NCBI GenBank assembly: GCA_964234715.1
Contig: OZ174275.1
From: Podarcis melisellensis
Taxonomy: Eukaryota
Strand: one strand, 5' to 3'
Length of the DNA stretch: 64,000 bases
The position numbers were made by a program, and so were the translations under genes. The notes below the pieces were generated by a model. That model was not told the origin of the DNA, did no database searches, and saw only the letters and a program-made list of their open reading frames with translations. Below, one piece after another: positions 1 through 64,000 of this stretch. Numbering within the stretch: the stretch's first letter is position 1; each line of letters opens with the position of its first letter.

Positions 1-2487
1 TGTCCTATTATATTTGTGTAGCATTGATGTGTATGTTTTCGACTTTATAAGCCATTGTTTACTGAAGCTAGGCACAAGTCTTGCCCTTCCCATCTTTTTC
101 TCTGTGCTGTGCCACTTTTTGGTTTGTTTTGGTTTGCGCAAAGTGTGTGACAACCTTTAATGTTGCTTGCCCTCCACCTTTGCTTGCAACGTTACCTGAG
201 CTCACATTTAACAAAGGGGGAAGCTGAAGGGCGATGACTTGTCCCACCGAGGATTGGCTCATACATGAGCGTGCATCACATTTCTCAACATGTGGGTGAA
301 TGTATAAATGGATCCCATGGTTTTCAAAAGATGAGTGTCTTGAGATAGTTTGAGGTAGTTTGGAAGTTCCATTTGCGGTCTTGGATGTGAGCTGACTCAC
401 TGAGACTTGCTAGTCATCACTTGATGGTGCAGCGATTAAATTAGGAACATGGATATAGGAACTGAATTCTTCTAAAAGCTGAAACCCAGTATTTTGCCTG
501 CTAAACAACACTGATTTCCTGTAACTTGCCTATTTATGCGTCAGCATCTCATATGACCCGAAACAGCACTTGCTGCTTCCTGTTCTGCTGGAGAGCTAAT
601 AGCTGCTGGTTTTATTTGCAAACATTTCTTGGTCATTAGTTGCATTACAAGCGACTGGACTGTATCAGAAATGAGAGCTTAATTTGGGTAAAATATTAAC
701 AAATACAAGTAGTTCTGGAGAAGTTCTCAGATGCTTGTAATTCCAGAGTGCTTTTCTCTACTCCCAGGAGGCCATTACTGTCCATTTCCAGATAAGAATG
801 GTAAAGCTTTATGCCAGCTAAAAATGCTGTAGAAAAACAGTTAAAATAAACAAGAATAAATGAATTCAAGAGGAACGGAGCTGCTTCTCCTCTGGCTTTA
901 AGGACTTGGCACCAATGGGAATTTGGATTACCGTACCTCTTGGCAGTTCTTCAGCGATTTGGGTTCTCTGAACCTTTCAATGTGCTTCCCTTTGAGTGGC
1001 TCTTGGGTAGCATGGAGAAAGAGAGAAGTTATAATGTTGCAGTGGAAACAGGATAGCCTTTATCTGACTCTTTCTGCAGTGCCACTGGCAGCTGCTAAAT
1101 GGAGTCTGTTCCCTCCTCCTGCTCCTAACCAAAGTTAGGAGAATCTGGAGATAATAGCCAGATTCTCAGGATGAGCAGTGATACATGAAAAACAGGACAT
1201 ATGGAACCGCTCTCTGCCCCCACCCACAATGCAATGCCATTTTAAGTGGCCACCCAAACACTGCATGCTAGTGTGTGCCAGGCTAGAGGTGGTGCCATGG
1301 TTGCATCTTATCATAACACAGTTCCAGTCATTATGCCATTGCCATGCTCCACTAAATTGTATGGCTGGAAAGGACCCAAAAGTCATCTAGTTCATAAGCC
1401 AGCACTTGACACAATTGTATTTGTTTGCTTGCATAATGTATATCCTGCACCTTCAACCACTAGGGATACTCGGGTGCCCAATAATGCATACAGCAACAAC
1501 AATTAAATCTGCAAACTTATAATTAATTGCAGTAAAAACAAAGCAATACAAATAGTAGCAAATGCTTAATAATGGCAGTCATAAAATTAACCCTACTGCT
1601 TGCAGTTGGAAAATCCAGATATGATCAAACACAGCACTAAGGTGTCTTATTTTTATTTTCCCAGATATCATTCACTGAGCCCTCACTCAATTAAGCACCT
1701 TTTTCCAACCTGATCTTTTTGAGTTGGAGTAGTTTGCATGCAATTGTGTAATGGCGATCTTCTTGCGATGAATAACTGCTGGTCTTGCAGCAGCTGTTAG
1801 CAGCCAGATGTTCTATAGGCAGGCACATGATGATGTGCTTGGGCAGATCCACCTCCATCCTACCCTGAGTGATGTAGTGATTGTAACCCTTCAGCACTGC
1901 TGCACTTTTTAGGCAGTAGGTTGGTGCACAGCACCAGCACCAGCAGAAACTACAGCACAGGCTCTGGGCTTCATTGTCCCCACAGTGCATTGTGTTACAG
2001 CTTTATGAGTAGCCCTGAGATCCTGCATGCTGCTTGGCTGGTGGGCTGTCTTGGTGTCATTTGGTTTTGGCATATTTGTAGATTGCCTTGGGTGACCTAT
2101 TTCAGAAAGACCGCATAAAAATGTTAAAACTAAATAGCTTTGGGTTTTTAACCTTCCTGTTCATTTCTAGTTGCAACTGGCCATTATGCACCTATTGATT
2201 AATCAAAACAGAATTATACACCTATTAACATGCCTCTCAAAAACAACAAAAAAAAACTCCTTTGAATTATGCAGGCCTGAAGACCATAACAGTCCAGAAG
2301 AAGAAAGAAGCTTGATGGTTTGCATAATTCTAGTCATGATGGTCATATTACTCTGTCTTGAAACTTGGAAATATTAAGTTGGCTGTGTTGACAACTGAGG
2401 TATTTAAGAAAAATTGAATGCTGGGGGCTTGGCTATAAGCCTTTACAAAGGAATTCAGTGAAAATTCCTCAATTCTTGTGGGGATAG

Positions 2488-2537
<50 letters not shown>

Positions 2538-2549
2538 GAGAGAGAGAGA
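2488..2549. repeat. Compound (GT)n(GA)n microsatellite
   Basis: Directly visible. Confidence 0.95.
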
Positions 2550-3229
2550 AATTGACTGGAATCCACCGGCCTCTGTCCACTTCTGATTAGCTGAAAAGGT
2601 TGGTAGGAAGGCTCAGGATGACTTAGATAGTTCATATAGGAACCTATACACAGAGAGATTGCGTATAGAGCAGGGAACTGAAGTGCCCATTTCTAGGCCT
2701 GTTCAGCTTTTCAAGATTAAGTATACATGCTATGGTTAAGATATGACATTTGGGTGAATATGTATTGCTCTGGAATCATTTGCTGGCTGTCACATTCAGT
2801 GTCCTGACCCTGAAGTCCCCCACCCTTTGACTCATTTTGCAAGCAAAGGCAAGAACCCTGGAAGAGATATTTCAATATTTACATATGTTTGGATTGCGTC
2901 CATACATTTTTGTTGAAAACAAAGCTGTCAAAAGATATCTGATATTGTTTTAAATTTTTATATATCTTTTTCATTTGAGTGACTGTGGGGCCCCTTTTCA
3001 GGACCAAGGTCCTTTCAAACCCACTTTCAATAAAAAATTGTAACAACATAATTAAAACCACTTATAGATTAGAACTTTTTAAAAATTTAAAAACCAACAG
3101 AGCAGCACAAAGCAAAAACAGCATATGTGATAACATGACAGCCTCTAACATCAGATACCATTACAATAGCAATAATAAAACCAGGTTTTAAACCCTATTG
3201 GCTACCTAACCAAAGGTGGATTGAAAAAA

Positions 3230-3505
3230 ATATATATTTAGGGCCTACCTAAAATAAAACTGGAAAGGAGCCGAACATAACTCCTGGGAGAAGGAGTTCC
3301 ATAGGTGAGGGATCACTGCTGAAAAGGTCCTTCCCTTTCCTGCATTCCCTCAAGCCTGATGGTACCCAGTGGTGCACCTGCAAGATGGGCAGGCTCATAT
3401 GGATGCAAGTAACTTGACCCCTAATCATTTAGGGTTTTAAAGGTCAGAGTCGGCACTTTAAATTGGACTTGGACGTTAAGCAGCAGTGAGTTCTTCTGAA
3501 CAACA
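3230..3505 (-). mobile_element. Degenerate L2 LINE 3' fragment
   Basis: 'gagttccatagg..actgctgaaaagg' and 'atttagggttttaaaggtcag..cactttaaattgg' resemble squamate L2 3' ends in antisense. Boundaries approximate. Confidence 0.55.
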
Positions 3506-3534
3506 GAGCTAAGGCTGCCAGCATAGGCTCACTT

Positions 3535-3606
3535 CCTTGGGAGTCTTCCCTTTTGTCACTTTTGCTACCTCCTTGGGAGTCTTCCCTTTTGTCACTTTTG
3601 CTACCT
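3535..3606. repeat. Perfect 36-bp tandem duplication
   Basis: CCTTGGGAGTCTTCCCTTTTGTCACTTTTGCTACCT at 3535-3570 and 3571-3606. Confidence 0.95.
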
Positions 3607-5700
3607 GCTGCAAATCTTGTTTCTTTTGAGTCCCTCCAGGTGTCCCTTTTATTCCGCATGGGGCGATCACACTGCTTCATTTTCAGTCAGTGCATATCAC
3701 ATAATTGTTCTGGTTTATTGTTGTTGTGCTATAGCAATAATGTGGTAACATTGGGGAGGCATTGCAGAACAAACTAAAGTATAATAAATCCACTTTAGAT
3801 AAGGCTAAGCAGAACAAAGAGAGTTTCATGGATAAGATTCAAAAACTGTTGGGAGGGGTAGATCAGCCCAGATACTGATAGCCCACTTCCCAGAAAAGTA
3901 CAGTTAACAAGTCTGGACTTGGCTGCATTCTTGTCCCAAGTCTCTCTCTCTTATTTTTTTTTTTTTAAGAGAAGGACAGAGAGGGCTGAGGAGAGTCCAA
4001 GTGCCCTGGCTCCTGCTCCTCTTCTGCTCACTGCTAGGCCAGGTTTTCTCTACTGTTCAAATCTTGGCCTAAAAATGCAAAGGTAACATATCCTGTATAG
4101 CAATCCCCTGCTCCTGTAACCTTTCCTTGCTAAGAACAATGGCTGTCTTGTGTATCAAAGTAACAGATGCTGTTTCTGGCAAGGGCTGCAGCCGCCAATG
4201 TAAACCGCTCTGGGGTGATTGAACTTGACCCAACCCAAGGCTTTGCTGGCAACATACCAAAGTTTTGGGCTTCACAGGGGTGGGCTGGGGAGGAAAGGGG
4301 AATGGAGTGGGACTTTGCAGTGCATAAATCTGGAAATGTTGCCCCTCGACAGGGCCACGTCCCCATCTAGAGTGAATTCTGTGCTGGTGTGCAGCACTTA
4401 ATCCGGGTTAAAGTAGGTGCTAGTTCGACTTGACACCCAGCTATATTCATTCCCATTATAATAAAAGTCAGTGCCTCCGTATTAAACCATATTCCCCCGG
4501 AAAGAATTACACAGCAAGAGAGTCTTTTTAAACTGTACATAGCCATAAGATTTATTAGGAATAGTGTAGAGAACCAAGCGTCCTCTTTCTTATCATCTGT
4601 ACCATGAATAAACAACAGGCTCTTTACCAAAGATGAAGCTATATTTTGATTGATTTTTTTAAATGGCTGGTCTAGTACTACTGCTGTAAACTCAAGTCTC
4701 CCCTCAGCTGTGCAGGGAGATGGCTTTAGGGAAATCTCTTCTCCCCTTTAAAGCCCCAACACACGCAGACACCTACCTTCAAAGTAAGAACAACAGTTCT
4801 GGAGTACCTTATAGGACCATTATATGGATTTATGAGAAAATGTTCACAATGTGCTTTGAAATGCTCTATAGCCAGATTGGTGTACATACACCGCAAGATC
4901 TCTTTAGCGAAGGCAAAGTTTGTGCTGGATGTAGTTATGTGCATTAGAATCTCCTCTTTGCTAAGTGCTCATCCAATGGAGCTCGAGATCAGCTAGTGAC
5001 ACATTAAATATTAACAGAGCAATAAACCTTAAATGCATATCTTCCCCCACTGTCAGGGTGAACATCTTGTTTAGCAATGAAGGCCACCCAGGAAATTCAC
5101 CATGGGCCAAATGATGATATGTCACTTGTATATTGTCAAAGTAACTCAGCCACAAAAATCTGAAAAATTGTGCTTGTGTATGTTGTTAGTTACCAGGCCA
5201 CAGTTGGGTGGAGATGCAGGGCTGCTTCTTTGTCAGAGCAAAATTAGGAACTAAACCCTCAAAATCATGCAAAATCACAAAATGCTATATCATGTTTGCT
5301 TTTTGTCCTGTTATTTCTGAGCCCCATGGAAACAGGACTAATTGATTACACTGGTCAACAACAAATTTGTTGTCTGCATTTTTTTCAGTTGATTTAGGAC
5401 GAATCTGATGCGCTGAATCCAAAAATCACATTGGTTTTGCTCAATCAGGTCAAGTTTTTGAGCTATGGCCACATGTCTTTTTTACGTTTTTGTTCACATG
5501 TATGCTTGTGTGGAACATTTTAGAAGAAGTTGGTGGGGGTAAAATGCCATGTTGAATAATTGTTTTGATTGGAAATGATTATTTTAATGACAAGAAGTAT
5601 TCAGGTCCGATAGTTCTGGGTGATTATGTCGAAAAGGCATCAGTTTGAAGTCATAAAACCTCTAAATCTTCCATAAATTGGTGCGGCAAAGCATAAAGTT

Positions 5701-7792
5701 GCTTACCATGCTTATTTGGGTATTAAACTTGGTGACCAGGATAAAGCTTGGGTGCCACACATGGTGTGCAAGGCATGCACTGAGACTCTACGTGGGTGGA
5801 CCAATGGCAAGAGGAGCCTGAACTTTGGAATTCCCATGGTTTGGAGGAAGCCAACAAACCATGTCACTGACTGCTACTTCTGTGCTGTTGATGTGACTGG
5901 GATCAACAGAAAGAACCGGAGCAGCCTCAAGTATCCTGTTCTTCAATCAGCACGTCGTCCTGTAGTGCCTATCTTCGGAGAACTTCCTGACATTAGTGAC
6001 GAAGATGCCTCCAGTGTTGAAGGACATGAAGAAAAAGAAGTGGTTCTTGAAGACGATGCTCCACATCGATTTTCCCAAAAGGAGTTGAATGATCTAGTTC
6101 GCGACCTCGGCTTGTCAAAGGACTCTGCCGAACTGTTGGCATCCAGATTGAAGGGAAAAAAACTCCTCTCTGACAGTGCTCGCATCAGCTTCTTCCGCAA
6201 CAGGAATCAAGAGTACCTCCGTTTTTTCTCGGAAGAGAAGGACTTGGTGTACTGTGCAGATATTGCACAGCTTCTGCTCAAGCTTGGAGTGCCACAGTAT
6301 GAACCCAAAGATTGGAGACTGTTCACTGACAGCAGCAAGCAATCACTGAAATGTGTTCTGCTACACAACGGCAACCAGTTTGCCTCTATACCCCTTTTTT
6401 TTTAAAAAAAATAAATTTTTATTCAGATTTTCACAAATTCATACAAAACACAAACAAAGAAAAAACAAAGTAATAAGACAATATAGAAAAGAAAACACAA
6501 ACATAAAACATATATAAATTCTAATTTTTCTTTCTTATAACTTACTTTCCCGACTTCCTCATACCTCCCCTTTCTGTATTCTAATTTCTGAGGAAATTTT
6601 CAGCAAATTCTTCCCATACTTTTGGCTTAATTTTAATATTATTTTGTTTCTTTAAATTTACCCTTACCGCAATTAACCCCTTATTTTATAATCCAGCGTC
6701 TTTCTAACATTCATTAATTTTGCAATATTTCTTTAAATATTCTTTAAATTTTCCCCAGTCCTCTTCCGCCGTATCCCTTCTCTGGTCCCGGATTCTGCTC
6801 GTCATTTCCGCCAGTCCCATGTAGTCAATCACCTTCATCTGCCATTCTTCCACGGTGGGTAGATCTTGCGTCTTCTAGTACTTTGCGATGAGTATTCTTG
6901 CAGCTGTTGTAGCGTACATAAAGAAAGTTCTATCCTTCTTTAACACCAATTGGCCCACAATGCCAGTTTGGAGAACTATAAAGCGGTGAAGTATGTGCTG
7001 GAGAAAATTGGTTATGATCAGCATAAGTGGTTTATTTGTGTTGACCTGAAGATGGTGAACTTTTTGTTGGGACAACAGTGTGGCTTCACCAAGTACCCAT
7101 GTTTTCTGTGCATGTGGGATAGTAGGGACCGTGCTCAGCATTACACGAAGAAGGACTGGCCTGTGCGGGAGGAATTGGTGCCTTGCAAAGAAAGGAACAT
7201 CATCAATGACCCTCTGGTGGACAGAAACAGAATACTCTTCCCACCGCTGCACATCAAGCTCGGCTTAATCAAGCAGTTCATCAAGGCTCTGGACAAGGAT
7301 GGTGACTGCTTCACTTACTTGTGCCAGGCTTTTCCAGGATTGACCATGGAGAAGTTGAAAGCTGGCATCTTTGACGGTCCTCAGATCCGTCAGCTCCTCA
7401 GAGATCCAGAGTTCGGAAGCTCAATGAACGAAGTGGAACTGGAAGCGTGGAAGGCATTTGTTCTGGTAGTGAAGAACTTTCTTGGCAACAATAAGGCCAG
7501 AAACTACGCAGAACTTGTCAACAACACGCTGACTGCTTTCAGAAACCTGGGCTGAAACATGAGCGTCAAGATGCACCACCTATTTTCACATATGGACCGG
7601 TTTCCTGAGAACCTGGGTTTAATGAGTGACGAGCAGGGGGAGAGATTCCATCAGGACATGAAAGAGATGGAGACCAGGTATCAGGGTCGCTGGGACACAG
7701 TCATGATGGCTGACTACTGTTGGACTCTGAAGAGAGACCTCCCTGCCACTGAGCATTCCAGGAGTTCCAAGAAACGGAAGTTCAAGCCCTGA
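5701..7792 (+). pseudogene. Chapaev transposase pseudogene, in two parts (5701-6396 and about 6971-7792)
   Basis: Motifs include AYHAYLGIKLGDQDKAWVPHMVCKAC, WRKPTNHVTDCYFC (zinc finger), LFTDSSK, CVDLK, CFLCMW, LHIKLG, SDEQGERFHQD and a basic C-terminus KKRKFKP*. Disrupted by the L1 insertion, an in-frame TGA at 7553-7555 and a missing N-terminus. Confidence 0.9.
6395..6966 (-). mobile_element. 5'-truncated L1-clade LINE 3' end nested in the Chapaev transposase
   Basis: Minus strand reads GIVGQLVLKKDRTFFMYATTAARILIAKY*KTQDLPTVEEWQMKVIDYMGLAEMTSRIRDQ...WGKFKEYLKKYCKINEC* (stop at 6704-6706), typical of a reptile L1 ORF2 C-terminus. It is followed by a T-rich 3' UTR, AATAAA (6418-6423) and an A-tail (T-run 6395-6403 on +). 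Confidence 0.85.
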
Positions 7793-8604
7793 AGTTTGAA
7801 AAATGGTGAAGCAACATGCAATTTACGTGTACTTACCTTTATCAATGCCCACCATTCAGTTTACAGTAATCGATGTTTCTATCAGGTAATCAATATATGT
7901 TGTTGGAAAAACATTTTTTCTCTTAAAAACATATTTAGGATGATATGTGTTGACAAAAATCAGCTGATAATGCCACAAAAATGTAATCGATTTTGTCACA
8001 AGATCTGATTTTTTCAAATCAACATAGCTAAAAAACCTGACCTGATGGAGAGAAACGGATGCCATTTTCTGATTCAGCAGTGCAAAAATACCCTAAATCA
8101 GTTGTAGAAATCTAGACAACGTTCAAAAAGTAAAAAAATTGTTGCCCAGTGTTATTTGTTTTGTTTTTCCTGTGAACAGAAAGGGGTAGTATTTGGGCAT
8201 GTTGGGTGTACATGGGGTGAAGATGGGTGGGTGGGAATAGAGCACATCAAGTATCTATACATATAACTACTACCAGGTAACAGATCTTCCATTTTTGGTA
8301 TATCTGGTGCCTGAGTGGTGAGGCTTAGTAGACCTGGCCTTTGAGTAACTCGTAACCAGCTCTCCCTCTCCATGGTTTCTCCATTGGTAGACCTCTCATT
8401 CATTGGGCACACTTTGTGTTTTGATGATGTCCTTCTTCTCTTTTAAAAAATTAATCATTTTGAAAGAATAACAATACTTCAAATACAAAATGCAGAATTG
8501 GTATTGACTCCCACCTCTGCCATGGTTGATTTTGTTAATTTCTTTTCCACTAAATATTCAAATTTCCCCCATATCTTATTTTTTGTCAGTTTTATAATAA
8601 AAAA

Positions 8605-8830
8605 TTAATAATAATAATTTATTATTTATACCCCGCCCATCTGGCTGAGTTTCCCCAGCCACTCTGGACGGCTCCCAATCGAGTGTTAAAAACAATACAG
8701 CATTAAATATTAAAAACTTCCCTAAACAGGGCTGCTTTCAGATGTCTTTTAAAAATAGGATACGTACTTACTTCCTTGACATCTGATGGGAGGGTGTTCC
8801 ACAGGGTGAGTGCCACTACCAAGAAGGCCC
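8605..8830 (-). mobile_element. L2 LINE 3' end
   Basis: 'tttatttataccccgcccatctggctg..tttccccagccactctgg..ggctccca' and 'gggagggtgttccacaggg..gccactacc..aaggccc' resemble lacertid L2 3' termini. Confidence 0.7.
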
Positions 8831-9235
8831 AATATCTCAATATTTCTTACTGCTGAATTTAATCTTTTATTGTTAACTTTTTAATGTGTTTACAGTAAGT
8901 TTCCAAATAATCTTGATGATATCCTTCCATTTGCAAATGAAATACTCCATTCTTTCCCTGATTTTATTCACCCATCCACCCTTAATTAATTGCACTGCTG
9001 CTGCAATCAACTTCACAATTCCATGCATTTCTCCTTAAAAAGCAAAACAAAAACCCAACAGGTCAGGATAACAAACAGCACTGGACTGTGCTGCCGGAAT
9101 GCCATACAGAACTCCCAGCAAAATGGATATAACAGTTACTTTGCAAGACTGGCTTAAATCATGCTCTCGGCTACAGTCCCCCCTGCCCCTGTGATAAATG
9201 GACCACAATGATAGCTCAGTTGGTCTCCTAACAAT

Positions 9236-9368
9236 GATAGCTCAGTTGGTAGAGAATGAGGCTCTTAATCTCATGGTTGTGGGTTTGAGCCCCATTGGGC
9301 AAAAGATTCCTGCGTAACAGGGGGTTGAACTAGATGACCCTCTTGGCCCTTCCAATTCTACAACTCTA
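9236..9368 (+). mobile_element. tRNA-Lys(CTT)-derived SINE with CR1-like tail
   Basis: Head gatagctcagttggtagagaatgaggctcttaatctcatggttgtgggtttgagccccattgggc aligns by eye to tRNA-Lys-CTT (A and B boxes, CTT anticodon). Tail gggggttgaactagatgaccctc..cccttccaattcta is CR1-like. Confidence 0.8.
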
Positions 9369-9405
9369 AAAACTTTCAGCACTCTTAACAAACTACAGTT
9401 CCCAG

Positions 9406-9734
9406 CAGGGCCGTCTTTAGGTTTGATGAGGCCCTAAGCTACTGAAGGTAATGGGGCCCTTTATATGTCCAGCTGTCCTCTGTCAGCAACAAATTATAAC
9501 TGTTTTTTGTGTTGAATGTATGCTATATGGTAATTGATGGACCTAATAGGTATCTATTTGCACATAACAAAATATGTATTTTATCAAAGTAATTGTTGAA
9601 CTGAAATACAATTAAGAAGAAGTATATTAATAGTGAAATACAATTTTTTCCCTTTAAATTTATTTGGGGGGCCCCCCCAGGAGAGTGGGGCCCTAAGCTA
9701 TAGCTTGTTTAGCTTATACGTAGCTTCAGCACTG
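9406..9734. mobile_element. Non-autonomous hAT element inserted in an older MITE
   Basis: Termini CAGGGCCG...CAGCACTG with a degenerate TSD (gttcccag / g--cccag). The host sequence 'aactacagttcccag|cattctcgggaggaagccatg' is continuous once the insert is removed. Confidence 0.7.
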
Positions 9735-12700
9735 GCCCAGCATTCTCGGGAGGAAGCCATGAAACTGCTTTAAATCTCTAGTGCAGCTGAGGCCTTACTT
9801 TTTTGGTTCATCCAGGGGAGGCAGGCATTCCCTTGCCCCCCTACTCCAGATTCCTATGACTGGTCCAGCAACTGGTGGCCCTGTAACTACACCTGGCCAG
9901 CAGATGGTCACTGTTGGTTTGCAAGCCATACTATGGTTCTTCAGCAGTAAGCTACAAATAATATACAAACGATGGTACCGCACGGCACATAATCTAGTGC
10001 AACATATTCCCCTTTGCTGTCTTCACTGAGACTGTTCCCACAGCGGAGGCAGAAGAGGATGGGTATGGCTGACTTAGGCCTTAAAGCAAGATCCTGGGTA
10101 TGTTTAATCAGAAGGAAGCTCTGTTTGCTTCAGCCGGACATTTCCTAGAATATAAGGCAAGCGTGGTGTGGTTATTGGCATGTTCTTTGTACCAGGACAG
10201 TAGTCGGGTGCATTCCATTCCTGGCTGGCCCTTTCCTTTGGTAATTGTGGGCTTGTCCCTGCTACCGCTTGTGCTGTGCTTTCTAGGCACAGTTCCGAGA
10301 GGTTTTTTTCTTTTGCAGCACCACTTTCCCTGGGAAAACCTGTTGTTTACTGGTGGATCGCTGTTTACAAACCTGAACTGGGTTTTCTGCGAATTGGTGT
10401 TTGTTCCGATTCAGCAGTAAACAGTGGGTTTTCCTGGGGAAAGTGGCAGGATGAAAGAAAAACCCTTTGGAAACCCTTTGGACCCATGTCTAGAAAGCAG
10501 GAACAAGCAGAAGAAAACATGGGACAAGTGTGGGTGAGCCCCCTCTCCCTGTGTGTGTGTTCCATTCCCTGTCTCCTCTGCTTGCCTTGGGGTTCCTTTG
10601 CCCTCTGTTGTTTTGACTGTGGCAAGTTTGGACAGTCTCTCCAGTGCTTGATCTCAACTGGGGTAAGGAGTCCAGTTCTGTTGATGCAGTTATTCTTCCC
10701 CAGTGGCGGCAACGGTTGGCTGGCTGCCTCTCTTCCTTCTCTTTCTTCACTTCCTCCTCCTCCTCTTTATATTAAACATGCTTGTGCTGTTGTGCACTGA
10801 TAGGAAAAGAAAACACTATATTAAAAAGTGTGACAGAATGCGTCAAAGGAATTTTTAAAAATTATTTTAATTTCAGCATTTGCCTTTTAAAGCAATGGTG
10901 GGAGGAATCACACTGCAGGACCCATAGCTGCTTTGAGACCATTTGGCAGAAAGCTGGGATACAGATTTATCAAATAAATAAATAAAATAAAAGCGTAGCC
11001 TGGCACTCATGGAAGGCAGTGCAACCAGGAAATGTTGGTACATCTCCACCCACAATAGCTCCTCTTAGCTGCTGTAATAAAGCTTTGCCACTTCCTGATG
11101 GATAGGAAATGTACTGCATTTTTTTAAAAAAAGTGCTATGAACCAAAGAAGAATGGAAGAACAACAGGAGAAGTATTGGATTGCAACAGTTTGGCAGTGA
11201 TGTTGTTTCAATTCTTTGTAATATCAATGAATGAGTGAATGAATGATGCAAATTTGAAAGAAAAGGGGCTGGTGTGAAAGCAAGCTGTTATTTGCCTCCA
11301 CTAAGTTTAAAACTTGGACAGCACCGTGTATGTTCAATATGGAATAAAATAAATTATGCACCTAGACAATTCAGATTGTGTGCCAAGAAATACTGAATTC
11401 TACAACCTAAATAATTTATGGTTAGGCTTGTCCACCTTTGGGCATTTTTAGCTGTTTATCCACTTTCCCTCCATTCGGTTTAGACCAGAATAGACCACAT
11501 CTGCATGTATTTGAATTTGTATAGGAGGAACAGCTTCAGTCCTTATTGCTCATAAAAGGCATTCCTTTTAGTGTTTCCCTGCCCCAGAATTGTGCAAAAG
11601 CACACAGCCAGGGACTTGTAGATTTGCTTGTGCAGCATTTGGTTTTTGTGCAAATCTGATATATGGCTATGCTCCTTTCACGCCTTTCTGTTGAAAAAAA
11701 GAAATGAAAGCAATTGTACATTCTCAGCACCGACTTTTCAGATTGCTGCCCAGGATATCTGGTACAGAATTTTTTTAATGTGGTTTGCTTGTGCAGTTTT
11801 CTGTTTTTGTGCAAATCAGAGGGATTGGGGGGAAAAAAAGAACCTCTATTCAGGAGCATACCAGTTATGAAGTGAAAGCATTGAAGAAGTAGTAGACATG
11901 AAAAGGGGAGCAGCAGAAAGTGACAATTGATTCACCCACCCCAAAGCACCAAAACCCCAAGTAGTACAAGTGTGCATTACTTCTCTTTATTTTGCATAAT
12001 TTTCAGTCTCTACCCCCCCTTTTTTTTGCAGAATTTGATTTTGTTAATAATGAGGAGGAAGAAGCAGTTATGGAAGGTTCTGATGTCTCATGCCCACCCC
12101 CTAGAAATCTTATTCAGCCACCATTCCAGCAGGCACTGGTCACACATTTCTAAGAGCAGCTATGTAAAATGAAATCTGGGATTTCTTTAAAGAACTCTGA
12201 AGCCTGCACTCAGTATCACATTCTGTGCCTTTTCTGTTTGTCCTTGTGCCATGGGAGCATACACAGAGCATTGCTATGTAAGGGCTAATGCGCCTCCATG
12301 CATGGTACTAAGCTGGCCTTGCAAGTTGGGTTGGGAGCTCTCTTTCCCAGACAAAATTGGATGGCACTGGGAAGTGATTTTTATCAGGAGCTCAGGATCT
12401 CTACCAGTGTGCTGGGTTAGGGAGGCAGGGAGAACATGTGCTTGTGGAATTAAGGCATTCCCATGACATTCCATGTATGCATTTATTGTTCAGGAGTCCA
12501 CCATGCTCCCCGTCCCACATGGAATGTTTTATAGAAGGTACTTTGAAATGCACATAGTCTCCTTGCAGCGCTTTCGGTAACTGCTCTATGCTCACACAAC
12601 TTCAAAACCTTAGAGAGGAGCAAAAGCAATGCATCTGGCTTTGCTCTATCTTGGGCTTTTCTTTTTTAACATAAAACATTTTTTAAAGCCTCAAGGCAGT

Positions 12701-12776
12701 TTAAGCATGAAAAAAATAATCTCCCCCCTAGTCCCCCCCCTTCACTTCATCCTCAAGCTTGTGAGGATTTTGATCA

Positions 12777-13111
12777 CACAGAGCCTAGGGCTTGCCGATC
12801 AGAAGGTTGGTGGTCCGAATCCCCTCGACGGGGTGAGCTCCCGTTGCTTGGTCCCTGCTCCTGCCCACCTAACAGTTCGAAAGCACGTCAAAGTGCAAGT
12901 AGATAAATGAGTACCGCTCTGGCAGGAAGGTAAATGGCATTTCCGTGCGCTGCTCTGGTTTGCCAGAAGTGGCTTAGTCATGCTGGCCACATGACCCGGA
13001 AAAACTGTCTGCAGACAAACGCCAGCTCCCTCAGCCTGTAAAGCGAGATGAGCAACCCCAGAGTCGTCCGCGACTGGACCTAACGGTCAGGGGTCCCCTT
13101 ACCTTTACCTT
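12777..13111 (+). mobile_element. Sauria SINE (5'-truncated)
   Basis: Diagnostic segments 'gggcttgccgatcagaagg', 'gtgcaagtagataaat' and 'catgctggccacatgacccgg', plus an (ACCTTT)n tail. Confidence 0.9.
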
Positions 13112-13245
13112 TATCATCTGGGTGAAGTTTGTTATTACATTCTCCTAGCCTTTCGGCTAAGATGAGCTGGTGTTTTGTAGGGCTGGTCTGGGGGATGATG
13201 GTGGCTCTCAATATACTTTTGAACTCCTGTTTCCATTGAGCCCAT

Positions 13246-13430
13246 GTGGAAGAGATGCAACTCAGGGACAGACTGTTTGCCTAACTTGCAGAAGGTCCCA
13301 GGTTCATTCCCCCACATCTTTAGGTGGGATACTTATGCCTGAAATCCCAGAAAGCTGCTGCCAATCAGAACAGACGCTACTGAATTCGATGGACCCAGTG
13401 GGCCAAATCAGTATAAGACAGCGGTTTATA
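13246..13430 (+). mobile_element. tRNA-derived SINE (Squam2/Anolis SINE2-like), degenerate
   Basis: 'gcagaaggtcccaggttca..' B-box, 'agctgctgccaatcag' and tail 'cagtataagacagc'. Related to the copy at 48141-48306. Confidence 0.6.
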
Positions 13431-14261
13431 TCCCTAGCCAGTATTGCCAGGGGTTTGGGATGATGGGCTCTGAGGTTCAGCAACATCTGGAGGGCACCAG
13501 GTTGCCCACACCTCTTGTAGGAGATAGAAAGCTGGACTTGGACCAGAGATGGCAGTGGTTTGAATCCTTACCTGGCTGCAAAGCCTGCCCATGTCTGCAC
13601 AGCTAAGCAGTGGTGGCAGATTTCTAGTTAAAATATGTTCAGCTTCAACTCTCAACCACAGCTCTTATTAGAAGGGATAGGAGGCATAATAAAGTACTCA
13701 CCTTTCTGCTCATTTTATGATGTGAGTTGATTGGGAAGAGCTTGTTATCATGATGCCAACTAGAGCAGTCTTTGGAACAAGGGGCTTCTCCATGCTTGTG
13801 TTCAATGTGGATAGTAAGCTTCCCATAGCTCCTTTAAGCATCCATTGTCCATTTTACGTTCTCCTCCAAATCACTGCCTTTCCACGCTTTCCCCTCTGTC
13901 AATCTAGATTTTCTTACACCAGGGATATTCTGAAAAGGTGAGGGTATGAGGAAATCTGGATTGTGGGAGGGGGAAGTGTTGGAAGCAGTGATTTTGAGGG
14001 AGAATGTTATATGGACAGCAGAGAATGAATGGAGGCACAGGAAGCTTGCCATCCATATGAAGTAACAGCATGAATGAGTCCATAGTCTTCCTCTTTCACT
14101 TGTTGCTGGTCTTACCTGAGTGGAGACTGCTGGGGTTGGCTGCAGAGGGCAGTGAGCTCCACATTAGATGCGGATGCCAAAGAAGCCACAGTTCAAAAGC
14201 AGAGTGGGATGAGAGGCCCTTTGCTGAATCATGGTACAGTACAGTACTTTCAAATGTAACA

Positions 14262-14299
14262 TTCCTTGTGAATTGGTTTGTTCCTTGTGAATTGGTTTG
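14262..14299. repeat. Perfect 19-bp tandem duplication
   Basis: TTCCTTGTGAATTGGTTTG twice. Confidence 0.9.
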
Positions 14300-14786
14300 T
14301 CTTATTGGTTAGTTGAGCAGACTAGGACTTCAGTGGTTGGCCTGGAGCAATCCTACTTCCATGTCCTCAGTTCTTCTTCTGCAAAATAGGAACAAAATGG
14401 GCTCTTATGAGGAAATGGATTGTAAGGACTTTCCCAGCCTGAACAGCCAATATAATAAAATAATGACTTTGCTGCCTTGCTGTCCAGTGAGCTTTTGCAA
14501 CAAGCATTTGAACAAAGCAAAGCAAGGTGAGATGAGAAAATTAGGCCAAGAACGCTCATCCTTTTGTTTCCTAAGCTGGTTTTTTTTGGGACAGTGGGAG
14601 GAGGGAGGAACAATCCCCCCTTCTTTTCTTTTTCCTGGTCCTGTTCCAAATCCATACAACCGTAAAGTGATGCTGCCTCCTAAGGAGGGGAGCATAGCCT
14701 GTACATTTTCAACATTCTTGCTGGAGTTAACGACTTAGAAACATGACTCCCCAAAAGAGGGAGGGCTCGGCCCATTTGTGTGTGGG

Positions 14787-14811
14787 GTGTGTGTGTGTGT
14801 GTGTGTGTGTG
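14787..14811. repeat. (GT)n microsatellite
   Basis: Directly visible. Confidence 0.9.
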
Positions 14812-15354
14812 AAGTTTAGTCACGAAAGGAGGGGTGGAAATAGGAAAAAAATGCACAGCTCAGGGCAGCCTCTGACAGCGCAGTGGGCTGGCAGGCAGCT
14901 CCCAAACAATGTGCTTAGTATTATCCCCAGGACTGGAGCTGTCGGAGCGGGCTGGCGCGTACCTGTGCAGCCTGGGCTATCTTTGGCTAGGTGCCAGCGT
15001 GCCGAGAGGGTTACTTCCCCCTCCCTCTGCCTTCCCTCCCTCCTGCGTGTGGTGTGTAGCCTTTCTCCCCCTTCTCGCAGGAGTTGTTCAGAAAGCCTGG
15101 AAGCGGCTCCTTTTGTAGCACAGTCTAGGGTTGGGTGGAGTTTTTTTTTGGTGATTTCCCCTCCCTCTTTTTTTTTTTTTTTGGAGGGGGGGATTTGCTC
15201 ATCTGTTCCTTCTTGCCTTGCTTCGTTTTTTCCCTGGGTGAGGCCCCTTTTCTTCCCCAGTTTCTTGAATGTTTCGGTTTGAAACGTAAGATTTCTTGTT
15301 TTTCATTTCTCTCTTCTTCCACCCCTCCCCGCTCCTATTCTGTTTCCCGTACAG

Positions 15355-15392
15355 GTTGCAAGCTCTCCTGTCACAAGAAATGTGAAGCCAAG
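15355..15392 (+). CDS. TNS1: Tensin-1 internal coding exon, C-terminal half of the C1 (PKC-type zinc finger) domain
   Basis: Long polypyrimidine tract and acag acceptor (15351-15354). The 38-nt exon GTTGCAAGCTCTCCTGTCACAAGAAATGTGAAGCCAAG has phase 1 to 0 and encodes xCKLSCHKKCEAK, followed by donor AAG|gtaaga. Matches the tensin C1 motif C-x-x-S-C-H-[RK]-K-C-[EQ]-A-K. Confidence 0.9.
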
Positions 15393-16378
15393 GTAAGAGA
15401 GCGCCTTGTTCCTACTCTCATTGTCTTACAACAACATTGCGGTTTGTGCTACCTTTTCCTTCTGTCTGATGTGAATCTTCTTTGAAAAGTCATTTGGATG
15501 AGGAACAGGGAACTTCTGTTGCTCTCCTTTTCCCTCTCCTTCTTTCTCTTTCTCTCGCCCTCCTGCTTCTGTACTTTGTTGATCTTTTTTGAAAAAGAAA
15601 ATGCTGTGATTGTTCCTCAAGGTGAAATTTGCCAGGTTCCCACCAGGTCTGGAAGTTCTTATTGCAAACTCTTGGGGAGCACCTCTGCCCTGAATTGCTT
15701 GCAAAGAGAGGAGGGACCTACCTTGATCTGCAATGTTTAATGTTTAATTTCTTTTTTCCAATAAGTCTTTTGAAAAAATTCTTCCCGGGCCAGCATTATG
15801 GCGGTCTGCCTCATTTTCCCCCCTTTCTTTCTTCCCCTCCTTCTTTTTTTTCTTTCCCCAGAGGAGGCTGCTATATTAGCAGGAAAGGTTTGCTAAAGCT
15901 CTCAAGGTGAACGATCTTTCCTCATCCACGGGCAAGGCTATAAAATAAATGCAACCACCTGAGTATTATTCTGTCCTTGCTAACTCACTTTAGGAGGTCG
16001 TATGCCCTTTGAAGCAGTCAAGGATGCCTGGGGCAGTTGAGTTGAGCTACAAAAGAATCTCTCTCTTTCATGCTCTGTGCTTTAATAAGATCCATTCAGT
16101 TTGGCTCTTGATGTTAAGAAATGCTTTATCGTTCTTATTGTGGGTGCTGCGCCTCATGCCATCCTTGATGTATTATTCCCATTTAACAGACTGGGCTTAC
16201 AGGCCAACGGATAGTGACTTGCTCAGGACTGCCTAGTGAATCTGGGTCTAAAGTGGGGCTTAGATTGGAAAATCAGCCCACCCCTCTGTCTCTGTTGGAT
16301 TGCATTGGTTCTTAGAAGCCAGGCAGACCTAGGCTCAGCGGTCCATGGATAACATCAGTGACCTCCACAAAGTAAAGA

Positions 16379-16578
16379 NNNNNNNNNNNNNNNNNNNNNN
16401 NNNNNNNNNNNNNNNNNNNNNNNNNNNNNNNNNNNNNNNNNNNNNNNNNNNNNNNNNNNNNNNNNNNNNNNNNNNNNNNNNNNNNNNNNNNNNNNNNNNN
16501 NNNNNNNNNNNNNNNNNNNNNNNNNNNNNNNNNNNNNNNNNNNNNNNNNNNNNNNNNNNNNNNNNNNNNNNNNNNNNN
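16379..16578. other. Assembly gap (200 N)
   Basis: Run of exactly 200 N, probably a placeholder size. Confidence 0.99.
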
Positions 16579-17380
16579 ACTGGCACAAGTTCCAGGTAGC
16601 ACACTCCTACTAGGAATTTTTGCATGGTTGATTAGGAGGTAGTGGCAGCCGTGGTTCTTCCGCATGTTCCTCTGATGGACTGGACCCTTCCTGGCACATT
16701 CATTGCTGTGCAAGGGCCCGTTTGCCACATTGTCCTAACAACATTCTGGACTGTTTGGACCTGACCATTTGTGTGGAGAGGGCACAAATATGCCAGTCAA
16801 CTCCTCCAGCTGGCATGTCATCCCCATATGTCCAAATTATGGCCCACACTCAGTGCAAATTTGCATAGCTAGTTCTTGGATTTTATCTGGGAATTGGACT
16901 GTATCCCCCCCTTTTTTTTGCCTATGCACATGGGCCAAAATTCATGTGCCAGCACGGCATGGACATTCAGGGACAGGGAAGGAGGGGATGATGTGCTGCT
17001 GCATGCAATGTTCCAGTTTATAACTGTGTGGCCTCAGTCTCATTTCTAGGTTCTGCCATTCAGATATGCTTCAGTATCTGTCTTAGCCTTTACACCTGGA
17101 GCTATTTAAGCAGAAGCTGGACAGTCTTTTGCTTAGGATGCTGCAGTTGCATTCTGCATTGCATAACTTGCATTCAGCAGAGTGCTGGGCTAAATGATCA
17201 GGGTACCAGCCCTGCAATTCAATGATTCTTTGATCTACTATGGTCAGGGCAAAGGCTCTGACCTTCACCATTCACCATTTTTCATCTTCTTTTTAATAAA
17301 TGTTCCTCCTGTTCTGTTCTGAAAGAACTGCCTCCTTGCCATGACCTTTTGATTTTTTCTGTTTTCTTTAGACTGTAATA

Positions 17381-17516
17381 CAGGCTTCCTCAAACTTGGC
17401 CCTCCAGATGTTTTGAGACTACAGTTCCCATCATCCCTGACCACTGGTCCTGCTAGCTAGGGATCATGGGAGTTGTAGGCCAAAAACATCTGGAGGGCCG
17501 AGTTTGAGGAAGCCTG
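17381..17516. mobile_element. Palindromic hAT-type MITE (136 bp)
   Basis: Long TIRs CAGGCTTCCTCAAACT..GCCCTCCAGATGTTTT. 8-bp TSD ctgtaata / ctctaata (1 mismatch). Related degenerate copies near 26510-26640, 30270-30400, 41915-42050 and 52100-52233. Confidence 0.85.
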
Positions 17517-18004
17517 CTCTAATAAGTCTGTTGGGCTATACACCTATCTGATGTATAGGAACAGTAACATGTACATTGGCACTAATTCAGGGCTGCAAAG
17601 GGGAGGACCCTTGAGGGATTATTCCTGTTGTTGAATGGGATGCCTTGTGAAGATGGTCTGGGTCTTTATTCCTCTCCTACTTTGTAAGCTATATAAGTAG
17701 GTGGAGATGGAATTATGGAGAAAGAGAAAGACTTCTTGAGTCTTTCTCTCAAGGTGTTTGAAGGTGGGAATGAGAACAGATCCCAAATGAGAAGCATGAA
17801 ATAAAAAGTACAATCATATTCTCCAAAGAAGCCAGTGGTGTGTTGGACCAGGATGGAGTATGTCCACAATGAACCAAACTGCTGGACTGGATATGACATT
17901 AGTGAAAGTGGAGATAAGGATCCAGTGGCAGGATCCAGCCAATCAGGGGTCACAAAACTTAGCCCAGGGAGAAAGAAGCAAGGTTCAGTAAAGGGCAGGC
18001 ACAT

Positions 18005-18320
18005 TGATTAAGGGTGTGGAGCAGCTCCCCTGTGAAGAAAAGTTAATATTTTTGTTTGACTCCCACAAGAGGTAGTGATAGCCACCAACTTGGGTGGCTT
18101 TAAAAGATGATTAGAGAAATTAATGGAGGATAAAGCTAGCAGTGTCTACTAGTCATGATGGCTATCCTCTACTTCCATTGTTGGAGGCAGTATGCTTCTC
18201 AGTACCAGTTTCTGGGAATCAATGGTGGTAAGAGTGCCATTGTACTCAGGTTCTTGTGGTTTCTCATAGGCTTCTGATGGGTCGCTGTATTGAACTAGGT
18301 GGGCCATTGGCCGGCCCCTA
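18005..18320 (+). mobile_element. CR1 LINE 3' fragment
   Basis: 'gtgatagccaccaacttgggtggctttaaaag..ttagagaaattaatgggaggataa..cta' is typical of squamate CR1 3' ends. Confidence 0.65.
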
Positions 18321-20835
18321 AGAGGCTTTATAATGCGGTGAGTGTTGCAAGACCCAGTTATGCAAAATGGTCCTCGTCTCAGTTTTGATGTGGCATAGTT
18401 CAGTTTTAAAAGTTTATTACAACTTAACCAGAGTCAAGCAAATCATATGTGGCCATCATGTAAATATTCATAGGGCTACAAGTCCCGTTTTGAGTATTAG
18501 TTTAAGGGCATCAAAACCAGAATTTGAACTGTGATGCAGAAATGCTTGTTTTATTTCAACAGTAAATCAACTGCTAACTTAGATTTCATGCCAGAGACAT
18601 TGGGTTTTAGATTGAATTGCACTTGTATTTTTACCAATTCCAGTTGGCTCATAAAAGTCTCACACATCTTGCATTCTCCCCAGACTCTGTTCATATGACC
18701 CAAGTTCCCTGACAATGCCTTATCCCTTCTCAGTGCTGATGGTCACCCCATCACCCCAGAACCTTCCAAGGCAAAGTCATTGGCTCAGGCAACTTTTAGT
18801 CAAGAGGGCATTCTCAGCAGAGGTAATGGACTGAATCTCCAGCCCTTTTCTCTCTGATGAAATTGCAAGTCAGTAATACATAGCAAAGTGATAGTCATAT
18901 GCAGTGCCTTTATTGAGGTTGGTGGTGGTAAAAAATGATGTTCTGGTGCTCATATCTTGATAAAATTGCCACGAGTGCCAGTGCAAAATGGATGCCATAG
19001 GCAGCAAAAAAGAAAAAGGGGAAAAAAGCTGATGATTACTCCATATCATTGAGTACCATCACAAACTAAGAACTGGTCCTATGGGGAATGAGTCCATATA
19101 TGTGAAAAATCCATTTATGATTGTACAGTCTCATTAGAATTGTAAAGTTCCTGTATTTTTTTATTATATACACTCACACAAAGATTAACTCAAAGGTGTA
19201 ATGCACTAAATATTTCAGTCATTTGAATAAACAGCACAAATAGAATGAACAACAAATCATCTTGAAAAACTCATTATTTTAAGTTTTGTCGTAACAAAAC
19301 AAATAAAACACCACATCATAGCAAAGTGATTAATATTGTATTTTTGTGCTCAAAAACTCTATTAGGCCCTCCATATTGATGCCCATTGCAGTCTCTGATG
19401 TTTTTGAATTGGTTAGCTGTGTTGTATATTATTTTTAAAAGTGACAGAATTACAGGCAGCAAACAGGACAGAATGCTGCTGTGTGCGGAGGTAAGGCCCG
19501 GGGTCAAGTGATATATGATTTGGCATACTGTACAGCACATATTAGGTGCATCTATGTCTGTGAGCAAATAGCGTTGTCATAAAGACAAGCAACATCTAGG
19601 TTTGGTGCTTTAGACTGGAGAAACATCACACAGTGTTTTACAAGGAGTTTTCCCCCCCAAAAATCATTTATCAGATGAGTGGAAAGAAATATGAAAGCAT
19701 TTAAAGAGTACAGCTCTGTTAGGTACGACATCTACCCAGCTCCCAAAGGCATCACGATAGCCGTATAAATAGATAAAACAGTTGAATTCCACGTGCAAGA
19801 GTTAGGAAAGATGACAAAGCTGGAGTGGGGAGACTTGCTGAATCAAGCCAAGGATATATGGTGGATTGGTGAGCAGTTATTTGAGTGTGTGCAGCATGAA
19901 GTTCAGCATGCACGCTAAACTGTCCCGCAAGCATGGCCAGCCCCTGTTGCTTGAAGAGTAGGCAGCCCTGTGCTTATGAAGAAAGGTGGGCACAGAGTTG
20001 GTCCTTCTGTTGAAGTGAATGCTGTGTCTGTTGGTGCAGGTGCTCTGTGAACTAGAGCTGTAGATTGGAGGCAGGAGTCACGCTGTGCGGCTCTTTGCAT
20101 GTGAAGGATATTGCCCTCTGTATCTGAAACCACGTCACATACTGGATTGTGCTCATCTGGCAGAAGTCTTTTTACTGCTAAAACCAGTGCCTTGTTGTTG
20201 GTTCATATATATATGATCCTATATATGATGTTGGGCTGCCCAATCAAGTTTGATACCATGATCCATGGGAACTTAACCCTGGTGCTCCTGCACCAATGAA
20301 AGTGTCCCCTATCCCCCACTATTTGGCGCAAGAAAGAAGCTTTCAGTCTGACACAGATATTTCAATCTCCTGTCTCACCTTTCTCTCTCTTTCTTTTTGA
20401 CACAAAAATATAATGAACCGTCCAGTGGGTGCAGGTGGGAAGCATCATCATCATTGTCCTTGAGTGACTGAGTGCTGACAGTACCGTAGCCAAAATGTGG
20501 GCCAGTGAGAAAGAAGAGGGAGCTATCAGTATGCTTATGTGATCCCTGTGGTATGCTGAAGTACAGAACATTTTTAAAATCCCAAAGGGGATTTCCACCC
20601 CCACCCCAGGACCAGTAATTTCCTGGAACCATAGAATGTGGACTGGAGGAAAAAATGGAAGACCAAAGGCAGCAGAGCGTGTTAGCCTTTCAGCTTCTAG
20701 GATCTTGGAGGAAGGTGTAGCTGACTGGCTTGAACTCTCAACAACAGCACCATTTTGTTGCAGGTCACACATGATGTGCAAGACTTGAAAAGTATGCTTC
20801 ATGAGGCAGCAAGGAATGTTTCTTTGGGACACGAG

Positions 20836-21026
20836 GGCATTGTATGCACCATACATTAAAGGCAGGTTTAAAGCGCATTAAAAAACATCACTTTCCACAA
20901 AGAATCCTAGGAGCTGTAATTTGTTAAGGGTGCTGGAAATTGTAGCACTGTGAGGGTTAAGCGACATTCACCGGGATTCCTTGGGGGGATGTCTTGTGCT
21001 TTAAAGGTATGGTGTATACACAGCCT
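20836..21026. mobile_element. Palindromic MITE of a common lizard family (further copies near 59085-59250 and 61900-62057)
   Basis: Inverted arms 'ttaaagc..aagaatcctaggagctgta' / 'gggattccttggggg..gtgctttaaa'. The same core 'gggaactgtagtt..agggtgctgggaattgtag' recurs in several copies. Confidence 0.6.
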
Positions 21027-22469
21027 GGCATTATGCTTAAGGAAGCTGAGGTAAGCACAGTCTTGTTCCCATTGAAGCATTCATCTTGGGCTTTAGAAGT
21101 CACAGGTAGTGTTATCTCCGCTGTATATATTGCCATTGTTCCTCTCAGGATTATCAACTGTGAATTTGAAGGTGGAACTGTTGCATAAGTTGCATAATGC
21201 AAAGTTGGCAATGAACTCAAAAACATGGTCTTAGCACTGCAAGCCTGTGAGCAGATAATGCGCTGGAAGTGTCAGCATTTGGAAGATGGAAATGTGTACA
21301 TGCCGAAGAAATTTGGCAGGAAAGTTAATAAGGATGTTCTGGCTTCTCTCCTTCTCTCTCTCCTTCTCTGTCTCCATCACACACGGATGCTAACTTTTGC
21401 TTCCTTTCTAAACTTTTGCTTGTTGTTTAACAAATTACCCAAATTTTAGTCTTGCCAAGTCTAAGTGTTGGTTAAAAAATAAAACATCTCCTCTAAAATC
21501 ACAAATCCATCTGTTATCCAATGCAAATGTATCGTATAAGCAAGGCCACTGATTCTTTTCTTGGGGTCTGTATACACATGCAATTTTTGCTTCACGGATG
21601 TCTAGTACTCTGATAGGTGTGTGCAGTAGTAAACACAGTACAATATATTTTTATTGGGTGTGTAGTTTTTGGGGACCTGGAATTGGAGTGAGTCCCAAAC
21701 AACTGCATAACTGACAAAATAAAGCTGTCCTTTATGCACTGGTAAGTTATGCATTTTCCAACAAACATGGTATATTTCATGCGGGGGAAATGTTGACTAT
21801 GAAGTGTCTGATTTGTAGCTAGGTATTTTAGGCTGCTAGGCCTTTGCTACCTTTACAAATTCTTCTTTCTTCCCAGACTCCCTTAGGTGATTATTTCACA
21901 TATGTCAACAGCAAATGCAAGATACAGATTAAAATTCCTTTCTTTGACACATAAACCTGCCCCATGGGGGAGGTAAAGTCAATAATGTTATATTCGATTT
22001 CCTAACATTTGCATGCTTTCCATCCACATTCTTAAATGATATGGACACTTTCATACCATGTTTTGTGAATAGCTAGTGGTTTGTGCAATTTTTGCAAAGA
22101 ACTCTTTGGACATGATAGTTGGCCTCTTACAGAACTCATCCTTATTTTAGGTAGGGACAAATAACATCTTTTTCAGAGAGTTAAGGTCCTTCGACAGAGG
22201 GATCACTTCTCATGATGCATCTCTGCTCTCAGCCCTGGCAAACAGGCTTGGCAGGTTTTTGCATTATGCCCAAATCCCCGGGAAACTGTTTGCCCAGAGG
22301 TGGTAACAAAATAAACATTTGTGAACTATATGAAGTGTTGTATGCCTTTACCACCTTTGAAGAGTCGAAGAGGTAAAGATTTTGCAAAGATCTTGGATTT
22401 GATTTAGCAGTTTTTCTTTTTCATGAGCTACTGGGTTGCCTTTGTGATACTATGTAGGAAACCTCAGTG

Positions 22470-22687
22470 AACATAAGGGCCCTACTGGATTATACCATGG
22501 GCCCAGTTAGTGCAGCACTCTGTATTGCAGTGACTGACCAGATGCCTACAGGAAGTCCAAAGCAGGGCATGAACACAGCAGCCTTCTCCTGCTCATGATC
22601 TCCAGCAACTGCTATTCAGAAACACACTGTTTCTGATATGGGAGGTACTACATAGCAATCATGGTTGGGAGCCCTTGATAGCCTTAG
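22470..22687 (-). mobile_element. CR1 LINE 3' end
   Basis: 'aacataag..ctactggat..ggcccagttagtgcagca..ccagatgcct..ccagcaactgctattcaga' is an antisense CR1 3' UTR. Similar sense fragments lie near 40770-40907 and 63765-63880. Confidence 0.6.
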
Positions 22688-25600
22688 GTGCAAGTTGTTG
22701 TTCAGCAAGGGAGTTTCCCAGCATGTTTTTCTTTTAACACTGTGGCTAGCACAGTTGGTTCACAACTAAGGCATAAGAAACCAAATGTGCTGGTGTTACC
22801 TTCTGGATGACCTGGAATACAACCCTAGCCCAGCCATGTCCATAGGTGGTGACAGAACAATGCAAAATTCTATTCCATATAAATCATTTCCTTAAGTTGA
22901 CTGCATCAGACAAATCCTGTGTAAGCAAGCTTTGCTTTTTTCAACACAGGCTTTAATAGGTATATACATAAAATTCTGAAGGGGTTTTGATCCATAGGGG
23001 TTGATGAGAGCAGGCATAATTTAGGAGCTGACCACTCACAGATAGGTAGAATGTATGGATCTTGGAATATATCTACCAGACTCAGAGCATACCTTGCGCT
23101 TGCCATGGAACTATCACCCAAAATGAGTTCAGTGTGGCAAGTTGCGCTTGTTGCTGCCATAATGTCTGCAAGCACTAATCGTTTAGATTGGTGCCATCAA
23201 GTGGCAGTAAAGCCAGAATGGGGCTGACACACCATGGTAAAGCCATTTTTAAAGCATCTCTGGTGACTGTAACCTATGCTGTACCCCCCCAAGTCAAATC
23301 CTCACATACAGGTACTTTGGGTAGGGCTGTGAACCAAAGCTAATTTAACAAAAAGGAAAAAAAAGGAAAGGAAAACACTTCAATGAAGAATTAAGGCAAA
23401 CCTCACTGAACGCCTCCAGGCCCAAACAGTCCATTAACTTAATGCATTTTTATGTCAATTGCTGTGTTAGGTTTTCATCATCTATCCATTATTCATGCTT
23501 TGATTTATACCTACCACCCCAGTCTTAGAAGATATTATGCTGAAATAAGTTGCATCGATTTCAGTGGAATGCACTTCCACATAAGTGGCTTAGGATCATA
23601 GCCCTGAGTGCATATTTTATCAACCATACTCTTTGTTTTGGTATAGTGAAAACTTCTTTTGGTTATAAGTTTCCATGTGACACAGCCAACAAAATATACA
23701 ATGCAGGTGATGTGCAAAAGAAAGCAATAGATGTGTGGGCATTAGGTAATATCATGACACTTGCACAGCTTCTAACTGGGACCAGGCAAAGTAGAACGAC
23801 ATTTTGCTAGGGCTTAGTCAGTTTCTGGGCACAGTGTGAGGTACTAGTGCTTACTTTCAAAGCCTTTTAGATTGGGACTGGAGAACCTGAAACTTTGATT
23901 GATTTATAGCAGTCTTCATCCTTCAGCGCCCCCGCCCCCAAAAGCTCTCACAGTGGCTTACAAAGATCAGTAAGACAGTCCTTACTCTCAGATTTAGAAT
24001 CTAAAAGCCACAACACAAAAGGAAGAGGGACAGAGGAGAAGGAAAAACAACAACAGAGGCACCTGATCTGAAAAACAAAGTTCCTTCAACAAGCAGCTGC
24101 AATGAAAACTGGAAAGAATTAGCCAAAAGTTGCTTCCCATTTTCTCTTCCCCGTAGCCTGGTGTAATGCCTGCTGCCAGGTGTGAGGGACAGGATTGATT
24201 TGATAATTTTCATTCTTTAATTTGTGTACTGCTTAATATATTTAAATATATATCTAGGTGGTGTAGAGAAAACAGAAGCGGCAACAAACAATTTAAAGAA
24301 AATATTACAAAGGTGCAACCGGATGCCGCCTTCTGCCTCAGCTGCAACAAAACATGTCTCCTCACATGGACACTACTTCCAACTGCAGTGTTCTGGGTAT
24401 GTCTGGGAAATTCCAGACGTATGGCAACCCTAAAATCCATCATGCTGTCCAATAGACCATACTTGATACCATCAGTAGGAAATGTCTGACAGAACACTTC
24501 CCCCTCAGCCTGTTGTTCCTGGTTGTGAACTCTGAATAAATCACATCCATTATTTACATTTCCTTCCCAACTCAGCCCGTCTTTAATAAATTAAAATAAA
24601 AATAGATTCTGATTCTTTCCCCTCTGTTTCTGAGAGCCTGAGAACTATGGATTGTGGGTAAGAAATGTGGGCAGAGGAGGAAGTGAATTTATTAACAGGA
24701 ATGACTGAGGGGGATATTAATGGGTATATGTGATGTGTGAGGAAAGGTTAAAGGGTCTGGCTGTGTTTAATGAAAGTAAAGATTAAGGCAGGAATGGAGG
24801 CCCCTAGAAAGGCACAAGGATATGCCCAAGGTCACTCTGGGAGTTTATGGCACAGTTGGAATTGGATTCAGGCCTTTGGAGGCTGGTGGCCTTTCAGGGA
24901 CATGTGCTTTAACTGCCAAAGTCACCTTTCGTCTGTTTAAACTAGTGCCCCTTTCAGTGCTTGTAGTGTGGTGCTTGTCACATGACTGGAGTCGGTTAAA
25001 TGCTGATGTGTTTTGTTTGCTCTTTGATTTTAAGGGTTTCTGTATTTGCTCTAGCTGTGTTTCGCAACTTTCCGTTTAATGGGTAGCACTCTACCTATAA
25101 ATCTGGCTGTACACTTCGGCAAAGGGGTAGCCATGGATTTTGGATTCAGACTCATATAGTTATGCACGGCAGAGACCTTTCGCGTGAGAAAGGGACCACC
25201 CAATTTTGCATTCATAGCCAATGCAGACATCTAGGCTGTGTCTGCACAGCAGGATTTCCCAGTTACATTTTGTGCAATTTGAGTTCATGTTGTTTAGAGG
25301 ACAGAGGTTCAAGACCTGCAGCCAGACCTTGGGCCAATGTTATAACCGTTGCCCTAGAAATACTACCATTTTGAAAGCAAGCTGATATAAATACTTATGC
25401 TCATACTTCCACTTGTTAGGAAAAGATGCACTGGCCACATTTGCCTCTAACTCAAAACAGTGGTTTAGCGGATGATCCTAATTGAAATGTCAGACTTGCG
25501 TGCTGCCAGTCACCTGTGCTCCACCCACATGGCCGAAAAGGAGGAGTTTAGTTTCACTTCTTAAGGGTTACAATTTAGGGCTAGGTTATAGTTGCATTCA

Positions 25601-26098
25601 AACAAACTATCCTGATTTAAAGCAACAGTGAGTTCCATAAGAGTGTTAAAAGGTTTTCACTGTATACTTGCAATTGTTCCATACATATTTTCATTGTACT
25701 ATAAATCTCTTTGGGATGCCTCGTGGGAAGTGATTCATTCTTCAACAAAGAAATGTCAACTTGGCTGACTGCTGTTTGCTTTAAACTTAGAATCTCTGGT
25801 TCGAAAAGAAAGCTAAGCAGGGATGCTTTAAAAGTGAAACTAAACCTTGCCACACTCCCCCCCCCCAACTCCATTGGTGTGAGGAGGAGAGATGATGGAG
25901 CAGGGAGGAGTGGGGAGCATAGCAGCTCTGTGCTTTGCTCAGACTTATCTATTTAGTTGCCATGTTCATTTTGCCTACTTTTCACAAAACTATATTTCAT
26001 GTGCATTCACGAAAAGCAGCCAATCTGCCTCTCGAAGGAATAACGCAGGAAGCACTTTAATTTCTTAGCTCCACCTTTCCTGTTTCTGCTTCCTTGTA

Positions 26099-26339
26099 CA
26101 GTGGTACCTCGGTTTATGAACTTAATCTGTTCCAGAAGTCCGTTCTTAAACCGAAACTGTTCTTAAACCGAGGCGTGCTTTCCCTAATGAGGCCTCCTGC
26201 CACCGGTGCCCTTCCACTGTTCGGATTCCGTTCATAGACCGAGGTAAAGTTCGTAAACCGGAACACTACTTCTGGTTTTGCAGAGTTTGTATACTGAATA
26301 GTTCATAAACAGGGCTGTTCTTAAACCGAGGTACCACTG
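26099..26339. mobile_element. Tc1/mariner-superfamily (Tigger-like) MITE
   Basis: 23-bp TIR CAGTGGTACCTCGGTTTA(T/A)GAAC, flanked by a TA TSD on both sides. Confidence 0.9.
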
Positions 26340-28178
26340 TACTGAGCATTTGCTTGGTAGCTGCTGAAGAAGTGTAGGGCCTTCACCTGCTCCCTCTGTT
26401 CTGTCTCTACCCAGGGACAGCAAAGCTTGCAAGCTGGGAACAAGCTGGTTTAAGCAGGAGCTCAGACACTCTAAGCAGCTCATGTTTTCAGATACCGTTA
26501 ATCCAGAGACGAGGGGACCTGTGGTGCTCCTGATGTTACTGGACTCTAGGTCCCACCATTCCTGCCCATGGGCCATGCTGGAGGGGACTTGTGGGATTTG
26601 GAGTCCAGGCATATCTTGAATGCCACAGGCTCTCCACCCCTGTATTAATCACAGAACTTTGCTGCCTTGAGCTCTGTGGGGAGGAAGGAGAGGATATCAA
26701 TTGAATTAGTAATAACAACAAGAATAACAAAATCCTCAGTATTATATATATATTTTTCAGTCTGAAATTCATATATTCAGGAATGGTAACTTTGTGTACC
26801 CGTAGGACCACTGCTGAGTTATTTTAAAAAGTGGTTTTAGGATTGTGGCCTGTATTTACCTCCTCAGAAGCTACTTCTGCATTCATTGGTGCCTTGCAAA
26901 TGTGGGGATGTGGGCATGGGGATTGCAGTGCCAAGGTGGGCAGGTCTTTCTCATGTCTTACACAGATGCATCCTTAGGAGCCCCTTGCCCTGGGTTGCTA
27001 TATCAAGAACCCTGGTGTGGGGGGCAGGAGGTTGCTGGCTGCTTACAATAGCACCGCAGGGCTGCCCATGAAGTTGGTCTGTGCTACTAATAAGCTCTTA
27101 CCTCAACATTTTGGAATTTCTCCTTCTCTGCATTCCTGGTCATGGGGATGTGGAGCATGCTCTCTCTCCCCCCCACCCGACATCCCCCAGGGGGGAAACT
27201 GTTTCCTTGAATTGGCTCCAAACTTATTTGGCACTCGATTGCTAAAATTGCTGACATCTGGTCAGTGTTATGCTTTAAACGTCATGAGGTTGGCCATAAA
27301 AAGCAGCCCCCTTTTAGGTCTCTTTATCCAAAAAAGCAGCCCCCAGCATCAACTAGTTGGAATGGATTGGGGGGGGGGATGCAGAAGAACTGTCGCCTAT
27401 AGGAAATTAGCCTCTTGTGCTGGCGAAAGCCTGTGGCTTCTGGAATCACTGGCTTTGCAGGGAAATCCCTTCCTGGAGTTGTTCAAAATTTTGTTTATCC
27501 CCTTTCTTCCTCTGCTTCCAAAAAGCTATGACACGGGTTCTGGTGACTAGGGTAGAATTTACATTGGGGGGGGGGATGGGACATTTTTGTAAAAACTCAA
27601 CAATTCTGGTGGTTTCCTGAAAAAAAGCACAACAAAAAAGGGGTGTCCTGTTGAAATATGGCAACCCTACAGGTGAGCAGCCATTGGCCCTTGTTAAATT
27701 GACTATTTGGACAGGAGGCTCTTGTTTCATGGGTCCAATGGACTTGTCTGTAAAACCCAATACTCATAAAAACTCTCACCAGTGCCATACAGGAGTCTAC
27801 CACCTTCCAAGCTTGAGCTAGGAATAGTTGTACAGTAGATGATATACATTCTTGGAGTTGGCTGCAGTCAGAGATGGAGGAGACAAAGGTGATAGCCATT
27901 TTCAAGATGCATCTGTCTTATTTGCATGATGGAGTTAAAAGATCATAACACCTTTCCAAGATGCATGCAGCATATCTGTACACCATCTGTGCAGGCAAGA
28001 AGAATCAAGGGCAGAGATAGTTGGTCAGATTAGGGAGAAGGGTCTCTTGTAAAGAAAATGCTGAATATATTAGCAAACAATATTATGCAATCTCTGCATT
28101 ACAAAAAGGAGGTTCACATAGGTTCACATCTTCTATTTTCTCCCTACTAGTATATTTTCTCCCTACTAGTCTCAGTTT

Positions 28179-28280
28179 TCTGACCAAACTGCGGGAGGCA
28201 GTGGAAGACAGGAGTGCCTGGCGTGCTCTGGTCCATGGGTTCACGAAGAGTCGGACACGACTAAACGACTAAACAACAAC
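28179..28280 (+). mobile_element. BovB (RTE) LINE extreme 3' end
   Basis: 'aaactgcgggaggcagtggaagacagg..gtccatggg..cacgaagagtcggacacgact' followed by (AAC)n. Perfect 11-bp TSD AGTCTCAGTTT at 28168-28178 and 28281-28291. Confidence 0.92.
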
Positions 28281-29019
28281 AGTCTCAGTTTGCGTTTCTT
28301 TCTAAAGCTGCGTGAGAGATAGTGCCATGGAGAATTGGGCTTGGTTATTCTACTTCCTTTGGAGTTGGCCTGTGACCACGTTCACTTTTTTGGATTAAGA
28401 GTCTATGACTGTAGGAGTCATAGACTTGTTGATTTGAAACATTATTTGATCTGAGGTTCTGCAGATATTGTTCCTCTTGCTCAAGAGACTGTGAAACAAC
28501 AGAGCCCTGTGGCAAGGCTTTCTATCAAGATGAATTTATAATCTGAGCAGAAGAGAGCCAGAGCAAGGAGAAATTGGGCTGCAGGAAGCTGACACTGTGG
28601 TATGACCAGAAAGTATAAGAAGTTCATTTTGACATAAGCTTTTATGGGCCAGTGCCCACTTCATCAGCTGAAGTGGCACAGCAAATGATTGAATTAACAG
28701 TCCTCAAGATTGTGCCCAAACTACCAGGATGTTGGTTGCCCTGCCTGCCTCTTTTCTCCATGGAGGCAATTTCTGAAACAAGAAGCAGGAGTGATTGCAA
28801 GCTGAAGTGTCGGATTGCATTGTCTCCATTTCTCTGCAGTGTGTCATTCAGCCACTAGATGTCTCAGTAAATTGCATTGAGATCCCCATAGAAAAAAAGC
28901 TCTTTCCCAAAATTAAAAATAACAATCTGGATTGTTTGCTTCTTCTGAAGAATCCCAGAAGTTGCTTGTAACATCTTAATTTGCAAGTTCTAGATAGAGT
29001 CAAATAGATACAGTGCTGG

Positions 29020-29195
29020 TCAAGAACTGGGGAGACTGGAGTTTAAATCCTTACTCTTGCTATGCAATGACACTGGTTTATCCCTGTCTCTCAGGTTAAC
29101 CTACCTCACAGGGTTGTTGTGAGGATAAAATAGGGAGGGAAAGAGCCTTGTCTGTCACTCTAATCACTTTGGAGGAAGTGTGGGATTGAAATGTA
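29020..29195 (+). mobile_element. CORE-type SINE (Squam3-like), degenerate
   Basis: Core 'tctctcag..aacctacctcacagggttgttgtgaggataaa'. Other copies near 33680-33870 (+), 47385-47598 (+) and 55200-55365 (-). Confidence 0.6.
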
Positions 29196-29373
29196 ATGGG
29201 TAGTAATTTTATCTCAGCTTTTCCTCAGAACCCTGTCTCCTTCACAGTTAGGCTGCATCTAGGAGCCAGTTACTTACTGGCAAAGGTTATCATGCAAGCA
29301 ATAAGGGCCCTAGAACATCAGACTTATAAAGAGACCTCTCACTAAAACAACAGTGCCATTCAAGGCTTCTTTT

Positions 29374-30140
29374 TCCAGAGGAGCAGCCATGTTAGTCTGT
29401 TGCAACAAGAAACAAGTCTCATGGCATATTAAAGGCCAACACATGTATTTTGGCATAAGCACTCATGGGCTCCATCAGATGTTGTCCTCAGCTGGAAAGG
29501 ATATGTATATGCATGGGTACAGAGGTAATAAACTATATAGTAAGATCAGATGAAAATTAAATGGGAAAAATTATTCTCTGACAATTACATGAAGCTTAAA
29601 TGTAAGCGAAATAAGCACTTGCCTGGCTTAAAACATGACTTGATCTGAGTAACCATTTGCAGCAGCAGTAATTGATGGCAATACAAGCATCCTAGAATCG
29701 CTAATTAAAGTCTTTATTGAGATAGGCAACCATCGCCTCTATTCAGGCAGAACTGAATGCCCTGATAAGTTGCAATTCAGCAGTTTCATGCTGATGTGAC
29801 CCTTTTAAAGTTCCTTTGTTAAAGAATGACAACTTTAAGGCCAGCAGTGGAATGCCCTGGGCAGTTGAAATGTTCTCCCACTGGTTTCCACATGTCCTTT
29901 CTGATGTCAGATTTGGGTCCATTTATGCTTTCATAGAGACTGAATGCAGAAGAGCATTGCTGACGGATGGTACACGTATTGTGTTGGTAGATGAGCAGGT
30001 GAGCGGATTCTTGATGTTCTGACTGATGTTACTAGCTCTCAAAATAGTTGTGAGGCAGTTGGCATCTGGGTTTGCTTCAGGTCCCTGTTGTTTGTGTCTT
30101 TTGGGGGTTGTCTGTTGCTGAAGTAACCCTTCGATACATC
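29374..30140 (-). mobile_element. Penelope-like element fragment (GIY-YIG endonuclease region plus terminal repeat)
   Basis: Minus-strand remnants with frameshifts: PRCQL, LTCSSTNTI, INGPKSDIRKD, KPVGEHFNCPGHS, LKVVIL. The terminus 'gcagccatgttagtctg..ggcataagc..catcagatg' is typical of squamate Penelope elements. Confidence 0.75.
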
Positions 30141-33100
30141 CTGTTTTTATAGCATATTCATGGTGATTTGTTCTCATGATGCTGTTGGGGCAGTCACATG
30201 AGAACCTGCTTTCAATACTGTTTGTGCTGGAAAGAGATGAGAATGCTACAACTAAAGCTCTACAGTGGGGTAGCCAGAAGAGTGCTTTTAGATGTTGTTG
30301 GACTACAAGTACTATCATCCCTGACCATTGGCAAAGCTGGCAGAGGCTGATGGGAGTTGGAGTCCAACAACATCAGGAAGGCACTACGTTACCTACCCCT
30401 GCGCTCAATTGAGGAGTTTGTACAGGCTAACAATCTGTGTATTTATTGTGCTATAAAGTGACTGGGCTGAGAGGTCCTAAATCATTGATAGTTCCTTGAA
30501 TGGGTTTGCTTAGTAAAATCAGCAAGTGGAGATTGTGTGCTCTTCAGTTTGCTTCTCACCGGAACTCCCTGTTGCCTCATATACAAGTAGTACATATATA
30601 GTTTTTAAAGAGGCCGCTACTGAGATACGGAGATGAGTATCTCATGACCTTGTAAATACTGCCATGCTTAATGGAGTAGATCAGCAATTCCTTGGTGTGA
30701 TGTCATCACCCCTGGGGTGCCAAGGTAAAAGGCGCCTTTGAAGCCCACTAAAGTGAATGTGTATGTTGAGTTAAGGATTAGCACACTTGATCCATCTGAA
30801 ACTACAAGGGTGGGGGGATTATGGTTGAGCAGAACCTTGGCAATGAGAAGGATTAAGGGGCAGAAGGGTGGGGAAAGAGAGATCACTAGGCAAATGCTAG
30901 TATAAACAGGTAATGGAGCAGACCCTCAGCTGCATAAACACACAGGCAGAGCGTGACCCAACAGAGGGAATATTGTTCCTCCTATAGCCCTCTTAAAATG
31001 TGCAGAACCCTTGGGCTTGAGGAATGTGGTCTAATTTATGGGCCTGCAGAGGGAGTATCCCTCATCCTGTAAATTGTGTTACAATCCCCTACTTTTCTAG
31101 GAATACGTTCCTGTGTATATTTATCATTAGGATGAATGTTTTATAGAGGTACAGAAATGTTGCATTTCTGAACTGTGTTTCTGAATGCATTGCTCCCTCT
31201 TATAGTAAGCAAACATAGAAGGAATAAAGATGAAAGTTTCTGAAAGCCTCCAAGCTAAAATTGCACAGGATTCCACACCTTCCCTCTTTATTGTTCTGTG
31301 GGTTGTCTTTGCCATGTGTGTGTTCCACTTTCCCTGAATTTTGTTGTAGGAGAAATTTCTACAATTAACTCAAGAGCTGAAAGATATGCATTTTGATAGG
31401 CCCATCAGTTCAATTCCTCCTTCTCTTCCTCCCTCATATGAATATGTGCATTCATAAAACACTGCCAAAAAGAAAAAGTGGTGATGGGGGCTGTACATAT
31501 GAACTCATCACAGTTATTTTTTGTGGGATTTGATGGCTGGATTTGCTCTTGCACATTGGTAAAAACACACACAAAAGGAATGTATTTTGTGTGTGTGTTG
31601 TAAACTGCCTTGAGCATGGTTTTAACTATGGAAAGGCGGCATACAAATAAAATTATGTATGGATGTATATCCTGTCTGAAAGCCTGGAGAGCCACTGCTA
31701 AGTCAGTGCTGACATTATTGGCCTTGATGGATAAATAGCCCGACTCAGTATAAAGCAGCTTCCTATATTCCTGTGAGAAATCAGCTCATGAGGCTGCCTG
31801 TGGCTTTTGAGTGAAATCTCCTCTTCCTCGGCTGCTTTTATTCCTACCCAGCCCTCCAGCTGCAAAAAACTTCGGAGCTCTGACCCTTGGGCTGCAACAG
31901 GCAGAGATGCAGGGGGCAGGGGCAAAAAGAGAGAGGAATTTCCAGCACTGCAGGGCATGGTCTTTTGCTCAGTCTCTGACAAATATACCATGAAAAAAGA
32001 CTTCCATAGTGTGCCCTCAAAGTACATTTGGCCAGGAGATTATACAACCAAGGAAAATTCAGCTCTGTAGCTAGAAGGAAAATTGATTTTTTTTTTTAAG
32101 GGAGGGGATCACGGTGGAATGCCCTGCCACTTCAGACACTAAGAGCTGCCCACGCATCTGGCAGCTTTCCAGTCTGTTGTTTTAATGCTACAAAGCAGCG
32201 AGAAATATATAGTTTCCCGACTGGGGAAATGACAGCTGGTTTTTGTACAGAGTGCATGGCCAGTGCTGTCACACACACCCTGCTGCAGATGTGCAGGGTT
32301 GCAAGATTTCACTGATTGATCAGTATGATTAACTGGTTGCACTTTTTCCAACGGGAGCTTGAAACGGGAGTTTGACCTCATCGAAAGGACATTGTTTGAT
32401 GTAAATAACATAACAACCCCCACCAAACCTATAAAAATTTGCCTCTAAATTACCTCTTACAGACTTTTACTTCCAAGCAAGCCAGCAAGCCAGCAAGCCA
32501 GCAAGAGCTTCAATCTGTCCCCAGTTTAAATCAAGATCAGCTATTCTCTGTTAGGATCTGCATCAGTAGGTGGCACTCTTTCATCTGATCACACTAAAGT
32601 TGGATTTACTAACTGCACAATTCCTTCCTTTTGAAACAGATAATGCGAAGGAAGTGTGTATGCTTTTATTGGCTGGGGGTGATTCTGCTGGTGCAATTTT
32701 GGTCAGCTAAAGTTCTATGTAGGCACTGTCCTTTGCTCCAAAAAATGGAGAGGCTCTTGTGATTGCTGAGCTATATGCTGGTTTAAGTCCTCTAGTGGTC
32801 ATTTAGCTTTAGAGCATGGTTGGCTGTGATGGTGGCACCTATACAAACTCACACTGTGTTTGGTTCATCTTTCTTAGTAATTCATAGGCACCATTCCGGT
32901 AAATAAGCTGCTGCTGTTAGTTTTGGTGCTGTAATACAAATCTGGGTTTGTGAGACGGTTCTCTTCCTCCTGAACACATGGCTCCAGAAGCCAATGTTTA
33001 ATGTCTAATCTATTAACCTGGAAGTGAGAATTCAACAGCAGCAATTTGTTTCAAAAGTTTTCCTGCTCCACCCTGTGTGGCTTTCCTCCTGGATGTTTAG

Positions 33101-34028
33101 CTTCAAGGACCAGAGGGAGGGGGAGGGGGAGAGAGAAGCTCGAATGAGCATTTAAGAGGAGGTTGAAGATGCTTCTTGCATTGGTCTGCATCCATCTGCC
33201 ACTAGAGATTTGTTTCTTCCCAGATTCCAGGGCGGAAAGAGCATGGGAAGAGGCGAACTCTGCCCCATGCATTCCCCTTCTGGGACCATCAGGGATGCTC
33301 ACGTGTCTGAGGATTTGCAAAGGTCAGTGAAACAAATGCATTCTGTTTTCATGGCTCATGTAATGAAGAGCTATGAAGGGTGTTGGCTTGCTCTGAATCC
33401 AAAGTGCAAACACATTTTTCTTCTCCTCCAATTTTATGTATACTGTACCAGGCCACAAATTCAAACAAAGGACAACATATACAGCAAAGAATCTAGTGGT
33501 TCTTTTTCCTATCATTGCATCTATATAACTTGCAGTCCAACCGTCTGTCTTTATCTAAGGAAGTCAGTGTTCTGTATTGGTTGTGTAGATAGCTATCATG
33601 ACAGTTGAGCATGCTGACTGGGACTGATGGCAGTTATGTTTTAACAATATATGGAAGACACTACATGGGCTAGTTAGACATTAAGAGTATTGTACTAGGA
33701 CCAGGGAGATCCAATTTCAGGTTCCAACTCAGCCATGAAGCTCACCAGGTGATCGTGGATCAGTCTGTATCTCTCAGCCTAGCCTACCTCAAAAGGTTGT
33801 TGTGAGGATAACATTAAGAGTGGCATCACATGGACCAGTTATGAGCTTCTTGGGGAAAGGGTGGGCTGAAACTGTATTGGGGGTGGGAGGCAAAACACAC
33901 CCACCCACCACCATTCTGATAGCTTCGTTCTATGAAGTGCGTCTGAGACTTCTGTGCCGCCACTGCAGCTCAGCCAATCTGCTTGAGGGGTGTCTTCCAC
34001 AGAATTTATGTGTAAAAAATACACTATT

Positions 34029-34059
34029 CCTAACTATAGGACCTAACTATAGGACCTAA
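34029..34059. repeat. 13-bp tandem repeat (CCTAACTATAGGA, about 2.4 copies)
   Basis: Directly visible. Confidence 0.85.
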
Positions 34060-34077
34060 TTTATTGTGCAGTTATTA

Positions 34078-34389
34078 CTGTATTTTTTGCTCTATAAGAC
34101 GCACTTTCCCCCTCCTAAAAAGTAAGGGGAAATGTGTGTGCATCTTATGGAGCAAATGCACGCTGCGCAGCTATCGCTGAAACCAGAAGAGCAAGAGGGA
34201 TTGGTGCGCAGCGATCCCTCTTGCTCTTCTGGCTTCAGGGATGGCCGCGCAAAGCCTCTTGAGCACAGTCGGAGCACTCCTGCCTCTTCGCTCAAGAGGC
34301 TTTGCGTTGCTTTCTTGTTTCTTGTTTTCCTCCTCTAAAAACTAGGTGCGTCTTATGGGCGGGTGTGTCTTATAGAGCGAAAAATACGG
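34078..34389. mobile_element. pogo/Tigger-type MITE
   Basis: TIRs C(C/T)GTATTTTT(T/C)GCTCTATAAGAC with TA TSDs. Internal hairpin ccagaagagcaagagggat..atccctcttgctcttctgg (about 34183-34232). Confidence 0.85.
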
Positions 34390-35623
34390 TAACTTCTGTT
34401 TTGGAAGGGACAAGTCCGTTTATCTATATTGTACAACAGTTGCATGGCAGGCTTTGGTCATATACAGAAAAAATCCTTGCCTCAGTTGCCTCATATAAGT
34501 CAGACTCTAGGTGAAAAAAGTAAAAAATTAAAAATAAAGTAGCAGACAGAAATAATTATTGTAGCACAATAAATAACAACCAAACCTATAAGAAAGCAAA
34601 CAATATAAATTTTAGCAGCACAGCAAGAAGACGAAGAACAATAGTAACTGACTAGTAAGCATTGTGGCAAGATCCCATCCTGGTTATGTAATATCTATTG
34701 ATAGCCAAGAGCAGCCACTTATGTAAACTGCTGCAAGGGAAAAATGGAAAAAAATAAATATTAAATGACCTGGAGTCATTCAGAAACAGCTCTTCCTTGA
34801 AACAGAAAGCTCAAGGTTGCCAGTGCTCTTTTTTTAGCATGCAGGATCAACATACAGACAATGTGCTAATACAGCACTGGAAAATTTTGAGGCCCTTTGT
34901 TAGTGGAAATTAATGTGAATAGCATCATATTCCTGCTGGGGACTCTGGGATGTGCAGTCCCAGCCCCCTTCTTGGCATAATAAGACATTCTGATCTGAGC
35001 ACCTGCAATTGCCACTTCTTCCTTCTTTCCTTGGGTAGGTTTCACAGGTCCCTAGGAGGGCAAGGAATAGGGAAGATGGTTGAGGTAGTAGCAATGGGTA
35101 CTTGTGTATTTGACTCCTCATGACACCCCTATACTTTATACAAACCTTTTCTCTGTGTGTAGCCATGCTGTTTCCCCATTCTATACCTCTCCTTCACTGA
35201 TTGCATCCAGACTATCATGATGAGAAGGAGCCTAGATGAACAGGACTTGCGCATTCACCTGTCCTCTAGCATGGACATGAGAAGGAGATTGGAAGCTGCA
35301 TTAATTGTACTTTACCTTTATGTCAAACTGTGCTTAATCCTTGCTATGGTTCGTTGAAACAAGCAAGTTTCATAAGCCATGGTTTTAAATTAGCTTGTTT
35401 TAAACATACCAGAGAAACTAACCATGGTCTGCCAGGTTCGAATAAAACAAGAAGCTGTGAGTTAATGAAAAAACCCAGAAACAATTTCTTCCAAACTCTT
35501 TTTTGCAGCTGTGCTGGAAGACTAATGTGGAGAAAGTTCACAGGCCCTAGGCTTGCCAAGGTTCATTCCTGTTTTAACAAATCATGGTTTATCATGATAT
35601 GCTAACCCAGCCACTGCATTTTA

Positions 35624-35829
35624 CAGTCATACCTCATGTTGCGTCCACTTCAGGTTGCGTTTTTTTGGGTTGCGGACTGCCGGAACCCGGAAGTACCAGA
35701 ACGGGTTACTTCTGGGTTTTGGCAGTTGTACATGCGCAGAAGCGCCAAATCACAACCTGCGCATGCGAACACTGAGGGTTGCGAACGTGCATCCCACACG
35801 GATCATGTTCGCAACCCGAGCGTCCACTG
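35624..35829. mobile_element. Tc1/mariner-superfamily MITE
   Basis: TA-flanked CAGT...ACTG termini, imperfect TIRs and internal GGGTTGCG repeats. Confidence 0.75.
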
Positions 35830-38506
35830 TACTTACAATCTATTACTTTTGTTTTGTTGAGAATGTTGTGATCCTTGAGGGGACAGTAGATATTTTAGTG
35901 TTCCCTACAAATACTATGGACCCTAGTATTCCACTTTTGACTGTTATGCTCGGATCTTACACTTCACTCTGTCCATTTGCAGTGACAGAGTATCTGCCCT
36001 GCGCAGTCTGTTAGGTTACTGAGCCACAAGCAACTTGTTATTGCAAACTAGTGTGGTGTTTTTCCCTTCTTCGGAAATCTAAGTTAATGGCCATGTGTAC
36101 ATTATTAAACAGGCTGTTGGACAGCAGCCAGAGGAGTCTGGGAGCCAAGACTTGGTTCAGCCTGAACATTGTGTTCTCAGGACAGTTGCTCAGGGGATCT
36201 GGGCAAACCTGGGCAAACCCGAGAGCAGGAGGAGAGTGAGGAGCAACTTAGGGTTTTCCTCTTGGCGTGGCCTGTATCTATGCCTCTTCTTAACTTGATG
36301 GCATTAAGAGTATTTGTGCTGCCTTTCTATCACCTTCCAGCACAGACACACCCGCTCTCTTGTTCTTGGGAATCCAAAACATGTGGGTGTGTTTTTTTTT
36401 TAATACAGCAAGGTATCCAGGGAATGTTCTATCTTTTAACTCAGAGAGCAAGGCTGGAGCCTGTCCCCCCACCCCGCTCTGCTTTGGAAACTTACTTAGA
36501 ACACCTTCATCTTGTGGCAGCTCACATTAAGAACAGCAAGTAGATGGCAGGCACACTGTTTATCTCTGCACTTTGTCTCCGCAGGGTTCCTACAACCAGT
36601 TTGATTTTTAATTAATTTTTTTTCTGGTGGCAAAACTCTCTTCCACTCATTGGGATGCATATTTACCCAGGTTTTGAAGACTTGAAGGCATACCTCCTAC
36701 TTCCAACTGTAGCAAAGATACACCTTTCTCCTCTCTATTTTGCACAGGCAAAATATGGCATCAGTAGTACTGGCAGCCAAGAAGGTCCTGTATTAGATTT
36801 ACACAAAAGTGTGGTTGGGATATACTTCATCTGATGATGGGGAAAGGGGCCTAATAATTTCCCAACATCGCATTAGTTGCTTTAACAATACCACTTACCT
36901 TAAGCAGTGGGCGGCTTTGCCAGCTGCCATAGCAGCTGCAGCAATGATTCCTGAGCTCTGCCTCCAGTTGGATAGTTTAGATTTAGCCAGCCTGCCAAAT
37001 TGGGTCAATGGCAGGCAGGCTCAGGGCAGGCTCACTCTGGGGTAGGGGGTGGGCCTGACTCCATGCAGGTCCACTCCCCAGGAGCAGTCAGGCTGGTTGA
37101 TATCGGTTGTAATCCAATGCCTTTACCAAACCTCTTGAATTTGTCATCAATAAAGTTTTGGCCTGATTTGAACCATATAAGGTTGTCACAAGTGGTCTTT
37201 GGTCAGTGGTGGCCTGCAGGGCAGTGGGCAGCATGGCACCTGGGCATGCAAAGAAGTGCTATAAATGACTCCATCCTCAGGTCCTTGCCTAAATTCTCAG
37301 GCCTTGTGACATCTCTCAGTGGTAGCTTTACCCTATAGAATTTTTCCTCCACTGGGTTTTTTTGTTTCCTGCATGAAGTAGCCAGGGCTTCTTCCACCAG
37401 GAGCAAGAGTGGAAACCCCCTATTCTTCACCATCTGGTCTAGAGAGTTTAACAATTCACTGCACTCAGGAATGTTGGGTGAATAGGCATGCTTCTGCTGC
37501 AGAGGGATTCCTTCTGGGGAGCAATAGAACCACTTCAGTAACTGCTCTGTTCTCACAGGGGCCAACCAGATGTTCATGGGAAGCCAGAAAACAGACCCTG
37601 AGCAAAACAGCACTCCCCTGCCCTGTGATTCCCAGTAACCTGAATTCCCAGCACAGTTCCTCAGTCTATGGAGGTAGAACACAACTGTCATGGCAAATGG
37701 TAACCTTGTTCTCCATGAATTTTTCGAATCCTCTTTTAAACCCATTCCAAGTTGGTGGCTGTCACTGCCTCTCCAGCCCAGGACTTTTCCACATAGACCA
37801 CGAGTAACTCCTTTTTCCCTTCCCTTCCCCCGCTGAGAGCTATGCAAGGCCTCTTCCATCTGGAAGCTGGAGTAGTCAGAGAGGCTGTCTCCATTTGACA
37901 GTTTATGGGAATCCAGCTTGCTGCCCCCCAGTCTCCTGCTCTTGCTACAACTTTTCAGAAAAGCCCCACCTCTAACTCTAGTCATTCTCTTGCCACCCAC
38001 TCACTCTATAGACATATTATTTGGCTTGGTGCTTGAGAAATGGCTGGGAACAGGAAGTAGGTTTTGTGTCACACTGTCTGGATCAGAGGCGAAGCTTTCC
38101 TCCTACAAGGCTAGGGAGAGATGCTTCTGGGATGTGTCATTGCTTTCCAGCTATGAGGGCAACTTTGGAACACCTGCCTTTAGCAGCTTGAGGCTACAGT
38201 CGCTGCTCATGAAAGGAAAAAGAAAAGCAATTGTGCTTCTATTCCCTAGCCTGACGTGGGGAGATCTTCCTTTCCCTCTTGCCAGTATCAAAACATGCCC
38301 AGTATCAGCATAAGGAGTGGAAGCGTGTTCCTCTTCAAGATCTTCCAGCTGCCTGGATTGTCCTCCCTTTGGCCAGAATGAGTTTAGAGCATCTCCCACA
38401 CAGAGTTTCACACAAAGCTAATTTGGCATTAGGGGCAGTATCCAGCGCGCACATTCCTTCAGCGCAGTGATTTATGCTTCTGCAACAGAACTTCCCCCCT
38501 CTCTTC

Positions 38507-38508
<2 letters not shown>

Positions 38509-38540
<32 letters not shown>
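38509..38540. repeat. (TG)n microsatellite
   Basis: Directly visible. Confidence 0.9.
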
Positions 38541-38541
<1 letters not shown>

Positions 38542-40445
38542 CCTGCATCTTCCCCAGATCTGCTCTGGAGGGTTGGGGGAACCCCTAGAACAGGTTTAGT
38601 GGGTGGGTGGGGAGTTCCATTGCTCAAGTGTAAATCCTTGTGCTGATGGGATGATTAGCTGAATACCACACTAGGAGCCTCTCCAGACTTGTGTCTTTTT
38701 GCAGGAGTATTCAGCACTTTGCCATTGATGCAATAATGGTGCATTAGTGCTGAATTTACACTGGGCTGTCCACACATCATCTCAGTTTATTAGTTGTTCT
38801 GTGATGCTTCCCCAACAGTAGTCATTACACCTTTGCTATATGGAAGGGCCCTCTTGCACCACAGTGTAATAAAAGTGGACCACCACCCCAAGCATTTGTA
38901 GCATAAAATGTTACGGGATTTCAGCAGCAGATTATGGGATTTATTGGAAATGGAGCAGTACGTCTGCCCCAAAACATTTTCAGGCTCAAACAATATGGAA
39001 AGCAGTACTGCATATAACGGTCCTCATGCCTTCATGAGTAGAGATTATGATGGATGCACAATAAAAAGGTTGTTTGGAGGGGATCTAGGATAAAAATAGG
39101 AAAAATAAGGGGTGGAGGTGCCATATGGTTTGGAGATTTCCTCCAGTATTTCACTATATATAAGCAGCGCCTTTGGTTCCTGCTCTGTCTGTGTTCACCT
39201 GCAGGTTTTGTGGTGATGAGGTGTACTTAGTCAACTCGTTCAAGCCCTGACAAAATGCCGTGTGTTGATATGCCCTTAGGAAGCCATGGAAAGATTGAGA
39301 TAATTTTGTATTTGCATTTTTGTCTGCCTCTCTCATAATTTTTAATGAAGTTAGCATTCTCAAGATTCCAACAAGATTGCAGGTTGCACAAGAGGAGACT
39401 GAGGTGCCATCTAGCCACTGGCCCTCAAGACATGTATATCAAGTGGGTGTAGCCAGTGCTAAAAGTTTAAAATGTATGGGGATTCTGAAGCCTGCATGTA
39501 CAATGCAAATTAAGCAAATACATACTTAGCATAACTCCGCTCATGGAGAAGTGCAGATGTTACTTGAACTCATCCCTTAGTTGCATCACTTTGTGCATTT
39601 TCTCTGCACAAATCATTCCCTACAGAGTTACTATCAAACATTGCTAACAAAACCCAGCTGTATCTATGCATGTGGGAATGATAGTGTTCCTGAAAATTAC
39701 CTTTTTTGTTCATGAATTTGGGGCTTTGTTGTTGTGCTGTGTTTGTATTGTTTGGGGCTCAAGCAATGAATCACATCGTTTTTCAGTGGAAATCTTTTGT
39801 ACTCAATATTTCCCAGGATTTCTGCGTGCCTTTTTTTTTTTTTAAGCTATAAATTTTTAATGTTTCCCCAATGAAATGCAGTTGACAGAGCCTGGAAAGA
39901 AGCTGTTGGAATTTCAGGAATGTTGTCGCTGCTTGGAAAAATGGAGTGTGTGCTTGTCCCTGGACACTCACTTCCTTTTTGCTCACTTCATCAGCGGCAA
40001 GGCACATGGAAGTAACGCTAGCACAATTCAGAACATCATGCAAGACATCTCCAGGCAGCAGCTCCAGAGAGTGAAGCAGCACCTGTCTAAAACTGGGAAG
40101 CATTGGGGGATGTAGCAAATGGGAATAGCTTTCATTGTAAGGAAAGGGTTTGGGGGTGGGTTGAGGGGTGGATGACAGTAGGTTTCTAATCAGTAGTGTC
40201 ATCTCAAGATGAATTTGACAAGTGACTCTGATGGATTACGTAGTGTCTTTGTCAGCTGATCCAGGGTGTGCATTATCTTGCTGGTCCTGTATGCCAGTTG
40301 GCCTGACTGCTGTCCATTAGTTTCAGGATAGTAAGGGTTCAGCTTAGATCTGATGGAATGCGTAATGAGCAATATGCTGTAGCAGCTGCTCTGTTCAGGA
40401 ATGGATTGATTTATCTAGCATACCCACGTTCATGTAAGGCAGTTA

Positions 40446-40680
40446 CAGTGGTACCTCGGGTTAAGAACTTAATTCGTTCTGGAGGTCCTGAAACTGTTCT
40501 TAACCTGAAGCACCACTTTAGCTAATGGGGCCTCCTGCTGCTGCAGCTGCGCCGCCGCCGCACGATTTCTGTTCTCATCCTGAAGCAAAGTTCTTAACCT
40601 GAGGTACTATTTCTGGGTTAGTGGAGTCTGTAACCTGAAGCGTCTATAACCTGAAGCGTCTGTAACCCAAGGTACCACTC
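40446..40680. mobile_element. Tc1/mariner-superfamily (Tigger-like) MITE
   Basis: TIR CAGTGGTACCTCGGGTTA / TAACCCAAGGTACCACTC, TA flanks and internal TAACCTGAAG repeats. Related to 26099-26339. Confidence 0.85.
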
Positions 40681-42543
40681 TATTTGGGTGCAGAAGCATA
40701 ACCTTCAATAAAATCCTGAAGTCTAACATCAGCAGCAGCACACACATATGTAGTCACAAAAATTTCTGGAAGCCACAGGAGGGAAGAGTGCTCTTGTGCT
40801 CAAATACAGCTTGCCAGTGTCCCATGAACATCTGGTGAGCCACTGAGAACAGGGTGATGGATTAGATGGGCCTTTGGCCTGATCCAGCATGCTCTTCTGA
40901 TGTTCTTATATATTTGTAGTTACATGTCATTGAACTATGAAATATTAAAGCTGAAAGTGTTTCGGTGTTTCTCCCCCCCCCCTTTTTAATAAGATACCTT
41001 CAATGGTGTGAAGATAATTACGGAATGAATGGTTGACCCTGGCCACACCCGTACACTTTGTTTCATTTCCTATGTTGTCCAGCCTTTACACAGGATTGCC
41101 CCAGAATTCCCAGATTTGTTACTTATGGAGCTAGTCAGAAATCTAGCACACAATCTCAAAGTAAGGTAGTCTTGCTCTGATCAGTGATCCAGACCCAGAG
41201 CAGCAACATCCACTTTAGGTTTATTGTGGCATGGCTGTGTACAACTGGTTTCTGTTTAAATGAACTTTTATTGCAATTTCCATAGTATAATTAGAGAGTC
41301 ACTGTATAATAAGTAGTAGAGAACTTAATCCATAAAGAGCACATGAGCTTCTACCACATGCTTCAGATGTACACCATTCTGTTGCAGGATAAATAAATTC
41401 TGTGCCACATTTTTTAAAAAAGGGATAAGTTCATAATGCCCTTTGGTGTTGCCATCCTTTTCATGTGTAGGATGAAGAGTGCTAGTAAAAAGCCACTCTG
41501 AGATGGAAGTACATGGCTGCGTTTTCATTTCAGTTGGCAATATCCTTGTATGGCTTTGCACGGCTTTTGGGTTGACATTTACAGTGGTTGCAAATTGTAT
41601 CATTCCTTTGCTGTGTACTTTCAGCAGCAGCTCCACTAAACTTTCTTTCAACTTTTTTGCCAACTGGCAGGATGAGTCAGAGAGATGCAGTCTGAGTCAG
41701 CAGGCTCTGCCTGTCTGTGGCTATCTAAACTAGAAGCCTTAACATGGTAACTTTTGCAGAGCTATTGCAACACAGACGAGAACTGCGAATCATCTGAAAG
41801 GTCTCAGTTGGTTCATGAACCTTGATCTAGTCAGAAATCAGAGCTTGGAATAGGCAGATACGGAAAAAGTAAAATCCAGTCTTGGAGGAAAGCGTTTATG
41901 TTTTTTCTGTCACACCAGGAGTGGCCAATCTGGTTCCCTCCAGATGTTTTTGGACTACAACTCCCAGCATCCCTGACTATTGGGCCATGTTGGATGGGGC
42001 CGATCATAGCTGGTCAGAGCTGATCGGAGGGAACCACATTGGTTACCTACACATCTCACTATCTGCCAGTTGTAGCTCTGGATAGGAAGACACCTTGAAT
42101 GACAAAGAAGCAAATGAGAAACCTAAATTTAAGAGCTGCACAGTTGTAAAAAAAATGGCGGGAGGAACATTGACCCATATTGAATGCTGTTGGAAGTTCA
42201 TTGTAAGCTTTCTCTGATCCCTGCTGGCACAGCTTGTGTTTATGGCTGAAGAGGGGCAAGGTACAAATGCTTTAAATATATAAATATTACTTTTGCTTAG
42301 AGCAAAATAAAATCAGTCCCACCCAGGCAAGAGGAATCAGCCATCCCTGCATCTGACCATTCTTTGCAATCCAGAAAACTGTTTGACACATCTAGACGCA
42401 TCTAGGGAACAGATGTATTTCCAAATGATGTATCGGGTATGTATTTATTAAGTGCATGGAAAATAGGTTAGGTGGGAAGGCAGGGTATTTGCAAAATTCA
42501 GGTGAATTATTGGGAGTTTTGGTAAACTGAACATATATAAATG

Positions 42544-43439
42544 TGTTGAATTGTTTCTTTAAATGTAAAGGTTCATCATTGTTCCACCCGATGTCTATGT
42601 CTTTAAGGGGCCAGAGCAAGGGCCAGAGCAAAATAACGAGACCCAGCTTTACAGCTGTGAAATATAGCAGGTACTGCTGAGTTGTATTGATTAAGCTGTG
42701 TCAGCAATTGGGTGTAGTATATAAGGAGCCTAGACAGCATCTTAAAAAGTAGAGACATCACCTTGCCAACAAAGGTCTGTATAGTAAAAGCTACGGTTTT
42801 TCCCAGTAGTGATGTATGGAAGTGAGAGCTGGACCATAAAGAAGGCTGATCACCGAAGAATTGATGCTTTTGAATTATGGTGCTGGAGGAGACTCTTGAG
42901 AGTCCCATGGACTGCAAGAAGATCAAACGTATCCATTCTGAAGGAAATCAGCCCTGAGTGCTCACTGGAAGGACAGATCCTGAAGCTGAGGCTCCAATAC
43001 TTTGGCCACCTCATGAGAAGAGAAGACTCCCTGGAAAATACCCTGATGTTGGGAAAGATGGAGGGCACAAGGAGAAGGGGACGACAGAGGATGAGATGGT
43101 TGGATGGTGTTCTTGAAGCTACCAGCATGAGTTTGATCAAACTGCGGGAGGCAGTGGAGGACAGAAGTGCCTCGCGTGCTCTGGTCCATGGGGTCACGAA
43201 GAGTCGGACATGACTAAACGCCTAAACAACAACAACATACAAGGAGCAGCACCTAGCTCTCCCATTACCCTGGGGGATGCGTTGGTGGTTGGGTCTGGTT
43301 TGTTGTTGATGTATTTAGTGTAAATGGAGTTTCTGTTTTTCTTATTAAAACCTTGTTTAAATACTTTTTGAGTCCCTTTTTAATGCTTGGTCTCCCCAGC
43401 AAGCTCTCTGCAGCACTACTAAACTGCAAATAGCCAACA
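42544..43439 (+). mobile_element. Solo LTR (about 378 bp net) interrupted by BovB
   Basis: Inverted termini TGTTG...CAACA. Perfect 5-bp TSD AAATG at 42539-42543 and 43440-43444. TATATAA at 42718-42724, ATTAAA at 43344-43349 and a 12-bp tandem GGGCCAGAGCAA x2 at 42608-42631. Confidence 0.8.
42730..43236 (+). mobile_element. BovB (RTE) LINE, 5'-truncated
   Basis: Encodes MYGSESWTIKKADHRRIDAFELWCWRRLLRVPWTARRSN...QYFGHLMRR...RRRGRQRMRWLD (RTE ORF C-terminus) and ends in an (AAC)n tail. 11-bp TSD ATATAAGGAGC / ATACAAGGAGC at 42719-42729 and 43237-43247. Confidence 0.95.
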
Positions 43440-43499
43440 AAATGAACCTCTTAAATGTAAAAATGGAGGGAGGAGTCATGTATCAGATGGATAGCAACT

Positions 43500-45080
43500 C
43501 AATAGTATGGGAAAGGAGATACAAGCAGTGGACAGAGAGCAGCATCTTTGGTCATGTAAGATGAAGGATTTATGGAAAAACATGTAGAGAAAAGAGAAGA
43601 CAAATATGTAAAAAAGTACAAGACTGGAAAATTAAATCAAACCCAAACCCAGAAGATCCATTTTAGCACAATTAAGTTGAAGAAAATGGGCATTCGTTCT
43701 ATGAGAGATGGCAGAGTAGGCCAGAATAGAAGATTGGGGCAAGAGATGAGTTGAAAAATTAAAGTAACAAAAGTTGTAGGTCATCATTCTTAAGGTGGTG
43801 TTGAACACAAAATGAATATATAATGTAAAAAGAAGGGGGCCTAATACTGATCTCTCAAGAACTCATGTAAAGGGAAAAAACTGTAAAAAACGAACAATTG
43901 GAAAACTCCTTAAAAGAGCGATCATAAAGTTGTTATTAAAATCATGAGAAAACAATGCCTGAAAAATGTAAGATAGAAAGGAGAAATGAATGGTTGTCTG
44001 AATCAGAGACTGTATGGGAGATGAGCCCAGCACTAGATGTGCAGAATATTAACTCTTAGATTTTGCTGAAAGGAGATACGCAATTGGCAATATGCGTCAG
44101 AAAAGAGCAAAACCAGATTGAAATAGATCTATAAGAGAAAGTGAAAGAGAGGAAAGTAGCAAAACAACCCTAGGCATGTCTATTCCTAAGTAAACCACAG
44201 AATAAGATTATCAATAAGATAAGATAAGAACAAAGGAAGAAAAGACTTAAAAAATAAAATAAAAAGGCCCACAAGGGCAGAATTAAAGGAAGAACCGGAA
44301 GACAGAAACATGGCAAATGTAGAATAGAACCTAGAAGGAAAGTTCAAAAGGGTAATAGAATTTTACATGGGAACTTGGTCAAGAGGATTAGAATTAGCAT
44401 GGATTTAAATGGAAACAAATCAGATAAGTTAGAGAAAAAGAAGCAAAGGAATCAGCATCTTAATGATATGGAAGAAATGGCAGGAAAAAAGCAATGCAGA
44501 AGATGTTCAGAATGAAGGGCAGATAGAAAAAAGTCTTGTCCAAAGAAAATTCACTAAAAGCTAGTGGACTAAAGAAAGAAGAACCCGGGTGGCAGGTTGA
44601 AGAAGTAAAGTTTACAAAAAGGAAAGAGTAGGGGATGAGAAATGTATATGAGAAGAAAATTTTAATTGCTTAGACGAGGACAGAGCTGAAGAAAACATAA
44701 AACTGCAATGAATGTATTCAGGAGAAGAATGATCTTTACACCATAGACCTTCAGCAGAATGAAGGGTAGAGATAATGAACATTTGGAGTAAACAGGATGA
44801 CAGAAGAAAAAGAAAGCATGATCAACACAACAGAGCAAAACAGACAAGCGAGAAAGGAAGTACAGAGGTAAGTGATGATGTTGCAGAGTGTGCGAAGGAA
44901 GCAGATGAAAGCCGATAGAGATAAACAGAAGTTCTTGGGATCACATGACCGATGGTCAAATGACAACATGAGACAGAGGAGGAATGCGAAGGAGAATATT
45001 GAATATTGAGGAATAAAATAAATAAATGGTGATCTAATAAGTTCATTAACAGAACAACAAGAAGAAACAACAACAAGATC
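43500..45080 (-). mobile_element. Ancient, highly degenerate L2-like LINE ORF2
   Basis: Strong purine skew on +. The minus strand near 43780-43865 retains an RT-motif remnant resembling GVPQGSVLGPLLF...DD. Boundaries approximate. Confidence 0.55.
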
Positions 45081-45103
45081 TTGGATATTATCAGCTGTGT
45101 GAG

Positions 45104-45243
45104 CAGGGCTCCCCCCCCCCCAGCTGGAACTTGCCAGAGCTCAGTTCTGGCACCAATCAGGTGGGTGCCATTGCCATTATAAGAGAACAAGGGAGGCGCT
45201 CATGTTGACTTTCAGCACCTCTTTTTCAAGAAAAATAGCACTG
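45104..45243. mobile_element. hAT MITE (140 bp)
   Basis: Termini CAGGGCT...AGCACTG with a perfect 8-bp TSD TGTGTGAG at 45096-45103 and 45244-45251. Confidence 0.85.
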
Positions 45244-47384
45244 TGTGTGAGCAAGGGGAAGGAAAGAGCTCCAGAAGATATGAGGATATCTGCTCAGATG
45301 CCCACAGGAGGGCGAGGCACTAAGGAGGGGGGAGGAGAGGAAAAAAACCAGGTCAAAGATTGACTCATCAAGCATTGAGCATCGCCTTTCCAGATGACCT
45401 GTTTATTGAGCACCTAATTTGCTTGCACAATGCCTGTCTGGATGTTAGATTATATCCAATCTTTATTGAGCATTCATTCTGATTTCCTAGTGGGGTGTTT
45501 ATACGTCTTCCTGTTATTCAGACACCCCAGACTTTTCGATGCATTTCCCCATAACTTTGTAAATGGCAAAAAAATCTGATTCTTTTTAAAAAGTGGATTC
45601 GTTGGGCTGGGGCAACAAAGCCCTTTAATCCAGTTTAACTGCAGAAACCTACAGTTCTAATATGTGCTTGTATTCCTCCTGCATAATAGTGACAGTTTGG
45701 AGGAACCACAGTCCTTTTTTGGAAACTGTGTACTGTGCCCTGCTTTGATACACTCCCCATCCCTGCTTTTGTGGTCCAAGAGAGGTAGCAGAATGAGGAG
45801 ATACATCGAGGTGCTGGTTGATTGCAGCTGGATAGGTTAGTCACTATTCAATGGCCTTCTCTGGCCAATGATGGGAGGGGAAGTGTAGTACCCATCCACC
45901 AGGTCTTCCAAAAAGGAAATGCACTGCTCTCTACAGTGGAAGATTTCAAACATCAGTCCATACATCATATAAATAATATAGAAGGTTCCCATTGCCAGCA
46001 GTCAGGTGAACACTTTGCATACTGAAGAAATCAATTCATGAAGAGTACAAGCACCATCTTTCAGTTCAGCCACACTTCTGTGCAAAAGCAGGGAAGGGGT
46101 GGGCACAGCTGAAGCAGCCTGAGCACAGGCAGGGAGAACTGTGGAAGAGCAGGCGACAAGGGAAGGACCTGTGGATATCCATTCATTTGGCGATTAGTGT
46201 CTTGGAAGGACACCGCTTGAGACCTTCTGGCTTTCTCCATCCCCAAGAGCTTATCCTGGTATGTCACCTCTCATTCTCTAAAGTATTCCGTGGTGGCCAG
46301 GCACTCTGCAGGGTCACAACATTGTTCAGGCTCCCCTTCCAAGCTTCCATCTTCGGCAAGCTCACACGGTCGAGTCCGGGAACGGCAGCAAATCCCTTCA
46401 GACTTAACTTGGTTTTAAAACGTTCCCTTCTCTTTCTTCTTTTGTTTGAGACATTTGGCGGCTCCAGCTTTTTAGAAGCAGCCATCTCCGAGACAAATGC
46501 CCCTAATGTGCAAGCCACAACTGGATCCAGATGTGCAATAAAGTTGCAGCGTAGGGATGGGAAGAGGGGGAGGCACCCGGAAAGCTTGACTCATCAAGGG
46601 CCGACTGTGTTTTGGGAGGTATAGGCTTCTGGCCAGGGAGGTGTGTGAGCGGGGGGATCATAATGCGTGCAATGCGACTCCCCTTGAGCTGATGGAAATT
46701 TTTAAAAAGGCTGAGAGTAGGATTAATCCCAGAAGTAAGGGAGGGACCAGTTCCTGTGCTGTCTTCCAAGGAACTGCCCTTAAAGGAACTGTCCAGCTGC
46801 CCAAATGTTTGGGCAGTTTAAAAGGAGCTCAGTGGAACCTTCCCGCTGCCTGGATTTTGTTGATGTTGCAATTGTACCTGGCGAATGCTAGCATCTGCCA
46901 TGAGTAAGTGAATGTAAAATGTCAGTTCCTCTGTGTCTCTCATGGGATTCTGCAAGGGGGGGGGGTAATCAGGAGAGAAAGGATGGGCTAATAGAAGGGC
47001 AGGGCTGTGGGTATTTCATACTTGCTTAATAGGCACTGTGGAGCCTGGTCCAGAAATTTCTCTTACAAACGTCGTTGGTCTCGATACTCCCACAGAATCA
47101 GAAGTAAAATGCAGCCTTTGTGCACAAGTCTGTCTATTCTGAGCACATCTTTCATCTCCCTGTTGGGCATTTTCCTGTCCAAAAACACCCCTCTCCAGCT
47201 GATTCCCTTCCATTCCACAGGGCTACAAATATAGGTGCGTACCCTTGTCAGCCAAGGTTGTGTGTGGTCCTCTAGGTGTTACTGGACTGTAACACCCATA
47301 ATCTCTAACCATTGACCATGGCTGGGCTGATGGGAGCTGGAGGGCCACAAGTCCCCCCCCCCCCCGCAACTGCTAGAATATTGA

Positions 47385-47598
47385 GGGTGGGTGGAGAAGC
47401 AGCTTGGGAGACCAGGGTTCAAATTCCCACTCAGCATGAAGCTCAAAGGGTGACCCTGGGCCAGCCACTGTCTCTCAGCCTGACCAACCTCACAGGGCTG
47501 TTGCGAGGATGAAATGAGAAGGAGATAATTTTGTTTGCTTCCTCAAGCTGCTTGGAAGAAAGATGGGAATAGAAATAGATAGAAATAAATAAATAAAT
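47385..47598 (+). mobile_element. CORE-type SINE (Squam3-like)
   Basis: B-box gggttcaaattcc, core 'tctctcagcctgaccaacctcacagggctgttg' and an (AAAT)n tail. Confidence 0.7.
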
Positions 47599-48140
47599 GT
47601 GGAATAAAAAAAGGGCTGGTGAAGTTTGCATGTAACATGTAAGTTTATGTCCTTGAGTCAGAGAAATGCAGTTTTTGTATTCCTCTTTTTCAGCCTTACA
47701 GCACAATTCTATGCATAGCTATTCAGAAAAGTTCCATTGGATTCAATGATAGTAAGTGAGTATAGGACTACAGCCTTAGACTTGGCCTTACTCTGCACAC
47801 ATTCTCAATTGCTGTTCTCCGCATTGTCAGGGAATAGCCAAAACCTTACCCAGTAATTACGGGTTAAGGCGGGGCGCATCATGGCCTGTCCCTCATCTTC
47901 TGTGTATGATCTGACATGGACAGCTAGGTAAACAAAACTGGGAAATGGTGAGTGTCTTGTCTAAACATTCCTTGAGCCTCCTTGTGCTGGTTGTAAAAGG
48001 ATTAATGGAAGCAGGGCTCTATGCTGAACACAATTTATGACACAGTATTCTGTGTGTGTAAGAGCAATTGCATTCTGTGGGACTTCAGAATTTTGGAAGT
48101 GACTGCTCTCTAGCATTCTATAGAAATTGATTTGTCTGGG

Positions 48141-48306
48141 GGAAGGGCAGGAGCTCAGTGGGAGAGAATCCGCTTTGCATGCAGAAGGTTCCCGGTTGAA
48201 ACTCTGGCTTGGGAAAATTCCTTGTTTGAAACTCTGGAGAGCTACTTCCAGCCATTGTAGACAATATTGAGTTGATGGACTAGCGGTCTGACTCTGTTCC
48301 TATGTT
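48141..48306 (+). mobile_element. tRNA-derived SINE (Squam2-like)
   Basis: A-box agctcagtgg, 'tttgcatgcagaagg..ggttgaaact' and tail 'gtctgactc..ttcctatgtt'. Confidence 0.65.
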
Positions 48307-49378
48307 ATCTGAGAACAGCTCACACTTGCAAAGATGTTGGGCTGTCTGGACTAATTATATGGGGTGTCTTTGGGTTGTCTACAGATGCAGCAGCCTGAAG
48401 CGGCCAGATCCTGAGATAGTAGTGCCACCCCAGAGTGTAAGTCTGGGAGTCCTTTATTTAAAAATGTTTCCCCATATTAAAATTCCTGTAGGAGAAAAAA
48501 TAGTTTATCAGGGATAAAAATTATAGCTCAACCCATTTCCTGCATTGTTGGTTTTCTTCTTGCAAGAAATCTTTAAGCACAGGTGGGCATTAACAAATGT
48601 GATCCTCCCACTTGCAGTCTAAAGTGGTCAGTGGAGGCTGACCCACTAGGGACAATGGAGCACTGCCTCACCAACCTCAGTCTGCCCTCAGCGACCCCCC
48701 CACCTGCCTGATTTCTTACCTACAATCATTCCAGAGCATGGCACTGGCTGTCAGCTCCTTCCTCCTTAGCCTCATGGTTGTCCTTGTAGAACTTGGAAGG
48801 TGGGAGGATGGGGTCAAAACTAGAATGAATTGGCTGTGGCGCCACCTACTGTTGGTCTCCTTGCCTTCTGCCCTACCACTCCCAAAGGGAGCAAGCCAAC
48901 ACTGAAAGCAGTGCAGTTGATTCTCTCACCTCAGAACTCTGCCCCCTCATGCCCACCTTAGTGAGCTGTGCTTGTGGGCCAGGCCAGCATGAGTTCTGTG
49001 GAGAGGTCATTTTTGAAGATGGAGCATGAGGTATAGCTTTCCTGAGAAAGTCCCCAGGACACCTCTGCTTAATTCTGCTCTCCATTAAGAATGGCATGGC
49101 AGACATGCCCCATTTCCAGCTGTGTGTCTGGACGGGCTGATAAGACTCAGACGGGCAGCCCGTTTGCATGAGGAATTTGCAATGTTTTATTTCACCCTCC
49201 CCTCCAAGAAACAATCCATTCTCTCCCCGCCCCTTGGACTCCCACTCTGATTCTTCATATGGGCTAGCTTATGAATGCCATGCCCTTTAAAGCCGAAGGA
49301 GGGAAAAAGAGCCCCGCACAGCTAGTGGTGTTGTTTTTGGGCGTGTGTGATGTTGTACTTGGACAGTGATGCATTGAC

Positions 49379-49402
49379 GGGTGGGGTGGGGGTGGGGGGG
49401 GG
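49379..49402 (+). promoter_or_regulatory. Potential G-quadruplex about 400 bp upstream of the alternative ATG
   Basis: GGG-T-GGGG-T-GGGGG-T-G9: four G-runs with 1-nt loops. Function not shown. Confidence 0.35.
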
Positions 49403-49801
49403 AAGAGAGGCTGTGCTAATAAGGTGGAGATTGGGAAGGAAAATCCCTTTCGAGTCTGAAAGCTTTTTCCTCTCTGCTTAATCACACTGCACACCCTGCT
49501 CTCCCAAGCTCACCACCCCAGAAAGCCCCAGACAAGCAGGTCTGCCTCCCCTTTCACCGATGTCTGAAATCAAGACCTTGGCTCCTCTCCATCTTCAACA
49601 GAATACTGTGTAACTTCTTCCTCCTCTCTGCCAGCTTTGACTAACAGCATCTGCACTGGCTAACTTTTGCACAAACAATTGCTGCTTCTTGCTTCACTAT
49701 GGCAGAAGGAGAAGCTCACTAAGGTGAGGCCAAGAGTTTCCTGTCCCTTGGATGTAGTAACCATCTTGGAGGTGCAATTTGAGATAGAACAGCGCAGCGA
49801 G

Positions 49802-49828
49802 ATGGATTTTGGAAGCGTAATGAACCAG
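49802..49828 (+). CDS. TNS1: Tensin-1 alternative first coding exon (MDFGSVMNQ)
   Basis: gagATGg (strong Kozak context). ATG GAT TTT GGA AGC GTA ATG AAC CAG|gtacta gives a phase-0 donor. The peptide matches the N-terminus of chicken tensin (MDFGSVMNQAATPC..., from memory). The 5' UTR start is unknown. Confidence 0.85.
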
Positions 49829-52644
49829 GTACTATTTATCTGTCTTTCCCGCCCCCCTCCCCTGATTTAAAAGGGAAGTTGGGAGAAGTGTCAGTGGGAA
49901 ATCAGAACTGCTTGCAAGTGAGTGAAGAAATGTATTTAGTTTAATCACAAAAATTTTAGGGGCTAGAAGTATACCGGGATTATAAAATGAGTTGCAAAAT
50001 GGTGACAGCTAAAAAAAACCAGCTGGGCATTTGGGGAAAGCATTAAACATCTGAAGAAAGTTAGGAATATGCTGTTGAAGGATTATGTGCTGTACCGTTC
50101 TTCTGTTCCCATAGTAATCTATTTTCAGTTCAGTGTGCTTCTGTGTTCTCTCCTTTTTATTGGGACAGGCGTATCTTTCCTTCGGTATGTAAAGGAGATG
50201 GTCTGTCATTCTGCACCCATAACCCTGCTAGCACCACTGTTAGCTGGCATAAAAGAATATACTGTAGCAGGCAGGTTTGATGGGACAGTTTTGGATTCAG
50301 CACTGTGAAAGTGAGAAGGAGAATGCAGAGCTGAAGGTGGGTGCCTGCACATAAACTCTGCCGCCTCCACCTGTTGGCTCATCAGCTTGGTAAGGACTAT
50401 GGGGCAAATAATTGGAAGGATTGGAAGGCGTTTGCAGGCAGCAATCAGAAGAAAGTGCCAAAATTAGATTTCAAAAGGGTGAAGTTATTTTATATCGGAA
50501 GGAGATGTGTAAAGCAAAATTCAGATTTGACCACTTTCCTAAATCCCCAGCATAGAGACATGTACACACATCACTTGCCAAGTCTGATTAACTTTACCAT
50601 CAGAGCAGAAGTGATCCTTGTCATTGATTGCTCATTATGCGCGATTGTGGAATTTTTTTTTGGTAGCATGCTCATATATTTAGTAAGTGTCAGTGGTAGA
50701 ATCAGTGTGTCACATGAACTGCAGGTAACATTAACTTTGATTTTTAGTAGCAATTGTAAGGAGCTAAAGTTGTCACAGCTGAAAGTCAGAGTCAGCAGCA
50801 GGTCCAGATTTTTACTGAAGAATTCCTCAAAGCACATGGATTCAAACTTGTTCATAATTTCAGCTCTGGTTTGTGTTCCTCGCTTTAAATCTTAACTGAA
50901 GCTCTTCATTAACTAAGCTGCAGGGATCCACTATCCAATATATATTTGCAATATTTTTGTAAAGCTCTCCCAATCCACCTTCTATCCAGAGAGCAGTAAC
51001 TCCAGCCTTTAACACCAATGTCTACACTCTGTGAGGGTTTTGTTAGGAAAGAGATGGGATAATTCTGACCGTTTTCCAGACTGGGGTGTCCGTGGCTGGC
51101 ACCGTCTCTTTCTGCCTTCGATGTCAGGTCCTGCAGTAATTGTTCTTCTGGTTAATGAATGCCCACATAGTTTGGTGGCATGAAATTCAAGAACCCAAGT
51201 TGCAGAAATCCAGAATTCTTCTCCATTTCCTCAGCATGGCAAGTATCCGTGCTGTACCCCAGATGCTCTGATTTTTCTTAGGAGACTTATCAAGAGAGGC
51301 TTGACAGTCCAAGAGAAAGCTAGGCTAACGCGATGGTATGTCTGGCTTGATTTCACACTCTGAGCAGAGCTTTCAGCACAGATGGATTTAGGCTTGGTCC
51401 GCGATCTGTTCTTTGAAAAAGGAAACAGCCTTCGCAAGCCTGGAAATGGATGCGTCATCCTACAAAAAAAGCAAAACAAAGGCCACTGTCGGAAGCTTCT
51501 CATGACCGGCCGGAGGCTACAGAAATCAACAAGCTCCAGGCAGTCTGTGCAGAGTACATGTTAGAGAGAGAAAAGCTTAGAGTAACTGCATGTTGTGACA
51601 TGAATCTTGGGCATATTGGAGAGCATTCTAGGTTGCAGGGGGAGGAATCCCTCACCCAACAGAGGTTAGCCAAGGGGTCATTTTTCTCAGGCAGAAGGAC
51701 TCACTAATACAGGCTGGTATGCAGGTATGTGGTGAGATGTTCAATGTTTATCCACTAAATCAACATCAGTGACTACAACCTCTGAGCCCAGGCACAATGA
51801 TAAACACAAGAGCACCAAACATTATGTGGAAAAAAGTTCAATTACAGTCAAACAATGGGCACATTTCAGAAAAGGGTAAGCACACTAAAATCCTTCTGAG
51901 ATAGATGGGCTTTTAAGTTCTGATCTGTGTGGTTTATTTTGCTTTAATGTCAAGCAACATGTCAAGCTTTGCTTGGCGTGATTCCTGTGCGTTCAGCAAC
52001 AGAGTTCAGTATACCACATCCTTCAACATTTGATTGACCTTTGCTTTGTATTATGGCCCCAATTCAGATTTAGTCAGGTCCTGGGTGGAGATGTGCACCC
52101 TCTGTTCTCAACCTTTGGGTCCCCAGATGTTGGGCTACAACTCCCATCATCCCTGAGCTCTGGCCTTGCTAGCTAGGGGTGATGGGAGTTGTAGTTCAAC
52201 AACATCTGGGGACCCATAGGTTGAGAAAGGCTGAATAAAGAGACAATTATGTATGGAATTTCTTTTGCAAGGTTTTATATTTTTGTTAAACTTATTTTTT
52301 TTTTAAAAAAACCTCTGCCTGCAGTGGCAGCAAGGTGAGGCAGATGGAGAAGGAAGTTGTGTTGGGGAGAGCCACGATAACAGTTCATGTCTGTGTTGAA
52401 AACAGGTGGCCAGTCCCCCTCTTGTGTGTCTCATTCTCAGATCACTAATTTTGTTAGATTTTTAGATTTGCTTCTCCAGTGAAGACAAATCTTCCATCAT
52501 ATTGTCCAAACAAGCACTGTTTGCAGGTGACTGGGTACCCACATTTAGGCAAAAACCACCCCCCCAAACCCATGCACGTTAGCTTACCAGTGCACATATA
52601 GTAATTGAGAAATGAAGCTATAGTTGAAAAGACAAGACCTGTGT

Positions 52645-53003
52645 AAGGTAAAGGTAAAGGAACCCTGGACGGTTAAGTCCAGTCAAAGGCAACTATGGGG
52701 TATGGTGCTCATTTCCCTTTTCAGGCCGAGGGAGCCAGTGTTTGTCCACAGCTTTCTGGGTCATGATTAAATCACTACTGGCACATGGAGGACCGTGACG
52801 ATTGCCAGAGCGCACAGAAACGCTGTTTACTGTTCCACTGCAGCGGTACCTATTTATCTATTTGCCTTGGTATGCTTTTGAAATGCTAGGTTGGCAGAAG
52901 CTGGGACAGAGCAATGGGAGCTCACCCCATCACTCAGATTCGAACTGCCGACCTTCCAATCAGCAAGCCCAAGAAACTCAGTGGTTTAGACCACAGTGCC
53001 ACC
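52645..53003 (-). mobile_element. Sauria SINE, near full length
   Basis: (AAAGGT)n tail on +, 'gcggtacctatttatcta', 'gggagctcacccc..gattcgaactgccgaccttc', and 5' end 'ggtttagaccacagtgccacc'. Confidence 0.9.
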
Positions 53004-53235
53004 AGACCTTTTCCCCAAATCATTGTAAATGTGTTCATGAAGCCAATCTTCCTGCATAGGAGGAATGCTGTGAGACAGCTATGTGGTTTTAACCCATGTT
53101 TGGACTTCACCGTATTTCTAGGGTGAGTTGAGGGGAGAAAGCTTCAGCAAAACACTTAACAAAGGGCTAGAGTTCTTTACAATAAATCTGCCTTGGCAAT
53201 TAATGCAGTGTGCTTGGGGCATTGTTTTGTGGAAG

Positions 53236-53610
53236 GGTGTAACATTAATGAGACTTCCTGGGGCTGGGTGAACTCTTTGGGAAGTGTGTTTATTTTCTGC
53301 TTGTTTGGACTGACTTCACTTGGCTATCCCTTTGGACCATCCCATGCTTCCCATTAGCTGCTCTAGCCACTGTTGTTTTCATTGTGTATTTCTCCAGCAC
53401 TGGGACTTCTGCACAAGCATAAAAAGGGCCATAAGTATTAGAAGGCACTCTACTCTCTTGAGATAGATGGTGAATAATTGGGATGGGGACAGAGCAGGGA
53501 TATCAGTTCCTAGAACTGCCGAGCAAGAAGGAATCTCTTTAATCCTCTGCCATCTGAAACCTGCTGGTGCAGGGGGTGAGTTCTTTAATTTCCCACTATG
53601 CCAGATCCAG
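53236..53610 (+). repeat. Diverged direct repeat, copy 1
   Basis: Aligns co-linearly, with indels, to 55938-56343. Confidence 0.9.
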
Positions 53611-53989
53611 GGTGGCAAAGCAGAGGACCCCGAGAATCAGCTCTTTAGGGGGATTTGGAGGACTGTGGATCAACCAGATCCAAATCCACTGGCACCCCTC
53701 TCCTGAAATACCTTGTATGGGGGATTTTTGATTACTATTCCTGGTGGGAGAATCATGAGTAGTGGTTTTCAGTCTGTGTGGGCGAAACTGGAGTCTCTGC
53801 TGTGGTGGAGCCCTCCATTCACCCACAGCAAATGATGGCACTCTTCTGCACTGATGGGGGCTATTTGGGGATGCAGTTACACACAGTCCTCTTCCTCCCA
53901 GCCATTAACAGCAGGGAGCAGGTTGGGTCTGCACTTTAAGCATTTTCACTATCATTTAAATGCATCTGTTAAAATGTAATCATGGGCAT

Positions 53990-54015
53990 GTATAACAGTG
54001 CAGTATAACAGTGCA
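53990..54015. repeat. 13-bp tandem duplication (GTATAACAGTGCA x2)
   Basis: Directly visible. Confidence 0.85.
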
Positions 54016-55493
54016 GAATCAGCATACTGAAACATTATTTGGTTTAATGAGACTATAAGCCCTTTCCGCATGTCCTCCTCCACCTCCTCCTTTATAAAAC
54101 TCCGGTGCATATAATGGAAGATAATAATTTCTAGTCCTTACAGAACTGTAGAAGAAAAAGAGTGAATAATTCCAACTGCTTGCACTGATGAAGGCTCTGA
54201 AGTCAAAGAGCTAAACATTGCAACTTCTTGCCCCCACCCCCTTGTGGTTCTAAGTCTCTCTCTTTGCTCCTGCCCCTCTTGGCCTTAGACATCCTTCTCA
54301 CTTTCTTTGCTACCTCTCCCCCAAGACATTGGCAATTTATTGTGCATAAATCCAAGGCCTGTGTTCAGATCAAACAGTAGCTTCAGTGAGGGACATATCC
54401 ATGTTTGCAGACATTGCTCAGTGTTGCATAAAGCCTGAATTGCACCTTATTAAAATGAAAAGCGGTTCCCCCTTATGCTATCCTCAGCATCTGCAGAAAA
54501 CAAGTGATCTCTGTTCTCTTTCACATAGTAGAAAACAATTACCTTATCTTACTTCTATATTCTTTACTTGAGCCTAAGCCTAATCAATTCCATCCTAGTT
54601 CCTGCTCAAAGCTGGAAAATATGAACTCTAAGACTGCTTTATTTTTTGGTCCCCTTGGTTCTTTTCCCACCAGGTGTAAACCATGCAACTGGCTGCTGTC
54701 TTCTACATGGGGGTGGCCTGGCATTTAAAGATGTTTGAGACAGGCCAGTGGTATTTGCCTCTGGAGACAGACCTCCTTTCCCAGGCCTGCTGGTTCTTGC
54801 AATATCTTAGTTGAGATCTAATAACAGCAAATTACTTTTGGTCTGAGGTTGAAGTGAGTTTTGCAGGCAGCGCTGTGCTTACATACTGCCAAGTGTAACT
54901 AAGCAGATGCCAATAACTAAGTAGTATCGGAGCCCGTAATGCCTCTCTGCCCACCCAGATGCACTCTGGGAAATCATACATAGATATCTATATCTGCAAA
55001 TAAGCTGTTTGTTTGCTAAATGTATGCATTTCCCTTTCAACATACAGTGTTTGTGCCTTCCAGCTCTTTTGCTGCTTCACACTCTAATCTCTATGTGTAT
55101 CCATAGGTTCTGTTTTTCTCTTGCTGGGAGTGTAAATGGATTCTCTCCCACTGTAGAGATGGCTTTCTCCCATCCTTTCTCTAAGGATGGCAATACATGG
55201 GGCTTTTCCCTATTTTACCACACAAAAACCCTTCAGGGAGGGTTAGGTTAAGAAATGGTGATTGGCTCAATATCACCTAGAGAGGTTCGTGGCTAGTTGT
55301 GGAGGTGAGCATGGGTCCCTCCAGATCAAGACCTACACTTTGGTCTAGTCAGTGCACCACACTGGCTCTTTTCAGCTCTCCAGTTGTGTACTTCAAACAC
55401 ACAAATAGCCAGGACTCACCACATGGAGACTTGTGGAAATGTTGCTGTGTGGCAGCATCACACTCCTTTTGGCAGCTGACACTGGCAAGGAAA

Positions 55494-55840
55494 CAGGGAC
55501 GCGGACTTATAAAAAATATTGGGGGGGCCCGGGAAAGCTCATGAATAATAAATAAGCTCATGAATATGCAAATAAAGTGGCGCCGCCTCCTCGTGAGCGA
55601 ATAGGGGAGAGCGTGCTGCGCCTATTAATCAGCTCCAAAGGAAATTGGGTGGAGCTTTTGCTCGGGAGGGAGGGCAGGAGGCATGCAGCCCGCCCCTCCC
55701 TGTGCATTTTGGGCTGGGGGAGGGGCGGCGATGGCGCTCTGCTGGAGGGGCGCCGGAGATTATTGGGGGGGCGGAGCCCCCCCAAACGAATTTTTGAGGG
55801 GGCTCGGGCCCCCTCAAGCCCCATGGAGTTGGCGCCTATG
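55494..55840. mobile_element. Young GC/CpG-rich non-autonomous hAT element
   Basis: Perfect 8-bp TSD CAAGGAAA at 55486-55493 and 55841-55848. Imperfect TIRs CAGGGACGCGGACT / CATAGGCGCCAACT. Many retained CpGs. Confidence 0.85.
55557..55573 (+). promoter_or_regulatory. Heptamer-octamer (POU/Oct) motif CTCATGAATATGCAAAT inside the hAT element
   Basis: Exact motif present; activity unknown. Confidence 0.5.
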
Positions 55841-55937
55841 CAAGGAAACTCTCATGGTTTGGGCAATCCATGTGGTGCGTGACCCTTGCATTTTTCAGCC
55901 ATTACCTGGCACCTTCATTTTCAACAAAAGCTGTCTC

Positions 55938-56343
55938 GGTGTAACATTTCTAATTGTGGAAGACACACTGAGACTTCTTGGTACTGGATGAACTCTTTGG
56001 GAAGTGTTTTTTATTATTTCCTGCTTGTTTGGATACACTTCACTTGGCTATCCCTGGGTCATCCCATTCTTCCCGTTAGCTGCTCCAGACACTCTTGTCT
56101 GCATTGTGCCTCTCCAGTGTGTTGTTGAATAATTTTGTTGACCTGTCAATACTGGGACTTCTGCATAAGCATAAAAAAGGCTATAGGTATACCTCTCTTG
56201 AGGCAGATGTGGTAAATAATTGGGATGGGGACAGAGCAGGGATATCAGTTCCTAGAGCTGCCGAGTAAGAAGGAATCCTCTGCCATCTCAAACTTGCTGG
56301 GGTAGTAGATGAGTTCTTTAATTTTCCACTATGCCAGGTCCAG
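55938..56343 (+). repeat. Diverged direct repeat, copy 2
   Basis: Shares a 42-bp identical block with copy 1 (53473-53514 = 56215-56256). Confidence 0.9.
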
Positions 56344-57360
56344 ACTGTGTTGCAGAAGTGGGGGTTATTGGGGCTTCAAGGTGCCTAGCATGTGAAGCCT
56401 CTCGCATGACACAGTGTTTGTGAACACTTTTGAACATGTGCATCAGGCCTGGTGCCATGGAGGGGAACTATATTAATATGATCAGGGATGTGTACATGCA
56501 TTCCATTAGCCTGGCCCTGTCTGGGAGTGCACTGTTTGTTTGTTTTTGCACACCCAGGGTGAGAACCAGATGGCTAACAGGCACGCTGGTTGGCACTACT
56601 GAGACTGCTTGGCAAGGCTGTGCTGAGTCATTGGACGGCGTTTGGGTGGATTGACCATGACTCCCTGCCTGGGTTTCCATTAGGCTGTATAGATCCAAGA
56701 AATCGTCCCAGGCTAGAAAGGGAGGAGGAGACCATGGGCGTACACTGCCGCTGAGCTGTTGGGTCTGGCATCATCAGAAAGTTGGCTACAAGCTCCTGCT
56801 TTCTTGGATGGGGTTCTTGGCAACATTTCTGTTTGTTGCAAAAGCAGCACTTCCTGGTGGAATTTTATTTTTTAAATCGTAGCATGGACATGCTTGGTTG
56901 TTACATATGTTTTGTGAATGCCAGCACCAAGGAGTTCCAGGAACAAAGTTGGGAGTCCAGTGTGCTGATAGCTGTTGGTTCAAACATTTGAAAGCAGATC
57001 ACAGCTCACTCACTGAAGGACTCCCAGCATTACGAAAGTGCTGGAGGATATAAAGGACAATTGGAGGAAGCACAATATTATTCTTCTGATTTATGCAGTG
57101 CTATCAGTGTACATGGTTTGGTGCATCATGAACACAAAAGACAGGTCTCTGCCCCAAGAAGCTTTCAATGGAGAAGAAAGCAGAGGGAAGGAAGGAGAGA
57201 AAGCCAAGGGTAACAAGTTATGGCTTGGTGACAGCAAAGGAAGGGCTTAAGCAATGGTGTGAAGGAGAAGTGTGCTGTAGGCAATGTGACTAATTTGCAT
57301 TATACTTGGGATTATTGACAAGCACTCACTGGGGGTCAGGGTGCCAGTCCCTGGAAAATT

Positions 57361-57790
57361 CCATGAGGGTAGCCATGTCTGGAGTAATGTTAGGGCCAGC
57401 TGATTTATTGTTATGTGAATTTCCATTGGCAGCTACATACTTGTTTATCAGATGCATTTAGTGGGGTGGGAATGTGGCAGGTAGGTGTATGCAACACATG
57501 GCTGGAGGCGTTTGTAGATCAGCTCCGTAACATGGGAACTCAAGATGTCTGGAAAAAGCACCCTGGTGGAGGCTGCTCAAGGTGAATGCAGTAGATTAGC
57601 TTAACATTTGTTGAAACAATGTAGCATGAATGCTAAACATGAATGCGCTAAAACAGCCAGCTGGGAAGCAGCTATTTTTGTTCAAGCCTAAGGCCAGAGA
57701 CAGGAGACTCTTGTTCATCTGAAAAGTAACAGATAAAACCTAGTGGAAGGGTAAATGACAGGTCAAAGGCATCAAACTTTGCACTGGCCT
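57361..57790 (-). mobile_element. Degenerate Penelope-like fragment
   Basis: 'gagggtagccatgt..gatttattg..atcagatgcat' resembles the terminus at 29374. Confidence 0.45.
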
Positions 57791-60700
57791 TTTCCTCACC
57801 GCTGTGGCCAAATCTAGTCTGGGATTTGGCTCTGAGTGTGTGTGACAGGTAAAACCTGTCTTTGCTGCAGACATAAGTAGGATTCCCTCAGGCTGTGTGC
57901 TGGCCTGGAATAAGTGGATGAAGTCAATTTGGGCTTCCCACCCTCATCCTGAGGAAGACCTTGGTTACTGGGGGTCAATGCCTCAGCTTGGAAAATAGGA
58001 TGAAGGCCAGGAAGTGAAACCCATAAGGTAAGGCAGGTGTTTGTAGATTAGACCCCCCACCACCCTCAGATGTCAGCTGGGAGCTGCTGCCAGGGGAAAA
58101 AAAAATCAAAGCTGGTAAATCATTTATCTAGATAGGCAGACATAGCAAACTCTAGATGAGTTTAGCTGGGAGAGTTGGCGCAAAGGGAATTTGATTAGCA
58201 TACTAAGCAGGCAGAAATCTACAGGTGACTTTGTCTTCTCTCTCACATTTTCTTCAAAAAGTAAAAACTCATGGGTGCACATGTGCATTTTGGAATTAGT
58301 TTGCCAGGTAGAGAGCTTCCCATAACCCCCACCTTGTAGCTGCTTTTTAGAGCATTACCTGCTTTCTTATCATGTGTACCAGTTAGTATTCACAGCTAGC
58401 TGACTGTTAAAAAATAACCTTTTGGGTGAGAGGGACATTAACTGCTTTGCTAGCATATGTTGAGATTTGAAATTCTGGAAAAAGGTGCAATTTGGATTTA
58501 GCTTTCTATTGACCTCTGGAAAACACACAGTCTTCTGATCTGTTGAAATATAAGTGTGTACATACCATAGTTCTTAGCAGCCTTTCAAAAAAAGTCTATA
58601 AAAGTAATGAGTGTATCAAAATATTTACTAGACCACTTGTCCACATGTACTGTACCCATATTAGTAACTGTACTTTGTTAAGGCTTGCTGGGAATTATAA
58701 CTTGGTGGGGGGTACACTATAGTGCCCAGAATTCTTTGGGTGAAAGAATATAGTGTTCATGTAGCTAGGTTTACTTGAAGGGAACAACTACAGTTGCTGT
58801 TAAAAGTTGATGTCACTGTGTCTGCCTGGGAAATCACTTGAAGGGGCAGGAAATGAATGTAGGAGAGAAGCTGTTCTCTCCCCCACCCCCGCCCTCCCTA
58901 TGTAAATATTTATGTGAACTGCCCCAGGTTTTATGGCTAGGTCAGCTTTTAAGCCTAAATATGTGTATAAATGTCAGTAAGTCCATTTGGATTTTGCATA
59001 AATAAGCATATGTGTGCAAAGGCAGGCAAGTGTGCTCCCATGCAAGTCATGCTCAGACCCCCTTGTTCCTAAATGTGAAGGAAAAGGCAGATCCACATGA
59101 AAAATCTGAAGCTCATTTAAAGCACACGACTTCCCCAGAGCATCCTGGGAACTGTAGTTAGTTCAGGGTACTGGGAATTGTAGTTATTGTGTGTGTGTGG
59201 GGGGGGAGAACTGCAGCTGCCAGGATTCTTTTGGAGTGCCATGTGCGTAAACATAGGATTATGTGGGGCAGGGTTTTGTGGAGGAGTGGATTCAGGCAAA
59301 AAGTCAGGGCGGAACAGCAGGTTTGGGGTCAGGAGATCTTCTGCCGACTTCGAAGCTGGTGGTTTCCAGCCAATTTTCAGCGTCACCCTCTATGAGTCCC
59401 AAAGAGGAGTTTTGTAAACTTTGCCTTTTTAGGCTTGGGAGCCAACAGCAGCAAACAGAAAGGCCCAGCTGCAAATGAAAATCCTCTCCTTGTGCAAACA
59501 ACAGTAAGTAGGAAGCTGCCACTTGCCGTGTCTCGCTCAAAAGGGCACAACAATGAAGGTTTTTAGGAAGTATTCAAGAGGTTTGTTATCCTGGCCCCCA
59601 TTCTACAAGCGCCAAACAGGCAAAAGCCCTGGCAGCTGTTGGTCAGGATTTATAGCTCTTGGTTTGTTTTTAGAGGCTGGAGAAGGAGGGGTGGTTCTGA
59701 CAATAGCGGCACCTCCTGACGCAGGTGAGGTTGCTTCCAGGTCACCTGTTTATTATTGAGCATTCAACCTGATTTGTTTGCAGGGTGATTAGACGAAGTT
59801 AGCTATTTATTGAATATTCATTCTAATTTGTTTATAGGGAGGTCAAGTGATGCTGCATCAAACAAATGCATTTTATTGTCACCTTCCAATTTTGCAAAGT
59901 GTCCAATCTTTTAGAGAAGTGTCAGAGTTTCAGCTATAAGTGCATAGCCTGAATTTGCCAGTATGTGTTTGAACCCTACCTGAATATATAGTGACAGTTT
60001 GGAAGTGCCCTCCTATATTTTTTCCTACATGAGCAAGTAATTTTGAGGAAGGGTTTTTCCCCATTGGTAATGCAGGCTATGTACACATTAGCCACCTTCC
60101 ACTGTGTTTCAAGTTGCAATTGCACACTGTTGTACACACCAGAGGTTCATTCAATGCACATTACTTGTTTGGTATTGGTATTATATATATATTTATACCC
60201 CACCTTTTCCCCTCAAGACTCAAAGCTTTCTCTGCCCCTGCAAACCCCCAAACTCCTGTCCATGAAGCTGTCACCTGTACATGTTCTGTCATCCATGTAT
60301 GCACAATGGCTGTCTAAAATGTAGACACCTCAGCTTAACTGTGCAGTGAATGTGGCTCAAGTTTTCGTGTGTGTGTGTGCGCGCGTGTGTGTGCCATGGA
60401 CTTGAACCAAATCCCTTCTCCTATTTTTTTTTGGTAAACATTCGAAAGGATGGGAGAACAAATCACAGATCTTCATAATCTCATCTGAATCAACAGAGTC
60501 CTGGCCGTGGTGATGAGGGAAAAGTAGATCTGAATGAAGAGTTCTGCTGCATTGTGGGCAGAATTGTCAGCCAGGCAGAATTTCTCATCCTGGTAATAAA
60601 GATGTGAGCCAGAAAGACCCTTTGCTTAACCTTAGATCCAGGAGGGCGGACTAGTAAGTGAGGCTGCCCTGGCAGATTAGTAAGAATAAAAATGCAAGAA

Positions 60701-61184
60701 GGGAAGGAAAAAATGGAGACATTTTTGCTTTTCCTTGTAATCTCTTCAAATCTGATCTGGAACAAACACCAGGCTATAAATATGCAACTTCCTGATGCCA
60801 TTTGTAATGGTATTTCTTAAGTTCAGATTACAGTGTTTCAAGCCCTACTGATATTTTATCAGTCATCCTGGCTTTTAAATAAATAAAGCCGCAGCTGACC
60901 AGAAGGGAGTTGAGATTCCATAGCAGGACAAGTTAGAGCCAGATAGGAACTGAATACTTGGGAAAGAAGGTGGGAGAGATCAGATAGAAGTATGATCAAG
61001 TATGATCGCAGATGCCAGTGGCATCATTGAGCTTGCTTGTATTTCTTAAATAAGGCATAAGGAATGCAGTGGATTTACAGTTCCACAATACAATGCAATC
61101 AGCTATAACTCTTAGCTGATTGCATTATTGACCTGCAGCTGGTGGGTCATGGAAATAATGAAGAGAGTCCAGGTCATAGGTGCT

Positions 61185-61185
61185 T

Positions 61186-61231
<46 letters not shown>

Positions 61232-61232
61232 G
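61185..61232. repeat. Compound (TG)n(AG)n microsatellite
   Basis: Directly visible. Confidence 0.95.
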
Positions 61233-64000
61233 CGCGTTCTAGATGAGTTAATGGATTTGGCAGTTGCATCTACCTGGCATTGATCTACCTCTCACAAATT
61301 TGCCTTGCTTGTTCTTCCTTTTTTCATTGGGTATTTCTTGTTGAAATATATGGTCAAAAATCGGGTGCAATAAAAAACCAAAGAAAGGGGATGGAAATGG
61401 ATTGGGGTGGGAAGTAGTAAGCCCTGGAGGTCAAGGTTTAGACGCCAAGGTGAGGAACAAGAGAGCTGTTCCAGGAACAGAACATCCCACTCCTTTGTCA
61501 CCAGAAGCCCATTCCATGGCTCATTTTGATTTCATAGCCTTTGCATAGTTTCAGACTTTCTTGCAACATTATAAAAGCTAGAAAATTCCCTTTTTTGGGG
61601 AAAAAATGTAGATGGGAAGATTCCTAGGGAGTAGGATTCTGGTTTGGAATGCATGTTCTGTGCTTCATAGCACCTATGGAAGCAAGAGGAATACGCACAA
61701 TCCAGCCTTTTACTAATACTTCTTGCTCCCTGAAGGCATTCATCTCCACATTAAAGTCGTCACTTCAGAGTCTCTCAGTAAAGCTTACTTTCTTGTAGTA
61801 GCTGAAGGGTCCCTTGTACCAAGGATCCCTTTCATGGAGGGCGCTGGTTAAGGCCTCTTGAACCTCACATCGCCATGGATAAGAAATGGTAGGCAAATAG
61901 CCTTTGTTCACATTGAAAGCGTGCAACTTCCCCTCAAGAATCTTGGGAACTGTAGTTTGTTAAGAGTCCTGGGAATTGTATCTCTGCCAAAGGGAAACTA
62001 CAGTCCCATAGACTCTTTGTGGGAAGTGCATTAAAGTGTATGGTGTGGACGTGACCTTTCTCAGGGAAGCACAGTTACCATGGTTGATCCGATAATCTTC
62101 CAAGGACCCTCAGGCTTCCTGGGACCTCAGTCAGAATTCTTTGAAATCCACATGGCTCCATCAATCTTTGCAACTCTGGTTGCTTCCCCTCTGGAGCCCT
62201 TTGTTGCTGCAGAGGCAAGGCCTTTCCAGAATTAGCTGGAAGTGCAATTAAAAACAGTGCTTCCATGGAGTGCTTAATTAATTCAGTACTAATTTAACTA
62301 GCCATTCCCCTCTCCATGTATACGATCCTCCTGTAATATCTACTCACAAGTAAGCTCCAGTCAGTAAAGGTTCTTTCCAATGACAATTGAAAGATTCCTG
62401 TTTGCAGGTTCAGCTGTTTTATTGCTACCCTGGTCATTGTGGCATGGGGTCTAGTGCTGAATTGCCCCCTTTTGTCACCTGTCTTCTAGATTTGTATACA
62501 TTCCCTTGATTTGTATACAACTCTTCTTCTTCTTCAAAATAAATAAATAAATAAAAATAAAAAATTGCCGCAGACCTCCCCCCCCCCCCACTGGCATGTA
62601 ATGATTTAATAATGGCATTGTATGAATTCCTCATTTTTAAAAAGTGATTGAACAAAAGATGGAAACCAGAGAAAGGGCAAATGTGGAAGCAATGTCTGGC
62701 CTTTTCTTAATAGTGATTGTGGCTGAAATGAAAAATAGTTTCTTTTTTTCTGTTGGTTTTCAGGTAAAGTCGTTTGTTCTCAATTAGAATAAAATGTTAG
62801 GGCTTGCATTCCACTGCCAAAATTCTTGATAAGTTCTGTCTCTAGGCTAATAATAATTTTTTGTGGTTACTCCTTATCTCTTTTTTAAAACACACAAGAA
62901 TCAGGTCATCCCTTCTTCTGTATTTGCTGGGCACCACATTGTGGGCTTATCACAGTGTGCAGAAAACTAATGATCTTGTACTGCAGCTGGGGAGTCTCAT
63001 GGTCCTGTGATGGTCCTGAGATTTCGATCTGCTGTTGCATGCTCCAGTTGCCTACACACACTATTTTTTATCTTTCATTTGAGCATGCAGATAGTTCAAC
63101 CTTGTGACTATGACTAATATTGCTGGCTGAAAACACAGCTAGGTTGTTCTGGTTGGTGAGAAAATGCATCAAAATGCATGTTTTCATAAGAAATGACAGG
63201 ATAGATAAGGATTACAATATGGATTGCAACTAAGGTTGTGCGTATACTGCTTCCCAAACCAGAAGTGGGAGCGCACTGCATATGCAGAGTAAATGGGAGT
63301 GTGTACACAGCCTAGATGTGCTGTGTTAACTCTGATCAGCATGGCTTCTCTCCCACAGGTGCAAAGAGCTTGTGTTTAAATGCAAAGACCAGAAGCTCTG
63401 TAACCAAAGAAGCAAAGGTTTCTGTAGCCAAACTGCTGCTCACATTGCATTAAACATCATCCTCCATGTCTCCCCACTAAGGTCTAAGTTCAGATGAGCC
63501 CACTCACTTTCCTTCAGCAGAAACGTATTCCCCACCAGCACGTAGGAACCTAACCTGGAAAGAATCCAGCTTCCAGAGGTCACAATCAGGTCAAGTTGAA
63601 TCTAAATATGTTTGAGTACTGTATGGCTACCACCAAAATAAAGCTGCTGAGCATGTCTGGCAAGGGCAGACCCAGGTTTTCGGCAGATGCTCTCTGTGTG
63701 GGCGAGTGTCCTCAGGCAACTTTAAGTTAATAAAGCATTCAGTAGACAGTGCTTAATCTCTTGGTCTGAAGCATGGGAGAGTGCTGCTGTGTTCATATTT
63801 TGCTTATGGGCTTCCTGGCAGCATCTTGGTGAAAACACTGGACTTTGGTTCAATCCAGCAGAGGTGGTCTTATGTTCTTAACGTACAAAGCAGGCAAAAT
63901 TGCCTTTCTGCTTGGACCAACTTAGGTTGTTGGAGCCGCATGCAAGCTTCCAGATGTTCTCCGAACTCTTCAGTGGGCAGAATGCAATTGGATAAACATT

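Follow-up and report, generated by a model that had tools for sequence, protein, structure and literature searches.

Does the large intron behind the C1-encoding region of a lizard tensin gene contain a second coding start, such that the choice of start decides whether the protein begins with a C1 zinc finger? The question is raised by nine codons at 49802-49828 of the stretch of DNA considered here, which we call the window and which encompasses 64,000 nucleotides from Podarcis melisellensis (assembly GCA_964234715.1, contig OZ174275.1). A first-pass annotation, made from the letters alone, had interpreted these codons as an alternative first exon of TNS1 that bypasses the C1 domain. That interpretation is largely right: 49802-49828 is a real exon, and it is spliced at the predicted site. 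It is also likely that the exon acts as an alternative 5' coding exon, spliced in such a way that the choice of start either includes or bypasses C1. Within this reading, we infer the shared acceptor, the exon's own promoter, the exclusion of C1 and the identity with the N-terminus of chicken tensin.

The first landmark is the upstream exon that probably belongs to the C1 domain:

15355-15392, plus strand: predicted 38-nt exon encoding (G)CKLSCHKKCEAK, with an acceptor in phase 1 and a donor in phase 0, taken as the C-terminal tail of a C1 zinc finger.

This exon reads ag/GT TGC AAG CTC TCC TGT CAC AAG AAA TGT GAA GCC AAG/gtaaga, the slashes marking the splice boundaries, and both of its splice signals are strong (acceptor ttctgtttcccgtacag/, donor AAG/gtaaga). 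The full C1 motif (PF00130) is H-x12-C-x2-C-x(n)-C-x2-C-x4-H-x2-C-x(n)-C, and only its final C-x4-H-x2-C is encoded at 15355-15392; it is by this spacing only that the exon is predicted to be a C1 tail. Pfam and PDB searches with the 20-residue C1-tail piece, which is too short for the purpose, returned nothing meaningful, and a search of 1-15354 did not reveal the finger's first half. The C1-tail exon lies 34,410 nt upstream of the ATG at 49802, so that both the distance of about 34 kb and the phase-0 donor described in the first-pass annotation are borne out by the sequence. The gene is most likely TNS1. The end of the preceding intron (15333-15354) reads YSVSRT in frame with the C1-tail exon and resembles MSVSRT, the start of human tensin-1; since it lies upstream of the acceptor, the likeness is regarded as a coincidence. 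A run of 200 N is found at 16379-16578, about 1 kb downstream of the C1-tail exon.

The exon under study and its donor are as follows:

49802-49828, plus strand: coding part of the likely alternative 5' exon, an ATG and eight further codons (MDFGSVMNQ; sequence ATGGATTTTGGAAGCGTAATGAACCAG).
49829-49834, plus strand: splice donor GTACTA, phase 0, marked by contig ends and by a drop in depth.

The nine codons, 27 nt in all, are ATG GAT TTT GGA AGC GTA ATG AAC CAG, and the window sequence places the ATG, the codons and the phase-0 GT donor exactly where they had been reported. The start context is indeed strong, with G at both -3 (49799) and +4 (49805) relative to the ATG at 49802-49804. The donor, CAG/GTACTA, agrees with the consensus in its exonic letters and from +1 to +3, and departs from it at +4 to +6. 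When MDFGSVMNQ is back-translated into a degenerate pattern followed by GT, it has a single match in the window; none of 100 dinucleotide shuffles gave a match, not even when three mismatches were tolerated. An ATG, a short reading frame and a GT are by themselves trivial by chance. What goes beyond chance is the RNA evidence, together with the likely identity of the nine residues to the N-terminus of a known protein. Chicken tensin (UniProt Q04205) very likely begins MDFGSVMNQAATPC, with the same nine residues MDFGSVMNQ. The exon looks like the ortholog of the one that encodes this long-known N-terminus rather than a new kind of feature.

The nine codons are embedded in a longer frame:

49667-49870, plus strand: 67-aa open reading frame with a TTG start, enclosing the exon; spurious, with its frame broken in organism F and in L001 (see below).

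The closest upstream in-frame stop to ATG 49802 is at 49661, and there is no in-frame ATG between the two. In what we call organism F, a 2-nt insertion (CA) follows 49792, so that the frame is shifted nine bases ahead of the ATG. The 67-aa frame is thus not conserved as coding in its upstream part, which argues that ATG 49802 is the start and that the enclosing frame is spurious. The downstream part of the frame is altered in L001, a genomic-type, unspliced Logan contig of a close relative, by a 20-nt deletion at 49847-49866. The insertion and the deletion together agree with the earlier judgement that the 67-aa frame is spurious. The tract that is absent from L001 (at L001:430-450) is C-rich and lies 18 bases past the donor, which implies that the intron just after the donor tolerates indels. 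Upstream of the start, the leader from 49209 onwards contains nine ATGs, and every reading frame that they open ends before 49802. Only one of the nine, at 49699 (seven codons), has a good context, and the context of ATG 49802 is the best within the leader.

Evidence for transcription comes from assembled and raw sequencing runs. In a run search with 49560-49860, no matching run is recorded as RNA, and the records of X2 and X14 (see below) give RNA as a guess only. Five studies and six organisms are represented by fourteen transcriptome-sized contig sets (39-148 Mb), which contain 0.39-0.89 of the words sampled from this segment; in DNA-sized sets (1.3-1.5 Gb) the share is 0.96-1.00. Nine of the transcriptome-sized sets contain 0.89 (about 23/26 words), and this is the share expected of an exon without the last 32, intronic, bases of the segment. 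Four runs were then aligned to 46900-52800: X2 (organism B), X14 (organism F) and the raw bulk RNA runs X23 and X24. Record 10 of X2, a contig of 445 nt at depth 34.6, is identical to the window over 49518-49829 and continues with 109 unlike letters, and a contig from X14 (record 4; 638 nt, depth 123) fits 49209-49829 and continues with 27 unlike letters. Contigs of two organisms hence both diverge from the genome exactly at the donor. As the fit extends to 49829, the next exon should begin with G. Read depth behaves in the same way, with 25-30 in the exon bins of X2 and 107-148 in those of X14, and with 0 and 5-7, respectively, in the bins past the donor. The divergence of two RNA-like contigs from two organisms, together with the drop in depth, answers the question of whether the 49828 donor is used in RNA: the 49802 exon is expressed and its donor is used. 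It had also been supposed that annotation could easily miss an exon of this kind; as the exon has RNA support, that is doubtful. The raw runs X23 and X24 contribute 1-2 reads only over 49461-49854, too few for tables of junctions or starts. All of these reads have the first mate on the minus strand, which in the usual stranded libraries corresponds to RNA of the plus strand.

The run records do not say RNA, and L001 has indels just downstream of the donor; both facts would accommodate contigs that are DNA or assembly artefacts, with the break at 49829 a structural difference between genomes. This explanation is scarcely credible. Two organisms break at one base, right at CAG/GT, and the unspliced L001 passes straight through the site. 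The X2 and X14 contig sets are 144-148 Mb in size, as against the 1.3-1.5 Gb of the DNA sets. Moreover, the adjacent intron acts as a silent control that is wholly absent from X2, where its depth is zero, and this argues that the X2 and X14 sets are RNA.

The exon, then, is transcribed and spliced at its 3' end; whether it is also the first exon depends on what lies upstream of the ATG. Two features are relevant here:

49209-49801, plus strand: 5' leader, at least this long in organism F, where a contig is collinear over 49209-49829.
49518-49521, plus strand: possible alternative acceptor, uncertain; ccag after a C-rich tract, at the point where the organism B contig begins to fit.

In organism F, no fewer than 593 nt of leader ahead of the ATG follow the genome without a break, and no acceptor is seen among them, which fits a first exon. 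The organism B contig has 24 unmatched letters 5' of 49518, and at 49509-49525 the genome reads like an acceptor (...ctcaccaccccag/aaag), so a non-coding exon farther upstream may be where some transcripts begin. More generally, the exon could carry the start codon and yet not be first, with entry through an acceptor near 49521 from one or more upstream non-coding exons. Under that arrangement the promoter would lie outside this segment of the intron, and the arrangement may coexist with a first exon at 49802. The state of the putative promoter region would be in keeping with it: CpG observed/expected is 0.18-0.26, so the region is not a CpG island, there is no clear TATA box in the leader or promoter region, the elements seen near 49117-49227 are limited to a GATA site, an E-box and a GC box, and no pile-up of start sites is seen in the raw runs, which have 1-2 reads here. 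On the other hand, the organism F contig runs collinearly through 49518 to 49209 with no joint, and the 24 letters of organism B could stem from an assembly tip or from a stretch in which the organisms differ. Nor do they agree with the end of the C1-tail exon: a junction with that exon would have placed the start of the alignment at 49520. Entry through the acceptor near 49521 is accordingly a minority possibility, and we regard it as rather unlikely. The earlier proposal of an alternative first exon that skips C1 is partly supported, by the exon itself, the use of its donor, the collinear leader and the phase-0 donors of both exons; its claim that the exon is the first is where the 24 unmatched letters leave it qualified. 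A G-rich tract, ggtggggtgggggtggggggggg, lies within the leader at 49380-49403, and organism F is without 12 bases of it at 49383.

Comparison with L001 and organism F indicates that the exon changes more slowly than its surroundings. Against L001, there are 0/409 substitutions over 49420-49828, the exon up to its donor, versus 17/571 substitutions and 24 gap letters in the aligned intron (Fisher's test against the exon, p = 1.8e-4). In organism F, the exon piece carries 12/621 substitutions as compared to 59/1362 in two intron pieces (p = 0.006), and eight of these 12 cluster in 49723-49794. The 27 coding bases do not differ from the window in either organism F or L001; the 0 substitutions in organism F are weak evidence when taken alone, with P about 0.04 to 0.3 according to the rate assumed. 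It is mainly the leader around 49400-49720 that is constrained, and this may reflect a promoter-proximal or UTR regulatory element. That part of the leader shows 0 differences from L001 and only two substitutions in organism F; the 70 bases next to the ATG are less well conserved.

Interspersed repeats occupy 47294-47687, 48082-48278, 48476-49066, 52022-52415 and 52613-52800. Their summed depth in the RNA sets reaches 42,000, with many joints and loose ends, and they are probably abundant SINE or other transposon families. Far upstream, 9237-9296 on the plus strand gives a tRNA-like Rfam match (RF00005, 37.4 bits) and probably belongs to a tRNA-derived SINE rather than being a tRNA gene.

An expressed and spliced exon is not necessarily a coding one. 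The transcript could be non-coding or unrelated to the tensin gene, or the exon could be a frame-breaking exon of the C1 isoform, the nine codons in neither case being the start of a protein. The leader bears nine upstream ATGs, the partner exon is unseen within the window, and the peptide text search and the word search gave no protein evidence: a literature text search with the string MDFGSVMNQ found no match, and the word search with the 67-aa frame, among proteins of 37-117 aa, gave only P0001, an unspliced Logan reading frame, and no spliced fragment. Exact look-ups of three leader frames for spliced contigs also found no match. Two metagenome scans with the back-translated peptide gave 0 matches, to which we attach no weight as vertebrate DNA is rare in that collection. 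Nevertheless, the 49802 exon lies on the same strand as the C1-tail exon and has a donor of matching phase, the ATG at 49802 has the best context in the leader with all upstream frames ending before it, and the nine residues are very likely those with which chicken tensin begins, encoded by a pattern that is unique in the window. As for a frame-breaking exon, a frame that passed from the C1 exon into 49522 would run into a stop after some 40 codons at most. We consider a non-coding or frame-breaking role for the exon highly improbable.

The preferred reading, an alternative 5' coding exon, leads to the following picture. The exon would be part of the same gene as the C1-tail exon, most likely TNS1. 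The RNA would begin near 49209 or farther upstream, within the large intron after the C1 exon, at a promoter that lacks a CpG island. The resulting leader would be long and bear several short upstream reading frames, with main-frame translation predicted to begin at ATG 49802. After nine codons, a phase-0 splice at 49828/49829 would lead to a downstream exon starting with G. As both donors are in phase 0, the C1-tail exon and the 49802 exon can join the same acceptor in frame, and the choice of start would then set the N-terminus as either the C1 finger or the nine residues MDFGSVMNQ. Motif and regular-expression scans of 49830-64000, in the three plus-strand frames, did not find the downstream exon or its acceptor, nor any AATPC-like exon, and the downstream exon probably lies beyond the window.

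Both the N-terminus and the use of alternative starts have precedents. Lo et al. are said to have reported a chicken tensin cDNA in 1994. The N-terminus of chicken tensin very likely has the same nine residues as the lizard exon and is without a C1 domain. A 6.3-kb chicken cDNA with an open reading frame of 1,792 aa has been described (Chuang, Lin & Lin 1995, PMC2120419). Mouse Tns1 appears in a 2006 list of loci with well-supported, mutually exclusive first exons (Genome Biol, PMC1431701, Table 4). In that list the alternative given for mouse Tns1 begins in a later intron ('5>') with no sequence tabulated, and it may differ from the lizard exon (PMC1431701).

In human erythroid cells, eTNS1 is produced from an intronic TNS1 promoter, and its exon 1E encodes nine unique residues (PMC11702514). 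An intronic alternative promoter, a first exon of nine residues and the loss of N-terminal domains (PMC11702514) are also what is proposed for the lizard exon. However, exon 1E is located in intron 17, originates from a LINE, probably exists in primates only and takes away the entire PTP-C2 region (PMC11702514), whereas the lizard exon has a position far upstream, shows conservation among lizards and would cost the protein just the C1 finger. Alternative first exons of TNS1 have thus been on record for mouse since 2006 and for human as eTNS1; the chicken cDNA goes back to 1994-95. The lizard exon would encode the counterpart of an N-terminus described long ago, in a gene for which such exons have been reported, and is a feature of a known kind.

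The mouse reference Tns1 protein (1,918 aa) contains a C1 finger, which would make outdated the statement that this domain is confined to TNS2. Recent reviews do call C1 unique to TNS2 (PMC12383349), and for this reason a C1 switch in TNS1 is little discussed. TNS2 (C1-TEN) itself has variants with and without C1 that reportedly behave differently, and a C1-Tensin 3 isoform is also mentioned (PMC10315744). The principle of including or omitting C1 is the same in TNS2 as that proposed for the lizard TNS1, but TNS2 is a paralogous gene.

For lizard genomics, the exon represents an annotation detail. Tensin biology gains nothing from it that the chicken cDNA and the mammalian isoform catalogues had not already suggested. 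It does illustrate that a 27-base coding exon hidden in a spurious reading frame can be confirmed from public RNA assemblies. TNS1 seems to have both a C1-encoding 5' region and a start that bypasses C1, an arrangement overlooked by recent tensin reviews. A more speculative and doubtful suggestion is that the nine-residue Met-Asp N-terminus has been kept unchanged across sauropsids, and perhaps amniotes, because it has a separate role, for example as an acetylated signal for targeting or stability, while promoter choice toggles a C1 membrane- or lipid-binding module on TNS1. If that were true, the two forms of TNS1 would differ in their localisation or signalling.
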